Source of the DNA: a bacterium CG10_46_32 | Lineage (GTDB): Bacteria > Patescibacteriota > Patescibacteriia > UBA2169 | Reading direction: 5' to 3' | Length of the DNA stretch: 64,000 bases | Assembly: GCA_001889965.1 (NCBI GenBank) | Contig: MOEI01000012.1 | Location: forward strand, 1,170-65,169 | Shown here: piece by piece, positions 1 through 64,000 of the stretch | How the letters are laid out: the number at the start of each line of letters is the position of its first letter | Position numbering within the stretch: position 1 is the stretch's first letter | Notes under the pieces: generated by a model | Databases searched by the model: none | What the model was told of the DNA's origin: nothing | What the model saw: the letters and a program-made list of their open reading frames with translations, nothing else | Program-made: the position numbers and the translations under genes

Positions 1-10270: not shown

Positions 10271-10302
10271 AAAAAAGCCCTTCGCCAAAAACTGACGAAG
10301 GG
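10271..10302 (-). terminator. Intrinsic terminator (minus strand)
   Basis: gcccttcg...cgaaggg hairpin; the A-run on plus corresponds to a U-run on the minus-strand transcript. Confidence 0.4.
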
Positions 10303-10439
10303 ATGAACAGCAATAGTTCAGTACTTTCTACTGCTGATTATAAGAAAACCAATTACCTCCTCTCTATGGAGAATCGGCACAATACTGCTTGACCACGCAC
10401 CTTCCAGAGTCATAGTATCGTAAGCTCTTTTTTCAGCTT

Positions 10440-10667
10440 TGCGGTATAAATAGCTGGACCAGACATTTCTGTCTCCTTTTGCTTAAGGTGAATTACCGCA
10501 GTTGATACTTCACAAACCTCCCCTTCTCCCCCAATCTGCTCTATCTTGCCTTCTTGTTCCAATTCATCTAAATACCTTGTAGCACTCGCGTCCGAAACAT
10601 TGAGTAGATTTTCTATGTCGTTGTTTGTGGCCTCGGTATTTTCTTTGAGATATACATGGTTGGCATA
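10440..10667 (-). pseudogene. Disrupted paralogue of the small wHTH ORF
   Basis: DNA and protein similarity to 8934-9080 (…ATRYLDELEQEGK…GEGEVCEVS…). A 29-nt insertion after the ATGCCA start shifts the frame into an early stop. Confidence 0.4.
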
Positions 10668-10678
10668 TTTTTATGTTA

Positions 10679-11179
10679 TTAATCTTTTAAATACATCTTT
10701 TCCGAGAGCTCTTTTATATAATCCGCACGCATTACTTCCGATTTCCATGTTTCGGGTATACCATTGTACCCATAGTAACACCCGGATAATGCTCCGGCAA
10801 CTGCCGCAAACGTATCTGTATCCCCGCCCAATGTAATAACTTTTTTTATGCTGTCATAAAAAGTATCAGTAATCATTAAAGACCACAACGCGATCCGTAA
10901 TATATCAATGCAATACCCGGACACCGGAATACTATCCTTATTCAGCTTACTGTAATCTTCCACTAACACTCCCGCAACCTGTTCCGGCATATCTGAATAT
11001 ATACTAGACTTGTGGCCCGTGTTTAAGATGATAGCTAAGAGTTCCGCGTTGCGCAAAACATCCGGCCCCTCGCGCATGAGCCGCTCGCGCGGCCAGTCTT
11101 CCGTGGTCGGCTTGGATATGTCGTACCCTTTTTGTTGTGTTCCCTCCATATATGTTAATCGTACCTGCTGCATCAACAA
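10679..11179 (-). CDS. Chimeric ORF: RadC-like N-terminal segment joined to an ADP-ribosylglycohydrolase C-terminal segment
   Basis: N-terminus PRERLMREGPDVLRNAELLAIILNTGHK matches the RadC/UPF0758 HhH motif. C-terminus LGGDTDTFAAVAGALSGCYYGYNGIPETW matches the ARH (DraG-like) C-terminal signature. 166 aa is too short for either family. Confidence 0.5.
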   Translation of the reverse strand: MLMQQVRLTYMEGTQQKGYDISKPTTEDWPRERLMREGPDVLRNAELLAIILNTGHKSSIYSDMPEQVAGVLVEDYSKLNKDSIPVSGYCIDILRIALWSLMITDTFYDSIKKVITLGGDTDTFAAVAGALSGCYYGYNGIPETWKSEVMRADYIKELSEKMYLKD

Positions 11180-11185
11180 ATTTCA

Positions 11186-11211
11186 ATGGCTCAACCGCCT
11201 GAGCCATTGAA
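11186..11211. repeat. 26-bp perfect palindromic repeat (tcaatggctca-accgcc-tgagccattga), copy 2
   Basis: Perfect palindrome; same family as 8933-8958. Confidence 0.6.
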
Positions 11212-11253
11212 ATCACACATCACAATCTCGCCCCCCCATCCTCCAGTACAAAT

Positions 11254-11278
11254 AAAAAAAGCCCTTGCGGGCTTTTTT
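11254..11278. terminator. Bidirectional intrinsic terminator
   Basis: aaaaaaagcccttgcgggctttttt; lies after the csp gene (minus strand). Confidence 0.6.
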
Positions 11279-11297
11279 ATAGTATCAGTATCAAAGC

Positions 11298-11501
11298 TTA
11301 CGCTTTGCTTACTTTTACTGCGTTAGGACCTTTTGCGCCATCCTCAACTTCAAATGTCACGGAATCGCCCTCATGAAGTGAAGCGAAGTCAACATCTACC
11401 AGTTCGTTTGCATGAAAGAAAAGATCTTTTGCTTCTCCATCACGCTTGATGAAACCGAAATTTTTATCGGATACCAACTTAGTGATTATGCCTGTTTGCA
11501 T
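11298..11501 (-). CDS. Cold-shock protein (CspA family)
   Basis: MQTGIITKLVSDKNFGFIKRDG...FFHANE with RNP1/RNP2 motifs; start taken at the internal Met of the longer ORF. Confidence 0.85.
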   Translation of the reverse strand: MQTGIITKLVSDKNFGFIKRDGEAKDLFFHANELVDVDFASLHEGDSVTFEVEDGAKGPNAVKVSKA

Positions 11502-11655
11502 GTGATTAGTGTTTAATTGAATAATGTTGCAGTTGCTATGCAACCGCTCTCAAAATCTTTCCAAGATTATCTCGACTAAGAAGTCTAAAAAAATATTTGA
11601 TACAGAGAGAATATTACATTAAGGTATTTTTGTCAATAGAAAAAGAAAATTCCTA

Positions 11656-12906
11656 TTAACTCCCCCCCACCTCCCTAAAAACCAAATCCATCTCCCCCAC
11701 CTCCGGATCTACCATAAAAGCTCTACGCGAGAATCCAGTCAAATTCAAAGTAGCGAGCGAACGCACACGAGAAAGCGCAACATATCCCATGCCATGGCCA
11801 AAGGTATTACCCAAATTAATCTCTGCAGTGTCTAATGTCATGCCCTGCGATTTATGAATGGTAATTGCCCAGGCTAACCTAAGAGGCACTTGGAATATAG
11901 AGGCAATAACAGAACTATCATGTTCCAAAGACCAGCTAGAAAACCCAACACTAATTCGCCTGCCGCTTTTTAATCTAACAACAGGGAGCAGTACACCTGC
12001 ATCATCATAAAAATCTACCACAACTCCCATGGTGCCGTTTACATAGCCATGTTCAAAATTATTTTTAGTAAACATCACCACAGCGCCAATCTTTAGCACT
12101 AACTCCTGTGGAATTTTGTTATACTCTTTTTTAAGTTGCAGAACCGCATCCCGCTTACCTTTGGAACGCATAGGATACACCTCTGCGTCTTGTTCTAGCT
12201 TTTCTAGCTCAAGCTCATTTACTGCATCTGCATCTTTGTTACGCGAAAATAATTTGGTTGTGTAGTTCTCTCCAGAAACAGGTTGCTTAAATCGCGATTG
12301 CAAAATCTCTTCTGTTTCGTAAGATGTTTTGCTCTGACGAATATCATTGAGTACTTGAGAGAATAAATCATCAGTATGCCTAAACTGCTCATCTAAATAA
12401 CAAACCCGCAGTTTTGCTTTGTTCCAGGATTCAGAGTGATACGCCAAAATCGGTTTTGTTTTATCGGTGCGAACCGGTGGCAGCTGAAAAAAATCACCGC
12501 ACAGAACAACTTGCAAACCACCAAAAGGTTGCGCGCTCCGCTTGACTGCTTTACATACCTCATCAACCAACTCTAAGGTACGCGCATCAACCATAGAAAT
12601 CTCATCAATAATCAAAACAGCGCATGCCAAAAACCTAGCTTGCATATGTTTGTTATCAGCAAGCTTTTGCAAATCACGGCCAGAGAGCTCCTCTTTTATA
12701 CCAATACCAGCCCACGAATGGAGGGTGGTGCCATCAATATGTGTTGCAGCAATACCCGTAGAGGCAGTTACTGCGTGCTTTTTGTTATTCTTTTTAAGGT
12801 ATTCAATAAACTCACGCAAAATATATGTCTTACCACTGCCGGCTGGGCCAGTGAGAAAAACATTGTTGCCTGATTTGAGTATGTTGAGCGCTTTTTTTTG
12901 GTCCAT
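11656..12906 (-). CDS. PIF1/RecD-like 5'-3' DNA helicase
   Basis: Walker A TGPAGSGKT, DEISMV Walker B, C-terminal ITIHKSQGMTLD motif of the RecD/Pif1/TraA family; start taken at the internal MDQKK. Confidence 0.8.
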   Translation of the reverse strand: MDQKKALNILKSGNNVFLTGPAGSGKTYILREFIEYLKKNNKKHAVTASTGIAATHIDGTTLHSWAGIGIKEELSGRDLQKLADNKHMQARFLACAVLIIDEISMVDARTLELVDEVCKAVKRSAQPFGGLQVVLCGDFFQLPPVRTDKTKPILAYHSESWNKAKLRVCYLDEQFRHTDDLFSQVLNDIRQSKTSYETEEILQSRFKQPVSGENYTTKLFSRNKDADAVNELELEKLEQDAEVYPMRSKGKRDAVLQLKKEYNKIPQELVLKIGAVVMFTKNNFEHGYVNGTMGVVVDFYDDAGVLLPVVRLKSGRRISVGFSSWSLEHDSSVIASIFQVPLRLAWAITIHKSQGMTLDTAEINLGNTFGHGMGYVALSRVRSLATLNLTGFSRRAFMVDPEVGEMDLVFREVGGS

Positions 12907-12980
12907 GTGTATGTACGGTACGTTACTTACATTAAAAGAGCAATACAAAAAAACAACAGGCTACTTGAGTGAACCGTTGC

Positions 12981-13232
12981 CTAATACACTCCCTGCCGAT
13001 GCCCAAACTCAATCACCACAACCAATAGCTCGTTCTTATAAATCTTGTATACAATCCGGTATGGCCATACCCGAAAAGAATATTGCCCCTCGCGTTTTCC
13101 GTGAAGTTTTTTGCCCAAAAAAGGATTGGCTTCAATCTCGCCAAGAATTTGCAATACACGCATCTGGTACTGCTTTGGCAGTTTATGTATGTTTTTTTGC
13201 GCCCTTGGTTCTACGCGCAGTTTGAACACCAT
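12981..13232 (-). CDS. RelE/ParE-family toxin
   Basis: 83-aa ORF MVFKLRVEPRAQKNIHKL... typical of RelE/ParE; downstream of a Phd/YefM gene. Confidence 0.65.
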   Translation of the reverse strand: MVFKLRVEPRAQKNIHKLPKQYQMRVLQILGEIEANPFLGKKLHGKREGQYSFRVWPYRIVYKIYKNELLVVVIEFGHRQGVY

Positions 13233-13545
13233 ATTTTTTTGCAGATTTATCGGCTACAACAAAACCAAAATCTTTTTTAAGATCATCAAGCGTTGCCCAT
13301 TTTTTATACTCACCGCTTTTAACAGCCTTGTCAGTTTCGGCAACATGTTTATCTAAGTCTGGAAAATCTCGCAGCACCTCCAATGTTTCCGCCCAAGACT
13401 CAAATTCTTCGGCGGACATTAACACCGCCTTAGGACGGCCGTTTTCCGTGAGTGTGTAGTACCTACCCGGTTTTTGCACGTCACGAGTGATGGTAAAAAT
13501 ATCTTTACGCGCCTGGGTTGTAGAGATAGTATGTTGAGTATTCAT
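13183..13545 (-). CDS. Phd/YefM-family antitoxin
   Basis: ISTTQARKDIFTITRDVQKPGRYYTLTENGRPKAVLMSAEEFESWAETLEVL matches the Phd/YefM core. The 3' end overlaps the toxin start by 50 nt in another frame, so the true C-terminus is uncertain. Confidence 0.75.
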   Translation of the reverse strand: MNTQHTISTTQARKDIFTITRDVQKPGRYYTLTENGRPKAVLMSAEEFESWAETLEVLRDFPDLDKHVAETDKAVKSGEYKKWATLDDLKKDFGFVVADKSAKKYGVQTARRTKGAKKHT

Positions 13546-13629
13546 ATATGTACATTATAGCGTACATTACAAAAAACACAAGATCTGCGCATGGATAGCG
13601 TATCCCCAGCTGCTCAATCGACTGAGCCG

Positions 13630-13905
13630 TTAAAGCTTTACATCAATCGCGCCCTCTGCGCCTTCCCCTATCTTGGCATCGCGAAACTCATAGTCTGCAT
13701 CGCGGAGCAAGGCGCGCACCGCATCACCTAGAACCGGGCCTTCTTTAGAATGGATACCGCGGCCCACGATAATGCGGACTAGGTTGTATCCCGCGTGTTC
13801 GCTCTCGCTTAAAAAAGCACGCACAGCAGCGCGCGCTTGATGTTGAGTGTGCTGATGCAGATCCAAAGTTGCCTGCGGTGTTTGGGCGTATTTGTTCATA
13901 CCCAA
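13630..13905 (-). CDS. Smr-domain protein
   Basis: TLDLHQHTQHQARAAVRAFL...RIIVGRGIHS Smr (small MutS-related) domain. Its first ~70 nt recur at 14690-14790 and 16195-16270. Confidence 0.7.
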   Translation of the reverse strand: MGMNKYAQTPQATLDLHQHTQHQARAAVRAFLSESEHAGYNLVRIIVGRGIHSKEGPVLGDAVRALLRDADYEFRDAKIGEGAEGAIDVKL

Positions 13906-14009
13906 ACTGTACGCTTCTCATTACTAAAAATCAACACAAGTCAGCCGCTATTCCAAATTAACCCATAAACTTAGAATAGTATTCCACTTTATGCAAAGTT
14001 AGGACATAA

Positions 14010-14040
14010 ATCTTGAATATAAAAACAACCGGATTAACCA
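14010..14040. terminator. Weak bidirectional hairpin terminator
   Basis: aaaaacaaccgg-atta-accagctgttttt imperfect stem with flanking A-run and T-run. Confidence 0.3.
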
Positions 14041-14082
14041 GCTGTTTTTATACTTCTTTAAAACGTACAATAAAGACGAAAT

Positions 14083-14346
14083 TTAGCACGCGGCAAAATC
14101 GTGCAAACGCCATGTGCTCCCTTTTTTCCTTGCTTCTACAACCCTGCCTCTTTGTGGATTAATATTTTCGGCAAGAGCGCGGCTTTCCTTATTGAAAGCT
14201 TCGTCGCCTTCTACGGTAATAATAACCCATCCCTTATTTGGAATTCTATTCATCAAATCAGGCTTCCTAATAATATATCTATCAAACTCATTAGACAGTT
14301 TGATATTCTTTTTTATAAATGTTTTAGACATACTGTTACGTTGCAT
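14083..14346 (-). CDS. Hypothetical protein (87 aa)
   Basis: ORF overlapping the upstream ORF by 11 nt; no recognised motif. Confidence 0.4.
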   Translation of the reverse strand: MQRNSMSKTFIKKNIKLSNEFDRYIIRKPDLMNRIPNKGWVIITVEGDEAFNKESRALAENINPQRGRVVEARKKGSTWRLHDFAAC

Positions 14347-14641
14347 ATAAATAATTTTCTTTTATTTTTTCGTAGCGCTGTGCAATATCACTCTTCATAC
14401 TGTCGAAAGCTGATTGACTATCCATATATATAGGAAATTTATATTCTTTCCCATTTTTATGATACACATGCTTATGCGGGGTTCCATACCAATTGTCTAC
14501 CCCAAGCACTGTCCTCCATCTGGATTGTATGAGGGCACGATACCGGATCGAAAATTGAACCAACTTGCCTCCCTTGGTCTCAAAGCTTATATGTAAAACA
14601 TCTATATCAGTCAAAGGATACTTATACTCTTTCTTAGGCAT
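14336..14641 (-). CDS. Hypothetical protein (101 aa)
   Basis: ORF immediately downstream of a truncated Smr N-terminal fragment; no recognised motif. Confidence 0.4.
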   Translation of the reverse strand: MPKKEYKYPLTDIDVLHISFETKGGKLVQFSIRYRALIQSRWRTVLGVDNWYGTPHKHVYHKNGKEYKFPIYMDSQSAFDSMKSDIAQRYEKIKENYLYAT

Positions 14642-14642
14642 C

Positions 14643-14762
14643 TTACTTTATTATCTATAGTATACAACAAAAATCTATATCATACAAATACGCGTTCGCT
14701 CCCACTCAAAAACGCGCGCACTGCGGCGCGCGCTTGATGTTGAGTGTGTTGGTGCAGATCCA
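14643..14762 (-). pseudogene. Truncated copy of the Smr gene 5' end (about 40 codons)
   Basis: Minus strand reads MYAQQVQTPQATLDLHQHTQHQARAAVRAFLSGSERVFV*, a near copy of the N-terminus of 13630-13905; DNA about 90% identical over 70 nt. Confidence 0.45.
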
Positions 14763-14908
14763 ATGTTGCCTGCGGTGTTTGCACTTGTTGGGCATACATT
14801 AGATGATGAGGAGAGCGGGTGAATTAAAACTTTGTGAAACCACTAAACACGGAATAACTCTCAATAAAGTACAATAAACAAATACCGGTGTTGCGTCAAC
14901 CATCTTCT

Positions 14909-15616
14909 TTATAAAAAACCGAACACTAGCATCATAATATTCAGAGCCAACAACACAAACACGATAACCCACATTGCTGCCAGAAAAAATTTATTCCAAA
15001 CCACTTTTTTTCTACGTAAAAACAAAAATATCAAATACCAAATTTCAAAAATAGATAGAGCGACAATACTGAATGCTGTTGAAAATTTTGCGATATAAAA
15101 CGAAGCGTCGTCGAACAACGCCATCATATAGCCCAGTCTTCGCGGAAACGCCAGACCGTCAAAAAGCATAATTACCGCAAATGATATAAGCAGTATCAAG
15201 GTAAGCCTCCGCCCGGAGTGACGATGTAGTTTCTGTATTCCGTTTTTAATAATTTCGCTTTTTCTTTTTTTCCTAAATTTTCTAATGACAATCGTTACAA
15301 CACAAGACAGCAGATACAAGTAGATAATCTCTATCGCCGCCATAATCCCAATCATCACACTCATCGGCCAGTCTAAATCGCCAAATACCATTTGCGGCAT
15401 GAGATAAATGAAATATGACGGAATAACTAATACCAGTCCTAGTACGCCAGCAATAAACGACGCAAAAGATACAGTGTCACAACCCAAGCTCATTATACAG
15501 CCGAACATAACCCCCATGATCAAAAAAATCGTTAGCGCGACCAAAACAACCAAAACTGCCATGACAATCAACTTCATCCGGGAAGGTTTAATAAATTTTA
15601 GTATTTTATCTTTCAT
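14909..15616 (-). CDS. Polytopic membrane protein (235 aa), last gene of the cassette array
   Basis: About 7 predicted hydrophobic helices; no recognised motif. Confidence 0.55.
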   Translation of the reverse strand: MKDKILKFIKPSRMKLIVMAVLVVLVALTIFLIMGVMFGCIMSLGCDTVSFASFIAGVLGLVLVIPSYFIYLMPQMVFGDLDWPMSVMIGIMAAIEIIYLYLLSCVVTIVIRKFRKKRKSEIIKNGIQKLHRHSGRRLTLILLISFAVIMLFDGLAFPRRLGYMMALFDDASFYIAKFSTAFSIVALSIFEIWYLIFLFLRRKKVVWNKFFLAAMWVIVFVLLALNIMMLVFGFL

Positions 15617-15672
15617 TTTGAGTTAATGGAAATTCTGCGCCGCTTTTTAAAGCATCTTTTACATGTCTTGGT

Positions 15673-15987
15673 CTACAGCCCTGTATAGTTGCTCCAAAGA
15701 GAGAAAACTAGCAATGAATATAAAGAGTAAATTACTAATCCCAATCCTACAAGTATGAATATAGTTGATAATATCCTATTATGCTTAACTTTATATCGAA
15801 AACCTTGAATACCGCCTACAAATAAATAAACTCCAACCAAAATAGACAGAACAACAATAACATTAATAACAACTCCATTATCAGATACAAAATTTCTATC
15901 CTGAAAAATAAAAACAATCAATCGCGGTACAATAACAAACAAAAACAGTACTAATAAAATAGTATTTCTTTTAAATAAATTTCTCAT
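15673..15987 (-). CDS. Small 3-TM membrane protein, cassette paralogue (ends ...SNYTGL)
   Basis: 104 aa; paralogous to 16302-16592 and 17237-17533 in size, hydropathy and C-terminal x(F/Y)TG(L/F) motif. Confidence 0.55.
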   Translation of the reverse strand: MRNLFKRNTILLVLFLFVIVPRLIVFIFQDRNFVSDNGVVINVIVVLSILVGVYLFVGGIQGFRYKVKHNRILSTIFILVGLGLVIYSLYSLLVFSLWSNYTGL

Positions 15988-16117
15988 ATGGTTCTATTTT
16001 TTAATAAACAAAACTTCTTAAAATATTCCAATCCAATGTAGAGTCGGGTAATCTGCCATAAACTTTGATAAAGCTGATTATACCCCGCTGTTCTGCGGAC
16101 ATATCTCTCACAGACGG

Positions 16118-16206
16118 CCGCAAGCCATATGCAATCATCATAACAGATTGATCGTTTTCTGCACCTGTGCTCTTTGCCTTTTGCTCGGCCTGCGCACTGC
16201 GGCGCG
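16118..16206. repeat. ~90-bp near-identical direct repeat, copy 1 (copy 2 at 16726-16810)
   Basis: Shared block gccgcaagccatatgcaatcatcataacagattgatcgttttctgcacctgtgctctttgccttttgctcggcctgcgcactgcg. Confidence 0.8.
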
Positions 16207-16270
16207 CGCTTGGTGTTGAGTGTGTTGATGCAGATCCAATGTTGCCTGCGGAGTTTGGGCGTATTTGTTG
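16195..16270 (-). repeat. Third copy of the Smr 5' gene fragment, embedded in the cassette array
   Basis: Minus strand encodes ...NKYAQTPQATLDLHQHTQHQARAAV with no start codon; DNA matches 13835-13905 and 14700-14790. Confidence 0.5.
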
Positions 16271-16301
16271 AGTATCAGGAAAGCTGGTCAAAAGATGAGG
16301 A

Positions 16302-16592
16302 TTAAAAACCCGTAAAGCCACTAAAAGCGAAGTAACCTAAAATAAAATAAATGAGAATGAGTGCAGGGGGAATGATAAATACTATTGAAACTTTTTGAGC
16401 ACTGTCTTTTAGTCGTATAGAAAATTTAACATTCATATAAACAAGATATACTGCCCCTAACAGCATAAAATAAATCAATGAATTTACATGTTTATCTGGC
16501 ATGCCTGGCTGATAAAAATTCTCATAAATAAACCAAGGTGACACAAGAAATATTATTATTAAAATAATATTTTTATAAACTAGTTTTTTCAT
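16302..16592 (-). CDS. Small 3-TM membrane protein, cassette paralogue (ends ...SGFTGF)
   Basis: 96 aa; paralogue of 15673-15987 and 17237-17533. Confidence 0.55.
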   Translation of the reverse strand: MKKLVYKNIILIIIFLVSPWFIYENFYQPGMPDKHVNSLIYFMLLGAVYLVYMNVKFSIRLKDSAQKVSIVFIIPPALILIYFILGYFAFSGFTGF

Positions 16593-16610
16593 ATTTTTTA
16601 TTATATTCTT

Positions 16611-17063
16611 TTAATAAACAAAACTTCTTAAAATATTCCAATCGAATGTAAAGCTTGGTAATCTACCATAGGTTCTAACGAAATTCACGAGTCCTTTTTG
16701 CTCCAACCCCATATCTCGCTTTAGCGGCCGCAAGCCATATGCAATCATCATAACAGATTGATCGTTTTCTGCACCTGTGCTCTTTGCCTTTTGCTCGGCC
16801 TGCGCACTGCGCTGACTTGGTAGATTGTTGGTGGAAATTTGTATCACATCACTCCAATCAACAGTGCTTGTAGGTAATCTGCCGAACGCCTCCTTAAATG
16901 AGTACAATACTCCAGCGCGCTCGCCTTGTCCTAAAGCCTGCGTACTCTTGGTGCCATAGGCAATAAACGCTATTGCTCCCCGATCAAACGAGAGCCCTTT
17001 ACCATAACGCTCTGCTACTGCTTGCTCTAAAGCGCTGTCCCTCGCTCTATCTAAATACGCCAT
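16611..17063 (-). CDS. C-terminal-module protein (units A+B, 150 aa, no signal peptide)
   Basis: Contains both repeat units found at the C-terminus of the 1237-aa protein (…IAYGTKSTQALGQGERAGVLYSFKEAFGRLPTSTVDW… and …IAYGLRPLKRDMGLEQKGLVNFVRTYGRLPSFTFDWNILRSFVY). Confidence 0.55.
   Translation of the reverse strand: MAYLDRARDSALEQAVAERYGKGLSFDRGAIAFIAYGTKSTQALGQGERAGVLYSFKEAFGRLPTSTVDWSDVIQISTNNLPSQRSAQAEQKAKSTGAENDQSVMMIAYGLRPLKRDMGLEQKGLVNFVRTYGRLPSFTFDWNILRSFVY
16726..16810. repeat. ~90-bp direct repeat, copy 2
   Basis: See 16118-16206. Confidence 0.8.
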
Positions 17064-17159
17064 GAATGTTTCGATATCTGCATTGGCAAGCGCGGATAAA
17101 ATTTCATCTTCTCTATGGATGCTTGCTGAATACGGGTTAAACGACGTAAATGGAATTAG

Positions 17160-17215
17160 AAATCAGTAAAACCACTAAAAGCGAAGTATCCTAAAATAAA
17201 ATAAATGAGAATTAA
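17160..17215 (-). pseudogene. Remnant 3' end of a small-membrane-protein gene (…LILIYFILGYFAFSGFTDF)
   Basis: DNA nearly identical to the 3' end of 16302-16592 (16310-16365) but with no upstream ORF; a recombination scar. Confidence 0.45.
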
Positions 17216-17236
17216 CACAGTAGGAATAATGTTGAA

Positions 17237-17533
17237 TTAGAGACCAGTAAAATTACTCAAAGCATAAATCATAACTAAAGCGTAAAGTGCGTACAACACC
17301 AACCCAAGACCCATAATAAAAAAAATAATTCGGCTCGTATTGCTCTCGAAATCAAAACGCTTTGCATTGATACGTACTAAATAAATTCCCGCCACCAGAA
17401 CAATAATAATCAAACCATATATAATTTTACTCCTAAGTTGAAAATCAAATATTCCAAATATGTACTTGTTAGCTAGATAAAGTACCACAACGAATAAGAC
17501 CGCGATTAAATTTTTATGTATCTTTTTTATCAT
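17237..17533 (-). CDS. Small 3-TM membrane protein, cassette paralogue (ends ...SNFTGL), cognate to the large protein
   Basis: 98 aa; starts 13 nt after the stop of the 1237-aa gene. Confidence 0.6.
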   Translation of the reverse strand: MIKKIHKNLIAVLFVVVLYLANKYIFGIFDFQLRSKIIYGLIIIVLVAGIYLVRINAKRFDFESNTSRIIFFIMGLGLVLYALYALVMIYALSNFTGL

Positions 17534-17545
17534 AATCCAACTTAC

Positions 17546-20500
17546 TTAATAAACAAAACTTCTTAAAATATTCCAATCCAACGTAGAACATGGGAGCTTG
17601 CCGTAGATCTCAATAAATCGCTCTATCCCTTGTCGCTCGGCATCTAGATCCCGCTTATCCGGCCGCAGACCGTAGGCAACCGTTATAATAGATTTCTCAT
17701 CATTCATACCCACATCTTTTGCTTTTCGCTCGGCGGCACCGCTTCGCTGAATTGGCGCTTGGTTGGTTGCAATTCGAATCACGTCATTCCAGTCTTCGCT
17801 TGTTGTGGGGAGGATGCCAAATGCCGCTTTATAGGAATACAGTACTCCGGCGCGCTCTCCGGTTCCAAGTTTTTGCGTGCTCTTGGTGCCATATGTGATA
17901 AAGTTGATGCCTGCCTGGTTCAAGCGAAGTGATCGGCCGTATTTTTGAGCTGTTTCCTGCTCCGAAAAAAAATTCCGTTCCAAACTAAGATAATCCAATA
18001 ACGTTTCAATATCACCATCGTGGAGAGCAGCCAGAATATCATCTTGCGTATACTGCTCGCTCTGTGCACGCTCTATTTTTACGCCAAGCACTTCCGGAGT
18101 TGAGGCAGATCCTGAATCAAGTCCAGGATGACGATTTGGCTCTTGAGTATTCTCATCTTGCGATTTGCCGGCAGGCGCGGCAGGTGTCGGCACAATAATG
18201 ACAGCCGGAGAATAAACATTGATCGTTTGAGTGTGGTAATCTTCCAGATTCCCTACTCTGTCCTTTGACCGGTACAGTACTGTATTATCGCCTATAGTGG
18301 TAAGTATAACCTGATTTTCGTAAGCGTGCCACGTGCTCCCGTTATCAAGACTATATTCTGTTTTTAAAACTCCAGAATTATCATCACTTGCCAAAAGCTC
18401 AAACGCGGCGGAAGACGCTCCACCAGAAACACTGATAGTAGTGGTTGGTTTTGTTATGTCCCCAGCCTGTGTACTGTTGAGGACCGCTGCCGCAGTAACC
18501 GGCGCAAAACTTCCCGTACCATTCGTATCCACCTGTAACGTGGTTCCACTAACGTCCGATGACAACGCTACCTGTGCACTGGTTGATTGATTCACTGGAA
18601 CATCAGTGTAATACGCAGTTTCGATGACCTGGTTGTTCACAACCTTGGAAACATACAGGCTGAATGTACCACTTCCGGTGCCGTCATGTTGAATATTGTA
18701 AGATGTAGAATCCGTGTTCGGTATAAAGATAAATTTATTATCTCCAATCTGCTCATAGGTTGCGCCTGGGATATTCAATTCAATATCTCCATTTTCGTCT
18801 GGACCGACATGGTTGCCGTTTGCATCATACACGTTTAAATTGACCGGACTGTGCACAGATACGACCTGACCGTTGAATACACACTGGCTGATGTCTTGAG
18901 AAATATCCGGCAATGACGAAGTGTCTAGCGTGCCGGTGATGATCTCTGTAATTAACTGCTTAATACTTGACTGGCTCGGCATGGTTGCGTGTTCAACGCC
19001 AATTGCATAAAATGTTTTGTTTGCCTGTATATCAATAGCAGTCGCGCTATCCAACGGAACTGTTCCGTCGCCTGCTACAAACTCAACACCATATTCTACT
19101 TTAACAAGTTCCTGGTTCCGGATGATAATTTTGCCGAGAGTTGCAGTGTCGCACCCCACAATATTATAGGCATCCATTCCAGTAGTATTAAAATCGTCCA
19201 AAGCATTGCTATGAAGATCATCTGCGCTCTGAACAAGAGAAAAGTTTAAGCCCTGGTTGACCAGATAATTATTTACCTCGTCATAAGTGTGGCTTTTTGG
19301 AATAGCTAGATTATAAAAGTATTTTCCGATTTCAGATATATATAGACTACTAGGCAACAACTGGTAAACTGACGCCATATTCTTTGTGATGCTTTTTATT
19401 TCAAGTTGGTTCATTATTAGACCCATACCCAAATTATCACCATACAGTAATACCTTTGCTGATTTAGGTGACCCTAAATGTGGCGTACCGACAAAGATCA
19501 TTTTATTAACTCTCGACGAAGAATTATCAAGAATATATTGTTTCAAAACTAGACCACCCATACTATGGGCGACAATATCGACTTTCTGACTACCCGTCTG
19601 TTGTATAACACTATCAATCTTATCGACTAAAAATTGACTTATTGATTGAATATTCAAACGCCAATCATAAGGGAATAAAAATAAATCAGTATTCTCCTGA
19701 TACCCAGCAGACTCAAAATCATTAATCAAACCATCCAAGTAATCAAAAATAGTACCACCAAAAATTGATGCTTTCCTAAAAATATCATCAACATAAACAG
19801 AATTATCGCTTGGAGACCCATCTTCATTCATAGACAAAGGATCCATATAGGATTCGGCGACCGAAATTGCCGTCCAAAGAAAATTTGGCCATAAAGTAAT
19901 ATCTCCTAAACCACCAAAAACTTCCTGCTTCAAAATCGTCCCGGCTATCCCCGGCACCAGAATAACAGGTACATTACGCACCTCAAACATTAACTCCCCA
20001 GACGATGGCAAGCGGACAGCAGACAACCCATCCGAAGTCTCAAAGTGGTAGGAATAGGAACCCTTAGGGAACACGCCGGCATTTGGAGTAAACTCAAACA
20101 GGCCATTGGACGACGTTGCCATAGGATACGCGCTATTGCCAACCACCAAGCGAACATACTGCGCAGAATCGCCATCAGAATCAGTAAATAAAATGCGGAA
20201 CACCGGAACATCCTGCCCTACAAAACTAATATCAGGCGATGCGCCATCAGCAGTATACCCATCCAAATCTTGGTACGATAAAACCGGCGCTTGGTTGGCG
20301 GGATCTTGGTTTGTCCAGGGGCTATAGGTTACATTCCCCACAATCACATCCCCGGTTCCAGAAGGATTGGACGCAATGGTCGGGCCGGAAGAACTGCCCC
20401 ACCAATTGTTCGTCATATCCAACGGGTCGTCGCCGGAGTAGAAAACCGCACTTTCTGAATTATCGTAAAAACTGGAACCTACAATAGACACGTGCGCTGG

Positions 20501-21259
20501 CACTACCGCGCCGCCGACGGCCAGCATGCCAATTTTATTGCCATAGAACAGCGTATCAACTACCGTCGTAAATGCGTCATTCTGTAATCGAAAGCCGGTT
20601 TGGGCGTTATCCCGAACCACAGAGTCCGCGATTGAAATAGTACTGCCAGTTGTGATGTTTTTGATACCCTCCCACACACTCTGTTCAATCACTGAGTGGT
20701 TCAGCGTAACTTCGCCGCCGGTTACCAACAGCATGGGCCAATTTGACTTGCCTCCATACCGGATAATGACATACTCTGCGTCCAACCTACCACTGACTGA
20801 CATCCGAAACCAATCCCCAGGAGAAGGCAGGGTCTCATTGCCGTCACTATTAGTATCTCCGCCGTACTCGTCGTCTTTTATGGAAGTGAACACCACTGGA
20901 GCAGATTCAATTCCGGCAATAATGAGCGTGCCGTCAATAAAAATCTGGAACTGCAATCCGGTCGGCATCTTGATAACTACCCCGGGTTCAATAGTAACCG
21001 TTGTATTAGCTGCCACTTTGATGGTTGTTGTCTGCGCGATATAGGGGCTGTTTGCGGCAGTGAGCGTGTATCCGTCTGGAAACGTATTATTCGGAAACGC
21101 AAGCGTGGTAGCTGCATGCGCGGGCGCAACCCACGCCAACGCGCACACAAAAAACACAGCAACAAAAATAATACTGTGCTGGATTGGTTTGATGATGTCT
21201 ATACTATGTCCCTCCATAATATAGTTACTGTACGCCCATGCTCCTAAAAAATCAAACAA
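17546..21259 (-). CDS. Large secreted multidomain protein: signal peptide, right-handed parallel beta-helix, LipA-type alpha/beta-hydrolase lipase, Ig-like region, tandem C-terminal repeat module
   Basis: Signal peptide with AHA-ATT cleavage site; PbH1-type repeats ending in the DMTNNWWG motif. PVILVPGIAGT ... VDIVAHSMGGLVLKQYI closely matches Bacillus LipA (AHSMGG nucleophile elbow). The C-terminal ~140 aa are two-plus-one ~50-aa repeats ending LDWNILRSFVY. Confidence 0.8.
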   Translation of the reverse strand: MFDFLGAWAYSNYIMEGHSIDIIKPIQHSIIFVAVFFVCALAWVAPAHAATTLAFPNNTFPDGYTLTAANSPYIAQTTTIKVAANTTVTIEPGVVIKMPTGLQFQIFIDGTLIIAGIESAPVVFTSIKDDEYGGDTNSDGNETLPSPGDWFRMSVSGRLDAEYVIIRYGGKSNWPMLLVTGGEVTLNHSVIEQSVWEGIKNITTGSTISIADSVVRDNAQTGFRLQNDAFTTVVDTLFYGNKIGMLAVGGAVVPAHVSIVGSSFYDNSESAVFYSGDDPLDMTNNWWGSSSGPTIASNPSGTGDVIVGNVTYSPWTNQDPANQAPVLSYQDLDGYTADGASPDISFVGQDVPVFRILFTDSDGDSAQYVRLVVGNSAYPMATSSNGLFEFTPNAGVFPKGSYSYHFETSDGLSAVRLPSSGELMFEVRNVPVILVPGIAGTILKQEVFGGLGDITLWPNFLWTAISVAESYMDPLSMNEDGSPSDNSVYVDDIFRKASIFGGTIFDYLDGLINDFESAGYQENTDLFLFPYDWRLNIQSISQFLVDKIDSVIQQTGSQKVDIVAHSMGGLVLKQYILDNSSSRVNKMIFVGTPHLGSPKSAKVLLYGDNLGMGLIMNQLEIKSITKNMASVYQLLPSSLYISEIGKYFYNLAIPKSHTYDEVNNYLVNQGLNFSLVQSADDLHSNALDDFNTTGMDAYNIVGCDTATLGKIIIRNQELVKVEYGVEFVAGDGTVPLDSATAIDIQANKTFYAIGVEHATMPSQSSIKQLITEIITGTLDTSSLPDISQDISQCVFNGQVVSVHSPVNLNVYDANGNHVGPDENGDIELNIPGATYEQIGDNKFIFIPNTDSTSYNIQHDGTGSGTFSLYVSKVVNNQVIETAYYTDVPVNQSTSAQVALSSDVSGTTLQVDTNGTGSFAPVTAAAVLNSTQAGDITKPTTTISVSGGASSAAFELLASDDNSGVLKTEYSLDNGSTWHAYENQVILTTIGDNTVLYRSKDRVGNLEDYHTQTINVYSPAVIIVPTPAAPAGKSQDENTQEPNRHPGLDSGSASTPEVLGVKIERAQSEQYTQDDILAALHDGDIETLLDYLSLERNFFSEQETAQKYGRSLRLNQAGINFITYGTKSTQKLGTGERAGVLYSYKAAFGILPTTSEDWNDVIRIATNQAPIQRSGAAERKAKDVGMNDEKSIITVAYGLRPDKRDLDAERQGIERFIEIYGKLPCSTLDWNILRSFVY

Positions 21260-21296
21260 AAAAACACCCCCGGCCGTTATGTGACGACCGGGGGAT
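21257..21296 (-). terminator. Intrinsic terminator after 21338-22150 (minus)
   Basis: cacccccggccg...cgaccggggg hairpin with adjacent A-run (U-run on the minus-strand transcript). Confidence 0.45.
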
Positions 21297-21337
21297 AAAA
21301 GTCATCGAGACCTTTCCTCCTTGTTGTGCGCTATGCA

Positions 21338-22150
21338 CTACCCCTCTGCATCCTCGCTTGATGCAACTCCAGACCACAGTACCAATTCATCTTCGACAAG
21401 CTGGCCGTAGTAGGGCTGGTGTGGCATATCCGGCACTACACTGAACAAGTAGCTACCCTCGCTACCGGAAACCGTCACGCAACCCCACATATCAGGACCA
21501 GGCGTGGCATCGTGAAAGATGATGTCCATCGGATCCACGTGTTCCTGCTCTATGATGGCAAGGACAATGGGTATACTGTCCTCCCACTGGTACCTGTTGC
21601 CAGCTGCAACCTTAGCAAACAAGCACGTGCCGTGATCCAGGAATGTATAGAGTGCAAAACTACAGTCATCATGCAAGTTGGAAGATGCGGGATCTTGATA
21701 CGCAACCTCACGAAACTCAATTGGCCGAGTAGAACCCTTGGAAACTTTGAGCTCCTCTTGTGCGCTGATCTTTTTGAGTAATCCCGCGAATGCCTCCTGA
21801 ATACGCAAGCTACACCGTTCCCACGTGAATCCAGAAACCACGAACGGCGTTTCTTCGTCCACATCGCAGTACACAGTGAGCATGCGGTACCACGATTCAT
21901 CTGGCGTGATTGTTTCGTGCACACGCCGCGTGCATAGTTCAAAAAACACCGTCTCGGAAACATCGAGCCCCTCAACTTGAGCGAGATTTTCCACCACAAT
22001 GGTGGGGTCGTATGAATTCTCCATCCAGCACTCAAGCACATACACACACTCGCCTCCCTGTGCAACATACCAACCGCTGCCCATTACTTCAACACAATAG
22101 TCAGGGCTTTCTGCGGCAAGTATCGTAAAATACTTTGGCCAGCCTTCCAT
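21338..22150 (-). CDS. Hypothetical acidic cytoplasmic protein (270 aa), GC-rich
   Basis: Long ORF with distinctly higher GC than its neighbours; no recognised motif. Confidence 0.5.
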   Translation of the reverse strand: MEGWPKYFTILAAESPDYCVEVMGSGWYVAQGGECVYVLECWMENSYDPTIVVENLAQVEGLDVSETVFFELCTRRVHETITPDESWYRMLTVYCDVDEETPFVVSGFTWERCSLRIQEAFAGLLKKISAQEELKVSKGSTRPIEFREVAYQDPASSNLHDDCSFALYTFLDHGTCLFAKVAAGNRYQWEDSIPIVLAIIEQEHVDPMDIIFHDATPGPDMWGCVTVSGSEGSYLFSVVPDMPHQPYYGQLVEDELVLWSGVASSEDAEG

Positions 22151-22311
22151 AGCAACCCTCCTTAGTAATGGCGGTGGCAGTGCTATTAAAATAAAGGTAC
22201 TACTAGTACTATACGCTTTCCGCTCTAGGACGCAATTCCAAGTTACCCACTGCTTGGATTGACACCATCCCCCAATAGCAGTATGCTAACTCCTTACTAA
22301 AAAATAAACGC

Positions 22312-23445
22312 ATGCCCATCGACACTATCCAGCAGATCGTTAAAACGATTCAAGCGAAAAAACATATTTTAGTCACCACCAGAGCGAACCCAAGCGGCGA
22401 TGCCGTTGCCAGTGCTCTGGCTTTTTGTTTAATCGCAAAACGCATGGGAAAACGCGTGTCCATTGCAATTGATTGCCAAGAATTTGGCCTGCCCGGACAT
22501 CTGCATTTTTTACCGGGGTACGATTCCATAGAAACAATGCTTGCAAAACAATCCGAGATGGTTCTTGAGTTTGATTTGAACCACGATTCCATCCGCGGAC
22601 TAACCTACGAGGTGCGGAATAACAAACTCATGATTCGCATCTTTCCAACTCAAACAGGCATCACCTTAAGCGCGCCGCGCGCGCGCGAAGCACACTACCC
22701 GTACGATTTAATAGCAGTGGTTGATGCGTGTGATTTGGAATCTTTGGGAAGCATATACGAAGAGCACACGGAATTCTTTTACCATACCCCAATCATCAAC
22801 ATCGACCACCAACCCGAAAACGAATACTTTGGAGAACTTAACTTGGTTGAGATGACCGCAGTAGCCACCACGGAAATTTTGTTCTCGCTTGCGGAAAAGC
22901 TTGCATCCAATCCTTTGGATGCGCCGCTTGCCACGTGCTTACTTGCGGGAATCATCCACGAGAGCCGGAGCTTCCAAACTCAAAACATTACCCCACACAC
23001 CTTGGCGATTGCGAGCGAGCTTATGACCATGGGCGCGGACCGATCGCAAATCATCCAAAATCTTTTTTACAACAAACCAATATCCGCGCTCCAATTGTGG
23101 GGCCGTTTGCTTGCGAACATGGAAACAAGCGACAAACCAAGCATGGCATGGGCAGTGGTTACGCAGGAAGATTTTGAGCACACACATACCAATGAACATG
23201 ATTTGGTAAGCCTGCTTGATGACTTGCTCCAGCACGCACCCCAAACTGACGTGGTTGCCATTCTCTACCCGAGCCAAGATGCGTGGAAAGCTATTGTGCA
23301 CACGCACAAACCATCTATTGACCTGCGACACGCATTAGGAAGACTAGAACCTTCCGGAAGCAGGAAACTGGTAACACTGGAACTTATGGTCCGATCCGCA
23401 CATGAGGCCACTGAAATCATCAAACAATCTCTGTTGCAAAATTGA
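22312..23445 (+). CDS. DHH-family phosphoesterase (second NrnA-like paralogue)
   Basis: DHH-family layout (…NPSGDAVAS…, DHQPEN); C-terminal DHHA1-like region. Confidence 0.55.
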   Translation: MPIDTIQQIVKTIQAKKHILVTTRANPSGDAVASALAFCLIAKRMGKRVSIAIDCQEFGLPGHLHFLPGYDSIETMLAKQSEMVLEFDLNHDSIRGLTYEVRNNKLMIRIFPTQTGITLSAPRAREAHYPYDLIAVVDACDLESLGSIYEEHTEFFYHTPIINIDHQPENEYFGELNLVEMTAVATTEILFSLAEKLASNPLDAPLATCLLAGIIHESRSFQTQNITPHTLAIASELMTMGADRSQIIQNLFYNKPISALQLWGRLLANMETSDKPSMAWAVVTQEDFEHTHTNEHDLVSLLDDLLQHAPQTDVVAILYPSQDAWKAIVHTHKPSIDLRHALGRLEPSGSRKLVTLELMVRSAHEATEIIKQSLLQN

Positions 23446-23476
23446 TTTTTGAGCATAAGTGCGCTATGGTTTGATT

Positions 23477-23552
23477 GGGCCCGTAGCTCAGGGGTTAGAG
23501 CACCACTCTTATAAGGTGGCCGTCGGTGGTTCGATTCCACCCGGGCCTACCA
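23477..23552 (+). tRNA. tRNA-Ile (anticodon UAU), 76 nt with encoded CCA
   Basis: Cloverleaf: acceptor gggcccg/cgggcct, D-arm gctc/gagc, anticodon stem ccact/ggtgg with loop cttataa (U33, UAU, A37), T-arm ggtgg-ttcgatt-ccacc. Confidence 0.7.
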
Positions 23553-23672
23553 CGTCTTAGTCGGATTACAGTCTCCGTATCCGAGCAAAGCTCGGCTACT
23601 CCGGCTTCCATCCGCCTACTCCTTTCAGATTTTCTGTTAACTGAGCAATAGCTCAGCCCAACAGAAAATCTG
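23553..23672 (-). repeat. tRNA-abutting structured element, copy C (minus orientation)
   Basis: Reverse complement aligns with 50161-50300 and 53405-53549 (agattttct-hairpin-agaaaatct; AGGAGTAGGCGGATGGA; ccgagc-tttg-ctcgg; GATACG; CCGACTAAGACG). Its 3' end abuts the 3' end of tRNA-Ile with 0 nt between. Confidence 0.5.
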
Positions 23673-23703
23673 TGAACGGCCCAAGAAAAAATCTAAAAAA
23701 TAC

Positions 23704-23732
23704 AAAGGCCAGTCATACACTGGCTTTTATGA
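23704..23732 (+). terminator. Intrinsic terminator
   Basis: aaaggccagtcatacactggcttttat. Confidence 0.5.
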
Positions 23733-23750
23733 TATACTAAACAAAAAGGT

Positions 23751-25250
23751 ATGAACCCTCAATTCCCAAAACTCACAGCTTTTCCAGCGCTTGCGTCTTT
23801 GGTTGAGGAATTCCCCAAAACCGAAGTATTTTTGGTTGGTGGCGCGGTTCGAGACACTTTGCTCGGCAAAAAAATCACTGATATCGACCTTTTGGTCAGA
23901 AACATTACCGGCGATGAGCTCGGGGATTTTTTGGCTCGCGTAGGAAGGGTGGTGTTCGCGGGAAAGCAATTCGGCGTGTGGAAGTTTAACGAAATAGGCC
24001 GCCCGCGCGAAGAAGTATATGACATTGCATTGCCGCGTACTGAATTTTCCATGCACAAGCAAGGCATCTACAAGGACTTTAAAGTGCGCACCAACCCGAG
24101 GCTACCTATTGAAGAGGATTTAAGCCGCCGCGACTTTACCATAAATGCCATGGCCTACAATTTGGTGGAAGAAAAACTGATTGATCCGCACCAAGGCCAG
24201 GAAGATTTAAAAAATAAACTAATCCGGACCGTAGGTTCGTCCAAGGAACGATTCCAGGAAGATTACTCCCGCATACTGCGCGCCATTCGATTCTCGGTTC
24301 AACTTGGGTTTGCTATTGAAAAACAAACCCTTGCAACTGCAACGCAGATGATGCCGCAGATCAACAACTCCATCGATGGAAAGCGCGTACTCCCCCATGA
24401 GGTGATCGCGGAAGAGTTTTTAAAATCCCTTGCAGCAAATCCGGCAAAAGCAATAATGCTCTGGGACAAAACCCACGCACTTAGAGAAACACTGCCCGAG
24501 ATTTTGGAAACAAAAGGCTGTGTGCAGCCCGATAACTGGCACACCGAAGGTGATGTATGGACACACACATTGATTGCGCTTTCCAAGCTTTCGAGTGAGG
24601 AGTTTAAAAAAGAGTTTAACAATGAAAAGCCGGACTTAGAACTGGTGCTTGCTGTTTTATTTCATGATGTTGGAAAGCCCTACACCATAAAGACTCCAGA
24701 AAAAGACGGGGCTGATAGAATACGGTTCGACGGACACGATGAAGTTGGCGCCAAAGTCACCAAAGAAGCGCTGGATCGGATACGCATCTCAGCTCCTCCG
24801 GGAGTAGGTGTTTCTGCGGATCACGTGGCATGGATGATCAGCCACCATATGCTCCTGGTGCATGGCAAGCCAGAAACATTGCGAGCAGACACCATTGAAA
24901 AATATTTTTTTAGCCATCGGTGGCCTTCGCGGAACTTTTTAAAACTCTTGTACGTGGATGGGATTGCAACCATTGGGCACGATGGCAATGGCATGACTAA
25001 TTTGTATGATACGCTCAAAGAGCGCATCACTGAGATAAAAAAGAAAACCGGAAGCCATGGCACAAAACTTGTTAAGCCACTGCTTACGGGCAAAGACGTA
25101 ATGGACACGCTCCACAGGGAACCAGGCCCTACCATAGGAACTATTCTACAAGAAATTCGCGCCAAGCAGCTTTCTGGAGACCTCACCTCTAAAGCTGATG
25201 CATTGGAGTACTTAAAAAACGTATCGCAACAAACAACGCCTAGAACTTGA
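23751..25250 (+). CDS. cca: CCA-adding tRNA nucleotidyltransferase with C-terminal HD domain
   Basis: Pol-beta-type head (LVGGAVRDTLLGKKITDIDLLV), tRNA-NT body, HD motif (LFHDVGK); 499 aa. Confidence 0.85.
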   Translation: MNPQFPKLTAFPALASLVEEFPKTEVFLVGGAVRDTLLGKKITDIDLLVRNITGDELGDFLARVGRVVFAGKQFGVWKFNEIGRPREEVYDIALPRTEFSMHKQGIYKDFKVRTNPRLPIEEDLSRRDFTINAMAYNLVEEKLIDPHQGQEDLKNKLIRTVGSSKERFQEDYSRILRAIRFSVQLGFAIEKQTLATATQMMPQINNSIDGKRVLPHEVIAEEFLKSLAANPAKAIMLWDKTHALRETLPEILETKGCVQPDNWHTEGDVWTHTLIALSKLSSEEFKKEFNNEKPDLELVLAVLFHDVGKPYTIKTPEKDGADRIRFDGHDEVGAKVTKEALDRIRISAPPGVGVSADHVAWMISHHMLLVHGKPETLRADTIEKYFFSHRWPSRNFLKLLYVDGIATIGHDGNGMTNLYDTLKERITEIKKKTGSHGTKLVKPLLTGKDVMDTLHREPGPTIGTILQEIRAKQLSGDLTSKADALEYLKNVSQQTTPRT

Positions 25251-25284
25251 TTTGATGCGTGTTCTCCTGTATAACACATAGATT

Positions 25285-26196
25285 ATGAAACTTATTGTTG
25301 AATCAACTGACACGCTCGACCGCTTGGACAAATTTCTTTCGGCAAAACTCCCAGAGAGCACGCGCTCGTTTATCCAAAAGCAGATTAAAAGCGGCAGTGT
25401 AACTATAAACGGAGAGCCAGCAAGCCCCAACCAAAAGCCCAAAGCTGGCGATGTTATTGAAATTGAAAAACTAAAAGCCCTAGAGCCAGATATCTCACCT
25501 AACGCAGCTGTAACATTTACTGTGATTGATGAGACTCCGGAATATATGGTAATAGAAAAGCCCGCTGGATTAGTAGTGCACCCAGCACTTGGCATTCATG
25601 AACCCACCTTAGTAAATGGATTACTTGCCAAGTATCCGAAGCTTGTAGGAGTGGGCGAAGATCCATTGCGTCCGGGTATTGTGCATAGGCTTGATAGAGA
25701 TGTCTCGGGCTTGATGGTAATCGCGCGCGCACAAAAAATGTTTGAACACTTAAAACAGCAGTTCAAAGAACGCATCATGAGTAAAGGGTACATTGCCTTG
25801 GTGCATGGAGTGATTCATGAGGAAAATGGAGTCATTGATACCCCGATTGGACGCTCGCAAACAAAGACTGGTAAAATGGCCGCACACACGCAGATGCAAG
25901 AAGGTGACAGGGATGCAAAAACCGAGTACACTGTGGAAAAGCGCTTCACCCACAACACGCTGCTTTCCGTAAAAATCCACACTGGCCGCAGCCATCAAAT
26001 CCGTGTGCACCTTAATTCAATCGAACATCCCATTGTTGGGGATAGGCTCTACACCAACAAGCGCGTTAAACACAAGGATCTGGGCCGCATTTTTCTGCAC
26101 GCAGCGCAACTCGCATTTGAGGATTTAAACGGCGAACAACGCGAGTACGAATCCAAACTTCCAAAAGAACTTAATGACTTTGTATCATCACTATGA
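25285..26196 (+). CDS. rluD: RluA-family pseudouridine synthase (RluD-like, S4 N-terminal domain)
   Basis: S4 RNA-binding domain, catalytic HRLDRDVSGLMVIAR, C-terminal HQIRVHL. Confidence 0.85.
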   Translation: MKLIVESTDTLDRLDKFLSAKLPESTRSFIQKQIKSGSVTINGEPASPNQKPKAGDVIEIEKLKALEPDISPNAAVTFTVIDETPEYMVIEKPAGLVVHPALGIHEPTLVNGLLAKYPKLVGVGEDPLRPGIVHRLDRDVSGLMVIARAQKMFEHLKQQFKERIMSKGYIALVHGVIHEENGVIDTPIGRSQTKTGKMAAHTQMQEGDRDAKTEYTVEKRFTHNTLLSVKIHTGRSHQIRVHLNSIEHPIVGDRLYTNKRVKHKDLGRIFLHAAQLAFEDLNGEQREYESKLPKELNDFVSSL

Positions 26197-26777
26197 ACCA
26201 TACAACAAACTTGGTTATTATCTCCGGCCCATCGGGAGGCGGTGAAGACAGTGTTATTGAAAGCCTGATAAAACGAGGCTTGCCCATTGAGCGTGTCGTG
26301 ACCACGGTTGACCGGCCCATGCGGCCTGGAGAATCAGAAGGCCACCCCTACTATTTTAAATCCAGAAAAGAAATAGACAGCATGATTGCAAACGATGAAT
26401 TTGCAGAACGGGCCGAAGTGTACGGCTCTAAACGCGGCGCAACCAAAAAAGAATTGGAACGCGTAATGGCGCTTAAAAACAAAATTGGAATCTGGAAAAT
26501 GGATTGGAAAGGTTCACAAACCGCCAAAAAAGAATACCCAGACGCGCTTGCCATTTTCATCACTGCCGAAAATATCGACAAACTCATTGAGCGCCTCAAA
26601 AAACGCGGAGATGCACCAGAGTATATCCAATCCCGCATTGAGTACACCAAGGAGTACTACGACAATAAGGGTATTTACGACTACGAAGTGATCAACGAGG
26701 AAGGCAAACTCGAACAAACCGTGGATAAAGTGATTGCTATCCTTAAAAAAGAAAGCTATCTTGACAATAACATCTGA
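26193..26777 (+). CDS. Guanylate kinase homologue with degenerate P-loop
   Basis: Aligns with Gmk along its length (GPSG..., TT.DRPMRPGE, HPYYF, AEVYG), but the Walker A reads GPSGGGEDS (Lys->Glu, Ser/Thr->Asp). Confidence 0.6.
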   Translation: MNHTTNLVIISGPSGGGEDSVIESLIKRGLPIERVVTTVDRPMRPGESEGHPYYFKSRKEIDSMIANDEFAERAEVYGSKRGATKKELERVMALKNKIGIWKMDWKGSQTAKKEYPDALAIFITAENIDKLIERLKKRGDAPEYIQSRIEYTKEYYDNKGIYDYEVINEEGKLEQTVDKVIAILKKESYLDNNI

Positions 26778-26815
26778 TTCAGTTAGTATCTACCTATTAT
26801 CTATACTATGTAACT

Positions 26816-27085
26816 ATGCCGATTAAGAAATCATCATTTAAAGAACTGCGCAAAACTAAGACACGGACACTGTTCAACAAGATCCGGGAAAAGAAGATTA
26901 AGGACACTCTCAAAAAGATTCAAAAGGCGCTTACCATAAAGAATCTCGAAGAGGCGCAGAAGCTTGCACAAAGCGTTGTTGGAATGATCGACAAAGCCGC
27001 AAAGCGCAATATCATCCACCCGAACAAGGCTGCCCGCAAAAAGTCTCGCATGTTCGCAGCAATCAAAAAAGCTTCCGCAAAATAA
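26816..27085 (+). CDS. rpsT: 30S ribosomal protein S20
   Basis: 89-aa basic helical protein with typical S20 sequence. Confidence 0.9.
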   Translation: MPIKKSSFKELRKTKTRTLFNKIREKKIKDTLKKIQKALTIKNLEEAQKLAQSVVGMIDKAAKRNIIHPNKAARKKSRMFAAIKKASAK

Positions 27086-27095
27086 CTACCGCATT

Positions 27096-27128
27096 AAAAC
27101 AGCCCACCTCCTTGGTGGGCTGTTTTGT
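27096..27128 (+). terminator. Intrinsic terminator after rpsT
   Basis: aaaacagcccacctccttggtgggctgttttg. Confidence 0.65.
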
Positions 27129-27240
27129 CATTGCGAGCGAAGCGAAGCAATCCTAACGTCGCGTGGAAGCCTATAGCATACTCATACTCTCACTGATCGA
27201 TAGGATTGCTTCGGTCGTGAGTACACTCTCTCGCAATGAC
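27127..27240. repeat. ~115-nt nested inverted repeat (long imperfect hairpin)
   Basis: Outer arms gtcattgcgag/ctcgcaatgac and inner arms gaagcaatcct/aggattgcttc, lying between the rpsT terminator and the holA-like stop. Confidence 0.5.
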
Positions 27241-27241
27241 A

Positions 27242-29218
27242 CTAGCGAACAATAGAATCAACTAATATAGTAAACAGGAGTCTAGGCTCGCCGCGGCTTT
27301 CTTTGAGGCTGCGGTCCAAGCGAGCAAGCGCATGGTACGTGGCCACAAGGCGCGCGATAGTAAACCGTGTTGCTTGCTTCCGAGTTTTTTGAACCACAAA
27401 CGGATTCAGCTTAAGCTGCGAGGCAAGGGATGCATCAGACCCTTCGGCCCCGTGCAATGCAAGCAGTAATCGGGTCTGCCTAATAATCATTCCCAAAAAC
27501 TGCTGAGGCGCTTCACTTGCTTCAAGTTGTGCATCCACCAAACTAAGCGCGGTTTTTTTGTCGCCACTCGAAAGCGCGTCCACAAACTTCCAAATATTCT
27601 CTTGGCTTCCTGCGTGCACCATAGTGCGCACCATTTGTTCGGTAATGGGATTCTTTCCTGCGGCCGCGAGCTTGGCAACCTCGTTGCGCGCCCGCCACAC
27701 GTCCGCGCCAATCATGCTACCAAGCAGCGCGCTAGCGCGAGGCTCAATTGTAGCATGCAGCTCTTGTGCATACTTCTGGATTCTATCGGGCATTTCAGAT
27801 TCAGAAGGCTGGGCAAACTCTTTGGAGTATTGCTCCTTTGCAAGCCGAGACACAAGCTTTAAACGCTTGTCGCACGCGCCGGCGTGGAACACAATGAGCG
27901 TGGTGTCTACTGAAAGCTCATGAGTATCCAAAAAATCCGTAAGTCCGTCGCGGATGTCCTTGTCTTCTAAAACCCCTTTTGCAACAACTAATTTTTTGGA
28001 GCTAAACAATCCTCCACCTGTCAAAAACGCAGCAAGCTGTTCCCAGCTTCCCTCAGATGCTTCAAACAACTCAACCATGCCGCCTGATTGCGCATGCTTT
28101 TTGTTGAACTGGTCGGTTAATTTTTCCAGGTATTGACGCGACGAGTACGTGTCTTCCCCGTGAATCAAAATAAGCATGCGCCTTCCAATTTGTTTTTGAA
28201 TGGTTAAACTTCTGCAATGCACCAAAACCCCCAAATACGATTGCAAAGATTGATTAAATGATTCTGTCCCAATAAAACCATGCCGCAACTGCTCCTTTTT
28301 GACGCGCATCTTCTTGATAATCCTGTGCTTCGTTTTGGTGCGGATAACGCGATAGTGCGGAAGCGCGACATATCCCAAAAAATCAATCCCCTGATTAATT
28401 TTACGCACGAAAACAGTATCGTCATGAATCTCCAGTTTTAAGTTTTGATCCAAGAATAGCCTAGCACGCGCCGCGCTATCTTTCAAATAATCAGGGTCTC
28501 GGTGCAACATCACAAAATCATCACAATACCTGACATAATACTTTTGGCATAACGAATGCTTGACGTATTGGTCTAATTCATTTAAATAAACGTTTGCAAA
28601 CAACTGACTTGTTACATTGCCCAAGGGAATCCCTTTTCCGTGCACTATTGAAAAACTGCCTATGATATCCCCAATAAGACGCAATGCGGCATCATCCTGA
28701 ATAGTTTTTTGCATAATCCCGCGCAACACGCCGTGGTCAACCGTATCAAAAAACTTTTTAATATCACAAGTAAGCGCGTACGCGGTTTTGGTAAAATTAT
28801 CAGTTGCCTTGCGCGCGAACCGCTCAAGGCGGCTTACTCCCTTGTGCGTCCCCTTGCCAATCCTGCACGAATACGAATCAAAAATAAAATGCGGATCAAA
28901 CTCATGGTATAGTACCCTAAACACTGCCTGGTGCATAAGCCTGTCCCGCACATCGGCTTTATGTATGTGCCTTAATTTCGGATCGCGTACATAAAATGAA
29001 CTATACGGCCCATGCGCATAGCGCCCCGTCCGAAGGTCGTCACGCAAGCCAAATAGAGCATCCTCAAGCGCAAACTCAAATTCCCGCACATCTTGCTTTT
29101 TCCGCTTGCCTCGCCTAAACTCATACCATGCGGAGAAAAGATTCTCCAGGCTTATAATCCTCTCAAACAAGCTATTAACACCAGTATGCCCGCCCCCCCC
29201 CCAACGGAGTGGTTCCAA
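27242..29218 (-). CDS. DGR-type reverse transcriptase (28178-29218) fused in frame to a full-length DNA polymerase III delta subunit HolA homologue (27242-28177)
   Basis: RT part: NLFSAWYEFRRGKR...KADVRDRLMHQA...SYSCRIGKGTH...IPLGNVTSQL...YVRYCDDFVM (DGR Brt-like motifs including LGNxTSQ and YxDD). From MLILIHGEDTY onward it is HolA-like (…FVDALSSGDKKTALSLVDAQL…). There is no stop codon between the two parts. The paralogous RT at 58243-59268 ends at the equivalent position. Confidence 0.75.
   Translation of the reverse strand: MEPLRWGGGGHTGVNSLFERIISLENLFSAWYEFRRGKRKKQDVREFEFALEDALFGLRDDLRTGRYAHGPYSSFYVRDPKLRHIHKADVRDRLMHQAVFRVLYHEFDPHFIFDSYSCRIGKGTHKGVSRLERFARKATDNFTKTAYALTCDIKKFFDTVDHGVLRGIMQKTIQDDAALRLIGDIIGSFSIVHGKGIPLGNVTSQLFANVYLNELDQYVKHSLCQKYYVRYCDDFVMLHRDPDYLKDSAARARLFLDQNLKLEIHDDTVFVRKINQGIDFLGYVALPHYRVIRTKTKHRIIKKMRVKKEQLRHGFIGTESFNQSLQSYLGVLVHCRSLTIQKQIGRRMLILIHGEDTYSSRQYLEKLTDQFNKKHAQSGGMVELFEASEGSWEQLAAFLTGGGLFSSKKLVVAKGVLEDKDIRDGLTDFLDTHELSVDTTLIVFHAGACDKRLKLVSRLAKEQYSKEFAQPSESEMPDRIQKYAQELHATIEPRASALLGSMIGADVWRARNEVAKLAAAGKNPITEQMVRTMVHAGSQENIWKFVDALSSGDKKTALSLVDAQLEASEAPQQFLGMIIRQTRLLLALHGAEGSDASLASQLKLNPFVVQKTRKQATRFTIARLVATYHALARLDRSLKESRGEPRLLFTILVDSIVR
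29193..29202. repeat. Poly(C)10 homopolymeric tract at the divergent avd/RT junction of DGR-1
   Basis: cgcccccccccc; sits in the RT 5' codons (WGGGG) and just upstream of the avd start. Confidence 0.9.
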
Positions 29219-29562
29219 TTGTCCATGCCATTACTCATGTGTACAAGGAATTGTACCAGCTTGGGAAAAAACTTCCAAAACAAGACCGATACGGCATGCA
29301 CCGGTGCATTACCGAAGTATGCCTCAAAAGCCTCAAGCTTGCGATAGAGGCGGCTTTGTCCGTGAAACAGGAAAAAGCGCCTATCCTAAAAAAACTGCGG
29401 GTGGAAATTGGCGTGCTTAAGCAATTGGTGCGCCTGCTCTATGAATTAAATCGTATCCCACAAAAGGCCTATTTCGGACTTGAACAACAACTCTGTGAAA
29501 TATCCAAAATGGCCGGTGGATGGAGCAAGTATGCTGATATGCACAAAACAAAAGGAGCATAA
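29208..29562 (+). CDS. avd: Avd-like accessory variability determinant of DGR-1, encoded on the strand opposite RT/TR/VR
   Basis: 117 aa, GTG start; LPKQDRYGMHRCITEVCLKSL ... CEISKMAGGWSKYADMHK parallels Bordetella bAvd (IPRKHGVAREMFLKCLL ... AEVGRILGSWIARVNRK). Confidence 0.65.
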
Positions 29563-29574
29563 TCGCTCCTTTTG
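29550..29574. promoter_or_regulatory. Hairpin immediately 3' (TR-RNA sense) of TR-1
   Basis: aaaaggagc-ataatc-gctcctttt overlapping the avd stop; position matches a TR-proximal priming or terminator structure. Confidence 0.35.
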
Positions 29575-29576
29575 CA

Positions 29577-29694
29577 GAAACTATCGCACGAGCACGCAGG
29601 TTCGCGTTGGCATTCTGCGGGTGGTTCCAGTTCAGGTTCAGCGCGCCGCCGTTCCAGTTCACGTTCGGCACATGGCCATCCGAATTGCGGGAAC
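29577..29694 (-). repeat. DGR-1 template repeat (TR)
   Basis: 118-bp copy of VR-1. On the minus strand the variable positions are A, and the translation is Asn-rich (NVNWNGGALNLNWNHPQNANAN). Confidence 0.85.
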
Positions 29695-29885
29695 TCGTGT
29701 AATGCGCGGCTTCATCCATTGCTCCGGCAACCTTTTACAAGGCCTCCTGTGTTTACCAATACTTTGTTGGCTGTGTTTTGAGTCTCCGCGAAAAGCGTAC
29801 ACTCACCAAAGCCGGGCACGTAGTTTCTTGAATATAGCAAATCGTTATCCCGTGGGACCGATTGTAGTAGCCATGTGTAATAATA

Positions 29886-29922
29886 CAAAAAAAGCCCCCG
29901 TCTGCGCAAGGCAAACGGGGGG
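29886..29922 (-). terminator. Intrinsic terminator after DGR-1 target gene
   Basis: gcccccgt...acgggggg hairpin plus A7 (U-run on the minus-strand transcript). Confidence 0.5.
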
Positions 29923-29956
29923 TATAGAGAGGGAAACAAGGGAGAAGGTACGAGGG

Positions 29957-30688
29957 TTAGGAAACTACCGCACGAGCACGCAGGCGCGCGCCGGCACCCT
30001 GCGGGTAGTGCCAGTGCAGGCTCAGCGCGCCGCCGAACCAGTCCACGCTCGGCACATGGCCATCCGAAACGCGGGAACCACTACAGAGTGTGATACTCTT
30101 TACATCCAGATGGCCCCCTTTCTCATCGTTGTACTTCAGCTCGTGGATGACGCGCTCCAGCGCGGTTTCGGTCGCGATCTCGCGCTCTGCTATGTCCTCG
30201 GCAGACAGGTTCTTGAGTTCCTCGTCTGCCTCCACCCGGTCGCGCACGCGGATTGCGTACGAGCCAGTCGCGGAGTCGCGTTCATTCCGGCTGATGGCGC
30301 TGTCCGTGTTATCCCAGTAGCACCTAACCGGAAAACGCTCCTCACACGCATGGAGGAGCCGAGAGAGCTGCAATCCGTGGGCGATTATGAGCACCTTGTT
30401 AAAACCGGGCTTTGGTGCCGGCAAGGCAAGGTGCGAGAAACCAACCCCCATGCCGAGTACGCGCCCGTAGAAGTCCTCCCACTCCGTCCGGACATCGCTC
30501 TGCAGAATCGCCTGCATGCGGTTTTTGTCTATGCGGCCGTTCTGGACCTGGGCCCAGAACTCTTTCATCTGTCCTGGCGTCGGCGGCCCCGATGAGCCTC
30601 CCTCTTGCTGAACACGCACATCTGCGCAGTCAGTAGCATGCAATGCGGTCATCGCACACCTCCTATGGAAATAGGTTAAAAAGTGCAT
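29957..30688 (-). CDS. DGR-1 target protein with C-terminal variable region (CLec/FGE-like ...VDWFGGALSLHWHYPQGAGARLRARAVVS)
   Basis: GC-rich ORF whose last ~39 codons are VR-1, ending at the stop codon; N-terminal start uncertain. Confidence 0.7.
   Translation of the reverse strand: MHFLTYFHRRCAMTALHATDCADVRVQQEGGSSGPPTPGQMKEFWAQVQNGRIDKNRMQAILQSDVRTEWEDFYGRVLGMGVGFSHLALPAPKPGFNKVLIIAHGLQLSRLLHACEERFPVRCYWDNTDSAISRNERDSATGSYAIRVRDRVEADEELKNLSAEDIAEREIATETALERVIHELKYNDEKGGHLDVKSITLCSGSRVSDGHVPSVDWFGGALSLHWHYPQGAGARLRARAVVS
29961..30078 (-). repeat. DGR-1 variable repeat (VR)
   Basis: Matches TR-1 with about 18 mismatches, all but one at TR adenines (TR A -> VR C/G/T). Confidence 0.85.
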
Positions 30689-30776
30689 CTAAACGGGCAT
30701 TCCGTTTAGTTAAATATGCTACCACACTTTTTTACTATTGTCAATACTGAAATTTTTGCCTAATTTCAGCAAAAAT

Positions 30777-33518
30777 CTAATGTGCTTCCTGCCAATTTTT
30801 GCCTGCATGCACCTCCGCAACCAAAGGCACGTTGAGCTTGACCACAGACCCCATCGTTTCCTGCACAAATTGGGAAACACGGCCAACCTCTTTGGCTGGC
30901 ACCTCAAACACCAATTCATCATGTACCTGCATGAGCATGCGGCTTTTAGAACTCACCTTGTGCAAATCAGCATCAATCGCGATCATAGCAAGCTTCATAA
31001 TATCCGCGGCAGTGCCCTGCACTGGCATGTTAGTTGCCAAACGCTCAGCAGCAGCGCGAACCTGGGCCATGCCGGAGTTGATGTCCGGAATCTGCAGCCT
31101 GCGTCCAAACTTGGTTTCCACAAATCCACGCGAAGTGGCAAGCGCGATGTTTGTATCAATGTAATCACGCACGCCGCTAAACTCCCTAAAGTACCGCTCA
31201 ATAAATTCCTCTGCACGGTGGTAGGCCATGCCAGTGCGCTGCGCCAATCCCCTCGCGCCCATGCCATACAAAATGCCAAAGTTCACCTCCTTGGCAGTGC
31301 GCCTAATTTCTGGCGTAACTTCTGATTCCGGAATCTGGTGCACGAACGCGGCTGTTCCCGTATGAATGTCTTTGCCTTGTTTAAAAATCTCAATAAGCTT
31401 TTTGTCGCCGGAAAGATCGGCAGCAACGCGCAATTCAATCTGGGAATAGTCCGCGCTCAAAAGCTCAAAGCCGCGTTCCGCAATAAACGCCTTGCGGATG
31501 GATCTGCCAAGCTCAGTGCGCATGGGAATATTCTGTAAATTCGGATCACTTGAGGAAAGCCGACCCGTTGAGGCAACTGTCTGGTTAAAACTGGTGTGCA
31601 CGCGTCCGGTTTCTTTGTTCACCAATTTTGGAAGCGCGTCCAAATAGGTATTTTTTAATTTAGAAAATTCGCGGTGCTCCATAATGAGCGGAATTGAGGG
31701 GTGCATATCAAGCATTTTTTCGAGCTGCCCAGCTGCCGTAGAAAAACCGGTTTTGGTTTTACCAATTCCTTTTGTGGAAAGGCCGAGTTTTTCAAAAAGC
31801 ACTTCTTTCAGCTGCTGCGGGGATGCTACATTAAACTCAACGCCTGTTTCCTTGTAAATCTTTTTTTCGAGTTTTGTAATGTCATGCCCCAGTGTTTTAG
31901 ACATCTCATTTAAAAATTTGGAATCAATTTTAACACCTGCTTGCTCCATGGAAGCAAGCACTGGCACCAAAGGCATTTCTATATCCCGCATCACTGAATC
32001 CAAATTCTCTTTTTGCAATTCTTTTGCAAATTTCAAAGAAAGCTGCAGCGTGTAATCCGCGTCCTCGGCCGCATAGTCGGCAACGCGGTCCAAATCAACA
32101 TCAGCCATGGAAAGTTGATTCTTTCCACGCGGGCCAATAAGGTCGGAAATTGGGATCATCTGGCGCCTGAGCTCCATAAACGTAAGGTTATCAAGCGAGT
32201 GGCTGCGGCCCGTAGGGTACAAAAGGTAGGACGCGATCATGGAATCAAACGAAATGGGGAGCAACGAAATGCCCGCACGCGCGAGGGATTCAATTTCGTA
32301 CTTAATGTTATGCCCAAATTTTTTAATGGATGGATTCAAGAGCACATCTTTAAACAAGCCAACAAATTTGGCAGTGATGTAGTATGCCTCTCCCTGCTTC
32401 CAGGATAACGACATACCAAGCAGATTCGAAGTAAACGCGCCAAGGGAATCGGTTTCTGTATCAACTGCCAAAGCTTGTACGCCTTCCAACTTTTTAATAA
32501 GCGACTCGCTCGATTCCTTGGTATTAATTAAATAATACCCATCCCGAATTTTAAAATTTTCATTGCTCACGGATTCAGCGCCCGGAAACAAAGATCCCTG
32601 CCCCTGTACGTTCCTTGGGGCATACCCTCCAAACACCTCCTGCGCTCTCGAAACGAGCGACCGGAATTCCAGTTTGCGGAACAATTCCAAAAGATCATTT
32701 TGATGGCTGGGCGCAACAGCCAAATCTTTTAGGTTAAACGCAAGATTGATATCGCATACAATAGTTGCAAGTTCGCGTGAAAGAAAAGCATTCTTTTTAT
32801 CCTTTATCAGTTTTTTTGCGACTGATTCTTTGATTGTATCTCCTGTGCCTTTTTCTACATACGCGTAGATTTCCTCCAAAGAATCAAATTTTTCCAAAAG
32901 CTCTTTTGCGGTTTTCTCGCCCACTCCGGCAACGCCGGGAATATTGTCCGATGAGTCTCCGGCAAGCGCTTTGTAGGTAACTACTTTTTCCGGGCCAAAC
33001 CCATGCTTTTCTTTTACTCCGGCAATATCATAGGTAATAGTGTCATTGATGCCGCGCTTAATGGTGTATACAGACGTATGCTTATCAACCAACTGTAACG
33101 CGTCCATGTCCCCGGTTACAATAATGGTTTTAAGATCATGCTTCGCAGCCTGGAAAGCAAGCGTGCCAATCACATCATCTGCCTCATACCCTGCCCGCTC
33201 CTCAATATGAAACCCAAAATCTTTTGCAACTTGTTTGATTAAGGGAATCTGCTCATAGAGTTCGTCTGGTTGCTTTTCACGCGTTGCCTTGTACTCCTTA
33301 TAGGCCTCATGCCGAAATGTGCCTCCAGGAGGATCAAACGCAACTACCCCGTAATCCGGGGCAAGCTCTTTTATAATATTGAGCATGATGGACGCAAACC
33401 CATACACTGCATTCACCATGGTGCCATCACTCGTGGTTAACGGCGGCAACGCATGCCACGCTCGGTGCAAGAGCGCGTTTCCATCAATAATAATGAATTT
33501 TTTCTTATTGTTTGGCAT
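30777..33518 (-). CDS. polA: DNA polymerase I
   Basis: 5'-3' exonuclease, 3'-5' exonuclease and polymerase domains with motifs A/B/C (DYSQIELR, RRTAKEVNFGILYG, VHDE); 913 aa. Confidence 0.95.
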   Translation of the reverse strand: MPNNKKKFIIIDGNALLHRAWHALPPLTTSDGTMVNAVYGFASIMLNIIKELAPDYGVVAFDPPGGTFRHEAYKEYKATREKQPDELYEQIPLIKQVAKDFGFHIEERAGYEADDVIGTLAFQAAKHDLKTIIVTGDMDALQLVDKHTSVYTIKRGINDTITYDIAGVKEKHGFGPEKVVTYKALAGDSSDNIPGVAGVGEKTAKELLEKFDSLEEIYAYVEKGTGDTIKESVAKKLIKDKKNAFLSRELATIVCDINLAFNLKDLAVAPSHQNDLLELFRKLEFRSLVSRAQEVFGGYAPRNVQGQGSLFPGAESVSNENFKIRDGYYLINTKESSESLIKKLEGVQALAVDTETDSLGAFTSNLLGMSLSWKQGEAYYITAKFVGLFKDVLLNPSIKKFGHNIKYEIESLARAGISLLPISFDSMIASYLLYPTGRSHSLDNLTFMELRRQMIPISDLIGPRGKNQLSMADVDLDRVADYAAEDADYTLQLSLKFAKELQKENLDSVMRDIEMPLVPVLASMEQAGVKIDSKFLNEMSKTLGHDITKLEKKIYKETGVEFNVASPQQLKEVLFEKLGLSTKGIGKTKTGFSTAAGQLEKMLDMHPSIPLIMEHREFSKLKNTYLDALPKLVNKETGRVHTSFNQTVASTGRLSSSDPNLQNIPMRTELGRSIRKAFIAERGFELLSADYSQIELRVAADLSGDKKLIEIFKQGKDIHTGTAAFVHQIPESEVTPEIRRTAKEVNFGILYGMGARGLAQRTGMAYHRAEEFIERYFREFSGVRDYIDTNIALATSRGFVETKFGRRLQIPDINSGMAQVRAAAERLATNMPVQGTAADIMKLAMIAIDADLHKVSSKSRMLMQVHDELVFEVPAKEVGRVSQFVQETMGSVVKLNVPLVAEVHAGKNWQEAH

Positions 33519-33579
33519 ATATATATCTTACCGCACTTTCCGCAAAAAACAACGTCCAAAATATGGTATCATATACTAT

Positions 33580-34050
33580 ATGATATATGCGATTGAAAAT
33601 TGGATGATTGCACTTGCCGCAGGGCCGGGCGCGTATGTGGGACTTTTTTTGTTTGGCGCCATAGCTGCGACGCTTGTCCCGCTCTCTCCGGAAGTCGCGG
33701 CAATCGCGGTATGGAAAGCTGGATTATCTGTACCTGCAACTATTATCGTGCTCACACTCGGAAACTACGCCGGCAACTCGATCAATTACCTGCTCGGCAG
33801 GCTTGGAGAGTACTGGATTTTAAAACGCTGGATCCATATCAAAAAAGAACGGCTTGAGCGCGCAAGGAAACTGTTCGAAAAGTATGGCCCCCCGATCCTG
33901 CTACTCTCTTGGGTGCCCATAATTGGAGATCCACTCACCTTTGTGCCTGGCATACTGCGGTACAGCTTCCTTAAATTTAGCCTCTATGTGATTATTGGCA
34001 AGACCATTGCATTTATAGCCCTCTACTGGCTAGTTTCGTGGTGGGTATAG
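33580..34050 (+). CDS. DedA/YqaA-family membrane protein
   Basis: Start taken at the internal Met after the polA 5' overlap; LSPEVAAI...WVPIIGDPLTFVPG SNARE-associated/DedA motifs. Confidence 0.65.
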   Translation: MIYAIENWMIALAAGPGAYVGLFLFGAIAATLVPLSPEVAAIAVWKAGLSVPATIIVLTLGNYAGNSINYLLGRLGEYWILKRWIHIKKERLERARKLFEKYGPPILLLSWVPIIGDPLTFVPGILRYSFLKFSLYVIIGKTIAFIALYWLVSWWV

Positions 34051-34794
34051 CTTGCGCCGCAGTTCAAGCACGTGCTTGCCAATATCTCTGGCAATAGCAT
34101 CCGCAGACAAAAGAGCCCGCTTCCACTCAAGCGTGGGTGATGATTTTTTTTCTATGAGATTCAAAAGCGATTCACGCACGCGCTGTAAAAAAATTGCAGC
34201 CAAGCCATACGAGCGTATGCTAATTTCAATTTCCGTGCGAAACACGTGGGCACTCTCGTGTTCAAGCGCTTCTTCGTCTATGTCCAAGGCGTACGCTATT
34301 TTAGCGGAAACCAAAAGCGCGTTAATGGTTACCCGAAACACGTCGGAATCTTTTTCGCCACGATAATCATATAACGAGTGTCCAAGCTCGTGCAAATTAT
34401 TTGCCCACATAGTTGCGGATTGATACAGCGGATCATGTTCAAATGGAACAACCACTTCGTCATCAATAGCTTCAAGCTCTTCGCCATCTGAAAGTAATTC
34501 CGCAAGCTCGCTTGTATGTGGCAGTTCGGCGCCGCGGCCAAGAATCTCGGGGTGTTCAATTATTTTAAAGTATTCCTCAAAATCCCCGCTAAAAATCTCT
34601 TGCATGGTTTCATCGTGCTCAAAAAGCGTTTGGTGCTGTTCGCGCACAATATCCCGCTCGCTTTCCACTCCAAAACGCGAACGTTTTATTTGCGGCGCAA
34701 CCAAACGCTGCGCCGCAAACATATATGGATTGCGGGGCGATTGTGTGATGGATCGGATCAGTCGCTCAATGGGTTTTTGTGAGGGAGACGTCAT
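34030..34794 (-). CDS. Hypothetical protein with HExxH motif (HELGH), possible metallopeptidase
   Basis: 254-aa acidic protein; single HELGHSLY motif. Confidence 0.45.
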   Translation of the reverse strand: MTSPSQKPIERLIRSITQSPRNPYMFAAQRLVAPQIKRSRFGVESERDIVREQHQTLFEHDETMQEIFSGDFEEYFKIIEHPEILGRGAELPHTSELAELLSDGEELEAIDDEVVVPFEHDPLYQSATMWANNLHELGHSLYDYRGEKDSDVFRVTINALLVSAKIAYALDIDEEALEHESAHVFRTEIEISIRSYGLAAIFLQRVRESLLNLIEKKSSPTLEWKRALLSADAIARDIGKHVLELRRKLYPPRN

Positions 34795-35452
34795 AGAGTA
34801 TTTCCTCTAACCGCTTAAGATTGCGGCGGGCATCGTCTCGTTTTTGTCGCAATGCGCCACGCAAATTCATAGAAAGCAATACGCCGAATAATTCTTCGGT
34901 TGCATCACGATACTGTTTAATAGCTTTACGCTCACCACGCGTCACCTCGAGCGTTGCCGCGCGCACCAATTCTCCAGTAAGGTCAGAAAGTGCGGAAAGT
35001 TCTTCCTCTGCCCTTGTTTTAAATCCAGTTACAACGGACAGCGATTTTTTCTGCATCACGCGCAAAAGGTAGCTTGCTTCCAAAAATTCTTCCACAGCCG
35101 CTCCGAGCGTTGCCTCACCGCGCAACCCGGCTTTCTCGGCCACGTTGACCATGTGTTTGAGTTTGCGCCCAACTTCGGCCAAAGCCTTTTCTGCCTCCTT
35201 AATTTCGCCACGGTGCAACTTAAAAATAGCGTGCTTTGCCTCGCGCACCAGCGATCCAGTCTCCCGGATTATCCCCGCGCGCCCTGAATCCTGCTTTTCT
35301 ATCTGATTTTTGAGTTTTTTGATGAGTGATTGAGCTATCATATAGGGACTATACCAGGCTTGTGATAAAACTTCAACCGCGCTATACTGGTTCACATTAT
35401 AGGCGACGTAAGGCGAGCGAAATACTATTGCCTTCAGTAATAGTATTTCCAA
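34766..35452 (-). CDS. Hypothetical all-helical protein
   Basis: 228-aa ORF with coiled-coil-like composition; no confident family. Confidence 0.45.
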
Positions 35453-35476
35453 GCCAAGAAGCCAATATATACTAAT

Positions 35477-36535
35477 ATGTCATTCTCAATCGGAATCGTG
35501 GGCCTGCCCAATGTGGGCAAATCAACGCTGTTCAAAGCCTTGACCAAAAAGCAGGTTCCCGCTGAAAACTTCCCCTTCTGTACAATAGACCCCAATGTGG
35601 GTGTTGTTGCCGTTCCTGATGAGCGCCTAGAAAAGCTTGCTAAAATTTCCAACTCCGAAAAAATCCTTCCCACGACCATTGAGTTCGTGGATATTGCAGG
35701 ACTCGTAAAAGGCGCACACAAGGGTGAGGGTTTGGGTAATAAATTCCTGGCCAACATCCGCGAGACCGATGCTATTGCGCACGTGGTGCGCGATTTTAAA
35801 GATGGAAACGTAACACACGTAGAAAACCGAGTAGATCCGGAATCGGACGAAACAATCATCATGCTTGAACTTGCCATGGCAGATCTCTCCACAGTTGAAA
35901 AACGGATGAAAGATGCAGCAAGTCAAGCCAAGAGTGGAGACAAAGATGCAAAACATGCACTTGCCGCGCTTGAAAAAGTAAAAACAGAGTTAGACGCAGG
36001 CAAACCAGCACGAGGCGCTGACCTCACAAAGGACGAGCAGGAATCTATCCGCGAACTCCACTTGATTACTGCAAAACCCATGCTGCGCGTATTAAACGTA
36101 GATGAATCCGAAGCTACGCGCGAACCCGGGCAAGCGAACGAAGTCGTAATCTCCGCAAAAATAGAATCAGAACTTGCGGAACTTTCGTCGGAAGATGCCA
36201 AGGCGATGATGACAGACCTTGGCCTTAAAGCATCGGGGCTTGATAGGCTTATTACGGCATCCTATCGCTTGCTGAACCTCATCACCTTTCTTACCTCGGG
36301 CCCCATGGAAACAAGAGCTTGGACTGTTACCAATGGTGCAACCGCGCCACAAGCAGCCGGGGTCATCCACACTGATTTTGAAAAAGGCTTTATCCGCGCT
36401 GAAATAATTTCCTGCGAGGATTTTATTGAGTGCGCTGGAGAAACCGGCGCAAAAGAAAAAGGCAAAATGCACCTTGAAGGCAAGGAGTATATCATGAAAG
36501 ACGGGGATGTATGCTATTTTAGGCATAGCGGATGA
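35477..36535 (+). CDS. ychF: Ribosome-binding ATPase YchF (Obg family, TGS domain)
   Basis: [19 protein letters not shown]1 motif, coiled-coil insert, C-terminal TGS. Confidence 0.9.
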
Positions 36536-36539
36536 GATC

Positions 36540-36904
36540 CTTCGTTCCACTCAGGATGACGCTGCGCGTCAGTTGTCCACTATTGCAAGCTGTTCCAAAG
36601 TTCTATAGTATTAAAATATCACTTGGAGGGCAATTGCCCTTTTTGTATTCACCCATCACCGTGGAGAAGTCATTCGTGAAGAATGGTCGGGATTTTCGTT
36701 CCAACCACCACTTGCGGAGACTGATTATGCGATCGATCTGGAAAGCACAGTCACACTACAGCGTACTGCTCGGCAAAAAGCTCTCAACCACACTCTCTCG
36801 TTAGGAAAGGGGGTGATCATTCACTTGGGGTGGGGCCAACACCCCCTAGGGCGCACGTAAGCGCCTAAAATCCCCTGAGGCGAAAGCCTCTACGTAGATC
36901 ATGG
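36540..36904 (+). ncRNA. Candidate structured non-coding RNA (unclassified), ~365 nt, ending at an intrinsic terminator
   Basis: No credible ORF; many hairpins including agggcaattgccct, ggcgc-acgtaa-gcgcc and a GNRA-loop hairpin gaggc-gaaa-gcctc; followed by a plus-strand terminator. Confidence 0.3.
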
Positions 36905-36942
36905 GCCGGCAGGTACGTATCACCTTCCGGCTCATTTTTTTT
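36905..36942 (+). terminator. Intrinsic terminator (plus strand)
   Basis: gccggcaggtacgtatcaccttccggc followed by T8. Confidence 0.6.
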
Positions 36943-38152
36943 CCAGAATCAAAATCTCTCGAAACACATGCTGGCCCTCACGGCCGTACCGGAGCGTACC
37001 TCGCTTTGAAAGTGGGTACGCGGTTTGAAATTGGCTTGGGTATGGTTCAACAAATTTCCAGCCAAGATCTGCGAGCGAATCAAATGCGGAAACAAACAAA
37101 CCATGCTCTTTAAAATACGGCCACGCGATCACGGCGCGCCCTTTTGGCTTCAGCACAGATCCCATAGATGCAAGCGCATCTGCGTAAAACGCGCTTAAAC
37201 TGCGCTCAATGCTTAACACTTTTGCCTCGGATTCATCTCCTTGTAAAGGCGGTCCAAGATCCACTTCGGCAACAATTGCATCAATTGATTCTTTTTCTAT
37301 TGATTGATCCAGTGTGCGCACGTCCGCCATTTCGATGCGCGGCAACGTGAGCTCTTTGTTTTGTTCTGCAATAAGCCATTCAATATTTTTCTTGGTGTCC
37401 CGAATTGCTCCCTCGTCAATATCAGTTCCTATGGCGCGATGCCCGAGCAACAGCGCTTCTTGCAGTACGGTGCCAACCCCGCAAAATGGATCCAAAATCA
37501 AAGATTCTTTTGGCACGCCAGAAAGGTTAATCATAGCGCGTGCAAGCTTTGGGGGAAGCATGCCTGCGGCCGCGTTTCTGCCTGGCCGGCCATAGTCCCG
37601 CTCCGAATACGCTTCAAACGGCTGCACTGCCTGCGTTTTTCCAATTAAATATTTTCCGTTTGCCGCAAAAATACATAGCTCAACTCCTTTGTCTAAAAGT
37701 TTATTTTTTACCACATCAACCGAGGAAAGATTTCCGCTTCCGGATTCAACCAAACGAACGGATACGCCTTTTTGTTTTAGTATCTTTTTGATCTCAAGCC
37801 CCAGTGCCTTAAGGCGCTCTCTACTTAAACCTTGCCCCGAAATAGTGTACCAGCTCAATCCAAAATGAAACTTCTGATTTGGCACAATATATGTTTCAAG
37901 AATCACAGCAAGGCTGGAAGCGTTAAAACCCGCGCCATCTTTGATAATGGCTCCGGATTTAGGAATGCCACCCAAAAAAAGAGGAGCAGACTTGCCCAAT
38001 AATGCATCATCCACAATAACCGCGTTTGGACCACATAACGGCAAAATCGCCTGATTTCTGCCTAAAAACTGAAATATTTCCGCGAATGAAATACTTGGGT
38101 TACTGCCTAAAATTAAAAAAGATTGTTCCATATACCTGGTATACTTGCACAC
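36932..38152 (-). CDS. THUMP-domain SAM-dependent RNA methyltransferase
   Basis: N-terminal THUMP-like region; SAM motif LDPFCGVGTVLQEA; 406 aa. Confidence 0.65.
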   Translation of the reverse strand: MCKYTRYMEQSFLILGSNPSISFAEIFQFLGRNQAILPLCGPNAVIVDDALLGKSAPLFLGGIPKSGAIIKDGAGFNASSLAVILETYIVPNQKFHFGLSWYTISGQGLSRERLKALGLEIKKILKQKGVSVRLVESGSGNLSSVDVVKNKLLDKGVELCIFAANGKYLIGKTQAVQPFEAYSERDYGRPGRNAAAGMLPPKLARAMINLSGVPKESLILDPFCGVGTVLQEALLLGHRAIGTDIDEGAIRDTKKNIEWLIAEQNKELTLPRIEMADVRTLDQSIEKESIDAIVAEVDLGPPLQGDESEAKVLSIERSLSAFYADALASMGSVLKPKGRAVIAWPYFKEHGLFVSAFDSLADLGWKFVEPYPSQFQTAYPLSKRGTLRYGREGQHVFREILILEKK

Positions 38153-38180
38153 TTTTTGAAGTTATGGTAGTGTTTCCACT

Positions 38181-38690
38181 ATGAAACCATACGAATTATG
38201 TGTACTATTCGCGGGAAGCATTGCACCCGCAGAACTCGCGGAGAACGTCAAAAAAGTAGAGCAGCTTCTTGCTGATGCCAAGATTGAGGTGTCATGTACC
38301 CATACTATCGGCCGCAAAAAACTCGCCTACACTATTGCCGGACAAACGCACGGTGAATACTTAGTGTGGCTCTTCCAGGCCGAACCCGCAGTAATCCCAC
38401 CGCTCAATGGAAAGCTTCGACTTGCTTCGTTTGTTGTCCGACACGCCATTGAGAAACTTGAATATGTAACCATAGAGGAACGAGTCCAGGGATTACAAGA
38501 TACAAAGGCTGGCAAGTCCGCGGCGCGCGATGAGGAAGAGGATGAAGTTGAGGAAGAAAAATCACCGGTGGCACACAGCTATACCAAAAAAACAGTTGAA
38601 CCAATAGAGCATAAAAAAGAAGAGAAAAAAGTGAGCCTAGAAGATCTCGATGAAAAGCTTGATGAAATACTGGAAAGTGATAAACTGTAA
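38181..38690 (+). CDS. rpsF: 30S ribosomal protein S6 with acidic C-terminal tail
   Basis: MKPYELCVLF... S6 fold; Glu/Asp-rich tail. Confidence 0.85.
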   Translation: MKPYELCVLFAGSIAPAELAENVKKVEQLLADAKIEVSCTHTIGRKKLAYTIAGQTHGEYLVWLFQAEPAVIPPLNGKLRLASFVVRHAIEKLEYVTIEERVQGLQDTKAGKSAARDEEEDEVEEEKSPVAHSYTKKTVEPIEHKKEEKKVSLEDLDEKLDEILESDKL

Positions 38691-38750
38691 ATAAGTCGTC
38701 ATGCTGAACTTGTTTCAGCATCTGGCTGTTATCACTAACCGTCAAAACAT

Positions 38751-39194
38751 ATGGATTTAAATAAAGTCATGCTCATCGGCAATATTACCCAGGATCCAGA
38801 AGTGCGCACCACGCCAAGCGGTGTCTCAGTTACCAGCTTTGGACTTGCCACGAACCTTGTGTGGACTGACCAGCAAGGACAAAAACAAGAAAAAGCTGAA
38901 TTTCACAACATTGTCGCATGGAGAAAGCTTGCCGAAATCATGGGGCAGTACCTACATAAAGGATCGAAGGTCTATATCGAAGGAAGATTGCAAACAAGCT
39001 CCTGGGACGACCAATCCGGCAACAAGCGGTACCGCACCGAAGTAATCGCAGACAACATGATCATGTTGGATCGCAAAGGCCAGAGCCCAAGCCCAGCAAG
39101 TAGCGCGCCTGCGTATACTCCGCAAGAACCTCCAATCATACAGGTTCCCCAAAGCACCGAAGAAGAAATCAGCGTAGAAGATATTCCATTTTAA
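38751..39194 (+). CDS. ssb: Single-stranded DNA-binding protein
   Basis: OB-fold SSB core (NKVMLIGNITQDPEVR...FHNIVAWRKLAE), C-terminal acidic tip DIPF. Confidence 0.9.
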   Translation: MDLNKVMLIGNITQDPEVRTTPSGVSVTSFGLATNLVWTDQQGQKQEKAEFHNIVAWRKLAEIMGQYLHKGSKVYIEGRLQTSSWDDQSGNKRYRTEVIADNMIMLDRKGQSPSPASSAPAYTPQEPPIIQVPQSTEEEISVEDIPF

Positions 39195-39227
39195 ACCAAT
39201 TGATAGGAAACCATCGAAAGATTACCT

Positions 39228-39452
39228 ATGCCAACCCCACAAGCTACAAAGGAAAAAGGATGCTTTATCTGCAAGAATGCCGTAAAAAACGTCGACTACA
39301 AGGACGTTGATTTACTAAAGCGCTTTGCGAGCGCCCAAGGCAAAATTACCCCTAAAAAGCGTTCTGGTACCTGCACAAAGCACCAACGCGTTGTTGCGAA
39401 TGCCATCAAGAATTCACGCATCATGGGCTTTATGCCGTTTGTGGTTGAATAA
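39228..39452 (+). CDS. rpsR: 30S ribosomal protein S18
   Basis: CFICKNAVKNVDYKDVDLLKRF...ITPKKRSGTCTKHQRVVANAIKNSR, typical S18. Confidence 0.9.
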   Translation: MPTPQATKEKGCFICKNAVKNVDYKDVDLLKRFASAQGKITPKKRSGTCTKHQRVVANAIKNSRIMGFMPFVVE

Positions 39453-39465
39453 TCTGACACTACTA

Positions 39466-39497
39466 AAAACCCCGCCTCACATGAGGCGGGGTTTTTT
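39466..39497. terminator. Bidirectional intrinsic terminator between rpsR and recA
   Basis: aaaaaccccgcctc-acat-gaggcggggtttttt. Confidence 0.7.
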
Positions 39498-39501
39498 AAA
39501 T

Positions 39502-40515
39502 CTATAATTCTTTCTCTTTCGCAAACGCCTCCCACACCTGCTTGCGCGCTTTTTCGTACACCTTAGGATTTTCACGAAGATAGGTTTTGGCAGTTTCACG
39601 GCCAACGCCTAATTTTTCCTCTTCGTAGGTATAGGAATTCCCATTCTTCCTGATTATTTCACGCGCCACGGCAACATCCAACAGATCGCCTTCTTTGGAA
39701 ATGCCTTGGTTGTACATAATATCAAACTCCGTGGTCTGGAACGGAGCAGCTACTTTGTTCTTGACGACCTTTGCCTTAACACGGTTGCCGATAATCTTAT
39801 CACCCTGCTTAATCTGCGCGGCTCTGCGGACTTCAATGCGCACGGACGAATAAAACTTCAACGCATTGCCGCCAGACGTTACCTCTGGGTTTCCGAACAT
39901 CACGCCAATTTTGTGCCGAATTTGGTTGATAAAAATCACGCACGTATGGCTCTTGGAAACAATTGAGGTAAGCTTGCGCAACGCCTGGGACATGAGCCTC
40001 GCCTGCAAGCCCATATGGTGGTCCCCCATTTCTCCTTCAATCTCAGCTTTGGGGGTAAGCGCGGCAACGCTATCTACCACTATCACGTCGATTGCGTTTG
40101 AGCGCACTAATGTCTCTACAATATCAAGCGCCTGCTCTCCATTGTCCGGCTGGCTGATAAGCAAATCATCCACCTTCACGCCAATTTTGCGCGCGTAATC
40201 CGGATCCAAGGCATGCTCCGCGTCAACAAATGCGGCAGTGCCACCCAGCTTTTGGAACTCAGCCACAATATGCTGAGAGAGCGTAGTCTTGCCCGAGGCC
40301 TCAGGCCCGAAAATTTCAATGACCCTTCCGCGCGGCACGCCACCCACGCCAAGAGCAATATCCAACGAAAGGCAACCCGTAGAAACAGCGTCCACATCCA
40401 TGTGGGTCGCCTCCCCGAACCGCATAATAATACCCTCGCCGAACCGTTCTTTTATTTGTTTTACCGCCTCATCAATCACTAGATTTTTTCCTGTTTGATC
40501 TTCTTTTGTTGGCAT
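39502..40515 (-). CDS. recA: Recombinase RecA
   Basis: Walker [11 protein letters not shown]1/L2 loops, 337 aa. Confidence 0.95.
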
Positions 40516-40548
40516 AGGATTTAATATTACAAAATTAGTATATTCTTA

Positions 40549-41253
40549 CTACAAATTATTATTCACCACTAAACCTTTTGGAGCGCGCCGTTGTACAAGT
40601 ACAGCGCGATACACCGTGTTTTCTTTTCCAGCACGACCCAACGCAGTAATGCGCAACACATGGTACCCTGGAGCCAGGCTAAGTGTTTCCAAAAATGATC
40701 CATCTTGTTCCATGGGCACAGATTCGCCATTCAGCAAAATAGATCGTGTACCACGAGCAGTGCCGCTGATAACCACTTTTGAATTTTGAGTTTCAGAGTA
40801 CTCGGTAGGGGAAGCAACCTCAAGATTAGGAGATCCAAGTACGCTCTTGCCAAATAACACGGCATACCAGGAAAACGCTAAAACCACAGAAAAGGCTGCA
40901 ATGCGGCCGATCCAACGTGCATTCGGTCGAGCAACGCGAGGATTTGTAAATAAACGCCATGCCTGCTCGTGCGGCTGGATAGTTTTGCGTTCTGCGCGGT
41001 ACAATCGGCTCGCCTTTTCTGGATCCATGCGCAGTGCCGTAGCATAGCGCTTAATAAACTCAAGGCAATAAATCTCGCCAGGAAGTTCGGCATATGATCC
41101 AGACTCAATTGCCTCTAAATATACCCGCTTAATACGCAAAAACTTCGAAAGAGAATCAAGCGAAAGCCCGGCGCCTTCACGCACCTTACCAAGCTGCTCT
41201 CCAATAGTTTGGGTTGAAATAATCTGTTTTGATACAAAAGAATTCATATGCAA
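40549..41253 (-). CDS. RodZ-like HTH membrane protein
   Basis: N-terminal XRE-type HTH (LGKVREGAGLSLDSLSKFLRIKRVYLEAIE), central TM, C-terminal beta-rich domain. Confidence 0.55.
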   Translation of the reverse strand: MHMNSFVSKQIISTQTIGEQLGKVREGAGLSLDSLSKFLRIKRVYLEAIESGSYAELPGEIYCLEFIKRYATALRMDPEKASRLYRAERKTIQPHEQAWRLFTNPRVARPNARWIGRIAAFSVVLAFSWYAVLFGKSVLGSPNLEVASPTEYSETQNSKVVISGTARGTRSILLNGESVPMEQDGSFLETLSLAPGYHVLRITALGRAGKENTVYRAVLVQRRAPKGLVVNNNL

Positions 41254-41265
41254 AATAATGGAAAA

Positions 41266-43611
41266 TTAGTATCGGTCAGCAGGTGTTTCCTCTTCTTTGT
41301 CTGGCGCTTCTGTTTCTATTTCTTCTTCGTCAACCGCATCTGCGCCACCTACCTCCTCAGGATACTCTGCGTCTGGCGCACTAGGAGTACTGGAGGTAAT
41401 TAAAATTTCGCGTGGCCGAGCTCCATCTGCCGGACCGATAATGCCTTCTGCTTCAAGTAAATCCAAAATCCGAGCAGCGCGAGCATAACCAACGCGCAAT
41501 CGCCGTTGCAAAAGCGAAGCCGAAGCTTTGCCGGCTCGGACTACTTCATCACGCGCTTCATCATATAGATCATCTTCCCCGCTTGATCCAGAATCGCCCC
41601 CAAGCGTAGTAATACCACGCTGGCGCTCCACGATTTCGTCTTGGTACTCGACTTCTCCATCTTGCTCTTTAAGAAAATTCACCACGCGCTCAATTTCCGC
41701 ATCATCCAAAAACGGGCCTTGCAATCTTCGTGGTTTATTGGAGTCTGAGCCAGTGAACAACATGTCTCCTCTACCTAACAGTTTTTCCGCGCCCGCAACA
41801 TCTAAAATGGTGCGCGAGTCAATCTGCGATGGCACGGCAAACGCAATGCGCGAAGGGACGTTTGCTTTAATAAGCCCGGTGAGCACGTTTACTGAAGGGC
41901 GCTGAGTGGCAAGTACCAAGTGGATACCAACCGCACGCGCCATCTGCGCGAGCCGCACAATGGCGCCTTCAACCTCGTTTGCGGCAACTGCCATTAAATC
42001 TGCAAGCTCGTCGATCACAAATACAATAGTAGGAATGGTTTCGTTTTTATTAGCTTCGTTATAGGATTCTATGTTGCGTTTTCCACGATTCGAAAGCAGT
42101 TGATACCTGCGCTCCATTTCGCCCACCACCCACTTGAGAGCATTTACGGTTTTTTTAACATCCGTAATCACTGGAGTTAATAGGTAGGGGATATCATTAT
42201 ACATGGTGAGTTCTACTTTTTTCGGGTCAACCAACACGAACTTGAGGTCATCAGGAGAATTCTGGTACATAAGGCTCACAATAAGGGTATTGATGGCAAC
42301 GCTCTTGCCGGAACCTGTTGAGCCTGCAATCAAAAGGTGGGGCATTTTTGCCAAATCCGCGATCCATGCTTTCCCAGAAACGTCCTTGCCAAGACAAATA
42401 GAAAGGTTGTTGCTCCGTGTCTTAAATGCGGAAGAAAGCAGAATATCCTTGAGCTTTACTTTAGCTGCAGCTTTATTAGGAAGCTCAATGCCTACTAATG
42501 ACTTACCAGGAATCGGCGCCTCCATGCGCAACGGATGCGCAGCCAACGCAAGCGAAAGTTCGTTGGAAAGTCCAGTGATGCGGGAAAGTTTTACCCCAAC
42601 TGGTGGGCGCAATGTGTACTGAGTTACGGTTGGACCGACGTTTACTTCGCCCATTTCCACATTAATGCCAAACGTGGCAAACGTCTTCTCTATGTTCTCT
42701 CGGGTCGCATCAACATCAACTGCGCTTGGCTTTTCCAAGCTACTCTCAAGCAAATCAATAGGAATACTAATACGGTTTCTCCTTTTTTTAGCGACGACTG
42801 GCGCTTTCTCGGGCACTTCATCATCAGATACCGCTTCTTCGCTGGTAGTTTCTTCTTCGGCTTCCTCGGATTCTTCTTCGCCCTCTGTTTCTTGCTCTAA
42901 AGCACTGTCCCCGCCTGCAGGAACTTCATTGTATTCACGACGATACTTCCAGACGCGTAATTTTTCAAACAATCGGCTCAATAATCCGGATTGCGCCTCT
43001 ATGACTACTTCTTCTGATTCCGCTTCTTTTTCGGCATCTTCTTCGTCTTCTTCTGATTCGCCGAACAACAAGCTAGAAAGCGAGAGCACTAAACCAACAG
43101 CTGCAATAACTCCCAAAAACACCCATGCGCCCCAATAGCCTGCAATTAAGCTAAACGGGTACTGTAGGGCAAACCCTACATACCCGCCGCCAATACCTGA
43201 AGCTGCGGCGCTCAGGTTATCATCAAAATTCGCAGCATGATGCAAAATCCCGAGTAATGAGCCAAAAAATAAAAATACGCCTACAATCTGCCATCGATTC
43301 AGGCGATAACTGATTTCTTTAAGTAATAGCAGTGCGATAATGGTTAAAAAAATCGGAAATGCATACGCACCCCAGCCAAACGAACGCGCGAGCACTTCTT
43401 TGCCCTGAAGCCCGAATGGGCCAGCTAAATCAAAAAATGCGAGTATCGAAAGCATGCTAGCGGCAAGCAGAATAATTACCAAAATCGCGGTCTTTATGGC
43501 CGGCGAAATAACTGATTCTTCGTCTGTGTCATTGTACGATTTGGTACGCCGACGCTTTCTCTGATACTCTCGCTGGTAGGCTCTTTGTTTCGCTTTGTTG
43601 GTGAATGGCAT
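41266..43611 (-). CDS. ftsK: DNA translocase FtsK/SpoIIIE
   Basis: N-terminal 4 TM segments, acidic linker, motor domain with Walker A GSTGSGKS and C-terminal gamma wHTH; 781 aa. Confidence 0.9.
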   Translation of the reverse strand: MPFTNKAKQRAYQREYQRKRRRTKSYNDTDEESVISPAIKTAILVIILLAASMLSILAFFDLAGPFGLQGKEVLARSFGWGAYAFPIFLTIIALLLLKEISYRLNRWQIVGVFLFFGSLLGILHHAANFDDNLSAAASGIGGGYVGFALQYPFSLIAGYWGAWVFLGVIAAVGLVLSLSSLLFGESEEDEEDAEKEAESEEVVIEAQSGLLSRLFEKLRVWKYRREYNEVPAGGDSALEQETEGEEESEEAEEETTSEEAVSDDEVPEKAPVVAKKRRNRISIPIDLLESSLEKPSAVDVDATRENIEKTFATFGINVEMGEVNVGPTVTQYTLRPPVGVKLSRITGLSNELSLALAAHPLRMEAPIPGKSLVGIELPNKAAAKVKLKDILLSSAFKTRSNNLSICLGKDVSGKAWIADLAKMPHLLIAGSTGSGKSVAINTLIVSLMYQNSPDDLKFVLVDPKKVELTMYNDIPYLLTPVITDVKKTVNALKWVVGEMERRYQLLSNRGKRNIESYNEANKNETIPTIVFVIDELADLMAVAANEVEGAIVRLAQMARAVGIHLVLATQRPSVNVLTGLIKANVPSRIAFAVPSQIDSRTILDVAGAEKLLGRGDMLFTGSDSNKPRRLQGPFLDDAEIERVVNFLKEQDGEVEYQDEIVERQRGITTLGGDSGSSGEDDLYDEARDEVVRAGKASASLLQRRLRVGYARAARILDLLEAEGIIGPADGARPREILITSSTPSAPDAEYPEEVGGADAVDEEEIETEAPDKEEETPADRY

Positions 43612-43677
43612 GGACTTTATTATACCAAAAATACTACCCCTATAACAAGGATGGTACTGTCTTTAATATTTCTTTGA

Positions 43678-45489
43678 TTACATCTTTTCTGGAGCCTTGA
43701 TATTAAGAAGGCTCAGACCATTGCGCAATACGATCCGAACCGCGCTGATAAGCAGTAAGCGGCTGTGCTTGAGTTCTTCTGATTCTGCCTTTAAAACACT
43801 GTGTTCGTGATAAAAAGTATTAAAATTATGCGAAAGCTCAATCAAATAATTGCACACAGCACTTGGATTGTAATGCTCCGCTGCACCAGAAATCACGTCC
43901 ACATACTGAAGGAGCTTCAGCACCAGAGTTTTTTCTTCCGGCGTATTCAGTCGATCAAAATGGATGTTTCCTATTTCAAGAGGTGTCTCCTCAGAAAGAA
44001 TACTCGTAATACGTGCATGAGCATACTGCACATAGGGACCAGTTGAACCCTCAAATGCGATAGCCTCTTTTGGATTAAAATGGATTGACTGGGTCGGCGT
44101 TACTCGCAAAAGGAAAAATTTCAACGCGCCCGTGCCAATAGTTTCTGCTCGCTCTAAAATCTCGACATCCGTAAGCTCTGGAAATCTCTTTTTTACTTCT
44201 TCGGCTGCGAGGGATGTGACTTCAGCAATAATAGTGTCTGCATCAACCACTTTGCCTTCGCGGGATTTCATTTTGCCTTCCGGCAAAAACACCAATCCAT
44301 AGGAAAGGTGATGCAGCTGACTCGCCCACGCGTACCCAAGCTTTTTTAAAATCGCGAACAGTACCTTAAAGTGGTACTCCTGTTCGTGCCCGACAACATA
44401 CACCATACCATCAAAGCCAAACTCTTTTTGCCGAGCCACGGCCAAGCCAAAATCTTGAGTCACATACACGCTCGTTCCATCTGAACGCTGCACCAGCTTT
44501 TTATCCAAGCCAACGTCAGTAAGGTCCGCCCATAAAGCGCCGCCTTCTTCGTAAAATACACCCTTCTTAATTCCTTCATCAATAATTTTCTTGCCTAAAA
44601 GGTATGTATTGCTTTCAAAATAATCTTTATCAAATGTACTGCCAAGCTCTTGATAGGTTTCGTAAAACCCCGAATACACCCACTCATTCATTTGCTTCCA
44701 TAGCGCCATAACATCTTTGTCTGAGGATTCCCATTTTCTAAGCATCTCCTGCGCCTGCGCGCCAATTTCTGATTCCCCAAAAAACTCTTGCCTCCGTTTT
44801 GCGGCATCTTCTTTGGAAAGGCCAGGAACTTCAGGATTGTCTTTCAAAAATACCTGCCACTCACGCTCGAATTCCCGCTCAAACATCACGTAGAACTTTC
44901 CCACAAAGTGATCGCCCTTTTCTCCTGCTTCCTCAGGTGTGTGCCCGTGTCCCCATTTTTGGTAGGCAAGCATGGATTTAATAATGTGAATGCCTCGGTC
45001 ATTAATAATCTGAGTCTTGATCACCTGCGCGCCCTGGCTCGCGAGTAACTGTGCCAAAGACATTCCCAACACATTATTCCGTACATGCCCCAAATGCAAA
45101 GGCTTGTTGGTATTGGGAGATGAATATTCAAGCAATATTTTTTGCGTGTTTGTTGTTGATTCTCCATAGTGCCTATCTTGGTTGATGACATCAGAAAGCA
45201 CATCTTTTGCGAGCACACCGGCATCAACCGAAATATTTAAATGCCCCGCAACTGCGTGCGCGCGCATACTACCATCAGACGCAACCGCATCGGCGAGTTT
45301 TTGGGCGATTGCCTGGGGCGAGAGTTTTAGCTCCTGTGCATATTGATGACAAGAAACAGAAAAATCACCAAATTGCGGCTCAGGATTAGTGATGGAAATA
45401 TCGGTAGGCTGCCAATCAAACACAGCCTTGAATGTTTTTTGAATTTCTTTCCTAATGACATCGGTAATCATACTAAAAAAGTACCACAA
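43678..45489 (-). CDS. argS: Arginine--tRNA ligase
   Basis: PNTNKPLHLGHVRN (HIGH), KMKSREG (KMSKS), ArgRS anticodon-binding C-terminus; 603 aa. Confidence 0.9.
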   Translation of the reverse strand: MWYFFSMITDVIRKEIQKTFKAVFDWQPTDISITNPEPQFGDFSVSCHQYAQELKLSPQAIAQKLADAVASDGSMRAHAVAGHLNISVDAGVLAKDVLSDVINQDRHYGESTTNTQKILLEYSSPNTNKPLHLGHVRNNVLGMSLAQLLASQGAQVIKTQIINDRGIHIIKSMLAYQKWGHGHTPEEAGEKGDHFVGKFYVMFEREFEREWQVFLKDNPEVPGLSKEDAAKRRQEFFGESEIGAQAQEMLRKWESSDKDVMALWKQMNEWVYSGFYETYQELGSTFDKDYFESNTYLLGKKIIDEGIKKGVFYEEGGALWADLTDVGLDKKLVQRSDGTSVYVTQDFGLAVARQKEFGFDGMVYVVGHEQEYHFKVLFAILKKLGYAWASQLHHLSYGLVFLPEGKMKSREGKVVDADTIIAEVTSLAAEEVKKRFPELTDVEILERAETIGTGALKFFLLRVTPTQSIHFNPKEAIAFEGSTGPYVQYAHARITSILSEETPLEIGNIHFDRLNTPEEKTLVLKLLQYVDVISGAAEHYNPSAVCNYLIELSHNFNTFYHEHSVLKAESEELKHSRLLLISAVRIVLRNGLSLLNIKAPEKM

Positions 45490-45549
45490 AATCGGAAAAA
45501 ATACGAGAGTATGGTATAATGCACGCTAATGATATATGCTAAAGTTCAC

Positions 45550-46839
45550 ATGCTAAATCAAATCCAAAATTCAAAAATTAAAAACCGCTTTACTAGTGTG
45601 GCAGGTGGCATATATTTTATAGGTGGACTTTGGATTTTGACAGGTGGGATGCTGCCGCTATCCGCGCGCGCGCAATCCAATGTTATTGTCTCGCAATGGA
45701 TATCCAGCGAAAAACTTGAAAACGGGTACACTGCAACAACCCAAGCACAGGATGTATCACTCACTGCGTCACTACATCGCGCTGCCTTTGTTGAGCTGGT
45801 TGCGCCGGACTACTATCCTGTAGTGCCGATGGATAAATCCCTCATTACTACGGTATACCACTATGCCCTGCTTCCGACAACCGAAAATAAATTATCCGGC
45901 ACTATTGCGATTGGCTTTACATACCCTCTGGACGAGGCACGATTCAAAGAAATCTTTATCTACAACGAAGAGCTTGGCAGGTGGACGCACTTGGCAGGCA
46001 GTATCGATGAGGCGCAACAAAAAATAACCGCGCGCACAAACTGGGCCAGCGGATTTATTGCCGTATTCGCGGACCATATAGAGAGAAGCGATCTCCTCAA
46101 AGAAAAGCTTAATGCCCCAAGCATCCTCGTTGTGGATGCCAAAACCGGAGAAATCCTCCTTGAACGAAATAGCGCAGTGGTGCGACCCATAGCAAGCCTC
46201 ACTAAACTTATGACTGCGGCCGAATTTTTGGAACACAGCCCCGGATGGAGCAAGCGCATTACTATGATTGGCACCGACGACACCATTCCCGCAAAAATCT
46301 ATGTAACGCCAGGCGATGTATTTACGACGCATGATTTATTTTATGCAACACTTTTGCCGAGCGCGAATAATGCGGCGCGCGCATTGGCCCGCGCAACCGG
46401 GCTTTCACGCGAATCATTTGTATCTGCTATGAATGAAAGGGCAAAAATCTTGGGCATGGATTCAACTGCCTACGTGGAACCAACGGGGCTTGCGGCGGAA
46501 AATGTTTCAACCGCACAAGATCTCTACAAACTCTCACGCTCTGTATTTGCAGATATGGAATTTCTCAAAGCAACCACCCCTAAAACATTCACCATAGAAA
46601 GCCTCAAGAACGGCAAGCAGCATGTGCTTACAAACACCAATAAAGCAATGAATGTACCCTATGTGGTCCTGGGATCAAAAACTGGCTACACAATAGAGGC
46701 TGGTCGGAACGTAATCATGAAAGCACGAAATAGCGCAGGGCGCGAAGTTATTGCAATTACGCTCGGAGGCACGTCTCCTGGCGCACAATGGGATGATATG
46801 CGAATACTCTTGGATGCGGCACTAGGAGAACAGCGCTGA
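45550..46839 (+). CDS. D-alanyl-D-alanine carboxypeptidase (PBP5/S11 family)
   Basis: SLTKLMT (SxxK), SAN (SxN), KTGYT (KTG); start taken at the internal Met. The N-terminal leader is shared with the next gene. Confidence 0.8.
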   Translation: MLNQIQNSKIKNRFTSVAGGIYFIGGLWILTGGMLPLSARAQSNVIVSQWISSEKLENGYTATTQAQDVSLTASLHRAAFVELVAPDYYPVVPMDKSLITTVYHYALLPTTENKLSGTIAIGFTYPLDEARFKEIFIYNEELGRWTHLAGSIDEAQQKITARTNWASGFIAVFADHIERSDLLKEKLNAPSILVVDAKTGEILLERNSAVVRPIASLTKLMTAAEFLEHSPGWSKRITMIGTDDTIPAKIYVTPGDVFTTHDLFYATLLPSANNAARALARATGLSRESFVSAMNERAKILGMDSTAYVEPTGLAAENVSTAQDLYKLSRSVFADMEFLKATTPKTFTIESLKNGKQHVLTNTNKAMNVPYVVLGSKTGYTIEAGRNVIMKARNSAGREVIAITLGGTSPGAQWDDMRILLDAALGEQR

Positions 46840-46862
46840 AAAATCCAAACGACAAAGCTTAA

Positions 46863-47972
46863 ATGACAAATCAAATCACAAATCACAAATCAAAAAACCG
46901 CTTTGATAGTGCGGCAGGTGGCATGTATTTGATATATGGACTTTGGATTTTGACATGTGTGATACTGCCAACGCCGGCTCGGGCAGGGCAACAAACATAC
47001 GCGTTCACCACAGACAATGGCACAACACTGTTGCTCCCCTACGACACCATCCAATCCATTATTCCTATTGATTTAGGCGGAGATGGCACCAGTGAACTAC
47101 TACTCGGCAGTCCGCCGGGGTTTGTAGGAATGGTATACCTCATCCGCCTTGACGGCTCCATCATCAACTCATGGAAAGCGTATGATGATGGATTTACAGG
47201 CGGAGTAAACGTGGCAGCTGGCGATTTAGACGGAGATGGAACTCCGGAAATTATTACAGCCCCGGCTGGAGGCGGAGGTCCGCATGTGCGTATTTTTGAT
47301 GGATATGGAAAGCCAAAAATTTCACTAGGATTTTTTGTGGGCGACCAATCGTACCGAGGTGATGTTGCAATAGCAGTCCAGCGCATGGATGCTACGGGGC
47401 CACTTGTTATCACGGCAATCACTACTACTAATTCCGCAAAAACGTTTAGCGCGTTTTCGGCACACGGTAAAGAAATAAAATCCTACGCCTTTGCAGATAC
47501 CCAAAACGAATCCAGCATAGAGCAGGTATCACTCACCATTCAAAAAAATCAGCAAAACAAAACACTGAACATTCCAAAAATAACGAAATCAATAGAACGC
47601 GACGGAAAGGCCATAATTATCGACACCTCGGATCAATCGCTCTCGTACTATGAAAACGGATACCGCCTTGCAACATTCAAAACCTCAACCGGCAAACCAG
47701 GCTACGCGACGCCTCTCGGAGAGTATCCTATCAATAACAAATCCAAACTTGCATACTCAAAAACCTATGGCTTGTACATGCCCTACTGGATGAGTTTTAT
47801 TGGCGGGCTCTATGGAATCCACGAGCTCCCCTACTGGCCAAACGGCTACCGTGAAGGCGAAGACCATTTAGGTATTGCAGTCTCGCATGGTTGCGTTCGC
47901 CTAGGGTTTGGATCGGCGCAGACGCTTTTTGAATGGGCGGAGGTTGGCACTCCTGTAATTATCCAGCAATGA
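46863..47972 (+). CDS. L,D-transpeptidase with FG-GAP-like repeats
   Basis: FG-GAP-like DxDGDG repeats; C-terminal YkuD motif GIAVSHGCVRL. N-terminal NQITNHKSKNRFDSAAGGMYLIYGLWILT leader paralogous to that of 45550-46839. Confidence 0.7.
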   Translation: MTNQITNHKSKNRFDSAAGGMYLIYGLWILTCVILPTPARAGQQTYAFTTDNGTTLLLPYDTIQSIIPIDLGGDGTSELLLGSPPGFVGMVYLIRLDGSIINSWKAYDDGFTGGVNVAAGDLDGDGTPEIITAPAGGGGPHVRIFDGYGKPKISLGFFVGDQSYRGDVAIAVQRMDATGPLVITAITTTNSAKTFSAFSAHGKEIKSYAFADTQNESSIEQVSLTIQKNQQNKTLNIPKITKSIERDGKAIIIDTSDQSLSYYENGYRLATFKTSTGKPGYATPLGEYPINNKSKLAYSKTYGLYMPYWMSFIGGLYGIHELPYWPNGYREGEDHLGIAVSHGCVRLGFGSAQTLFEWAEVGTPVIIQQ

Positions 47973-47988
47973 GTGATATAGTACTATC

Positions 47989-49068
47989 ATGCAAACAAAT
48001 ACAAAAATTACCAAACAAACTGGAAATGGATTGGATGTATTATTTAAAATTGCGGCAGAACAAAAAGCATCTGACTTGCACTTAGTGGCTGGACGACCGC
48101 CGATTATTCGCATTGACGGATCGCTTAAACCTATTGAAGGGTACACAGAATTTACACAAGAGCAACTACAAGAGCTCTTATTTGCCATTGTGAGCCCTGC
48201 GCAAAAAGAAACACTTATCACACAACGCGATTTGGACATGTCGTATGAAATTGATGGCCTCGCACGATTCCGCGTGAATATGCACTGGGAAAAAGGGAAC
48301 CTCGGGCTTGTGGCGCGCGTAGTCACGCACCATATTCCGACTATGGAAGAAATTGCCATGCCTAAAACAGCCTATAACTTAGCGCGGCTCAAAGATGGAC
48401 TCATACTGGTGACTGGGCCAACTGGATGCGGAAAATCAACCACCTTGGCAGCTATGATTAACCTCATTAATACCGAACGCAACGCGAATATCATAACACT
48501 CGAAGATCCAATTGAGTTTATCTTCGACCCTACTGACTCTATCATCGAGCAACGTGAACTGGGTAGCGATGTTCTCACCTTTGCTTCGGGACTTAAGCAC
48601 ACCCTGCGGCAGGATCCCGATGTAATCATGGTAGGCGAAATGCGTGACTTAGAAACTATTGCAGCCACCATGACCTTGGCTGAAACCGGGCACCTTGTGC
48701 TAGCGACCTTGCATACTATTAATGCCGCGCAGACTGTTGACCGTATTATTGACGTGTTCCCACCCTACCAGCAGGACCAAATTCGCGTACAGCTTTCCAT
48801 GTCCTTGCGCGGAGTTATTTCCCAGCGACTACTACTCAAGCAAGGCGGTGGGCGCATTGCTGCGCGAGAAATCCTCATTAATAATTCAGCGATTGCAAAC
48901 CTCATCCGAGAGAACAAAATTGCGCAAATCAAAACGGTAATCCAAACGTCCGCGGAACTTGGCATGATTACTATGGACCAAAATATCAAACAACTTTACG
49001 AAGAAGAAACAATATCCAAAGAGACCGCCATTAGCAACATGCTGGATCCGCACACCCTTTCGATCTGA
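47989..49068 (+). CDS. pilT: Type IV pilus retraction ATPase PilT
   Basis: GPTGCGKSTTLAAMI Walker A, VIMVGEMRD Walker B, PilT-specific AIRNLIRE-like C-terminus. Confidence 0.9.
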   Translation: MQTNTKITKQTGNGLDVLFKIAAEQKASDLHLVAGRPPIIRIDGSLKPIEGYTEFTQEQLQELLFAIVSPAQKETLITQRDLDMSYEIDGLARFRVNMHWEKGNLGLVARVVTHHIPTMEEIAMPKTAYNLARLKDGLILVTGPTGCGKSTTLAAMINLINTERNANIITLEDPIEFIFDPTDSIIEQRELGSDVLTFASGLKHTLRQDPDVIMVGEMRDLETIAATMTLAETGHLVLATLHTINAAQTVDRIIDVFPPYQQDQIRVQLSMSLRGVISQRLLLKQGGGRIAAREILINNSAIANLIRENKIAQIKTVIQTSAELGMITMDQNIKQLYEEETISKETAISNMLDPHTLSI

Positions 49069-50021
49069 TGGAAATAAACGACCTACAATCAATTGCTTTA
49101 TTTTCTGATTTAGAAAATGAAGAGCTGGACATAGTGCGCACACTCATGTCGACCCAGCGCTATGCCATAGGCAAAACCATCTACGCTCCAAAAGAGCCGA
49201 GCGACAATTTGTATGTGGTGGCGCATGGCGGAGTTGTTGTTACTCATAAACTCGACGGAGACACTGTTACCTTGGCCCATTTGAGCCAAGGATATTTTTT
49301 TGGAGAAGCCGGACTCCTAAAAGAAAAACAAACACATCAATCAAAAGCTCAATCGGAAATTGATGACACTACACTGTTAGCTTTGAGCCGAAATAATTTT
49401 CTTAAACTTACTGAAAAACACCCAAAGCTCGCACTCGCATTGGTAACAAAAATAGCATCGGTACTGTCAGAACGCCTCACCGAAGACACAACCCGCATCG
49501 CTATTATTTCCGCCATCAGCGACCTTATTACAGACCCCAACCACCTTAATAATATCAAACTCTTGGCAAACGAAATCCTCACTATAACCTTGCGTGCTAT
49601 TCCCGCGGCTACCGGTTTTTTGGGTTTATATAAACGGCACGAACCAAGCCAACTCGAAATCGTCGCTTCAAGCAATATAAGCCCCAAACACCTACCCTAC
49701 ACGCTTCCCGTAGACAGCGACCCCTATGTGCATACACTACACACAGAAAACGACGAACTTGTAGTTCCTCGTATACAATACCAATCCCAAGAAAAAGTAT
49801 TTTACGCAAAACAAAACCTTTTAGGCAGATCTATACGTATTGAAGGGGAAAACATTGGCGTGCTCGTACTCGCGGACAAAACTCGCGGAGAGTTTTCAAA
49901 CCAGAATCGCCTGATGCTCGCCATTATCGCGAGCCAAATTTCATTTGCGCTTCAGGAAGCCCATGTTCGCCAAGAAAAAACCGCTCAAGAAGAGCTGAAA
50001 CGAAAATACGTGGGAATGTAG
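49068..50021 (+). CDS. cNMP-binding domain plus GAF domain regulatory protein
   Basis: N-terminal cyclic-nucleotide-binding fold (FFGEAGLL...), C-terminal GAF-like region. Its start overlaps the pilT stop (TGATG). Confidence 0.55.
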   Translation: MEINDLQSIALFSDLENEELDIVRTLMSTQRYAIGKTIYAPKEPSDNLYVVAHGGVVVTHKLDGDTVTLAHLSQGYFFGEAGLLKEKQTHQSKAQSEIDDTTLLALSRNNFLKLTEKHPKLALALVTKIASVLSERLTEDTTRIAIISAISDLITDPNHLNNIKLLANEILTITLRAIPAATGFLGLYKRHEPSQLEIVASSNISPKHLPYTLPVDSDPYVHTLHTENDELVVPRIQYQSQEKVFYAKQNLLGRSIRIEGENIGVLVLADKTRGEFSNQNRLMLAIIASQISFALQEAHVRQEKTAQEELKRKYVGM

Positions 50022-50066
50022 CTTGATTTTTTGATGAGCTATGCTACTCTATCCTACGCGCACTAT

Positions 50067-50143
50067 GCGCCCTTAGCTCAGCGGATTAGAGCGACTGGCT
50101 TCGGACCAGTAGGTCGGGGGTTCGAATCCCTCAGGGCGCACCA
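50067..50143 (+). tRNA. tRNA-Arg (anticodon UCG), CCA encoded
   Basis: Acceptor gcgccct/agggcgc, anticodon stem actgg/ccagt with loop cttcgga, T-arm ggggg-ttcgaat-ccctc. Confidence 0.8.
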
Positions 50144-50160
50144 TCCCTTTTTTCTTTCGT

Positions 50161-50300
50161 TGAAGATTTTCTCTTGGGCCGACACGTCGTACTCGGCGCG
50201 GAGGTTAAGAGAAAATCTTAAGAGGAGTAGGCGGATGGAGGGCGAAGCGGATTCCGTGTACTCACGGGATACGCACAGCCCGCAATGCCGACTACGACGC
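50161..50300 (+). repeat. tRNA-abutting structured element, copy A (between tRNA-Arg and tRNA-Lys)
   Basis: gaagattttctctt-[gccga...tcggc hairpin]-aagagaaaatctt, AAGAGGAGTAGGCGGATGGAGGGCGAAGCGG, ccgtg-tact-cacgg hairpin, GATACG, CCGACTACGACG; ends 0-3 nt before the tRNA-Lys 5' end. Confidence 0.5.
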
Positions 50301-50376
50301 GCGCCGTTAGCTCAGCTGGTAGAGCAGCTCCCTCTTAAGGAGACGGTCGGGGGTTCGATCCCCTCACGGCGCACCA
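50301..50376 (+). tRNA. tRNA-Lys (anticodon CUU), CCA encoded
   Basis: Acceptor gcgccgt/acggcgc, anticodon loop ctcttaa, T-arm ggggg-ttcgatc-ccctc. Confidence 0.8.
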
Positions 50377-50378
50377 TT

Positions 50379-50411
50379 AAAAACATCCATCAGTTATTGA
50401 TGGATGTTTTT
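50379..50411. terminator. Bidirectional intrinsic terminator
   Basis: aaaaacatccatca-gttat-tgatggatgttttt. Confidence 0.7.
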
Positions 50412-50423
50412 AATGTTAAACTA

Positions 50424-50786
50424 TTACGCGGCGCGTGGTGTCGGCGGCAACGGCGAATGGTCGGGAACTACTGACTCACTGATATCAGGCGCTGCCTTGA
50501 GTGCGTCTTTAAGGGTCTTTCCCGCTTTGAACTTTGGGACAGTTACCGTTGGAATTTTAATACGTTCAGTTGGCTTTTGAGGGTTCACACCCATACGCGA
50601 CTCGCGTGTCCGCGCCACAAACGAACCAAAACCAGTAAGCACAGCTTCTTTACCAGCCTTCATGGAATCAATTACCACATGCACAAACGCATCCATTACA
50701 TCTTCTGCCTCTTTTCGCGAGACATTGGCACGGGACGCGATTTTTTCGAGTAGTTGATCTTTGTTGATTTTGTTTGGATTAGACAT
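50424..50786 (-). CDS. hup: DNA-binding protein HU with extended C-terminal tail
   Basis: …GFGSFVARTRESRMGVNPQKPTERIKIPTVTVPKFKAGKTLKDAL HU arm; start taken at the internal MSNPNK. Confidence 0.85.
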   Translation of the reverse strand: MSNPNKINKDQLLEKIASRANVSRKEAEDVMDAFVHVVIDSMKAGKEAVLTGFGSFVARTRESRMGVNPQKPTERIKIPTVTVPKFKAGKTLKDALKAAPDISESVVPDHSPLPPTPRAA

Positions 50787-50838
50787 ACAGTATGCCTCCA
50801 TTGTATACCAACTTCAACGCTGTGGCAATATGCCCAAC

Positions 50839-51630
50839 CTACACTTCTACTTCGGCATACAAACGCTCAACTGAGGTGGTATTACCGGTTTTTGGGTCAA
50901 CAGTAACCATAACCGCATTCACTTGGGCAATGCCATGATCCTCAATCTCCGAAGAAACTGGAAGCTGGTTTAAAAACTGCTGAACGCGGCTTGCTCGGCC
51001 ATCGCCGATAACTGAATCGCGCATGCCGCACATTCCCACATCTGTCATAAATGCGGTTCCCTTTAATAACAGCCTCGCATCTGCGGTGGGCACGTGCGTG
51101 TGTGTTCCAAACACCGCGGAAACACGGCCATCCGCGTACCATCCAAAACCAGATTTCTCGCTCGTTGCTTCTCCATGAAAATCGACAATTTTAATTTTTA
51201 CTGAATCACCAATTTCATCCAAAATCCTATCAAACACATAAAACGGAGAATCAATCTGTTCGTGCATAAATAATTGGCCCATAAGATTGATGATGGCAAC
51301 TTTTATAGATCCAACTTCAATCACCCGAAACCCCTGGCCTGGCACATTGCCTACCCAGTTCGCGGGCCGGATGATAGGATACTTTTTGCCTGAAAATAGA
51401 ATCATGCCATTCTCCTTCCTGGCCCAATGATTGCCGCTCGTAAAAAAATCAACCCCAGCGCGCTGCACCTCTTCAAAGCCAGCCACCGTAAACCCGGAGC
51501 CATGCGCCATGTTCTCTCCATTTGCAATCACCAAATCCAAATCATTTTCTTTTTTCCAACCAGGCAAAATTGTTGCAATTGCCTTTCGTCCGGGCTTGCC
51601 GACAATATCGCCTAAAAACAGTATCTTCAT
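50839..51630 (-). CDS. ymdB: YmdB-family metallophosphoesterase (2',3'-cyclic-nucleotide phosphodiesterase-like)
   Basis: MKILFLGDIVGKPGRKAI...VIANGENMAHG motifs; start taken at the internal MKILF. Confidence 0.8.
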   Translation of the reverse strand: MKILFLGDIVGKPGRKAIATILPGWKKENDLDLVIANGENMAHGSGFTVAGFEEVQRAGVDFFTSGNHWARKENGMILFSGKKYPIIRPANWVGNVPGQGFRVIEVGSIKVAIINLMGQLFMHEQIDSPFYVFDRILDEIGDSVKIKIVDFHGEATSEKSGFGWYADGRVSAVFGTHTHVPTADARLLLKGTAFMTDVGMCGMRDSVIGDGRASRVQQFLNQLPVSSEIEDHGIAQVNAVMVTVDPKTGNTTSVERLYAEVEV

Positions 51631-51683
51631 ATATAATTTTAACATATAAAAGCCTTTCGGAGTATACCAGATGCATAGCAATT

Positions 51684-53363
51684 ATGCTAGACTCGTATCA
51701 TATGAAATGGCTTCCTCCAATCGCACTCATTGCAATCTCCATTGCACTCTATGGCGCGACATTTTCAAGGACTATCTACCTCGAAGACAGCCCGGAATTT
51801 GTCGCGGCAAGCCACACACTATCAATACCTCACCCATCTGGATACCCAACCTACTTGATAACCACAAAACTCATTTCGCTGATTCCATTTTTACCTACTG
51901 AAGTTTCCCGAATCAACTTTGTTTCCGCACTGTGGACTATTGCTGCGGTAGTGCTTTTATATTTCGTACTGTTGCGATTATTCTCAAATAGGCTCATAGC
52001 GTTCTCACTCGCGTTCCTGTTTGCAATGAGCCCTATGGTTTGGCAACAAGCAACCTACGCGGAAGTATACTCCTTAAATACGTTCTTTTTTGTATTGCTC
52101 ATAGGGGCTGCTGCGTACTACTACACGCACAAAACCGACAAGCGGCTCTCTCTATTTTTCTTTATCTATGGCTTGAGTCTGACAAATCATTTTCTAGCGC
52201 TTGCGCTTGCCCCGCTCGTCGGAATATGGCTGCTGACAGAAAAGCCAATAATGAAAAACGCACGCTTCTATGGCAACGCTTTTCTATTCTTCCTCGCTGG
52301 CCTCGCGCCCTACCTCTATATCCCAATCCGAAACGCGGGGCGCCCTGCATTCTCCTGGTTTGGTGGAAGCGCGGAAAAAATCCTTACCTATAACATTGCT
52401 TATGGCTACCATGTATCCACAGCAACCATATCCTACTTCGCTGACGTATTTCACCAAATGCTCATAAGCTTTGGATGGTTTGGTGTGGTCGCGTTTCTCG
52501 CTGGCATCGGCGCACTCATCTACTGGAAACATCCCGGCCGCTGGCATATGCTTTCGTGCCTCGGGCTTCTGTCGATTGGATTAATAATTATGCTCACCAA
52601 CGGAAGGCCCTATAGTGAATTTGAAAGCCAATTTTACCAGACACTCTATGTGCCGTTCCTACTAGTGAGCCTCCTGCCAATTGGGTACCTCCTCCAAAAA
52701 ATGTCCAAAAGCCGCTATAAGCTTGTAATTTTCTACACATCGTTGCTTGCGATTCTGATCTGGCCTGCAACGGACATCGGAAATCGATTTTTAAATAATG
52801 ATCGGTCTGGGTATGTGCTCATGGAAAACTATACCAAAGGGTTGATGGAATCACTGCCCACTGATGCCACGCTTTTTGTGCACCACGACCATATTATAAA
52901 TGACACGCTGGTGTTCGGGCTCGCCTACCAGCGCTACGTTGCCGGAATCCGGCCGGATGTGAACCTCTACTCGCTGACGCCGGTATTCCCGCCACCGGAT
53001 GATTTCCAACTTGGTGAAGATCGGAAACAAAAATACACACTGCCGCTCAAGCAGTATCTCGACGAACAGTACGCGCCAGAAGCGGCGAGTGCCACATTTC
53101 CGCGGCCAGAGCACGGATTGCCCGCAACCGCGCCCCAAAACTACATTGCAGACAACCTCTATGTGCCGAGCGCAAACGACAACCTCTACCACCGATCATT
53201 GCTTGCCAAGTACTACTATGACCTTGCCATGCAATCTTACGCAAAAGGAAGCTTGAGCTCGGGCCAGCACTTCCTGATACAGGCAATTAATTATGATCCA
53301 GACCAATTCAGCGACTACTACTATCAAACTCTTTTTATGCGAAGCTACTACTTTGGGAATTGA
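51684..53363 (+). CDS. DUF2723/PMT-like transmembrane glycosyltransferase family protein
   Basis: YLEDSPEFVAASHTLSIPHPSGYPTY hallmark, about 11 TM segments, TPR-like C-terminus; start taken at the internal MLDSYH. Confidence 0.55.
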   Translation: MLDSYHMKWLPPIALIAISIALYGATFSRTIYLEDSPEFVAASHTLSIPHPSGYPTYLITTKLISLIPFLPTEVSRINFVSALWTIAAVVLLYFVLLRLFSNRLIAFSLAFLFAMSPMVWQQATYAEVYSLNTFFFVLLIGAAAYYYTHKTDKRLSLFFFIYGLSLTNHFLALALAPLVGIWLLTEKPIMKNARFYGNAFLFFLAGLAPYLYIPIRNAGRPAFSWFGGSAEKILTYNIAYGYHVSTATISYFADVFHQMLISFGWFGVVAFLAGIGALIYWKHPGRWHMLSCLGLLSIGLIIMLTNGRPYSEFESQFYQTLYVPFLLVSLLPIGYLLQKMSKSRYKLVIFYTSLLAILIWPATDIGNRFLNNDRSGYVLMENYTKGLMESLPTDATLFVHHDHIINDTLVFGLAYQRYVAGIRPDVNLYSLTPVFPPPDDFQLGEDRKQKYTLPLKQYLDEQYAPEAASATFPRPEHGLPATAPQNYIADNLYVPSANDNLYHRSLLAKYYYDLAMQSYAKGSLSSGQHFLIQAINYDPDQFSDYYYQTLFMRSYYFGN

Positions 53364-53404
53364 CTAGATGGCAAGATGATACTAGAATAGTCCTGTATTG
53401 TATT

Positions 53405-53549
53405 ACAGATTTTCTCTTCGCAACTCACTACTTGGGCCGAGGTACTCCGAGGTTAAGGAGTGAGTTGAAGAGGAGTAGGCGAGCGAAAGGCGAAGCGGCC
53501 TCCGAGTAATCTCGGATGACGCGTAGCCTGAAGCACGACTACGACGAGT
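53405..53549 (+). repeat. tRNA-abutting structured element, copy B (upstream of tRNA-Gly)
   Basis: acagattttctctt, GAAGAGGAGTAGGCGAGCGAAAGGCGAAGCGG, ccgag-taat-ctcgg hairpin (compensatory to copy A ccgtg/cacgg), GATGACG, CACGACTACGACG; ends 1 nt before the tRNA-Gly 5' end. Confidence 0.5.
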
Positions 53550-53624
53550 GCGGGTATCGTATAATGGTTATTATGTCAGGTTTCCAACCTGAAAATGGGG
53601 GTTCGATTCCCCCTACCCGCTCCA
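53550..53624 (+). tRNA. tRNA-Gly (anticodon UCC), CCA encoded
   Basis: Acceptor gcgggta/tacccgc, anticodon stem tcagg/cctga with loop tttccaa, T-arm ggggg-ttcgatt-ccccc. Confidence 0.8.
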
Positions 53625-53657
53625 AAAACACCCCGCCGATTCGGCGGGGTGTTTTTA
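53625..53657. terminator. Bidirectional intrinsic terminator
   Basis: aaaaacaccccgccg-attc-ggcggggtgttttt. Confidence 0.7.
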
Positions 53658-53680
53658 ATGTAAAAAAATACAATAAACAA

Positions 53681-54778
53681 CTACACCTTTTCCAAACCCG
53701 GATCAATCAGCTCGCCCGCGGCAATTCCCGCAACATCCTCCTGCGCCGTGCCGCCGAACCGGCGTACGCGGGACGCGTAATCCAAAATCGCGAGCCGAAA
53801 CTGCTCGCCGCCAAAATCCGGAAAATGCACACTCGTAAAATAGAGCTCCGCATACACGGACTGATACGCCATAATACCACTGGTACGCTGTTCGCCGGAT
53901 GTGCGAATGATCAAATCTGGATCAGGAATCCCATTGCTGTCCAGGTATGTTGAAATAACCTGTTCGTCCACCTTTGTGATGCCATCTTCTGCCATGCGAT
54001 TAAACGCACGAACCAAATCATCCCTGCCCCCGGAATCAAGGCAGAGTTGAAAATTGAGGTTGGTATACTTTTCTGCGTCAACTTCAAGTTGCTCGCAAAT
54101 CGCAATAATATCTTTTGGAAAACGGTCGCGCCTGCCAAAAAGCCGGAACCTGATTTTATCTTCGTGGAGATTTTTTGAAAGCGTTCCCACAAATTCTTTA
54201 AAGATACCAAACAAGTACTCAATTTCCTTTTTATCTCGGTTCCAATTTTCTGTAGAAAAACCCCATAAACTAAGGTACTGTATTCCTGATCGGCGACACT
54301 CTTTAAAAATTTCACGCATACGCTTGTTTTGCAGCGCGGCGCGGTGCCCAACCCATGGTTGCCACCCCTTGGCGCGCGCCCACCTACGATTGCCATCCGG
54401 AATAATCACCACGTGATGCGGAACCTGCGCTTTGTCAGTCCCTCGCAACAATGTTTTCCCTAACTGCACTAAACTACTGAACTCATCAGTCACAAACGAT
54501 TTCGTCCGCTTGATGGAAAAATCCGCATAGACTGCCTTAGGCACGTGCCATGCATAGCTTAAGGCTTCTACTTTTGCGGGAAAATATCCTTTTTGACACC
54601 AAGAAAGCAAGGCTTCCAAATGTGCACGCGTACCTTGAGCCACAACAAACACCGTGCCCTGTGCAGTATTTTGGACTTCCCCCATAAGGCCGTGTTTGCG
54701 CGCAAAAAGAGCGCATTGATTCCGAAAATTAACTCCCTGGACACGCCCTTTTACTTCGATATGAATTTCTTGATGCAT
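53681..54778 (-). CDS. uppS: Acylphosphatase fused to undecaprenyl-diphosphate synthase (AcyP-UppS)
   Basis: N-terminal about 90 aa EVKGRVQGVNFRNQC...GEVQNTAQGTV acylphosphatase fold; remainder is a cis-prenyltransferase (HVVIIPDGNRRWA, ...RTSGEQRTSG). Confidence 0.8.
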   Translation of the reverse strand: MHQEIHIEVKGRVQGVNFRNQCALFARKHGLMGEVQNTAQGTVFVVAQGTRAHLEALLSWCQKGYFPAKVEALSYAWHVPKAVYADFSIKRTKSFVTDEFSSLVQLGKTLLRGTDKAQVPHHVVIIPDGNRRWARAKGWQPWVGHRAALQNKRMREIFKECRRSGIQYLSLWGFSTENWNRDKKEIEYLFGIFKEFVGTLSKNLHEDKIRFRLFGRRDRFPKDIIAICEQLEVDAEKYTNLNFQLCLDSGGRDDLVRAFNRMAEDGITKVDEQVISTYLDSNGIPDPDLIIRTSGEQRTSGIMAYQSVYAELYFTSVHFPDFGGEQFRLAILDYASRVRRFGGTAQEDVAGIAAGELIDPGLEKV

Positions 54779-54879
54779 ATATATACCAGCTGATTACGTG
54801 ATATCGTACCATACTATCACCTCACGCACAAAAAAATAATTTCCAAAAAACAAAACATCTGTGCTATAGTAAAATTATT

Positions 54880-55632
54880 ATGTTCGCCTACGCAATCATC
54901 GCAACACTCAGCGTAAGCCTTATATCTTTTATTGGGATTCTTACGTTTTCAAAAGAAATACATACGCACAAATGGCTGCGCCGGCTTATCGGGCTTGCGG
55001 TTGGCACGTTGCTTGGGGCAGTATTTTTTGATCTGCTTCCGGAAACTATCAAGTCATTCGAAAACCCGAACACAGCTTCACTCGTCATTCTCGCTTCCAT
55101 TCTTGCATTCTTTGTTATTGAAAAAGCAATTCACTATCATCACTGTAGATGCGAAGGAAAAGAGCATACATATAAAAAAAACAACCTTATCATCAACAAT
55201 CTTATCGGCGACGGGATTCATAATTTTATTGATGGCACTATTATCGCGGGCGCATTCTTGGTTGATGTTAGGCTCGGCATTGGCACTACACTAGCAGTAG
55301 CATTGCACGAAATTCCACAGGAAGTTTCTGATTTCTCTATCTTGGTCTATGCTGGCCTCTCGCGATTCAAAGCCATACTCTACAATGTGCTCTTTGGACT
55401 CACGAGCGTTATTGGTGCGATTGTGGTGTTTGTATTTGCTCAATCCTTAGGAAATCTGATTCCAATACTTCTTGCAATTGCAACCGGAAACTTTATCTAC
55501 CTTGCAATGGCAGATTTAGTGCCTGAACTGAACCATGAAAATAATCCGAAACGCGTATGGGCACAACTTTTGTGGGTTGGCATGGGCATAACGCTTCTGT
55601 ATCTTGTTGGCATAGTTACTGGACACGAGTAG
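54880..55632 (+). CDS. ZIP-family metal (zinc) transporter
   Basis: His-rich loop (HYHHCRCEGKEH), HEIPQEVSDF signature helix; 250 aa. Confidence 0.85.
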   Translation: MFAYAIIATLSVSLISFIGILTFSKEIHTHKWLRRLIGLAVGTLLGAVFFDLLPETIKSFENPNTASLVILASILAFFVIEKAIHYHHCRCEGKEHTYKKNNLIINNLIGDGIHNFIDGTIIAGAFLVDVRLGIGTTLAVALHEIPQEVSDFSILVYAGLSRFKAILYNVLFGLTSVIGAIVVFVFAQSLGNLIPILLAIATGNFIYLAMADLVPELNHENNPKRVWAQLLWVGMGITLLYLVGIVTGHE

Positions 55633-55682
55633 CTGCCGCATAATTCACCAAACAGTGTAGTTTATGGTATAATAGTTATACC

Positions 55683-57176
55683 ATGGCTATTTTTAATCCA
55701 ATACTATTCTTTGTATTAGATGTCTATCGTCAGCTATTAGCTGCGAATGATCCTTTTTATGCTATATTAATTTTGCTGGTGAATGGATTCTGGATTCCGA
55801 TTGCTTTCATCATATACAAAAATGCCGAAATCGCGTGGAAAGATTGGCGGCAAAGCCTCTATCATAATGCAAAAAGGAGATTTATCCTGCTTGCTATCGA
55901 CGTGCCGCGTTTAAACGAACAATCCCCGAAAGCCGTTGAAAGCATCTTTACGCAGCTACATGGCGCGCTTCCCGGACGGAACAATATATACGAAAATTGG
56001 TGGGTTGGAAAAAATGTAGATTACTTTAGCGTTGAACTAGTTTCTATCGAAGGCTATGTTCAATTCTTGGTGCATACGCAGGAGGAGTACCGAGACATGG
56101 TGGAAAGCGCATTTTACTCCCAATATCCAGATGCGGAAATCACGCAAGTGGAAGACTATGTGTACGGCCAAAATGGAGAATTTAAAGATCTTGTATTCCC
56201 CAACAAAGAGTACGATTTGTTTGGTTGTGAATTTGTGCTTGCGCGTTCAAACGCATACCCAATTCGGTTGCATATTGCTTTTGAGCACTCTCTCTCGCAA
56301 GAATTTAAAGATCCTATGGCAAGCCTGCTTGAAAGCATGAACAAAATCGGCCCTGGCGAACAACTCTGGTTCCAATGGGTTATTACACCTGAATATGACG
56401 ACGACTGGCAAAGCAAATCAAACAAAGAGGCCATGAAAATTGCCGGCAAAAAAATAGAGTCATCAGAAAACATTGTTGATAGGGCAGTAAGCACGCTTAT
56501 TAATATGATTGATGCTATTGGCATTGCGGTTTTTCCTTTCTATAACCAAACCGAAGAATCAAAAAAAGATGACGAAATGCTGAGCCTTATGCTGCATCTA
56601 ACTCCAGCAGAACAAGGACGAATTGAAGGCATTCAAATGAAAGCTGATAAACACGGTTTTTGGACTAAATTCAGATACCTGTATATTGCGAAAAAAGCAG
56701 TAGCTTCCAAGGCGCGCGGATTAGCGCCAATTGTCGGAGCCCTGAAACAATTCAGCTCCTTAAATACGAACTCGCTTAAAACGCACAAATACACAAAAAC
56801 ATGGGGTCTTGATTATTTGATGGTGGAACAACGTATCGCAGCCAGACAAAATAAACTTCTCCGAGCATTTCAGGATCGCGGCCGCAGCGCAGGCTCCAAT
56901 GGAATCGTGTTAAACACAGAAGAACTTGCCACACTCTACCACTTCCCAACAGAAACCGTAAAAGCTCCGCTGGTTTCTAGAACTACCTCCAAACGCGGGT
57001 CAGCGCCAGTAAGCTTGCCAGTGGAAGGCGGGCCGCACACACTAGACACTTCGCTTGACGACCAGCCAGCGCAGCCCGCAGAACAAGCAGCCATGCAGCG
57101 CGCAACCGCGCAGGAGGCACAAGAAGCCCGAGCAGCTCATCAAAGTCAAGCGCCAACAAACTTGCCGTTTGTGTAA
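55683..57176 (+). CDS. Hypothetical membrane-anchored protein (497 aa)
   Basis: Two N-terminal TM helices, large soluble domain, Q/A-rich C-terminus; no recognised motif. Confidence 0.5.
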   Translation: MAIFNPILFFVLDVYRQLLAANDPFYAILILLVNGFWIPIAFIIYKNAEIAWKDWRQSLYHNAKRRFILLAIDVPRLNEQSPKAVESIFTQLHGALPGRNNIYENWWVGKNVDYFSVELVSIEGYVQFLVHTQEEYRDMVESAFYSQYPDAEITQVEDYVYGQNGEFKDLVFPNKEYDLFGCEFVLARSNAYPIRLHIAFEHSLSQEFKDPMASLLESMNKIGPGEQLWFQWVITPEYDDDWQSKSNKEAMKIAGKKIESSENIVDRAVSTLINMIDAIGIAVFPFYNQTEESKKDDEMLSLMLHLTPAEQGRIEGIQMKADKHGFWTKFRYLYIAKKAVASKARGLAPIVGALKQFSSLNTNSLKTHKYTKTWGLDYLMVEQRIAARQNKLLRAFQDRGRSAGSNGIVLNTEELATLYHFPTETVKAPLVSRTTSKRGSAPVSLPVEGGPHTLDTSLDDQPAQPAEQAAMQRATAQEAQEARAAHQSQAPTNLPFV

Positions 57177-57183
57177 TATTGCA

Positions 57184-57221
57184 AAAAAATATACGCTCCC
57201 CCATTGCTGGGGAGCGTATAT
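57184..57221 (+). terminator. Hairpin terminator candidate
   Basis: tatacgctcccc-attgc-tggggagcgtata perfect stem, A-run upstream, weak T-tract downstream. Confidence 0.35.
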
Positions 57222-57576
57222 GTAAGTACTCTTCTTTATGATGTATTATTCCGTGATAGCATATCATAATTTCTAATGAGTTGATGAAGGTAAAACTGCC
57301 TCATTTTTATCCAGAGGTAGTTTTGCTTTTTTTGTTTTTTTAAAGAACACAATTCTGTCCCCGGCTACTGTGCTCGGGGCATTATAATCATCTTATATTT
57401 TTTTGATTTTTTGCCTCATAGGGCGCAGATGATTGGTGTTTACTGCCTATGCTTAGGCTCTAGAATCCTAAGCATATAAAAAGACACTTCACGGGATGCG
57501 AAGTGCCTGGCAGGAAACGTACCTAAAGGTAGTATAGCATACCTTTAGACAAAAGTCAAGAATTTCGGTATTTGTG

Positions 57577-58008
57577 TTAAAAATATTTCTTCAAAAAATC
57601 CGATGGCTCCATAATCTCAATGGGTAGCTGCAGTTTGAGCAATGCCTCATTCCTTGAAAAGTGCCGCCGATCCAGTGTGAGCAGGACATCCGCGCGCGCG
57701 AGCACGGCTCCGACAAGAATCGGCACGTCTTTACCCGGCACATAGCGGGCCGCAATACTCGCCTCCGACGACACAAACTCAAAAGGATGTTGGATGATGT
57801 AATTACCTTGCAGGATGTTTTGATAGTGCGCAAAAAGTTCCCGCTCTCTAAACGATTGCCTGATGTTTCGCTCCGCTTCCCGGAGCACGTGTTCGGTTGT
57901 GATAACAGTTATCGAACCGGCTCTCGCCATGCGCAACACAAAACCAGATCCCCCGTGCGGGGACCTGGCTGCTGCAAAAAATACGTTTGCGTCCACAAAC
58001 ACGTTCAT
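57577..58008 (-). CDS. vapC: PIN-domain toxin (VapC-like)
   Basis: N-terminal MNVFVDANV...; conserved acidic residues of the PIN fold; 143 aa. Confidence 0.75.
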   Translation of the reverse strand: MNVFVDANVFFAAARSPHGGSGFVLRMARAGSITVITTEHVLREAERNIRQSFRERELFAHYQNILQGNYIIQHPFEFVSSEASIAARYVPGKDVPILVGAVLARADVLLTLDRRHFSRNEALLKLQLPIEIMEPSDFLKKYF

Positions 58009-58220
58009 GGCGCAGCTTCTAGAGTACGCAAAAGATTCTCTATTCGTTCTCTGGTCTCCAAATCAAGCTCATCCGCCTGCTCAAATTCCCGAATCCGTTC
58101 AGGTGTATATATCTCAATGCCTGCATCCGTCGCTTCTGAACGCTTAAAAATCTTCTCGTAGAGCGTTGCCTGTTGTTTTAATATTTCGTACTGATTTTTG
58201 GGGATGGTAACAGTATCCAT
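58005..58220 (-). CDS. Putative antitoxin (VapB-like) upstream of the PIN toxin
   Basis: About 70-aa ORF (start taken at the internal MDTVTIPKNQYE) overlapping the PIN gene start by 4 nt. Confidence 0.5.
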   Translation of the reverse strand: MDTVTIPKNQYEILKQQATLYEKIFKRSEATDAGIEIYTPERIREFEQADELDLETRERIENLLRTLEAAP

Positions 58221-58242
58221 AATACCACCAGTATAGCAAAAA

Positions 58243-59268
58243 TTAAACCGCAAGGCAACCAAATGTATTCGTGCGGCGGCTCATAGTATTCACTGCCTGT
58301 GTTAATCCGAATGCATTCCCGTGTTGCAATAAACCAACATACGATTGGACTGATGCGTCCCGCGCCTCTTGAGAACCAAGCCTCATAAGCATTCTGCGTT
58401 TTGATGCGGTCCGTAACACGCAATGATCCGGAAAATGCACCCAGCCCAAAAAATCCACTCCGGAAGAAAGGGTTTTGATAAAAACTTTGTCCGGATGCAG
58501 CGCAAGGTTGAGTTCATGCTCTAAAAATTCCGATATTCTTAGAAGCTGATTACGAAGCCGTTCTTTGTCATGAGATAACATCACAAAATCATCAGCATAA
58601 CGAATGTAGTATTTGGCCTTGAGCTTGTGCTTCACAAATCGGTCAAACTTGTTCATATACACATTAACCAATAGCTGCGAGGTGAGATTGCCAAGAGGCA
58701 GTCCCGCGCCTTTTTTGGTTGAGTGGAAACTGGAGACAATTTGTGAAATGAGCCACCTAATATCGCGGTCCGGCAGGTAACCTTTAATAATCTCGATGAG
58801 AATGTTTTGGTCAATTGAAGCAAAAAACTTTCTAATGTCGCACTTAAGTACCCACACTGTCCGGGTATGATTGCGAGACGCCTTGCGGGCAAACGCCCGA
58901 AACCGGTTCATGGCTCTGTGCGTTCCTTTGCCTAACCGGCACGAGTACGAGTCCGCAATAAATGTCTTGTCAAAAAACGGATATAATACCCGGTATAACG
59001 CATGGTGCAGCAGCCGATCCCGCACGCTGGCTTTGTGAATGTTTCTCGGTTTTGGGTCTGAGATGTTAAAAGCGTAATAAGGCGCGTGCTGATAGGTTTT
59101 GTTTGCCAAATCACGGTGGAGCGCAAAGACATTGGTCATTAAATCGCGTTCAAATTCCTGCACATCCCGGCGGTTGCGCTTGCCGCGGATAAACTCCTGC
59201 CACGCGAGAAGCAGATTATCTACAGAGATGATATACTGGTAACTGCCATTAAAAATAACCTTGCCCAT
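58243..59268 (-). CDS. DGR-type reverse transcriptase (stand-alone, 341 aa)
   Basis: NLLLAWQEFIRGKR...KASVRDRLLHHALYRVL...SYSCRLGKGTH...LPLGNLTSQL...YIRYADDFVM; paralogue of the RT part of 27242-29218. Confidence 0.85.
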   Translation of the reverse strand: MGKVIFNGSYQYIISVDNLLLAWQEFIRGKRNRRDVQEFERDLMTNVFALHRDLANKTYQHAPYYAFNISDPKPRNIHKASVRDRLLHHALYRVLYPFFDKTFIADSYSCRLGKGTHRAMNRFRAFARKASRNHTRTVWVLKCDIRKFFASIDQNILIEIIKGYLPDRDIRWLISQIVSSFHSTKKGAGLPLGNLTSQLLVNVYMNKFDRFVKHKLKAKYYIRYADDFVMLSHDKERLRNQLLRISEFLEHELNLALHPDKVFIKTLSSGVDFLGWVHFPDHCVLRTASKRRMLMRLGSQEARDASVQSYVGLLQHGNAFGLTQAVNTMSRRTNTFGCLAV

Positions 59269-59665
59269 ACTATGCCGTATTCTACCCCCCCCCCCGACAA
59301 TTTTGCCAGTATTGCAAAAGGTGAAAAGCGCGTATCTCTTGTGGTACGGCTTTTACCAAACGATTCCAAAGAATCACAGGCACTCGCTCGGCAAAAAAAT
59401 TGACACCTTGTTTGTGGAGATCGTTGAGGCGATCGCGACTGCTTGTTTTTTGGTGCGCGCCGAAAAAATCCCGTACGTCCGCAGGGCAATCCAAAAACTG
59501 GATACGCTAAAAATATTTTTAATGATCCTCTGGGAAACAAAATCTTTGGACAACAAAAAGTATGCCGCGCTTTCCGAGCCGCTGGATGAAATAGGCCGCA
59601 TGCTCGGCGGCTGGAACGGCCAGCTTGTAAAACAAAACTCCCCCGCAAAAGCGGGGGAGAAATGA
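59261..59665 (+). CDS. avd: Avd-like accessory variability determinant of DGR-2, on the strand opposite RT/TR/VR (true start probably TTG/GTG near 59308-59329)
   Basis: …KSAYLLWYGFYQTIPKNHRHSLGKKIDTLFVEIVEAIATA…LDEIGRMLGGWNGQLVKQN matches the bAvd/23S-IVS four-helix-bundle pattern. The ORF as drawn reads through the poly(C) tract (PPPP). Confidence 0.6.
   Translation: MPILCRILPPPPTILPVLQKVKSAYLLWYGFYQTIPKNHRHSLGKKIDTLFVEIVEAIATACFLVRAEKIPYVRRAIQKLDTLKIFLMILWETKSLDNKKYAALSEPLDEIGRMLGGWNGQLVKQNSPAKAGEK
59285..59295. repeat. Poly(C)11 homopolymeric tract at the divergent avd/RT junction of DGR-2
   Basis: ccccccccccc lying 17 nt upstream of the RT ATG (minus strand) and upstream of the likely avd start. 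Confidence 0.9.
59638..59659. promoter_or_regulatory. Hairpin immediately 3' (TR-RNA sense) of TR-2
   Basis: ctccccc-gcaaaa-gcgggggag, 12 nt from the TR-2 boundary; inside the avd 3' end. Confidence 0.35.
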
Positions 59666-59671
59666 AGAGAG

Positions 59672-59793
59672 TTGCGAGGACGAGAGCGGGGTTGCTGGCA
59701 TTCCAGCCGTTGTCGAGCCAGTTGTAGTTCCAGTTCCACCTGTTGCCGTTCCAGTTGAGGTAACGGACATAGAGGTTGTCGTCCGGGTCGCGA
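59672..59793 (-). repeat. DGR-2 template repeat (TR)
   Basis: 122-bp copy of VR-2; the minus strand has A at every variable position; Asn-rich translation (YLNWNGNRWNWNYNWLDNGWNASNPALVLAT). Confidence 0.85.
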
Positions 59794-60038
59794 TTTGCAT
59801 AACGCGCCTCCTGTGCCACTGCCCCGCGAATACTCTTGGGGCTGTATCGTATTTGGCATCGCAATGCCCTAGCGCGCCATGCCAAGTATCTTCATTTTTT
59901 GAAGTTTCTGCATGCGCCGCGCTATTCCAAACTCTTGATCGGGAATACTCCGGACGCATGGATACTGGATTCGGCAGCGGCCAGCCGTAGCCAACCACAT
60001 ATTCGCCTAATACCGTTTCTATTGTAACAAAAATAAGA

Positions 60039-60075
60039 GGCCCGCACCATTCGCTATGAACGAATGATGCGGGCC
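60039..60075 (-). terminator. Hairpin/terminator about 70 nt downstream of VR-2
   Basis: ggcccgcaccattcg-ctatgaa-cgaatgatgcgggcc (14-bp stem, 1 mismatch) followed in minus sense by a T-rich run. Confidence 0.45.
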
Positions 60076-60142
60076 TTGTCGCGCGAGTTCTAAGGGCTAA
60101 GGCCAAAGATCCAAAAGATCTAAGAACCTAAGCTCGAAGTAC

Positions 60143-60700
60143 TCAACTTGCGAGGACGAGAGCGGGGTTGCTGGCACGCCAGCCGTCGTCGAGCCAGTAG
60201 CAGCCCCAGCGCCACCCGTCGCCGCCCCAGTCGAGGCAACGGACATAGAGGTCGCCGCCCGGGCCGCGATAGATAGTGCCCCAGAAGAACACATACTTGC
60301 CCTTCCACGCCTCGGGAATGAGGTGCGGATTGGCGAGCAGGTAGTCCAGCACGTTCGCGTTGAGTACGTGCCGGGACTTGAGCTCCTCGCGGAGTTTGTC
60401 GCCCTTGATGGAGCCGCAATTTTGCTCCTCTGTGAGGTAAAGCGCGACCTTGGCGGGGTCCCACTCCAACTGGCCGCCCTTGACGTGCTGTTCCACGCTC
60501 CAGCTCTCGGACAGGAACGGATCGGCGTCGCAGTCAATGACGTGCCTCTTGGGTACGATTTCGGCGCGGCCGTGAATCAGGTCCAGAATCCCGGGCCAGT
60601 TATTGAACTGGCCGAGAAGCGTCACGTCGTGAGGCGTGAGGAGCTCGGACTCCAACCTCTCCATCAACTGGTGGGTCTGACCTTCTGAATAAGAAGACAT
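60143..60700 (-). CDS. DGR-2 target protein with C-terminal variable region (...YVRCLDWGGDGWRWGCYWLDDGWRASNPALVLAS)
   Basis: 185-aa GC-rich ORF; its last ~40 codons are VR-2, ending at the stop codon. Confidence 0.7.
   Translation of the reverse strand: MSSYSEGQTHQLMERLESELLTPHDVTLLGQFNNWPGILDLIHGRAEIVPKRHVIDCDADPFLSESWSVEQHVKGGQLEWDPAKVALYLTEEQNCGSIKGDKLREELKSRHVLNANVLDYLLANPHLIPEAWKGKYVFFWGTIYRGPGGDLYVRCLDWGGDGWRWGCYWLDDGWRASNPALVLAS
60148..60270 (-). repeat. DGR-2 variable repeat (VR)
   Basis: About 19 mismatches to TR-2, all at TR adenines. Confidence 0.85.
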
Positions 60701-60918
60701 GTCTTCTCTCCGTTGTTTGGCACATGTGCCAGTTTGGACGCTAGCGGACTGCCTTATGCAGCCATAGCCAGAAACTACCCAAATTTGAGTTGTTTTTGGC
60801 TATGGCAACACGTTTTTGCGAGTAAAATAGGGGTAAAAAGAGCTAATACTATATTATATCATAACTACGTAATTTGTCAATAGTGCTACAAAAACAACAA
60901 ACAGCTACACTGTAACAT

Positions 60919-62343
60919 ATGTCAACCGCACATCGCATCGCCAAAAACACGCTTTACCTGGCTCTCGGCAAAATACTTTCAACAGGAATCGGGGTATTAA
61001 CGGTCGCTCTTCTGCTCCGATACCTCTCGGTTGAGGATTACGGAAGATATACCACAGTTCTGGCATTTATCCTGCTCTACGGAACTATTGTTGATTTTGG
61101 ACTGAATTTGACGACAACGCAGGACATCTCTTTGCCCGCCACTGATGTTCCTCGCACACTCTCCACAGTATTCACACTACGTCTTTTGGTAAACATAGTG
61201 CTTATACTTCTATTGCCGGTGATTCTACTTGCGTTCCCGTACGAACCAGCTGTTAAAAATGCGATACTTATCACATCAGTCTTGTTTTTTACATCATCTT
61301 TGTTTCAGGTACTGGCAAGCTACTTCCAAATGGCGCTTGAAGCCGGCAAAGTAGCTGCCGCAGAACTTGCAGGACGAGCCATACTGCTCGCAACAACCGG
61401 CATAGCCATTTTCTATGGATTCACATTCACGCAAATTATGCTCACGATTGTAGCAAGTTCATTAGTGCAGTTTTGGGTGCTGTTACGGTTTACTTCGGCC
61501 GCAATCCATCTGCGGCTGATAATTGATTACACAATAGGGAAACGGATCGCACGCAAAACATGGCCCATTGCCTTGTCGGTAATTTTTACGACCATCTATT
61601 TTAAGGGTGATGCGGTAATTCTCTCGTTGACGCGGCCCTACCAGGATGTAGGCATCTATGGAGCCGCATACAAAATTCTTGAGGTACTCATTACTCTGCC
61701 GATTCTGTTTATGGGATTAGTATTGCCTCATCTTTCACGGGCGCATAGCAAGGGCGATACTAAGCAGTTTAATGATATTATGCAAAAAACATGGGACGCG
61801 CTTGCTGTTGTAACTATGCCGTTGGTGGTTGGAACCCTTGTTCTTGCGCGGCCCATTATGGTGCTTATTGCAGGCAACGGCTACGAACCTGCGGAAAACG
61901 TACTTCGCATATTAATTATTGCGACGGGAATTATTTTTCTAGGAAGCTTGTTTAGCCATGCGGTGGTCGCCATTGGAAAACAGAAAAGCATGATACAATA
62001 CTATGCCGCAACCGCAATGCTTGCGGTGGTGCTCTATGTCGCATACATCCCAACCTACACCTACTACGCAGCCGCAGGTGTTACCGTGCTTTCAGAATTT
62101 TTAATCGCCATTGCAGCCGGGATTGTCGTATGGCGCGCTTCATCACTTACGCTTTCTACAAAAGGGTTCTGGGCCGCGCTTATAGCAAGCGCACTCATGG
62201 GTTTTGTATTGTATATTCTGCTTAGTCTAAATGTATTAGTTCTCGTACTCATTGGCGGATCACTCTACACACTCTTAATATATATGATGCGATCACAATT
62301 TTCATTTTTTTTACATGAAACTCCACTCAATCGGAACCACTAA
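60919..62343 (+). CDS. Polysaccharide/oligosaccharide flippase (Wzx/MOP superfamily)
   Basis: About 12-14 TM segments with Wzx-like N-terminal signature (LALGKILSTGIGVLTVALLLRYL…YGRY). Confidence 0.75.
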   Translation: MSTAHRIAKNTLYLALGKILSTGIGVLTVALLLRYLSVEDYGRYTTVLAFILLYGTIVDFGLNLTTTQDISLPATDVPRTLSTVFTLRLLVNIVLILLLPVILLAFPYEPAVKNAILITSVLFFTSSLFQVLASYFQMALEAGKVAAAELAGRAILLATTGIAIFYGFTFTQIMLTIVASSLVQFWVLLRFTSAAIHLRLIIDYTIGKRIARKTWPIALSVIFTTIYFKGDAVILSLTRPYQDVGIYGAAYKILEVLITLPILFMGLVLPHLSRAHSKGDTKQFNDIMQKTWDALAVVTMPLVVGTLVLARPIMVLIAGNGYEPAENVLRILIIATGIIFLGSLFSHAVVAIGKQKSMIQYYAATAMLAVVLYVAYIPTYTYYAAAGVTVLSEFLIAIAAGIVVWRASSLTLSTKGFWAALIASALMGFVLYILLSLNVLVLVLIGGSLYTLLIYMMRSQFSFFLHETPLNRNH

Positions 62344-63193
62344 GGATCCTTGGGCACAGGCGCTGCTTGCGCACATGCCGCGAGAAACCAATGCTAAAAC
62401 CATACTGATTGTTGGCGCGCAAATGCAAATTTTTGCCACATTCTTTTTTTGGCTTGCGCGGTTCCGAGTACTCTGGCTTGCCAGCCATAATGAATATAAT
62501 AATCAAACCAAAACTCTCATGAGAATCATGAGTCGTTTTGCAGAAACCATACTTGCCCCGAACCAAGCAACAGAAGCTCTCTATTTAAAAGCTGGGGTGC
62601 CAGGAAAAAAACTCGTCCTCATATATCCTTCCTGCAAATCAAAACTAGGTATACGCTCGCCGAATTCTGCATTTATTATTGGGTGTGATGGAGAAATTGG
62701 TATTGAGCACGGCTTAGGCATAATCCTTCGAAGCGTAAAAAATGCGCAAGATATTCTAGGAACTATCAAATTGATTATTAGTGGAAACGTAACAGAAAAA
62801 AACCAAATTGAATGGCTTAGTCAAGAACTTGGAATTTCAAACAGAGTGCAGGTCGCCCCATCAAAAGGCCAAGGATGGATGGCGCCGTGCCACTTGTTTT
62901 TGGTTATCCGTCAGCGCCCTTCCGCGCTTCCGCTTTCTCTGGCAGCCGCTCTTAGCCATGGCTTACCAATAGTCGCGAATGACATGCTCAACCATCGCGA
63001 ATTTATTCAGCACAACAAAAACGGCATTCTCTTAAAAGACATTAATAGCGACATACTTTCGCAAACTATTATCAACCTCAGCCGCAAACCTGAATGGATG
63101 GATGAACTGGGACGCGAATCCAGCCGCTTCGCCGAAGAGCGATTCAGCCCCGAAACAACTCAAGAAAAAATACAAGCGGTGTTCCTGCATTAG
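62315..63193 (+). CDS. Glycosyltransferase family 1 (GT4-like C-terminal domain)
   Basis: …LSHGLPIVANDMLNHREFIQHNKNGILL… matches the GT1 E-x7-E region; the start overlaps the flippase gene, so the true start is uncertain. Confidence 0.65.
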   Translation: MKLHSIGTTKDPWAQALLAHMPRETNAKTILIVGAQMQIFATFFFWLARFRVLWLASHNEYNNQTKTLMRIMSRFAETILAPNQATEALYLKAGVPGKKLVLIYPSCKSKLGIRSPNSAFIIGCDGEIGIEHGLGIILRSVKNAQDILGTIKLIISGNVTEKNQIEWLSQELGISNRVQVAPSKGQGWMAPCHLFLVIRQRPSALPLSLAAALSHGLPIVANDMLNHREFIQHNKNGILLKDINSDILSQTIINLSRKPEWMDELGRESSRFAEERFSPETTQEKIQAVFLH

Positions 63194-63227
63194 GATAACC
63201 GCTCGTATTAGATTAGTTAGATTTAGA

Positions 63228-64000
63228 TTATTCTACTAACGATTCTTCGGTGTTTGCATCTGTGGCCGGTTCAACCGATTCTGCGGGAAGTGTTTCTTCG
63301 GCCACAGGCTGATCGAGTAAAATCGGACCACCGCTATTATCCCGCACTAAGAGTTCCTGAGCGAGCGGAATGATAATTGGCCGCTTTTGGTAGTAGGGAA
63401 CTTCTTTTGGCGCGGAAACTACTGGGAACGAAAGCGCAGGTACAAGCAATTCCTGGCTCACACCGCTCTGGTAATTCCATTGACGCATAAGGATGCGCTC
63501 CGGCGTACCTAGTTTAATTTCTAAGGCATTGCGGGCCGGTACCAAATACCCATACAAACCGCCGGATTCCGCAATTTTGATGATATAATCAGCATCGGTT
63601 TCCGCAGTATATGCCGAACTCTCATACTGCTGACTAAAAAGCCCCGATAAACCTACCACACGACTGAAGCGAATGTTCACATTTACAATCAACCCCGCGA
63701 CATCTCCGCCTTGCTCATACACAGCCTCACCATTCACCATGAGTGGATATTTAACTTGTAGCATATCTGGGATGTACAGCTCTGTTGCTTCGCCTTGGTC
63801 GTAGTACACGCGCCAGGTTTTATCCACAAATGGCTCTCCGTACACATCTGTTCCTATGCCATGGTCGCTCAAAAATGAATGTGCGATACGTATCAATTTT
63901 CCATCCTGCGGAATATCAGACTCGGAAAGCTTATACTTGTCGGAGCAAGCCTGGTCGCGACACTCTTCGCCCGGGTGCGGCCAACGCTGCCAGTTTTCAT
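63228..64000 (-). CDS. Hypothetical protein, N-terminus beyond window end
   Basis: The reading frame stays open upstream of the TTG at 63896 through coordinate 64000; no recognised motif. Confidence 0.45.
   Translation of the reverse strand, partial: ENWQRWPHPGEECRDQACSDKYKLSESDIPQDGKLIRIAHSFLSDHGIGTDVYGEPFVDKTWRVYYDQGEATELYIPDMLQVKYPLMVNGEAVYEQGGDVAGLIVNVNIRFSRVVGLSGLFSQQYESSAYTAETDADYIIKIAESGGLYGYLVPARNALEIKLGTPERILMRQWNYQSGVSQELLVPALSFPVVSAPKEVPYYQKRPIIIPLAQELLVRDNSGGPILLDQPVAEETLPAESVEPATDANTEESLVE

Follow-up and report, generated by a model that had tools for sequence, protein, structure and literature searches.

Arrays shaped by C-terminal displacement, together with their orphan modules, have been described for the rhs-CT/rhsI and cdiA-CT/cdiI loci (Jackson 2009, Poole 2011 and Koskiniemi 2014, as cited in PMC5361080), and sequential displacement by homology-facilitated illegitimate recombination (HFIR) has been proposed for the T6SS effector-immunity arrays of Vibrio cholerae and for rhs loci (Kirchberger 2017, PMC5361080). 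In these loci a large secreted-protein gene is followed by a small gene, and further downstream there are 5'-truncated copies of the 3' end of the large gene, each with an intact small gene; newer modules push older ones downstream, the identity between copies is mosaic, and the proposed mechanism combines HFIR with homologous recombination. HFIR is documented in natural transformation (de Vries and Wackernagel 2002, Prudhomme 2002, and Meier and Wackernagel 2003, as cited in PMC3240628), and in the cases treated by that source the microhomology at the junctions ranges from 3 to 10 bp. It relies on a homology anchor at one end, and its product is an insertion beside a truncated resident gene, typically as a paired insertion and deletion. 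Comparable arrangements arise by Campbell-type single crossover (insertion-duplication), which leaves a truncated 5' copy, the insert and a full copy, and in integron arrays, where small promoterless cassettes lie in one orientation and the older ones are displaced along the array.

In this work we analyzed a 64-kb stretch of DNA (the window) of contig MOEI01000012.1 from bacterium CG10_46_32, a member of the Patescibacteria (CPR; GCA_001889965.1). The interval between a lipase gene and an Smr gene is probably a hypervariable cassette locus, and its repeats would be the non-functional scars of serial DNA additions; the repeated Smr starts, the duplicated blocks and the stranded gene ends are real, and they look like dead leftovers. 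Scars of this type are ordinary for genomes; it is the host organism that is unusual. Every gene of the array is carried by the minus strand (Table 1). In gene direction, the order starts with the lipase gene, which ends in a C-terminal domain (CT, cassette A), the small gene M1 and a stranded M tail, followed by an orphan CT (CT-B), M2, an Smr 5' stub (copy 3) fused to a further orphan CT (CT-C), and M3. Then come a 235-aa transmembrane gene, a second stranded M tail, another Smr stub (copy 2), the DUF7718 and DUF5647 genes, and the intact Smr gene (copy 1). The GC content of the M genes is 25-33%, versus 45-50% in the lipase gene.

Table 1. Features of the lipase-to-Smr interval (positions in the window)
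Feature	Position	Strand	Description
Lipase main gene	17546..21259	-	1237 aa, secreted LCAT/PGAP1-type, beta-helix region; Pfam LCAT E=1.2e-24
M1	17237..17533	-	98-aa 3-TM protein (ORF, hydropathy); current partner of the lipase gene
M tail 1	17156..17236	-	Terminal 26 codons and stop, M2-type; translation FNIIPTVLILIYFILGYFAFSGFTDF, then stop
Orphan CT-B	16611..17120	-	5'-truncated copy of the lipase C-terminus
M2	16302..16592	-	96-aa 3-TM protein (ORF, hydropathy)
Smr stub, copy 3	16193..16275	-	Smr allele codons 1-27 after the ancestral M-Smr spacer
Junction J2	16192..16201		10-nt microhomology; plus strand GCGCACTGCG, minus strand CGCAGTGCGC
Orphan CT-C	16001..16201	-	Final 67 codons of the CT module
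87-nt block	16115..16201 and 16725-16811 (in CT-B)	- (16115..16201)	Perfect identity
33-nt block	16001-16033, 16611-16643, 17546-17578	-	33/33 identical in all three cassettes
M3	15673..15987	-	104-aa 3-TM protein (ORF, hydropathy)
235-aa gene	14909..15616	-	Multi-pass membrane protein, array cargo; without a CT fragment in front
M tail 2	14824..14871	-	Terminal ~15 codons and stop (YFIESYSVFSGFTKF, then stop); no ORF precedes
Smr stub, copy 2	14691..14799	-	Smr allele codons 1-~37, ancestral spacer in front
DUF7718 and DUF5647 module	14083..14641	-	DUF7718 14641..14336, DUF5647 14346..14083, 11-nt overlap
Intact Smr (copy 1)	13630..13905, ATG at 13899	-	Pfam Smr E=2.3e-15, full domain

The original prediction recognized that the repeats could stem from a chimeric or collapsed contig, a possibility to which we assign a probability close to nil. 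At least eight other assemblies are collinear with the region, with 99.95-100% identity across the junctions that they cover (JGI 3300025142, 3300004208, 3300025850 and 3300007987; ENA ERZ27293400, ERZ27293414 and ERZ27293358; Logan SRR6240784). Most of these contigs have their start within the array, at a point downstream of the junctions at 17.1-17.2 kb, and public contigs break within it at 16981 (twice), 16174, 14886 and 14658 (twice), which indicates that the repeats trouble assemblers. However, the covered junctions agree base for base in independent assemblies from at least eight samples and three pipelines, the perfect repeats do not exceed 87 nt, a length below k=141 and below the typical read length, and the Smr copies are 5-12% apart, hence they would not collapse into a single repeat.

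As predicted, there are three copies of the Smr 5' end: a 54-nt core, searched with at most three mismatches, is present at exactly three places (13831-13884, 14728-14781 and 16204-16257) and gave no match in shuffled sequence, and additional copies were found neither in the entire window nor in viral contigs. By self-BLAST, copies 1 and 2 are 87.9% identical over 91 nt (13794-13884 / 14691-14781), copies 1 and 3 are 92.2% identical over 77 nt (13820-13896 / 16193-16269), and copies 2 and 3 are 95.5% identical over 66 nt; the orthologues of the live Smr gene show 66-76% identity. Stub 2 has the ATGCCCAACAAGT start also found in the related loci L007 and L018, yet it carries a 4-nt deletion, and its 39-codon ORF is fortuitous. 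Stub 3 has decayed at its start, which now reads ATA CTC (ATG to ATA), and its reading frame is not that of the abutting CT-C.

The comparison with relatives that had been proposed was informative. In L007 the layout is CT, M, a 28-nt spacer, full Smr and RadC, and in L017/L018 it is M, a 43-nt spacer and Smr; these relatives show the compact, unscarred CT-M-Smr layout that is predicted if the repeats are scars. In L008 and L013 the lipase-M...Smr order is retained with different cargo in between. The spacers in front of stubs 2 and 3 align with those of L007 and L018, but the 178 nt upstream of the live Smr (13906-14082) have no homology to this ancestral M-Smr spacer. The DUF7718 and DUF5647 genes (Pfam E values of 7e-13 and 6e-15, respectively) are absent upstream of Smr in every relative examined.

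Between stub 2 and the live Smr there are 11 changes in 30 codons, nine of them synonymous third-position changes and two non-synonymous (P = 0.0014 for nine of 11 at third positions against a null of random codon positions, a value obtained from few sites and with a synonymous excess that is partly expected on the live-gene branch), and in the three-way 65-nt core all seven variable sites are synonymous. This excess suggests that stub 2 and the live Smr diverged mostly as working alleles. Together with the ancestral spacer, it makes it probable that the stubs did not arise simply by duplication of the present Smr within the genome, a refinement of the original proposal, in which the recombination scars themselves stand. 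The pattern fits stubs of earlier Smr alleles, which would have been left when incoming DNA integrated with Smr as the homology anchor.

It had also been suggested that the Smr 5' region could be a portable promoter/start module. Considered more broadly as a functional element, i.e. a promoter/start module or a terminator/attenuator co-opted at each site, this possibility strikes us as extremely unlikely. Terminator-like hairpins with T-runs do occur in copies 1 and 2 (13836..13817 and 14733..14714, minus strand), that of copy 2 being stronger (8 pairs) and located just upstream of the DUF7718 gene, and the region contains 12 terminator-like sites, mostly in the Smr copies, versus 3.6 expected. 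Nevertheless, promoter-like matches were zero in all the copies, and the common sequence begins at the start codon, downstream of any promoter. Besides lacking a start codon and the frame of CT-C, copy 3 lacks the 3' arm of the hairpin and the T-run; the hairpin is not kept in the Smr orthologues of L007, L013 and L018, no Rfam family scored above threshold, and the confinement of the segment to three places also speaks against an element of this kind.

At the other end of the array, the lipase has orthologues in L008, L013, L022 and L023 (46-53% identity), and its final ~150 aa constitute the CT domain. CT-B includes a 150-aa ORF (17063..16611), but its homology extends ~20 codons 5' of the ATG, to about 17120; it aligns with lipase residues ~1069-1237 and is 55% identical to the CT of the main gene. 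The annotated 106-aa ORF consists of the CT-C fragment preceded by a junk stretch, in which the Smr stub and the 3' end of M2 are read out of frame; the involvement of the Smr fragment had been correctly seen, but the reading is displaced by a single base on the strand of that fragment and is not a reverse frame. The near-identical blocks of ~90 bp reported previously correspond to the 87-nt block, on whose 3' side (gene direction) identity falls at once to 57%, and CT-B and CT-C thus form a mosaic with 100% identity over 87 nt, 57% over 75 nt and 100% over 33 nt. This last block is formed by the final ten codons of CT (DWNILRSFVY) and the stop, and provides a conserved seam where each CT meets its M gene; it had been noted as a 32-nt block with three occurrences, which was right, but it does not lie behind the stop codons. 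Its flanks are only 55-61% identical, 3-6 of its 33 positions are changed in relatives, and a seam of 33-42 nt is the sole stretch that cassette A has in common with B and C. Judged from these alignments, the perfect CT end marks the CT/M seam as a putative site of concerted evolution (gene conversion).

M1 gave no match to Pfam and NCBIfam profiles, and M2 and M3 are essentially unalignable. M2, whose relatives form only five clusters among 1.84 billion representative proteins, is of the type that neighbours the lipase gene in L013, L022 and L023 and is displaced downstream in the window. M tail 1 lies in frame directly behind the M1 stop, and over 76 nt (17155-17230) it matches the 3' end of M2 (16301-16376) with 84% identity; it is what is left of an M gene that was displaced. 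A stranded membrane-gene end had been reported here, although with a shorter extent and without its position behind M1. M tail 2, which had been overlooked, is found just upstream of Smr stub 2 (gene direction) and shares 69% identity with the tail of M2 in a 51-nt alignment.

The intact M genes beside truncated CT fragments, and the 33/33 seam between dissimilar flanks, would also be expected if CT-B/M2 and CT-C/M3 were silent cassettes that recombine into the lipase 3' end through the seam and other shared blocks, a programmed switching that would yield antigenic or partner variation of a surface lipase. We consider this very unlikely. The array is collinear at 99.95-100% in at least eight assemblies from different samples, there is no recombinase, invertase or reverse transcriptase within 7-10 kb, and only the seam joins cassette A to B and C, so a crossover there deletes and does not switch. 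A rearranged array junction was seen in one 1-kb contig (L003), but there the sequence folds back in inverted orientation at an AT-rich repeat of 14 nt, as is typical of chimeric artefacts.

For the reading that we favour, serial addition of DNA, the following history can be proposed. The ancestral state, as in relatives, would be lipase...CT, M, a ~30-nt spacer and Smr. Incoming DNA from sister strains (or, for one event, perhaps from the same chromosome) would bring new cargo and an Smr allele; one end would be resolved by homologous recombination in or beyond Smr, and the other by an illegitimate join slightly upstream, inside the 5' end of the resident Smr. This two-step process would amount to HFIR or, equivalently, to the single-crossover integration of a circularised fragment. 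In each event the old Smr 5' stub would stay with the old M tail and spacer, the new genes would be placed between the stub and a fresh Smr, and the older cassettes would be shifted upstream. The first event would have fused stub 3 to CT-C at J2, with the gain of CT-C, M3, the 235-aa gene and M tail 2; the second would have left stub 2, with the gain of DUF7718, DUF5647 and the present Smr. On the lipase side, the main gene would receive new CT and M cassettes at its 3' end, and these would push older ones downstream, leaving the 5'-truncated CT-B and M tail 1. The breakpoints, at codon 26 in copy 3 and about codon 37 in copy 2, bear out the role of the Smr 5' region as a recurring junction. 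Their clustering may be explained because Smr is the conserved right flank and its codons 22-28 form a GC-rich patch amid AT-rich DNA, near which the resident gene would have been cut each time. J2, which was seen in a multiple alignment of cassettes A, B and C with L007, is common to Smr codons ~24-27 and the CT sequence. Since no donor sequence was found, import is something that we infer and did not observe.

A purely intragenomic origin, by microhomology-mediated tandem duplications of the unit formed by the CT 3' part, M, spacer and Smr 5' end, with divergence, gene conversion and local deletions afterwards and with no foreign DNA, is in our opinion unlikely as an account of the whole array. 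It agrees with the direct repeats spaced 610 nt apart, with the 87 nt perfectly shared by CT-B and CT-C that begin exactly at the junction, with the 10-nt microhomology of J2, and with the seam kept alike in the three cassettes, which suggests ongoing intragenomic conversion. Indeed, for the CT-B/CT-C event the perfect identity right at J2 and the repeat spacing are better accounted for by a tandem duplication within the chromosome than by import. Against a purely intragenomic origin, M2 and M3 do not align and the CT tips are 57% identical beside perfectly identical blocks; a long-term pseudogene would show many first- and second-position changes, in contrast to the two non-synonymous ones of stub 2; the region upstream of the live Smr is not the ancestral one, and this gene starts with MNKY rather than MPNKY; and self-BLAST revealed no source for DUF7718-DUF5647 elsewhere in the window. 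Serial addition has its own difficulty, given that M tail 2 is merely 69% identical to the M2 tail while the adjacent stubs are 95% identical, and this mismatch requires an extra step of replacement or conversion.

Compared with the described systems, J2 reaches the upper limit of the 3-10 bp reported for HFIR and lies near a homology anchor, here Smr and its downstream sequence, and the insertions lie beside truncated resident genes; the differences are that the process is deduced here from scars alone, and that DNA was added and a stub kept. Stub 2, DUF7718-DUF5647 and Smr match the product of Campbell-type integration, but this would require a circular intermediate with only Smr codons ~2-37 and predicts hybrid repeats. 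The single orientation and the displaced small cassettes recall integron arrays, but no integrase is encoded within 7-10 kb, imperfect inverted repeats resembling attC are absent, and the junctions fall within coding sequences. By analogy, the array resembles in its outline the C-terminal displacement and orphan arrays of Rhs, CDI and T6SS loci in the traits described above. Unlike them, its CT is a conserved two-repeat helical domain (50-70% identity across relatives, and present on many unrelated CPR surface-type proteins) with no polymorphic toxin tip, VENN or PxxxxDPxGL-type demarcation motifs are absent, conservation peaks in the block at the very 3' end of CT, the small genes encode 3-TM proteins, and the host is a member of the Patescibacteria in which CDI, Rhs or T6SS machinery was not seen nearby. 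Orphan 5'-truncated CT modules with an intact M gene also occur in relatives, i.e. at 3145-3519 in L008, as a 47-codon remnant in L006, and as 160-aa modules in L004/L005.

The segment between 12.9 and 21.3 kb carries every gene on the minus strand, that is, with gene direction running from high to low coordinates. It includes a lipase gene whose C-terminal domain (CT; cassette A) recurs as two orphan, 5'-truncated copies (CT-B and CT-C), the small membrane protein genes M1, M2 and M3 that follow CT, CT-B and CT-C, respectively, two stranded ends of such genes (tails 1 and 2), and one intact and two truncated copies of an Smr gene (copy 1, or live Smr, and stubs 2 and 3). The features and the repeats that connect them are listed in the table.

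Features of the array and pairs of repeats detected within it (window coordinates)
Feature	Coordinates	Strand	Remarks
Lipase, 1237 aa	21259..17546	-	LCAT/PGAP1 alpha/beta-hydrolase domain and beta-helix region; ~150-aa CT domain at the end
M1	17533..17237	-	3 hydrophobic spans
Tail 1	17236..17156	-	26 codons and stop, in frame directly behind the M1 stop
CT-B	17063..16611 (150-aa ORF)	-	Homology to the lipase C-terminus extends to about 17120; about 170 codons
M2	16592..16302	-	3 hydrophobic spans
Spacer, then Smr stub 3	16275..16193	-	Codons 1-27
CT-C	16201..16001	-	Last 67 codons of the CT module
M3	15987..15673	-	3 hydrophobic spans
235-aa membrane protein	15616..14909	-	
Tail 2	14871..14824	-	
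Spacer, then Smr stub 2	14799..14691	-	Codons 1-~37
DUF7718	14641..14336	-	101 aa; overlaps DUF5647 by 11 nt
DUF5647	14346..14083	-	87 aa; weak winged-helix match
178-nt spacer, then live Smr	13905..13630	-	Phd/ParE next in gene direction
Repeat pair (self-BLAST)	13794-13884 / 14691-14781		88% identity, 91 nt
Repeat pair (self-BLAST)	13820-13896 / 16193-16269		92% identity, 77 nt
Repeat pair (self-BLAST)	14716-14781 / 16192-16257		95.5% identity, 66 nt
Repeat pair (self-BLAST)	15939-16201 / 16543-16811		78% identity, ~269 nt
Repeat pair (self-BLAST)	16001-16042 / 17546-17587		97.6% identity, 42 nt
Repeat pair (self-BLAST)	16301-16376 / 17155-17230		84% identity, 76 nt

The M products are 96-104 aa long, the three spans of each being predicted from hydropathy, and searches of Pfam, NCBIfam and wider protein clusters assigned them to no family; for M2, only 5 related clusters were found among 1.84 billion representative proteins. 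The GC content of the M genes is 25-33%, compared with 45-53% for the lipase, CT and Smr genes; the low-GC stretches lie at 15650-16100, 16400-16700 and 17150-17600. The M genes are either very fast-evolving or foreign small membrane genes. DUF7718 and DUF5647 look like a two-gene module of the toxin-antitoxin style that was inserted as a unit. For annotation purposes, the 106-aa and 39-aa ORFs of this region are junction artefacts, and the 150-aa ORF should not be taken for an independent gene, being an orphan duplicate of the lipase C-terminus that is truncated at its 5' end.

All the repeats listed in the original prediction are present. The Smr 5' end has a 54-nt core that is found at three sites with up to 3 mismatches (shuffled sequences gave 0 occurrences), and a comparison of the region with itself, in which 13.5-21.4 kb was queried against the whole window by self-BLAST, recovered the repeats and no further similar sequence elsewhere in the window. 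Some of their descriptions have to be amended. The 32-nt block exists, but instead of following the stop codons it represents, in each of the three CT modules, the last ten codons (DWNILRSFVY) and the stop. The 106-aa ORF does draw its junk N-terminus from the Smr stub, although in a shifted frame of the same strand and not in the reverse one; and the stranded gene end behind M1, which is real, comprises 26 codons and a stop right behind the M1 stop, not 19 codons. A second stranded tail (14824-14871) had been overlooked.

The array is not an assembly artefact, and it is not visibly dynamic: contigs from at least 8 samples, obtained from three sources, are collinear with the window and, across the junctions that they cover, 99.95-100% identical to it. 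An ENA contig of 72 kb is 100% identical to the window over 20.4 kb, and a JGI contig of 23 kb over 15.5 kb. Several public contigs of the strain end inside the array, at 16981 (L026, L034), 14658 (L035, L036), 16174 and 14886, which indicates that the repeats fragment assemblies; these recurrent breaks could come from assembly-graph breaks induced by the repeats, or from structural variation among strains in the part upstream of CT-B. One short contig (L003; ENA ERZ27293362 k141_322487, 1008 nt) maps to 17263..16591 and then to 17313..17661, joining position 16591 (the M2 start) to 17313 (in M1). The join is inverted and coincides with an AT-rich imperfect inverted repeat of 14 nt; the contig is probably a fold-back chimera, the alternative being a rare inversion of 16591-17312.

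Copy 1 encodes an Smr domain protein (PF01713; 57 bits against a Pfam cutoff of 25.7) whose residues 14-91 span positions 1-76 of the 77 in the Smr profile, and its orthologues are 66-76% identical to it. The two other copies contain no intact Smr-domain ORF and are left with their first codons. Stub 2 keeps ATGCCCAACAAGT, which corresponds to the MPNKY start of the relatives L007 and L018, and has a 4-nt deletion after it. In its start region stub 3 reads ATACTCAAC, two substitutions away from ATGCCCAAC; it lacks a start codon, and its frame does not match that of CT-C. The live gene starts with the MNKY form, as in the related locus L008. The spacers preceding both stubs align to those found between M and Smr in L007 and L018; the 178 nt preceding the live gene do not.

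The same peptide, QTPQATLDLHQHTQHQARAAV, is encoded by all three copies in their 65-nt common core, where the variable sites (7/7) are synonymous third positions. Over 30 codons, stub 2 and live Smr show 11 differences, nine of them synonymous third-position changes and the remaining two replacements at residues that also vary among orthologues; the probability of finding at least 9 of 11 changes on third positions at random is 0.0014, a value that comes from few sites. Stub 3 differs from stub 2 at 3 sites, a number that leaves the codon-position test without power. Drift as a pseudogene throughout the period of divergence should leave many first- and second-position changes. The presence of ~9 silent changes in ~30 third positions, together with few changes at first and second positions, implies that most of the divergence predates truncation, and for this reason the stubs are best read as remnants of earlier Smr alleles. 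The synonymous bias and the differing upstream region and start type point to stub 2 and live Smr as distinct alleles, and the present Smr is best read as having come in together with DUF7718-DUF5647 and a new upstream region.

Related loci show a variety of lipase-to-Smr intervals. The only metagenome match to Smr, L007, carries CT and M (102 aa) and, after a 28-nt spacer, full Smr and then RadC, and L017/L018 include M (101 aa), a 43-nt spacer and Smr. More distant genomes keep the order lipase-M...Smr with different genes in between: L013 has seven unrelated ones, and L008 has four other genes, a second M and, at 3145-3519, an orphan CT that had not been called. L022 and L023 contain just the lipase and an M gene of the M2 type; orphan CT modules or remnants are found ahead of small TM genes in L004/L005 and L006, and a restriction-modification system lies between two CT-M cassettes of L005. 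Judging from these layouts, CT-M-Smr is the simplest form of the interval, and the variety of its contents marks it as a lineage-wide hotspot. No additional Smr N-terminal fragments were detected in the loci of the relatives. The comparison provided the unscarred state. As to the full order of events, two sites of the Smr copies conflict over the branching order (CAT in copies 1 and 3, CAA in copies 2 and 3).

The junction between stub 3 and CT-C (J2) was placed by aligning cassettes A, B and C and L007. It falls on the 10-nt CGCAGTGCGC, which the CT sequence has in common with Smr codons ~24-27; the site is within the 5' end of Smr and beside Smr homology. J2 is, in consequence, a non-homologous join at a 10-nt microhomology near a homology anchor, and junction microhomologies of 3-10 bp are typical of homology-facilitated illegitimate recombination (HFIR; PMC3240628). 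We propose that homologous exchange in or beyond Smr was accompanied by an illegitimate join nearby; such one-sided, homology-anchored integration would leave the old upstream region, a truncated 5' stub, the new cargo and the full gene, in this order. Two events would have been stacked, the older represented by stub 3, farther from Smr, and the younger by stub 2. The same pattern would be expected from a circularised fragment integrated by a single crossover (PMC3240628). At the lipase end, the M2-type partner known from relatives is located one cassette further downstream, behind the 5'-truncated CT-B, and an M2-type tail is stranded behind M1. By analogy, this pattern is the signature of C-terminal displacement, which has been described for rhs, CDI and Vibrio cholerae T6SS loci, where HFIR has also been proposed (PMC5361080).

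From J2 on, CT-B and CT-C are identical over 87 nt, 57% identical over ~75 nt, and identical again in the final 33 nt, a block that is also identical in cassette A, which elsewhere is 55-61% identical to B and C. In relatives 3-6 of the 33 positions differ, and therefore the identity within this genome reflects concerted evolution and not an absolute nucleotide constraint. A tandem duplication within the same chromosome explains the older event at least as well, given the 87 nt of perfect identity adjoining the junction and the repeat spacing of 610 nt; it would then require that the CT tip, M and the downstream part were replaced later, and this replacement would account for the 57% block, the unalignable M3 and a tail 2 that is 69% identical to the M2 tail. 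The clustering of junctions in the Smr 5' end is probably due to Smr being the conserved right flank, and to its codons 22-28 being a GC-rich patch (GCGCGCGCCGCAGTGCGCGC) next to M genes whose GC content is 25-33%. No donor was found by a metagenome scan with Smr (one relative only, L007), by a word-indexed protein search (4 relatives recovered), or by exact-protein look-ups with DUF7718 and M3 (same strain only).

Serial Smr-anchored cassette addition with displacement, at least partly of sister-strain DNA, is the most likely history. The proposal that the region bears recombination scars was largely right. This is ordinary genome scarring, in which the order of insertions is recorded by truncated stubs, displaced cassettes and junctions with microhomology. 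The locus is a new example of a known architecture, and what makes it of interest is mainly the organism and the CT/M modules, which are uncharacterised. It offers concrete evidence of how the ultra-small genomes of CPR/Patescibacteria gain and stack accessory genes at a fixed hotspot, in a pattern that fits homology-anchored uptake of sister-strain DNA.

No evidence was found for a function of the fragments. The Smr 5' end had been suggested to be a portable promoter/start module, which was rejected, as promoter-like matches are absent from all copies and the shared sequence begins at the start codon. Copies 1 and 2 include a terminator-like, GC-rich hairpin with a T-run (13817-13836 and 14714-14733, minus strand, Smr codons ~22-33); it is absent from orthologues and has no Rfam match (a Leu_leader match below threshold was the sole hit, with 23 bits for a gathering score of 50 and E=0.13), hence it is incidental to Ala/Arg/Phe/Leu codons, and a conserved RNA element or attenuator was discarded. 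The hairpin of stub 2 is the stronger one (8 pairs, 7 GC) and precedes the DUF7718 start by about 70 nt, so that an accidental terminator insulating the inserted module could be present there. A mobile element or phage att site was rejected because the core is unmatched in viral contigs and has no other copy in the window, and an integron because no integrase is present among the genes called in 6611-27063; as attC-like sites, only two weak, irrelevant inverted repeats appear in 13000-21500. A DGR was rejected because the mismatches are mixes of T/A, T/C, G/A and A/T, not adenine-specific, and no reverse transcriptase is in the neighbourhood, and a shufflon or phase-variation switch is opposed by the direct orientation of all copies, the lack of a recombinase nearby and the collinearity of the population in at least 8 assemblies. 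Neither reverse transcriptase, invertase nor integrase genes were found between 6.6 and 27 kb.

Like the orphan arrays of Rhs, CDI and T6SS loci, this one is made of 5'-truncated 3' fragments of a main gene, each with an intact small gene and in the same orientation: CT-B with M2 and CT-C with M3 lie downstream of lipase-CT with M1, and the layout of L008 is the same. In contrast with polymorphic toxin loci, the VENN and PxxxxDPxGL motifs are absent from the 1237-aa protein; moreover, unlike polymorphic toxin tips, CT matches the rest of the protein in conservation (46-62%) and recurs on many unrelated proteins. CT has no toxin match in Pfam and no analogue in the PDB. A profile search retrieved at least 121 CT homologues; those with a named source all come from Patescibacteria/CPR groups or other uncultured-bacterium bins. 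Their usual length is 350-410 aa, and Ig-like, fn3, TIG or ice-binding-type domains are present in the few whose Pfam domains were precomputed. No M-like gene follows a distant CT-bearing gene (L019), and the DWNILRS ending was found at only 3 loci in a genome scan, so that the CT-M pairing seems specific to the lineage with this ending.

It is rather doubtful that the variable CT tip (~27 residues before DWNILRSFVY) and the hypervariable 3-TM protein M are co-evolving partners, with M acting as an immunity-like protein or as a membrane anchor for CT. If they were, the pair would be attached to an LCAT-type lipase secreted by an episymbiotic Patescibacteria lineage, function would be the reason why the intact orphan M genes are retained, as it is for orphan immunity genes, and Smr-anchored one-sided recombination would be the way in which populations trade cassettes, all of this amounting to a polymorphic effector/partner system on an undescribed CPR-specific domain. 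The results point to a lipase/CT/M cassette system that is lineage-specific, and to a C-terminal domain of the CPR that is widespread and uncharacterised; both may deserve study.

The restriction-modification unit found beside or between CT-M cassettes (L005 1039-3844, L004 7081-9886, L006 858-3421) includes an HTH gene, an MvaI/BcnI-type endonuclease and a 621-625-aa protein in which a LexA-like DNA-binding domain and an S24 peptidase are joined to an N6/N4 methyltransferase, an unusual fusion. On the other side of Smr, a 166-aa ORF (10679-11179, minus strand) is a chimera in which the N-terminus of RadC (UPF0758_N) is joined to the C-terminal portion of an ADP-ribosylglycohydrolase; it is separated from Smr by Phd/ParE, a PIF1 helicase and a cold-shock gene (10.7-13.6 kb). 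In L007 an intact RadC directly follows Smr, and in L005 a stranded RadC fragment is located ahead of Phd/ParE. These observations indicate that the scarred zone reaches downstream of Smr.

Follow-up and report, generated by a model that had tools for sequence, protein, structure and literature searches.

Two DGRs lie in the window (the whole 64-kb stretch of contig MOEI01000012.1 that was analysed), and each carries a long C/G tract where its avd and RT genes meet. Comparison with related loci suggests that each tract, lying within genes, probably acts as a slipped-strand phase-variation switch for the DGR machinery. On the plus strand, which encodes avd, the tracts are C10 at 29193–29202 (DGR-1) and C11 at 59285–59295 (DGR-2), reading as G10 and G11 on the minus (RT) strand; both positions agree exactly with a preliminary description of this DNA. 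That description had proposed slipped-strand switching of RT and/or Avd, and the comparative tests reported here support it: the site is conserved, its motif turns over, its length varies, reading frames are scattered and repeat-less loci are in frame. Switching would be mainly translational, through reading frame, with an extra effect on RT promoter spacing possible in DGR-2.

Both DGRs had the order RT (−), tract, avd (+), TR (−) and VR (−), with VR at the 3′ end of a minus-strand target gene. Both RT ORFs matched RVT_1, and both plus-strand ORFs lying between TR and RT matched bAvd (PF22296); these profile matches and the TR/VR repeats bear out the strands assigned earlier to avd (+) and to RT, TR, VR and target (−). 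RT-1 lies at 28177–29238 (−), avd-1 at 29186–29562 (+; bAvd match 6e-12; 125 aa if read from ATG 29186), TR-1 at 29577–29694 (−) and VR-1 at 29961–30078 (−), in target ORF 29957–30688 (−). RT-2 occupies 58243–59268 (−; 341 aa, ATG 59268), avd-2 59272–59665 (+; bAvd match 1.3e-12; 130 aa if read from ATG 59272), TR-2 59672–59794 (−) and VR-2 60148–60270 (−), in target ORF 60143–60700 (−). RT-2 has thousands of Patescibacteria homologues, with which it shares the motifs LPLGNLTSQ and YADD. The TR/VR repeats were 118 nt long with 86% identity in DGR-1 and 123 nt with 85% identity in DGR-2. Their mismatches fell mostly at adenines (minus strand) of the avd-proximal copy, which identifies the avd-adjacent copy as TR, and VR ended 4–5 nt from the target stop codon in both DGRs.

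A DGR-clade RT, an adenine-biased TR/VR pair and an opposite-strand avd between them are all present here, as in architecture B3, TR-(avd)-RT, to which 90% of CPR DGRs belong according to Wu et al. (2018; PMC5758913); gene order and strands there are identical to those of both window DGRs. Among related loci, avd was divergent from, and adjoined, RT in 146 of 149. The opposed orientation of avd and RT, initially presented as a departure from canonical DGRs, is real but is this published arrangement, not a new oddity. The passages of PMC5758913 on B3 do not describe a junction repeat, a 5′–5′ ORF overlap or an upstream avd start, and the words ‘divergent’ and ‘antisense’ are absent from the main-text portions of that paper considered here. 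Literature on DGRs combined with homopolymers, SSRs, phase variation or promoters did not yield the junction repeat, although an earlier description elsewhere is possible. Divergent avd is already known; the junction repeat appears to be undescribed so far.

The two tracts are the only C/G homopolymers of at least 9 nt in the window, where overlapping C/G 9-mers occurred five times against 0.15 expected, a count that none of 100 shuffles reached. The DGR-1 tract was G10 in five of five independent contigs (L004–L008, from four samples), and the DGR-2 group had lengths of G11, G11, G11 and G10, the G10 being a natural variant (L002). This agreement among independent contigs excludes an assembly accident for both tracts.

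We surveyed other DGRs, as the preliminary description had proposed, using about 150 Patescibacteria loci (149 for avd orientation); the loci are phylogenetically related, and the p-values given below overstate independence because of this shared ancestry. Not only divergent avd but also the repeat recurred: a junction repeat was present at the same spot in ~140 of the ~150. It was a poly-G of at least 7 on the RT strand in 124 loci (lengths 7–14, mode 10), with (GA/AG)n, (CT)n, (GT)12, (GGCT)n or (GTTC)n instead at others, and the dominant repeats had units of 1, 2 or 4, never 3. In 703 kb of related loci, RT-strand runs of at least 8 numbered 120 for G, 1 for C, 31 for A and 31 for T. Homopolymers do break assemblies, and N gaps or contig ends fall at the site in L078, L083, L007 and L179, as might be expected if the repeat were a functionless mutational by-product or an assembly artefact at the junction. 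We find this hardly credible, given that a same-place repeat occurs in ~140 independent assemblies from many projects, with RTs 56–71% identical to RT-2, that G runs are essentially limited to the junction, and that 0.15 runs are expected per window.

The G-richness of the RT strand (120 G runs versus 1 C) and the fixed distance of 5–10 nt between the tract and the Avd N-terminal codons would also suit a sequence-specific element, whether an SD-like site, a G-quadruplex, an RT or Avd binding site or a priming site for DGR RNA. We rate such an element as very unlikely: (GA)n, (CT)n, (GT)n, (GGCT)n and (GTTC)n substitute at the same place, a single run of 7–14 G is unable to form an intramolecular quadruplex, and TR has its own terminator-like hairpin, so that the tract probably lies outside the TR RNA. 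SD motifs are few in the host genome, in which many genes instead have TATAAT-like boxes 6–9 nt before the ATG. A role for the tract as the SD of RT or avd was rejected on the grounds that the host is almost without SD, that the motif turns over and that the avd mRNA would carry poly-C.

Length comparison across strains was another check suggested at the outset. Tract length differed within four of eight near-identical groups (flanks about 98–100% identical or RT proteins identical), in short-read assemblies that can miscall homopolymer lengths and with one variant (L179) at a contig end: lengths were 11/10/11/11 in the DGR-2 group, 11 versus 8 in L028/L101, 9 versus 10 in L142/L144, and 11 (four times) versus 12 in the P0074 group. 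The consensus length was, however, invariant in the DGR-1 group (G10 in all five), which counts against visible instability there. A repeat unit that is not a multiple of three inside the 5′ part of an ORF, and a repeat number that is polymorphic among close strains, are features of a contingency locus.

The location of the repeat within genes depends on where avd starts. A conserved avd-strand ATG lies opposite an RT His codon, and the frame from this antisense ATG was open as far as the repeat in 90/90 loci, compared with 13/90 and 20/90 for the other two frames. RT codons that would read as antisense stops were not found in that stretch (0/652, versus 4.4% elsewhere; p = 6e-13). The His codon itself was CAT by 58:2; the remaining His codons gave 745:488, and other early two-fold codons gave 344:150 (p = 8e-7). 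An extended −10 box, TGnTATnnT, ends 7 nt 5′ of the avd ATG (in the 90 loci, T−16 in 86, G−15 in 65, T−13 in 85, A−12 in 76, T−11 in 83 and T−8 in 88), and synonymous codons of RT suit the box, with GAT over GAC at 50:4 and ATC over ATT. The conserved ATG frame, open to the repeat in every case, together with the −10 box at 7 nt, indicates that avd begins upstream of the tract and that the tract is inside the avd ORF. An Avd start at the conserved Leu codon just 3′ of the tract was tried and set aside in favour of the upstream ATG: the codon is TTG in only ~60% of loci and otherwise TTA, CTG, CTA or CTT, and in some loci a canonical start is missing over 30 codons.

The tract is not confined to the junction, a promoter or an RBS. 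It lies within the avd ORF and, in DGR-1, within the RT ORF too, where the RT ORF called from TTG 29218 reads ...LRWGGGGH, in keeping with the original placement of this tract in the first RT codons. The DGR-2 tract is upstream of RT ATG 59268, as first described, and ends 16 nt before it, but it is also inside the avd ORF; what survives of a promoter role is the possible effect on RT promoter spacing in DGR-2.

RT starts appear to be of two types. In type A, which includes DGR-2, RT would use its own ATG just past the repeat. In type B, which includes DGR-1, the RT ATG would be antisense to avd codons and the same repeat would be read as Gly-Gly-Gly. The RT-strand ATG frame was open to the repeat in 27/33 type B loci, compared with 2/33 and 4/33 for the other frames, and −10-like boxes lie 7 nt before the type B RT ATGs in several loci. 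Codons 1–16 of avd avoid TTA, CTA and TCA in type B (2.0%, versus 8.2% in type A, p = 5e-9, and versus 4.9% in the remainder of these genes, p = 5e-4). Upstream of the repeat, type B loci showed no enrichment for an open RT body frame, and so RT does not start there at a non-ATG codon read in the frame as assembled.

Some features of the loci would also be expected of a purely transcriptional switch, in which an untranslated tract tunes how far apart −35 and −10 lie in the RT promoter, or in divergent promoters that overlap. TAnnnT lies directly 3′ of the tract in 37 of 114 relatives (32%; 4% expected), 22 loci have the RT ATG exactly 13 nt past the tract, TGGCAA and TAnnnT are most often 17–18 nt apart, and host genes have −10 boxes near their ATGs. 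The −35-like element is, however, weak (3–4 of 6 positions), the (GA)n and (GGCT)n repeats of 20–36 nt are too long for a 17-bp spacer, and about 43 type B loci have no ATG past the repeat. Such a switch would also leave unexplained why the avd-strand ORF is kept in 90/90 loci. Tract length was not compensated by the flanking spacer overall (rho −0.06; weakly in class 1, rho −0.36, p = 0.049), which lends little weight to a promoter-spacing component. We regard transcription as an unlikely sole target; a spacing effect may act beside the frame switch in type A.

In loci with a repeat, avd was in frame in 17 of 81, with offsets 0/+1/+2 of 14/22/22; in loci that were repeat-less or had at most G6 it was in frame in eight of nine (Fisher p = 0.0017 versus repeat loci). 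In-frame enrichment that would itself be evidence of coding was absent for avd (28/85 in type A, 17/81 for poly-G) and for RT (10/37 in type B). In-frame fractions of 21–33% are the non-coding expectation, and the case for coding thus rests on the conserved upstream ORFs.

Frame simulation placed both window tracts one base away from the length that joins the ATG-initiated ORFs. In DGR-1, ATG 29186, the antisense of an RT-1 His codon CAT, requires C11 (or C8 or C14) to be in frame with the Avd body, giving the product MPAPPPNGVVPIVH..., while at the assembled C10 the avd-1 body is in frame from GTG 29209. RT-1 has candidate starts at ATG 29238, ATG 29226 and TTG 29218; the two ATGs need G11 (or G8 or G14) to reach the RT body, and TTG 29218 is the sole in-frame start at G10. 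ATG-initiated RT and avd are thus jointly in frame only at 8, 11 or 14, and the assembled DGR-1 is one base short of G11, the length framing both. In DGR-2, ATG 59272 needs C10 or C13 to continue into the Avd body, with the product MPYSTPPPTILPVLQKV...; at the assembled C11, one base over the in-frame C10 that variant L002 has, TTG 59261 is the sole in-frame start, and the conserved body begins at 59303. A gain or loss of one base in silico toggles the frame of the ATG-initiated ORFs. With the weaker starts (TTG 29218 and GTG 29209; TTG 59261) in frame at the assembled lengths, ‘off’ may mean ‘low’.

A consensus that is mostly out of frame, in genes that are still intact and conserved, could also reflect constitutive recoding, in which polymerase stutter or ribosomal frameshifting brings a constant share of transcripts or ribosomes back into frame. 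The tract would then be an attenuator, holding Avd and RT at low levels in all cells, and not a heritable switch. Long homopolymers are slippery for polymerases and ribosomes alike, Pro-Pro-Pro stalls ribosomes, and in programmed slippage or frameshifting (dnaX, prfB and IS elements) a slippery run lies between start codon and protein body, as here. Programmed sites, however, keep one fixed offset across homologues, whereas the offsets here are spread 14/22/22, the motif is not conserved, and the length varies at the DNA level, even among near-identical strains. In several lineages the homopolymer has given way to di- and tetranucleotide repeats, on which DNA slippage can occur; we know of no established recoding on such repeats. 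Loci without the repeat are plainly in frame. Recoding of this kind seems to us improbable.

The heritable switch that we favour would work as follows. The avd and RT genes would stand head-to-head with 5′ ends overlapping on opposite strands, and their start codons, close behind −10-like boxes, suggest leaderless or near-leaderless mRNAs. The avd start would lie antisense to an RT His codon (in DGR-2, just upstream of the RT ATG), served at 7 nt by the extended −10 box embedded in RT codons, and the ORF would cross the poly-C as Pro-Pro-Pro into the four-helix Avd body. The two extension frames of type B are codon-aligned antisense, so that one repeat length would frame both genes. In type A the repeat would separate the −10-like box of the RT promoter from its weak −35-like element, and the length framing avd would also yield a 17-bp spacer. 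One repeat unit gained or lost in replication would then shift Avd into or out of frame, together with RT in type B. Mutagenic retrohoming, which needs the RT–Avd complex, would be confined to the subpopulation with an in-frame length. Where transcription starts, whether the extensions are translated, how fast the repeat switches and how this affects hypermutation are inferences from these sequence patterns.

Both loci have promoter-like sites. In DGR-2, the −10-like hexamer TAGAAT (59279–59284, −) follows the G tract directly and precedes the RT-2 ATG by 10 nt; TGGCAA (59303–59308, −), antisense of Avd Leu-Pro codons, is a candidate −35-like element, separated from the hexamer by 18 nt at G11 or 17 nt at G10. 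In DGR-1, a consensus match, TTGGAA-17-TGgTACAAT (29250–29278, −), forms a promoter-like site for RT-1 11 nt 5′ of ATG 29238, within the opposite-strand avd-1 codons.

Extended beyond the window, the pattern inclines us, by a little, to believe that most Patescibacteria DGRs (Roux clade 2) carry a contingency repeat in antisense-overlapping 5′ ends, with start codons that are the reverse complement of the partner’s His codons. A slip would toggle Avd (in one subclass, Avd and RT), making hypermutation stochastic and heritable; cells would diversify only in the ‘on’ state and could fix a useful variant by slipping ‘off’. In favour of such a switch, the activity of CPR DGR clade 2 in metagenomes is below average (PMC8144416).

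The repeats resemble the intragenic poly-G/C contingency loci of Campylobacter, Neisseria, Haemophilus and Helicobacter, in which SSRs drive translational phase variation (PMC8437040, PMC5084427 and PMC3546556): a short-unit repeat, its unit not a multiple of three, lies near the 5′ end of an ORF, its length is polymorphic in close strains, frames are scattered and repeat-less homologues are fixed in frame. Unlike those loci, which switch surface or modification genes, the tracts described here would switch machinery for targeted hypermutation; in type B one repeat lies in two antisense-overlapping ORFs and would switch both, and the host is an uncultivated CPR bacterium. In Neisseria meningitidis, a G/C run of 9–13 lies between −35 and −10 in porA (poly-G) and opc (poly-C), and the type A tract likewise abuts a −10-like box. 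The conserved upstream avd ORF nevertheless points here to a mainly translational effect, the −35 is weakly recognisable, and long di- and tetranucleotide repeats misfit a spacer. In Haemophilus influenzae, TA repeats between the divergent promoters of hifA and hifB already show a single repeat acting on two divergent genes. Phasevarion methyltransferases (PMC5909438 and PMC7383803) are similarly higher-order, with an SSR switch on a gene that alters many phenotypes, but the downstream effect here would be sequence diversity of the target protein and not epigenetic regulation.

Rewriting of a ligand-binding protein by a DGR must somehow stop if a good variant is to be kept. If the proposed switch is real, CPR bacteria would bet-hedge at the level of the mutator, through avd and RT, which could help to explain the lower apparent activity of CPR DGRs in metagenomes (PMC8144416). 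Starts of avd and RT would be mis-annotated in public records, with avd called short or on the wrong strand; tract phase would be predicted to correlate with VR diversity; and reconstitution of a CPR DGR would demand an in-frame tract length.

Other features of the two loci were recorded. RT-1 has no stop codon before its frame runs on into holA (27242–28176), a neighbour not found beside RT at any other surveyed DGR locus. A hairpin, AAAAGGAGC-n6-GCTCCTTTT (29550–29573), which sits between the stop codon of avd-1 and the 3′ end of TR-1, was read by eye and was missed by a hairpin and promoter scan of DGR-1; with its flanking A and T runs it looks like a bidirectional terminator. In DGR-2 a terminator-like hairpin, CTCCCCCGC-TTTT-GCGGGGGAG, with a T run (59638–59659, −) lies directly 3′ of TR-2, within the 3′ end of avd-2. 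Downstream of VR-1 is a GC-rich hairpin with a T run (29895–29921, −), and downstream of VR-2 an 18-bp hairpin with a T run (60038–60076, −). An Rfam scan of the window returned four tRNAs and nothing else. At L171, as in some other loci, ATGs occur in two frames. L050 retains Pro-Pro-Pro through CCG codons, which hints at some protein-level role of the Pro run.

Re-reading the sequence placed two poly-C tracts, C10 at 29193–29202 and C11 at 59285–59295, exactly where the preliminary description had put them, and these are the only C or G runs of at least 9 nt in the 64 kb (0.15 expected). They mark the avd/RT junctions of the two diversity-generating retroelements, DGR-1 and DGR-2, of bacterium CG10_46_32, a CPR/Patescibacteria MAG. 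Both elements run RT (−), avd (+), TR (−) and VR (−); RT-1 and RT-2 are only 46% identical. In each, the minus-strand RT ORF matches RVT_1, the plus-strand ORF matches bAvd (PF22296; 6e-12 and 1.3e-12) and VR lies at the 3′ end of a small minus-strand target ORF. The avd-adjacent copy was taken as TR because most TR/VR mismatches fall at its minus-strand adenines.

The divergent avd, initially described as a departure from the canonical arrangement, is real but not new: it is architecture B3, TR-(avd)-RT, of Wu et al. 2018 (PMC5758913), which those authors state makes up 90% of their CPR set. Among related loci with enough sequence, 146 of 149 have a divergent avd immediately upstream of RT. 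Our literature search turned up no mention of a junction repeat, which, as far as that search shows, is a previously undescribed feature; it is widely conserved among CPR DGRs.

Our survey took in 80 loci from species representatives and 80 from metagenomes, each with an RT alignment and all from Patescibacteria, with RTs 56–71% identical to RT-2. Between the avd and RT starts, 124 loci carry an RT-strand G run of at least 7 (7 nt in 6 loci, 8 in 14, 9 in 32, 10 in 41, 11 in 25, 12 in 3, 13 in 2 and 14 in 1); the surveyed loci are related to each other, and statistics across them are not fully independent. Where the G run is absent, other repeats occupy the same position, namely (GGCT)6-8, (GTTC)9, (AG)15, (GA)7-20, (CT)10 and (GT)12, and in two further loci the assembly has a gap at this site. 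Across the survey, the dominant repeats found have units of 1, 2 or 4, never 3, and every motif is stop-free in all frames of both strands. Across 703 kb of surveyed loci, RT-strand runs of at least 8 number 120 for G, 1 for C and 31 each for A and T. Judged from sequence, the conserved entity is a hypermutable repeat rather than a motif, as is characteristic of contingency loci. This argues against a role as an SD, quadruplex or protein-binding site. In L050 the G run is interrupted (GGCGGCGGGG), yet CCG codons preserve ...STPPPLLPV in the Avd extension; the Pro run may matter to some extent at the protein level, for instance in EF-P-dependent translation.

The conserved Avd N-terminus (LPVLQK...) begins 5–10 nt after the tract. 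Initiation at its first codon was rejected, as a start codon is often missing there. Shortly before the tract, an in-frame stop is frequent. Five residues ahead of the conserved I-I-S, the RT has a His codon that is CAT in 58 of 60 type A loci (those whose RT has an ATG of its own downstream of the repeat), compared with CAT 745 : CAC 488 at other RT His positions and 344:150 for T-ending forms of other early two-fold codons. This CAT is an ATG on the avd strand. From it, the avd-strand frame stays open as far as the repeat in 90/90 loci (13/90 and 20/90 in the two other frames), and antisense-stop codons number 0/652 (background, 4.4%). Seven nucleotides upstream of this ATG lies TGnTATnnT (T-16 in 86/90 loci, G-15 in 65, T-13 in 85, A-12 in 76, T-11 in 83 and T-8 in 88), and synonymous choices in the overlapping RT codons (GAT 50 : GAC 4; ATC over ATT) fit an extended −10 box. 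In most loci (for example, L035 and L037) the RT codons at and just before I-I-S are nucleotide-conserved as (ATG)ATATCAT, often a 10-bp palindrome, ATGATATCAT. We take this conservation to reflect the opposite-strand extended −10 box of avd; it may alternatively mark a protein-binding site.

The window suggests that leaderless mRNAs are widespread in this bacterium: SD motifs are few, and a TATAAT-like box, in many cases TGGTATAAT, precedes the ATG of many genes by 6–9 nt (for example, upstream of 10189, 13545, 33518, 43611, 45529 and 55683). We infer that the avd mRNA is leaderless and begins within the RT 5′ coding region, and that the repeat is translated inside an Avd N-terminal extension, such as MNELNLTHTANSTPPPRLLPVLQK in L011.

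We classified 129 repeat-bearing loci, 86 as type A, including DGR-2, and 43 as type B. In 22 type A loci the RT ATG is found precisely 13 nt downstream of the tract. A TAnnnT hexamer directly 3′ of the tract occurs in 37/114 loci, against 4% expected, as a leaderless RT mRNA would predict. The spacer from TGGCAA (antisense of Avd Leu-Pro codons) to TAnnnT peaks at 17–18 nt. With the common 13-nt arrangement, avd-in-frame lengths arithmetically give spacers of 14, 17 or 20 (checked on L169), and from coordinates the in-frame C10 of DGR-2 gives 17 nt. Because the −35 assignment is weak, we treat a promoter effect as secondary.

Type B loci, among them DGR-1 and most (GA)n loci, have no ATG between repeat and RT body. 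Their RT-strand ATG lies upstream of the repeat, often by 53–54 nt, antisense to an Avd Trp-His pair (CAT 15:1), and in several loci TAGAAT, TACAAT or TATAAA stands seven nt before it. The frame from this ATG is open to the repeat in 27/33 loci (other frames, 2/33 and 4/33). The three potential antisense-stop codons are avoided in type B avd codons 1–16, where they account for 2.0%, compared with 8.2% for type A (p=5e-9) and 4.9% over the remainder of those type B genes (p=5e-4). These patterns indicate that the type B repeat lies inside both the avd and RT ORFs. The extension frame of each gene is aligned, codon for codon, antisense to the body of its partner, so that one repeat length would put both genes in frame.

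Avd is in frame with its upstream ATG in 17/81 poly-G loci (binomial p=0.018 vs 1/3) and type B RT in 10/37; some loci have ATGs in two frames. Loci without a repeat, or with at most G6, are in frame in 8/9 cases versus 28/85 (Fisher p=0.0017). Scattered phases with the repeat and in-frame genes without it match the prediction of DNA-level phase variation. At a programmed frameshift or slippage site the offset would stay the same across loci, but the avd offsets with the repeat are spread 14/22/22. Leaky expression may additionally arise if RNA polymerase stutters, or ribosomes slip, on the run.

Tract length, read from assemblies at consensus level, differs in 4 of 8 groups of near-identical sequences (flanks about 98–100% identical, or RT identical): 11/10 in the DGR-2 group, 11/8 in L028/L101, 9/10 in L142/L144 and 11/12 in the P0074 group. 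DGR-1 is invariant at this level, with G10 in 5/5 contigs of other samples encoding identical proteins. The corresponding DGR-2 contigs have G11 in three cases and G10 in one, L002, which comes from a strain carrying two SNPs near the tract. In L078, L083, L007 and L179 the junction repeat falls at scaffold gaps (runs of N) or contig ends; the repeat therefore breaks short-read assemblies and will be under-sampled by short-contig DGR surveys.

The earlier suggestion of a functional slipped-strand switch thus offers the best explanation for a conserved repeat with motif turnover, length variation and scattered frames. The repeat is best explained, from these sequence patterns, as an intragenic switch of Avd and, in type B, of Avd and RT together. 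A slip would turn the Avd frame on or off, and in type B the RT frame with it; many populations could then be mostly 'off'. This is compatible with the lower-than-average activity that Roux et al. 2021 (PMC8144416) report for CPR clade 2.

Frame simulation showed that RT-1 is read from ATG 29238 and ATG 29226 only at G8, G11 and G14, and that ATG 29186 on the opposite strand reads into avd-1 at the same lengths. A promoter-like TTGGAA-17-TGgTACAAT (29278–29250, −) lies 11 nt before ATG 29238. With G10, as assembled, no start is in frame other than TTG 29218 (RT) and GTG 29209 (avd). For avd-2, a tract of C10 or C13 brings ATG 59272 into frame, and at the window's C11 only TTG 59261 is in frame; the natural variant L002 has C10, an in-frame length. 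Each DGR is, by this reading of frames, one base from an ATG-in-frame state, and the assembled lengths could be off or give low expression through weak starts.

Both designs occur in this one genome: type B in DGR-1 (29190–29240), with the repeat inside both ORFs, and type A in DGR-2 (59260–59310), with the repeat inside avd only, adjoining the RT −10 box. Terminator-like hairpins lie directly 3′ of TR, within the avd 3′ end or beside it (29550–29573 and 59638–59659), and 3′ of VR (29895–29921 and 60038–60076). TR may be transcribed on its own as a short RNA, and the avd–TR hairpin may terminate both strands.

Public gene calls on the RT strand, for the window and L001–L003, run across TR and avd antisense (100-aa ORF, 29417–29719 (−), in DGR-1; 161-aa ORF, 59374–59859 (−), in DGR-2). 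In these calls avd-2 is missing altogether and avd-1 is short (107 aa from GTG 29239), so the annotation of avd in such MAGs cannot be relied on. RT-1 lacks a stop codon, and its frame continues into the holA ATG at 28176 (DNA polymerase III delta; ...KQIGRR followed by MLILIHGED). The resulting 658-aa RT-HolA ORF (27242–29218, −) is called by gene callers in all related contigs; holA adjoins RT in none of the ~160 other loci. Immediately 3′ of RT-2, the region 57577–58262 (−) holds a 143-aa PIN-domain ORF and, overlapping it from upstream, a small ORF of 85 aa, a putative pair resembling VapBC-type toxin–antitoxin systems.

Follow-up and report, generated by a model that had tools for sequence, protein, structure and literature searches.

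Ty3 of yeast, TRE5 and TRE3 of Dictyostelium, and DGLT-A are retrotransposons that insert within a few to tens of nucleotides of tRNA genes, with Ty3 landing 1–4 nt from the tRNA transcription start. The 5′ leader of a tRNA transcript is trimmed off by RNase P as a general step of tRNA maturation. The CPR bacteria (Patescibacteria) have tiny, gene-dense genomes in which few mobile elements have been recognized. Group I introns have been described in tRNA genes of Patescibacteria (PMC13011429), in a paper that makes no mention of leaders or RNase P and uses the words "upstream" and "promoter" only a few times, in its methods. Here we describe a structured RNA element of ∼100–140 nt, found at the edges of tRNA genes in Parcubacteria-type CPR bacteria, that is previously undescribed; our literature searches found no paper that describes it.

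Three copies of the element in a 64-kb window

We analyzed a 64,000-nt piece of a bacterial chromosome (the window), which encodes HU, YmdB, UppS, IF-2, RecA, PolA and FtsK among other proteins. Two of its proteins were 100% identical to proteins of "bacterium CG10_46_32", and the closest relatives of these two were labelled Parcubacteria or Patescibacteria group, indicating that the host is a CPR organism. ARAGORN and Rfam both identified four tRNA genes (Ile, Arg, Lys and Gly), each on the + strand. The element, made up of a 5′ hairpin (P1), a short linker and a long rod (P2), is present in three copies, scored below with a family covariance model (CM) and by fold z-score.

23477..23552, + strand: tRNA-Ile(UAU), 3′ end abutted by copy 3
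23553..23672, − strand: copy 3, on the strand opposite tRNA-Ile; P1 23626–23672, P2 23553–23623; CM 117 bits, fold z −6.8
23677..23694, − strand: leftover 5′ fragment AGATTTTTTCTTGGGCCG (P1 of another copy), 4 nt upstream of copy 3
50067..50143, + strand: tRNA-Arg(UCG), first gene of the Arg-Lys operon
50144..50162, + strand: T-rich 19-nt stretch TCCCTTTTTTCTTTCGTTG, from the tRNA-Arg CCA end to P1 of copy 1
50163..50299, + strand: copy 1, between tRNA-Arg and tRNA-Lys; P1 hairpin 50163–50219, linker AAG 50220–50222, P2 rod 50223–50299 with GACG last; CM 100.4 bits, fold z −7.2
50301..50376, + strand: tRNA-Lys(CUU), abutted by copy 1
53360..53388, + strand: resident sigma-70-type promoter of tRNA-Gly, TTGACT-17-TAGAAT
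53405..53420, + strand: leftover 5′ fragment ACAGATTTTCTCTTCG (P1 5′ strand of another copy), directly 5′ of copy 2
53421..53546, + strand: copy 2, upstream of tRNA-Gly; P1 53421–53467, linker AAG, P2 53471–53546; CM 111.7 bits, fold z −5.1
53550..53624, + strand: tRNA-Gly(UCC), abutted by copy 2

The original prediction had placed three related copies at these positions, and the covariance model, built from 23 copies of the family, bears this out with scores of 100–117 bits. With filters off, the model found nothing above 16 bits in the rest of the 64 kb, and its scan of the window showed no element upstream of tRNA-Arg (50067–50143). The three copies align across ∼125 columns with invariant blocks. 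With at most one mismatch allowed for it, AGGAGTAGGCG had 4 matches in the window versus 0.48 expected (3 exact, all within copies). The word CGACTAMGACG had 6 versus 0.71 expected, so both words are far more frequent than in shuffles; fold z-scores of the three copies against shuffled sequence ranged from −5 to −7. A chance origin of the three-copy observation is excluded.

The copies were also said to end 0–3 nt from a tRNA edge, and we found the same. A single nucleotide (c, 50300) separates copy 1 from tRNA-Lys +1, the spacer AGT (53547–53549) leaves a gap of 3 nt between copy 2 and tRNA-Gly +1, and the terminal GACG of copy 3 lies 0 nt from the CCA end of tRNA-Ile, in antisense. Read on its own strand, copy 3 continues from GACG into UGGU and the complement of the acceptor stem. 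The promoter of tRNA-Ile itself (TTGATT-17-TATGGT, 23442–23470) ends 6 nt before +1, so that the tRNA-Ile transcript is nearly leaderless. A coding role for the element was rejected, as the AUG that follows AGGAG in some copies is not conserved; the open reading frame at 50031–50474 spans tRNAs and is spurious.

Two parts of the predicted architecture needed revision. An outer inverted repeat had been proposed for every copy, and it was misplaced in the Gly copy, where AGATTTTCT (53405–53420) is not a stem arm but a leftover of another copy, identical in sequence to the P1 5′ strand of copies 1 and 3 and without a 3′ partner; the real outer stem of the Gly copy is CAACTCACT/AGTGAGTTG. The purine-rich block does exist, not as a separate part but as the 5′ strand of the long rod P2, whose 3′ strand is the terminal CGACUACGACG. 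The hairpins with compensatory changes had been quoted correctly.

Fold, distribution and tRNA-edge rule

To survey the family, we scanned one genome per species with an exact pattern and found real copies in CPR-type metagenome-assembled genomes (MAGs) only. These were Komeilibacteria, Parcubacteria and several bins labelled "uncultured Gammaproteobacteria", one of which shares its gene order with CPR; matches in Actinobacteria (L007 and L010) were due to chance. A second, independent pattern, with no constraint on the 3′ end, gave further copies in metagenomes with many chance matches alongside, and among matches to the looser metagenome pattern, which were mostly chance, only about a dozen loci were real. 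The covariance model detected about 45 copies in loci fetched from related genomes. These comparisons all rest on metagenome-assembled contigs and MAGs. A phage or plasmid origin was rejected: a scan of viral contigs returned two chance matches (about 15 bits, without a tRNA), and blastn against phage and plasmid records gave no match to the element.

The consensus fold comprises two hairpins in about 100–140 nt. P1 is a hairpin of about 20 bp with a variable tip and, in most lineages, a central invariant module, cUUGGGC/GUUAAg, that contains two G·U pairs; P1 is plain in Komeilibacteria L003 and Parcubacteria L146. A linker of 2–3 nt, mostly GAA, leads to P2, a long rod with the base 5′-AGGA-NNNN...N′N′N′N′-GACG-3′, three purine-rich internal loops of the GNA/GNA type and a variable tip. 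From the base upward, P2 runs through AGGA, four covarying base pairs (GUAG/CUAC, AGAG/CUCU, AAAG/CUUU or AGGG/CCCU), bulges, 5 bp, a GNA/GMAR loop, 4 bp, a GRA/RNA loop, 3 bp and the variable hairpin. GACG, the final four bases of the element, closes P2, and AGGA and GACG can form G·A/A·G pairs flanking one G-C pair. About 45 nucleotides are nearly invariant across lineages.

The original prediction argued from stem covariation to a functional RNA, and an alignment of 40 copies supports that argument. In this alignment 96.1% of paired cells were able to pair versus 71.9% in shuffles, 35 of 40 pairs showed changes on both sides, and the covariation score was 0.657 versus 0.20 for shuffled sequences and 0.06–0.10 with partners slid (RNAalifold was also run). 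The compensatory changes go beyond these controls, and RNA structure is under selection. The reverse strands of the three window copies scored 13–16 bits versus 100–117 bits for the forward strands, G·U cells numbered 110 versus 14 A·C cells, and the hairpin tips are UACU, GNRA, UUCG or CUUG tetraloops. Taken together, these data show that selection acts on the single-stranded form of one strand, and the tetraloops point to RNA as the selected form. We found no pseudoknot or covarying tertiary contact. A kissing or pseudoknot interaction of the UACU tip loop with the AGUA of the rod base was considered and rejected, since L145 changed the base (to AAAG/CUUU) and kept UACU, so the two do not covary.

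The proposed Rfam comparison matched no family to the element. At the gathering score, only the tRNAs passed in the whole window, and at relaxed thresholds (E ≤ 10 for stretches of 300 nt, E ≤ 5 for five other loci) no consistent match overlapped the element. The Rfam 15 families covered included hammerhead, twister, twister-sister, pistol, hatchet, HDV, T-box, IS605-orfB/omega RNAs and group II introns.

The position of the element relative to tRNA genes follows a rule. About 34 intact sense copies lie before a tRNA with a gap of 1–6 nt between GACG and tRNA +1: 1 nt in about 26 copies, 3 nt in 4, 4 nt in 2 and 6 nt in 2. The tRNAs that follow include those for Ala, Arg, Asp, Gly, Ile, Leu, Lys, Pro, Ser, Thr, Trp and Val. 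Three copies lie antisense at a tRNA 3′ end; those at the window tRNA-Ile and at tRNA-Glu of L014 are 0 nt from the CCA end, and the one at tRNA-Leu of L077 is degenerate and 0–2 nt from it. On their own strand, the antisense copies are followed by UGGU and then by the complement of the acceptor stem, so that in both orientations P2 ends a few nucleotides before an acceptor-like stem. A simple inversion of the tRNA was rejected as the source of the antisense copies: UGGU intervenes between GACG and the stem, and the copies at the Ile locus differ in subtype. The L001 copy precedes an apparent tRNA interrupted by about 380 nt, which fits the group I introns of Patescibacteria tRNAs (PMC13011429); this locus appears to hold both, the element and then the interrupted tRNA.

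One copy, L044, runs counter to the tRNA rule in that it precedes an open reading frame: it fills a space between genes of a type IV pilus operon, and 2 nt separate its end from the start codon (ATG) for a small membrane protein. This copy, together with the exact 3′ boundary beside the most conserved nucleotides (AGGA...GACG), would suit a ribozyme that cleaves or processes itself at the 3′ end, after GACG, without having to recognize a tRNA, releasing a tRNA or, in L044, a nearly leaderless mRNA; no Shine-Dalgarno sequence lies between the L044 copy and its ATG, and the size of the element and its number of conserved positions are in the ribozyme range. We regard such a ribozyme as very improbable. 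No Rfam 15 ribozyme family matched even at E ≤ 10, leaving the ribozyme-like idea of the original prediction without support, and we know of no self-cleaving class whose cut falls at the very 3′ end of the ribozyme. Gaps of 1–6 nt would still leave RNase P a leader to remove, and the missing tertiary covariation, including that between UACU and AGUA, also counts against it.

Most copies have a −10-like hexamer (TAAAAT, TAGAAT or TATAAA) 2–20 nt upstream of P1, and TAAAATGTATTCTA-CAA is common to the upstream region of several copies. At the Ile locus of L146 and L148, P1 starts 7–9 nt past the resident −10 box, which is the expected start site. We found no terminator between element and tRNA. 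With promoters upstream and no terminator in between, the sense copies are physically the 5′ leader of the pre-tRNA, and the contrast originally drawn between this element and a promoter or leader was a false one. The same arrangement might belong to the gene of a trans-acting small RNA that lacks its own terminator and uses the adjacent tRNA, or the antisense tRNA-like structure, as an RNase P signal for its 3′ end, much as in plant tRNA-snoRNA dicistrons and MALAT1-mascRNA; in both orientations the P2 end is within about 4–6 nt of an acceptor-like stem, and the 4 nt UGGU of antisense copies are the complement of ACCA. This small-RNA gene seems to us quite improbable, since many divergent copies per genome would be unusual for a trans-acting RNA, close relatives lack copies at these loci, L044 has no tRNA-like structure downstream, and we detected no promoter for copy 3.

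Presence and absence at orthologous tRNA loci

Relatives of the host share the gene order T2SSE, cNMP/GAF protein, [tRNA-Arg, tRNA-Lys], HU, YmdB, TMEM260-like, [tRNA-Gly], and a second conserved order of DHH, [tRNA-Ile] and CCA enzyme. A locus-by-locus comparison along these orders gave the following occupancy.

Window: none upstream of tRNA-Arg; element in the Arg-Lys spacer (157 nt); element upstream of tRNA-Gly
L135: none upstream of tRNA-Arg; Arg-Lys spacer 1 nt; none upstream of tRNA-Gly
L142: none upstream of tRNA-Arg; Arg-Lys spacer 1 nt; element upstream of tRNA-Gly (gap 6)
L143: none upstream of tRNA-Arg; Arg-Lys spacer 0 nt; contig ends before tRNA-Gly
L144: none upstream of tRNA-Arg; Arg-Lys spacer 1 nt; none upstream of tRNA-Gly
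L145: element upstream of tRNA-Arg, in the Arg-Lys spacer and upstream of tRNA-Gly
L138: none upstream of tRNA-Gly; Arg and Arg-Lys sites not covered
Ile locus, L146 and L148: sense copy, gap 1 nt
Ile locus, L147: tRNA inverted, no copy
Ile locus, window: promoter 6 nt from the tRNA; copy antisense at the CCA end

Upstream of tRNA-Arg, the element is thus present in L145 only. At the Arg-Lys site, the window carries a 156-nt extra block (50144–50299), including the T-rich stretch, that begins directly after CCA and ends with GACG directly before c; this −1 "c" matches three of the four empty sites (L135, L142 and L144). The tRNA-Gly promoter is conserved in six of six genomes (the window and the five relatives L142, L145, L135, L138 and L144), whether the element is present or absent, and the leader alone differs. 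Two further loci, L140 and L141, lack the tRNA and are uninformative on occupancy. Presence and absence are therefore polymorphic and mosaic among eight or more relatives at four sites (Arg, Arg-Lys, Gly and Ile); a comparison of this kind was what the original prediction had proposed as a test of mobility.

The three window copies are 54–60% identical to one another, and the nearest match of each is a copy at another locus in another genome rather than at the orthologous site: L009_Ser for the Gly copy (80%), L002_Asp for the Lys copy (74%) and L044 for the antisense Ile copy (76%). Copies at the Gly locus of the window, L142 and L145 are only 52–66% alike, and the three copies at the Ile locus are of three subtypes. 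Three neighboring copies in L145 are 80–95% identical among themselves, and two of them have identical P2 rods and P1 stems that differ by compensatory changes. As judged from these identities, copy relationships do not track locus orthology. The filled and empty orthologous tRNA loci, together with the mismatch of subtypes at one and the same locus, support the proposal that this is a small mobile element.

The junctions are exact at the 3′ side and ragged at the 5′ side. The Komeilibacteria copies L013b and L014 are identical, as are about 45 nt upstream of them, and they diverge exactly after GACG. Tandem loci mostly have a 3′-truncated copy or a P1 fragment just upstream of an intact, tRNA-abutting copy; such upstream remnants occur at L009, L035, L077, L145 and, in the window, at 53405–53420 and 23677–23694. 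One L013 array (Komeilibacteria) has its remnant on the tRNA side of the intact copy, separating the two, an order that does not fit a simple picture of the newest copy next to the tRNA.

These data bear on whether the element might instead be a host-beneficial, cis-acting leader that tunes tRNA output (for example through a more stable 5′ end, through help with or control of RNase P processing, or through a bound ligand or protein) and that is ancestral, precisely lost and homogenized by gene conversion without transposing. Ancestral presence with precise losses and gene conversion between paralogues could mimic part of the mosaic: L145, the most distant relative examined, is filled at all three loci, and its identical P2 rods with compensatory P1 differences look like gene conversion. 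Sense copies are always in the leader, starting at or near the transcription start, and the nearly invariant nucleotides, with their invariant G·U pairs, suggest a specific partner. We nevertheless consider such a leader unlikely. Between the element and a tRNA 1 nt away there is neither a terminator nor an alternative pairing to act as an expression platform, and downstream tRNAs of any identity do not suit a riboswitch or cis-regulatory leader. Close relatives lack the element at the same tRNAs with promoters unchanged, different subtypes occupy one orthologous locus, and gene conversion cannot reach a tRNA locus without homology on both sides. The antisense CCA-end copies and the pilus-operon copy cannot serve as tRNA leaders. 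A regulatory leader, a small-RNA gene and a ribozyme are in any case compatible with mobility.

A probable mobile element in tRNA leaders and its known counterparts

We favor, at a probability of roughly 60%, a non-coding, RNA-structured mobile element that lives in tRNA leaders, is removed by RNase P and is probably selfish. Transcription would start a few nucleotides before P1, from the adjoining −10 box or the resident tRNA promoter, and the element would form the 5′ leader of the pre-tRNA, with its last base 1 nt (less often 3–6 nt) from tRNA +1. The RNase P cut at +1 would then separate a normal tRNA from the element, which would be released as an RNA of its own. Since RNase P trims whatever precedes +1, the leader would be a harmless landing site in a very compact genome. 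New copies may arise at tRNA edges again and again, now and then in the opposite orientation next to a CCA end. The pattern would also agree with recognition of single-stranded DNA, from either strand, in a cloverleaf-like shape. The conservation of the element is stronger than purely selfish DNA would need, which hints at a function at the RNA level that serves either the element itself or its host.

No transposase, integrase or element-linked reverse transcriptase was seen. The sole reverse transcriptase in the window (27242–29218) is part of a diversity-generating retroelement that has a template and variable repeats of its own, and it was rejected as the engine of the element; none of the fetched loci that carry the element has a reverse transcriptase homologue. 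The ends, CAAAUUU... and ...CUACGACG, are not inverted repeats, and a comparison of filled with empty sites showed no target-site duplication. The lack of terminal inverted repeats, target duplication and a flank motif argues against classic MITEs and relatives of IS200/IS605; in the case of a MITE, moreover, the stems covary rather than keep their sequence. A group II intron or retron was rejected for want of an Rfam match to the RNA families of either.

The geometry of a scaffold that ends exactly at its 3′ boundary with flanking DNA next to it recalls the omega-RNA-like right end of IS200/IS605, in which case the adjoining tRNA would be the guide for a TnpB-like protein. We give this guide-RNA scaffold hardly any credence: filled and empty sites have no conserved TAM-like 5′ flank (CACCA, CCTGT and others), the roughly 46 window proteins that were scanned include no TnpB, TnpA or IscB, the omega-RNA families of Rfam gave no match, and a guide matching its own tRNA gene would target self.

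The junctions of the element fall at RNA landmarks: within 1–6 nt of tRNA +1, at the CCA end and at the start site of the Ile locus. These positions are suggestive only of an RNA-mediated route. As a tentative and rather unlikely possibility, the element could spread via its own RNA as a SINE-like retroposon or, alternatively, represent a new ribozyme class at tRNA boundaries. On the RNA route, the inserted unit would be the leader RNA, from near the transcription start to the tRNA edge, and end-to-end template switching, or priming from a tRNA 3′-OH by a reverse transcriptase, would produce junctions of this kind. If true, the element would be the first SINE-like retroposon in bacteria that targets tRNA genes.

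Whatever its route, the element would constitute a new RNA family with a covariation signal among the clearest obtainable from a few dozen copies. It alters the leaders, and probably the expression, of many tRNAs in its hosts, and its repeats can break assemblies. The exact 3′ junction points to an enzyme or ribozyme that finds tRNA boundaries and could be a useful tool.

Among known bacterial repeats, REP/REPIN, ERIC, Correia, IS200/IS605-derived PATEs and integron attC sites resemble the element in being short, non-coding, multi-copy and hairpin-forming, in conserving structure above sequence and, for some, in being co-transcribed with neighbors. To our knowledge, none of them is tied to the tRNA 5′ edge. 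The element differs from these repeats in having no terminal inverted repeats or target duplication, in its RNA tetraloops and invariant G·U pairs, and in a junction that is exact at the 3′ side and ragged at the 5′ side.

In IStrons and self-splicing introns (PMC4227781), as would be the case here, an insertion is neutralized by removal from the transcript, and RNA structure is under selection; RNase P processing may neutralize insertions as splicing does for introns. Unlike IStrons, the element would be removed not by self-splicing but by host RNase P at the tRNA 5′ end, and it has neither a group I or II core nor an IS partner. Group I introns of Patescibacteria offer a parallel in the same phylum, as structured RNA insertions at tRNA genes of reduced genomes, but they lie inside the tRNA and self-splice, whereas the element flanks the tRNA, is far smaller and lacks an intron core. 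In plant tRNA-snoRNA genes, MALAT1-mascRNA and spacer RNAs of E. coli tRNA operons, as would be the case here, a non-tRNA RNA owes one end to an RNase P or RNase Z cut at a neighboring tRNA or tRNA-like structure; these dicistronic units are fixed, single-locus and of known function, whereas the element family is dispersed, polymorphic and multi-copy.

There is a likeness in strategy to Ty3, TRE5, TRE3 and DGLT-A, which also insert repeatedly at tRNA genes as safe havens in gene-dense genomes. Those retrotransposons are protein-coding, several kb long and targeted through Pol III factors, whereas the element is non-coding, 100–140 nt long, bacterial, without a known enzyme and defined by its RNA fold. 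The element may be a bacterial counterpart of the strategy by which yeast and Dictyostelium elements use tRNA genes as safe havens.

DGR and joined RT-holA frame

On its minus strand, the window carries a diversity-generating retroelement (DGR; 27242-30652) with the following parts:

30652-29958, minus strand, DGR target gene
29961-30078, minus strand, variable repeat within the target gene
29577-29694, minus strand, AAC-rich template repeat of 118 nt
27242-29218, minus strand, ORF whose N-terminal ~345 amino acids are the DGR RT

The template and variable repeats were 86% identical over 118 nt, with the mismatches at template adenines. The RT frame continues into holA with no stop codon between them, and residues 350-653 of the ORF match HolA (DNA polymerase III delta; TIGR01128, 202 bits). 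Either RT and HolA are fused here or a stop codon has been lost. HolA is a separate protein of 310-311 amino acids in the relatives L141, L146, L147, and L148; in L147, the spot between polA and holA that the RT occupies in the window is taken up by an RVT_1 fragment together with a BrnT/CopG pair.

Lower-GC stretch

Between 8 and 20 kb, the GC content of the window is 36-43%, compared with ~47% in the rest, and this stretch is possibly a foreign island. Several of its ORFs had no Pfam match, and two of its genes were as follows:

11656-12948, minus strand, PIF1-like helicase
13183-13545, minus strand, Phd/YefM antitoxin

tRNA genes and the element-free leader

CCA is encoded in all four tRNA genes of the window. 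The tRNA-Ile (23442-23552 from promoter to gene end) has the anticodon UAU, which is rare among bacteria. Because the 3' end of its promoter, TTGATT-17-TATGGT, lies just 6 nt from +1, its transcript may be nearly leaderless. In the relative L144, the element-free tRNA-Gly leader (12590-12628) ends in GCGCGACTGACGTCGC, similar to the closing CGACUnnGACG of the element; a copy since lost may have left this as a scar, or the likeness may be coincidental.

Element copies and possible insertions at other loci

In the locus L044, an element copy (8356-8485, minus strand) occupies the space that separates a pilO-like gene from an ORF that lies upstream of pilB and encodes a small membrane protein. 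The sole Shine-Dalgarno-like sequence of this ORF is an AGGAG inside the element, which folding of the P2 rod would place ~6 nt from the ATG.

Apparent insertions of other kinds were seen at element-bearing tRNA loci. In Komeilibacteria (JBLYPW010000001.1, locus L013; 2280-2590, minus strand), a small ORF, resembling a GIY-YIG nuclease gene as judged by eye, is flanked by a duplicated tRNA-Ser(UGA) 5' half and the intact tRNA-Ser, and looks like a distinct mobile insertion at the same tRNA. In GCA_964611875.1 (locus L001; 300-713, minus strand), the tRNA 3' of the element copy, a gene missed by ARAGORN, is seemingly split by ~380 nt, with GGGGAUG as the 5' acceptor strand and a 3' end of ...CAUCUCCACCA. 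This interruption is probably a group I intron of the type reported in Patescibacteria tRNAs (PMC13011429).

Follow-up and report, generated by a model that had tools for sequence, protein, structure and literature searches.

A CPR-type diversity-generating retroelement in bacterium CG10_46_32 and the predicted structured RNA that carries its template repeat

The stretch of DNA analysed here (the window: 64,000 nucleotides of contig MOEI01000012.1, in whose positions all coordinates are given) comes from bacterium CG10_46_32, a member of the CPR (Patescibacteria). Beyond a first diversity-generating retroelement (DGR-1), an earlier sequence-only reading had proposed that the window holds a second, separate one with its own reverse transcriptase (RT), template and variable repeats (TR and VR) and target gene, and had suggested a CPR lineage as the source. 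The analysis supports the former proposal, and the lineage suggestion was right. The cassette, termed DGR-2, contains the RT, the repeat pair and the target as claimed, together with an avd gene that the earlier reading had overlooked. Its parts are collected in Table 1.

Table 1. Features of DGR-2, with DGR-1 for comparison (window positions)
Feature	Position	Strand	Evidence or remark
RT-2, DGR-type reverse transcriptase, 341 aa	58243-59268	-	RVT_1, 2e-22
C11 homopolymer lying between the start codons of avd and RT (G11 in RT sense)	59285-59295	.	
avd-2, accessory variability determinant	59303-59665	+	mechanical ORF start at 59261
Putative stem-loop for Avd binding; putative TR RNA 3' end	59629-59659	-	9-bp stem with UUUU tetraloop (CTCCCCCGC-TTTT-GCGGGGGAG), then TTTTGTTTT; stem-loop proper 59659-59638
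12-nt linker CTCTCTTCATTT	59660-59671	-	conserved; downstream strand of duplex; avd stop codon on other strand
TR-2, template repeat	59672-59794	-	32 adenines
Structured 5' domain of the predicted TR RNA	59797-60014	-	RNAalifold covariation, covariance model
5' domain helix	59998-59990/59985-59977	-	
5' domain helix	59960-59954/59917-59911	-	encloses 59947-59938/59932-59923
5' domain helix	59882-59871/59808-59797	-	encloses 59867-59864/59859-59856 and 59842-59838/59825-59821
Duplex upstream strand AAAUGAAGA	59889-59897	-	pairs with linker after TR (59668-59660); compensatory changes
Extended -10 element TGTTACAAT, TR RNA	60021-60029	-	TAnnnT hexamer at conserved spacing
Intrinsic-terminator-like hairpin and T-run, end of target gene	60028-60076	-	18 pairs; hairpin 60076-60038
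Target gene 2, 185 aa	60143-60700	-	NCBI BK004_02160, hypothetical protein
VR-2, variable repeat	60148-60270	-	alignment with TR-2; target residues 145-184
Promoter-like site (TTGACA, 16 nt, TG-extended TATAAT)	60853-60880	-	12/12 consensus match
DGR-1	RT 27242-29218, avd 29209-29562, TR 29577-29694, VR 29961-30078		same window

As the earlier reading had described, RT-2 is a paralogue of RT-1 (45% identity) that bears the LGNLTSQ motif, and it also possesses a YADD motif. Its best match in the PDB is the Bordetella phage bRT (8ub7_A, 9e-45), while group II intron RTs match at about 1e-18; by such matches, bRT is the nearest relative of RT-2 with a solved structure, and RT-2 is assigned to the DGR clade. 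Avd, which is found in most DGRs but not all, is encoded here between TR-2 and RT-2, antisense to RT, TR and VR. The predicted protein matches Pfam bAvd above its cut-off (9e-13; 49.1 bits against 40) and NCBIfam DivGenRetAVD below its cut-off (2.7e-19; 69.4 bits against 80). The reading frames of RT, Avd and target are all intact.

TR-2 and VR-2 align without gaps over 123 nt at an offset of 476, with 19 mismatches. Every one of the 19 is a T in TR-2 on the plus strand, and hence an adenine on the minus strand, so that the earlier estimate of about 19 differences confined to TR adenines holds on exact alignment; no mismatch at any other base occurs within the 123 nt. The minus-strand changes from TR to VR comprise 16 A>G, two A>C and one A>T, and together they alter 19 of the 32 TR-2 adenines. 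In the frame of the target gene, the mismatches touch only the first or second base of a codon, never the third. The conceptual translation of TR-2, RDPDDNLYVRYLNWNGNRWNWNYNWLDNGWNASNPALVLA, is rich in asparagine, as had been noted: 20 of its codons contain an adenine, nine of these are AAC, and none can be converted to a stop.

Could the pair be an ordinary duplication whose differences arose by chance, or through a general A-to-G bias, independently of the RT? The preponderance of A>G is a transition that deamination-type processes could also produce. However, the probability that all 19 mismatches would strike adenines of one strand by chance is about 8e-12, A>C and A>T are included among the changes, position 3 of the codon is spared altogether, and the TR lies inside what is predicted to be a non-coding RNA. 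In addition, about 51 independent related loci, namely those with enough upstream DNA, combine this RT, Avd and RNA with a neighbouring repeat pair that shows the same adenine-specific differences. An origin by simple duplication is thus effectively refuted.

At the 3' end of the repeats, a GC-rich stretch of 28 nt is the same in TR-2 and VR-2, and its five adenines are kept unchanged; the two repeats diverge fully straight after ...CGCAA, and IMH and IMH* are indistinguishable inside this common end, so that whatever separates them must be located further downstream. Homology stops at 60148, and the target stop codon occupies 60145-60143. VR-2 therefore forms the C-terminal end of the target, as had been proposed, but ends one codon short of the stop rather than at it. 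Copies of either template beyond the known pairs, a possibility the earlier reading had raised, did not emerge from a low-stringency BLAST within the window, which returned only the known TR/VR pairs and a weak likeness between TR-1 and TR-2 (68% over 50 nt). The 116-nt repeat at 45541/46854 was considered as a third DGR and ruled out, since its differences are not adenine-specific.

The promoter-like site of Table 1 lies about 150 nt upstream of the target ATG at 60700. Neither Pfam nor NCBIfam contains a match to the target protein, and a Foldseek search of the PDB with its AF2 model (pLDDT 94.7) gave nothing significant. The CPR family to which the protein belongs has over 1000 members; the N-terminal 140 residues of the protein are conserved and its C-terminal 40 variable. 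Within the family, columns at TR-adenine codons have an entropy of 2.57 bits, versus 0.82 at the other VR codons (p 2e-6); the family is hypervariable where the template carries adenines. The target probably binds a ligand. Outside the VR, its gene has a GC content of 0.59 and a GC3 of 0.82, which bears out the earlier description of a GC-rich reading frame. Target genes are anomalously GC3-rich; adenine depletion was rejected as the source of the GC-richness in this one, as A and T are equally lowered on the coding strand.

The hairpin that the earlier reading placed about 70 nt after VR-2 is real, although its stem is longer than the 14 bp then given: it begins 71 nt past VR-2, comprises 18 pairs including G-U, of which 10 are G-C, and is followed by CTTATTTTTG. 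Similar hairpins with a T-run lie about 50-100 nt past the VR in most related loci. Judged by this terminator-like form, the hairpin is the predicted terminator of the target gene. Its T-run, its distance of 71 nt from VR-2 and its similar placement in most relatives led us to reject the alternative that it is an IMH-adjacent cruciform like that of the Bordetella phage; this hairpin is the nearest one to VR-2, so that no such cruciform exists at DGR-2.

Covariation and motif evidence indicates that TR-2 sits within a non-coding RNA roughly 385 nt long. It is predicted to be transcribed from a promoter of its own and contains a 5' domain with covarying helices, a stem-loop of the Avd type and a U-tract. 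The candidate promoter is the extended -10 element at 60021-60029. In 30 of 35 related loci, a TAnnnT hexamer precedes the conserved start of the RNA by a constant interval; it is TG-extended in 21, from which we infer a promoter function. The 5' domain downstream of it contains 44 pairs, 39 of which show compensatory changes (RNAalifold, 52 loci). Cells at paired positions are complementary in 95.1% of cases, versus 72.5% in shuffled alignments and 39-49% when the partner is slid, and 568 cells show double changes versus 152 in shuffles. The covariance model built from the domain (R1) finds one match per locus in 71 loci, that in the window lying at 59791-59891. Rfam 15, searched over 58000-61000 at E up to 1, yielded no family, with a single chance-level sRNA match over the stem-loop, and a literature search found no description of a conserved structured RNA carrying such a DGR template.

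Two further elements are predicted to flank the template. The upstream strand at 59897-59889 can pair with 59668-59660 in the linker, and compensatory changes in this duplex were seen in seven related loci (L004, L019, L029, L041, L068, L070 and L075). Among 31 divergent loci the native partners pair better than permuted ones, none of 5000 permutations being as good. These data lend moderate support to a long-range duplex that would clamp the flanks of the TR; a local hairpin within the 5' domain (CUUCA/UGAAG) was tried as well and fits the variants worse than the pairing to the linker. The stem-loop then follows 12 nt past TR-2, a spacing of about 12 nt that recurs in nearly all relatives. 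It covaries (54 double-change cells versus 11.6 in shuffles) despite sharing its sequence with avd codons on the opposite strand. According to the predictions of Handa et al. 2024, 207 of 278 DGRs that contain Avd, those of CPR included, have a 9-bp tetraloop stem-loop that binds Avd and a duplex of upstream and downstream sequence; by sequence and covariation both elements are present at DGR-2. By this analogy, the stem-loop segment at 59629-59659 would both bind Avd and form the 3' end of the TR RNA. RNAalifold found no conserved structure 3' of the stem-loop, antisense to avd; with no Sp-like structured RNA there, the priming site may not be the one used by the Bordetella phage.

It might be objected that the conserved stretch separating VR from TR is protein-coding rather than the source of an RNA, and that the hairpin after the TR is merely a terminator with no part in retrohoming. 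ENA gene calls do place a 161-aa reading frame across the TR and the region upstream of it, and the hairpin with its T-run fits the consensus of an intrinsic terminator. Yet this frame has no Pfam match on record, some related loci carry hairpin insertions of variable length in the conserved region, and the pairing and double-change statistics given above are those of an RNA. The stem-loop, for its part, covaries against the constraint of the avd codons and matches the Avd-binding element of Handa et al. in position and form, while the roles of terminator and protein-binding site are compatible rather than mutually exclusive. A coding origin of the region is accordingly very improbable, and the structured TR RNA is the reading retained here.

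Taken together, these observations argue, at a probability of roughly 0.9, that DGR-2 is a complete chromosomal DGR of the CPR-specific type, with the order target(VR)-TR-(avd)-RT known as architecture B3. The TR-(avd)-RT layout defines B3 and is typical of CPR DGRs (Wu et al. 2018, PMC5758913); the window shows this order, its avd gene reverse-oriented and its target gene lying upstream. Wherever related Patescibacteria loci contain both avd and RT, 76 in all, the two have the same divergent arrangement, avd being antisense and directly upstream of RT. The closest known group is that of the CPR B3 DGRs (Wu et al. 2018, PMC5758913), or DGR clade 2 (Roux et al. 2021, PMC8144416). With these, DGR-2 shares gene order, antisense avd, host lineage, chromosomal location and a small target with the VR at its extreme C-terminus and no recognisable domain, signal peptide or transmembrane segment; no feature was found that separates DGR-2 from the group. 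As a kind it is ordinary, this type being already known as common in CPR bacteria.

The Bordetella phage BPP-1 DGR (mtd-avd-TR-brt) resembles DGR-2 in its adenine-specific transfer from TR to VR, its AAC codons, its Avd, its homologous RT (E 9e-45), and the combination of a stem-loop just 3' of the TR with a duplex joining the TR flanks. The two differ in that avd lies upstream of the TR on the same strand in BPP-1, but downstream and antisense in DGR-2, whose target is not a phage tail fibre. Moreover, the functional RNA flanks of BPP-1 are the 3' end of avd and a 140-nt spacer (Sp) downstream of the TR, whereas in DGR-2 the large structured part (about 220 nt) is upstream and only about 45 nt of linker, stem-loop and U-tract follow the TR. 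Structured RNAs beside RT genes, thought to serve DGRs or retrons, have been described as motifs RT-1 to RT-19, of which RT-10 is the BPP-1 spacer (Weinberg et al. 2017, PMC5737381). The DGR-2 RNA is similar in situation but unlike them in that no Rfam 15 family matches 58000-61000 beyond the chance-level sRNA.

DGR-1 has the same layout as DGR-2, including the terminator after the target, the stem-loop with T-run after the TR, the antisense avd, and a homopolymer at the avd-RT junction (C10 at 29193-29202, versus C11 in DGR-2). It differs in its target, no sequence relationship having been found between the two, as the earlier reading had held; in giving no match to the DGR-2 RNA covariance model; and in an RT reading frame that continues into holA. 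The possibility that the two are recent duplicates, for which a comparison of the RTs had been proposed, finds no support: at 45% identity for RT and 25% for Avd, the sequences identify them as old paralogues. Nor is the presence of two DGRs, which the earlier reading had called a high density, exceptional, since about 10% of DGR-bearing complete genomes carry several (Wu et al. 2018, PMC5758913), and DGRs are enriched in CPR genomes (Roux et al. 2021, PMC8144416).

In nearly all relatives the avd-RT junction is occupied by a simple repeat, either a G/C homopolymer or one of another type. Two 7-kb assemblies of the DGR-2 locus differ only in and beside this tract (G11 versus G10), and a metagenome scan beside the homopolymer found one related strain (L084), likewise with G11. 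The repeat suggests phase-variable control; a literature search found no paper tying DGRs to homopolymeric tracts or phase variation, and no description of a slippery repeat flanked by DGR enzyme genes.

Such a switch would also accommodate an intact but presently silent DGR-2, off at the repeat or rarely active, with VR-2 effectively fixed in the population. The window and two ENA assemblies, taken from different samples, carry one and the same VR-2 sequence, although consensus assemblies hide minority variants, and the confinement of the assembly differences to the homopolymer (G11 versus G10) and its immediate flank has the look of an on/off contingency switch. Among JGI metagenome contigs, no exact match to a 32-mer of the target gene turned up. 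Against silence stand the absence of any non-adenine TR/VR mismatch and the lack of decay in RT, Avd, RNA helices and target. Silence thus appears unlikely, though far from negligibly so, and it would concern the state of DGR-2 rather than its identity.

For a working DGR-2, the following scheme is proposed, in which RNA-protein binding, priming, cDNA stop and homing are predicted by homology with the Bordetella phage DGR. The target gene would be transcribed from its own strong promoter and end at the intrinsic terminator, right after which the dedicated extended -10 promoter would give rise to the TR RNA, composed in order of the multi-helix 5' domain, the 123-nt template, the 12-nt linker and the 9-bp tetraloop stem-loop with its U-tract. 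Pairing of the linker back to the 5' domain would clamp both ends of the TR. avd and RT would be expressed divergently from their junction of about 35 nt, mostly G/C homopolymer, and the RT-Avd complex would bind the stem-loop and flanking RNA. The TR would then be reverse-transcribed from its 3' end with misincorporation opposite adenines, synthesis halting at the start of the 12-bp helix, 3 nt upstream of the TR. Replacement of VR-2 by the cDNA could recode up to 20 codons (nine of them AAC), giving the last 40 residues of the target scope for about 1e17 protein variants.

A broader proposal, tentative and somewhat short of even odds, is that CPR B3-type DGRs, including DGR-2, differ in regulation and construction from the paradigm of the Bordetella phage on two counts. 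First, the template may reside in a free-standing non-coding RNA that is in effect permuted, some 385 nt long and bounded by a promoter and a terminator of its own, in which the large protein-binding or priming domain lies 5' of the TR rather than 3'. Second, RT and/or Avd may be under slipped-strand control by the G/C homopolymer, or another repeat whose unit length is not a multiple of 3, that fills the avd-RT junction.

As a DGR, DGR-2 is nothing new in kind, CPR genomes being known to be rich in this layout and in small, domain-less targets. Its value is as an entry point to the CPR group, of which 70-80 relatives are at hand, and the locus provides a full transcription-unit model for the type: a target mRNA, a structured TR RNA that forms a unit of its own, and avd and RT genes pointing away from each other. 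Three conserved features are open to test, namely the strong GC3 excess in target genes, the strongly covarying 5' RNA domain outside any Rfam family, and the hypermutable avd-RT junction repeat, a possible means by which cells keep down the cost of a mutator. If slipped-strand control is true, targeted hypermutation would itself be stochastically switched on and off.

Exact alignment places the second diversity-generating retroelement of the window (DGR-2) on a firm footing. On the plus strand, the template repeat TR-2 (59672-59794) and the variable repeat VR-2 (60148-60270), offset by 476, form an ungapped alignment of 123 nt. They differ at 19 positions, each a T in TR-2 on this strand and therefore an adenine on the minus strand, where the changes from TR-2 to VR-2 read as 16 A>G, 2 A>C and 1 A>T. 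Changes thus affect 19 of the 32 TR-2 adenines, and no mismatch falls on any other base (p ~8e-12 if mismatches were random with respect to base). The sequence-only reading had counted about 19 differences, always at a TR adenine, and had named a loss of adenine-specificity on exact alignment as evidence against its proposal; the pattern holds at 19 of 19. It had also suggested looking for further VR-like copies of either TR, and none exists in the window beyond the two known pairs. The long repeat at 45541/46854 was ruled out as another DGR, as its differences are not adenine-specific. The window also contains several direct-repeat families at 13794-17605 (51-102 nt, 68-94% identity) and two copies of a ~200-nt element beside tRNA-like sequences (50201-50420 and 53449-53665).

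All 19 changes fall at codon position 1 or 2 of the target-2 ORF. In the target frame, TR-2 contains 20 adenine-containing codons, of which nine are AAC and none can become a stop, and the protein diversity accessible from it is about 1e17. The homology runs to 60148 and the target-2 stop codon lies at 60145-60143, in agreement with the earlier placement of VR-2 at the extreme C-terminus. The 28-nt 3' end common to both repeats is GC-rich and invariant, with its five adenines kept.

The remaining components are collected in the table below. RT-2 is, as first described, a 341-aa protein with the LGNLTSQ motif, and among solved structures it best matches the DGR reverse transcriptase of the Bordetella phage (8ub7_A, E 9e-45), compared with about 1e-18 for group II intron and retron-type enzymes. 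The sequence-only reading was correct in assigning to DGR-2 its own RT, TR/VR pair and target, but it overlooked an avd gene (accessory variability determinant) on the plus strand. Avd-2 exceeds the cut-off of 40 for Pfam bAvd, with 49.1 bits, and scores slightly below the curated cut-off of 80 for NCBIfam DivGenRetAVD (69.4 bits, E 2.7e-19). Since avd sits on the plus strand, the minus-strand order is target (VR), TR, antisense avd, RT. Public gene calls instead place a 161-aa ORF over the TR and RNA domain (2410-2895 of locus L081, window ~59374-59859, minus strand) and leave avd uncalled; automatic annotation therefore conceals avd as well as the non-coding RNA. Directly downstream of RT-2 lie a 143-aa PIN-domain protein (weak Pfam PIN_3 match) and, upstream of its gene, an 85-aa ORF; the two, at 57577-58262 on the minus strand, overlap the RT-2 3' end and are probably a toxin-antitoxin pair.

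Components and candidate signals of DGR-2, with positions in the window
Feature	Position	Strand	Description
RT-2	58243-59268	minus	341 aa; RVT_1 2e-22; LGNLTSQ and YADD
avd-2	59303-59665	plus	between RT and TR; encodes Avd protein
Stem-loop after TR	59659-59638	minus	9-bp stem with tetraloop, after linker; then the U-tract TTTTGTTTT
TR-2	59672-59794	minus	first copy of 123-nt repeat
Last 5'-domain helix	59882-59871 with 59808-59797	minus	12 bp, ends 3 nt before TR
5' domain of TR RNA	~60014-59797	minus	six helices, covariation
Extended -10 element	60029-60021	minus	TGTTACAAT
Hairpin after VR-2	60076-60038	minus	18 pairs, then CTTATTTTTG
VR-2	60148-60270	minus	within ORF 60143-60700 (185 aa)
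Target-2 promoter-like site	60880-60853	minus	full consensus: TTGACA, 16 nt, TG-extended TATAAT

A scan of one genome per species returned 553 relatives of RT-2, and the best 80 of these (59-71% identity) all come from Patescibacteria-type MAGs, a few of which carry a wrong label. Without exception, the 76 loci holding both genes have avd antisense and directly upstream of RT; in the roughly 51 with enough upstream DNA, the TR is immediately adjacent to the 3' end of avd, and ~270-420 nt upstream of the TR is a VR whose differences from it are adenine-specific. Architecture B3, TR-(avd)-RT, was reported in 90% of the CPR set of Wu et al. 2018 (PMC5758913), and Roux et al. 2021 (PMC8144416) described CPR DGRs as a separate clade whose targets lack recognisable domains. 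As layout, clade and domain-less targets have all been reported already, DGR-2 belongs to a known CPR type.

DGR-1, the other element of the window, has the same gene order. The possibility that the two are recent duplicates does not agree with identities of 45% between the RTs and 25% between the Avd proteins, which indicate old paralogues, and their targets, as proposed, share no sequence similarity. Nor is the presence of two DGRs within 30 kb the high density it had been taken for: it is unremarkable for the lineage, and several DGRs occur in about 10% of DGR-bearing complete genomes (Wu et al. 2018, PMC5758913). The RT-1 frame lacks a stop of its own and reads through to a DNA polymerase III delta subunit (holA) domain in the same frame. 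The resulting 658-aa ORF (27242-29218, minus strand; RVT_1 at residues 81-283, DNA_pol3_delta at 351-653) may represent a genuine fusion or two genes that overlap in frame.

NCBI lists a protein of identical sequence to target-2 as BK004_02160 of 'bacterium CG10_46_32'. Homologues of target-2 number more than 1000, are about 185-195 aa long and lack any Pfam domain; every named one is from Patescibacteria. An alignment of 65 family members shows good conservation over the first 140 residues and, over the last 40, an invariant W/L/V/R scaffold broken by highly variable columns. Column entropy is 2.57 bits where the TR codon has adenine at position 1 or 2, as against 0.82 bits at the remaining VR positions (p 2e-6).

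In about 51 related loci and in both DGRs of the window, substitutions at adenines favour G (over all loci, 555 A>G, 225 A>T and 149 A>C; 16 of 19 in DGR-2), a bias that may contribute to GC-rich VRs. Target GC exceeds that of the locus's own RT in 49 of 51 loci (mean difference 0.13), also outside the VR; GC3 is 0.82 for target-2 outside the VR (60143-60700) and 0.71 for target-1 (29957-30688), as against 0.43-0.60 in neighbouring genes. A and T are equally reduced, and the GC-rich targets therefore do not arise from adenine avoidance.

The hairpin noted earlier downstream of VR-2 is present, and similar hairpins with a T-run follow the VR by ~50-100 nt in most related loci. Its most plausible role is that of intrinsic terminator for the target-2 gene, and it differs from the GC-rich cruciform that directly follows the IMH, the element at the VR 3' end, in the Bordetella phage.

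Beyond this terminator, TR-2 lies within a conserved structured non-coding RNA of about 385 nt (59629-60029, minus strand, including the -10 element). Nucleotide-level conservation of the ~235 nt separating terminator and TR extends to relatives whose RTs are only 60-70% identical. RNAalifold on 52 loci gave six helices with 44 pairs, 39 of which show compensatory double changes. Standard pairs occupy 95.1% of cells in this alignment, compared with 72.5% in column shuffles, and fall to 39-49% when partners are slid by 1-3 columns; double-change cells number 568, against 152 in shuffles. Helix tips carry inserted extra hairpins in several loci. Searched with a covariance model built from the 3' half of this domain, 71 loci each give exactly one match, in all cases upstream of the TR on the RT strand; the model matches the window at 59791-59891 and has no match at DGR-1. 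No Rfam 15 family matches the TR RNA region. In 30 of 35 loci the conserved RNA start is preceded, at constant spacing, by a TAnnnT hexamer, TG-extended in 21; this arrangement suggests a dedicated promoter for the TR RNA.

On the 3' side, a conserved 12-nt linker, CTCTCTTCATTT, directly follows the TR. The stem after it covaries (54 double-change cells, 11.6 in shuffles) while overlapping the final avd codons on the opposite strand; no conserved structure was found downstream. Complementarity exists between the linker and AAAUGAAGA, a part of the 5' domain at 59897-59889, and compensatory changes preserve it in divergent loci such as L004, L019, L029, L041, L068, L070 and L075. None of 5000 permutations of linker partners reached the native pairing, a test inflated by shared ancestry, and support for a putative long-range duplex is therefore rated moderate. 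Handa et al. 2024 described a putative Avd-binding stem-loop just after the TR, commonly 9 bp with a tetraloop, together with a duplex between upstream and downstream RNA, and predicted these elements in 207 of 278 Avd-containing DGRs, CPR members included; their analysis covered only 40 nt upstream. The predicted stem-loop and duplex of DGR-2 fit these elements. We found no description in the literature of the large 5' domain, the dedicated promoter or the short 3' end.

The avd-RT junction carries a further conserved feature. The window contains exactly two G/C homopolymers of at least 8 nt, C11 at 59285-59295 and C10 at 29193-29202, which separate the start codons of avd and RT in DGR-2 and DGR-1, respectively. 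A G-run of 8-14 occupies the junction in 61 of the 76 related loci with both genes, and a G7 in four more; seven of the remaining 11 have (CTGG)10, (TGATTGC)11, (GT)10, (TGGCGGC)6, (GT)8, (GT)16 or (ATTG)7, with unit lengths of 2, 4 or 7, never a multiple of 3. In 626 kb of related-locus DNA, 61 of the 69 G/C runs of at least 8 nt are at this junction. Two same-organism assemblies differ over 7 kb at only three places, all within 15 nt at the run (G11 versus G10 and two substitutions), which looks like a contingency locus, although homopolymer assembly error could also account for it. Taken together, the repeats suggest that expression of RT and/or Avd is controlled by slipped-strand phase variation; we found no report tying DGRs to homopolymeric tracts.

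A related strain (locus L084, 5748-7507, reverse strand) also has a G11 run and an Avd 96% identical to that of DGR-2. The N-terminal 152 aa of its RT are 97% identical to RT-2, residues 153-219 are skipped, and identity is 59% thereafter; its TR/VR pair (129 nt, with adenines at 12 of 13 mismatches) and its target are different, which points to module shuffling or a damaged RT.

Every part of DGR-2 is intact. Two ENA assemblies, each from a different sample, carry the same VR-2 as the window, although consensus assemblies hide minority variants, and no JGI metagenome contig carrying target-2 was found. The parts and their conservation are direct observations; for binding, priming, stop and homing, we infer a course from the Bordetella phage system. 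Target-2 mRNA and TR RNA would be two separate transcripts, with RT and Avd produced from divergent genes, and RT-Avd would bind the stem-loop and flanking RNA. It would then copy the TR, starting at the 3' end and making errors opposite adenine; because only ~45 nt follow the TR, the 5' domain may contain the primer, a location that would set DGR-2 apart from the Bordetella phage. Synthesis would halt at the 12-bp helix, and the resulting cDNA would take the place of VR-2, with the invariant GC-rich 28-nt 3' end as guide.
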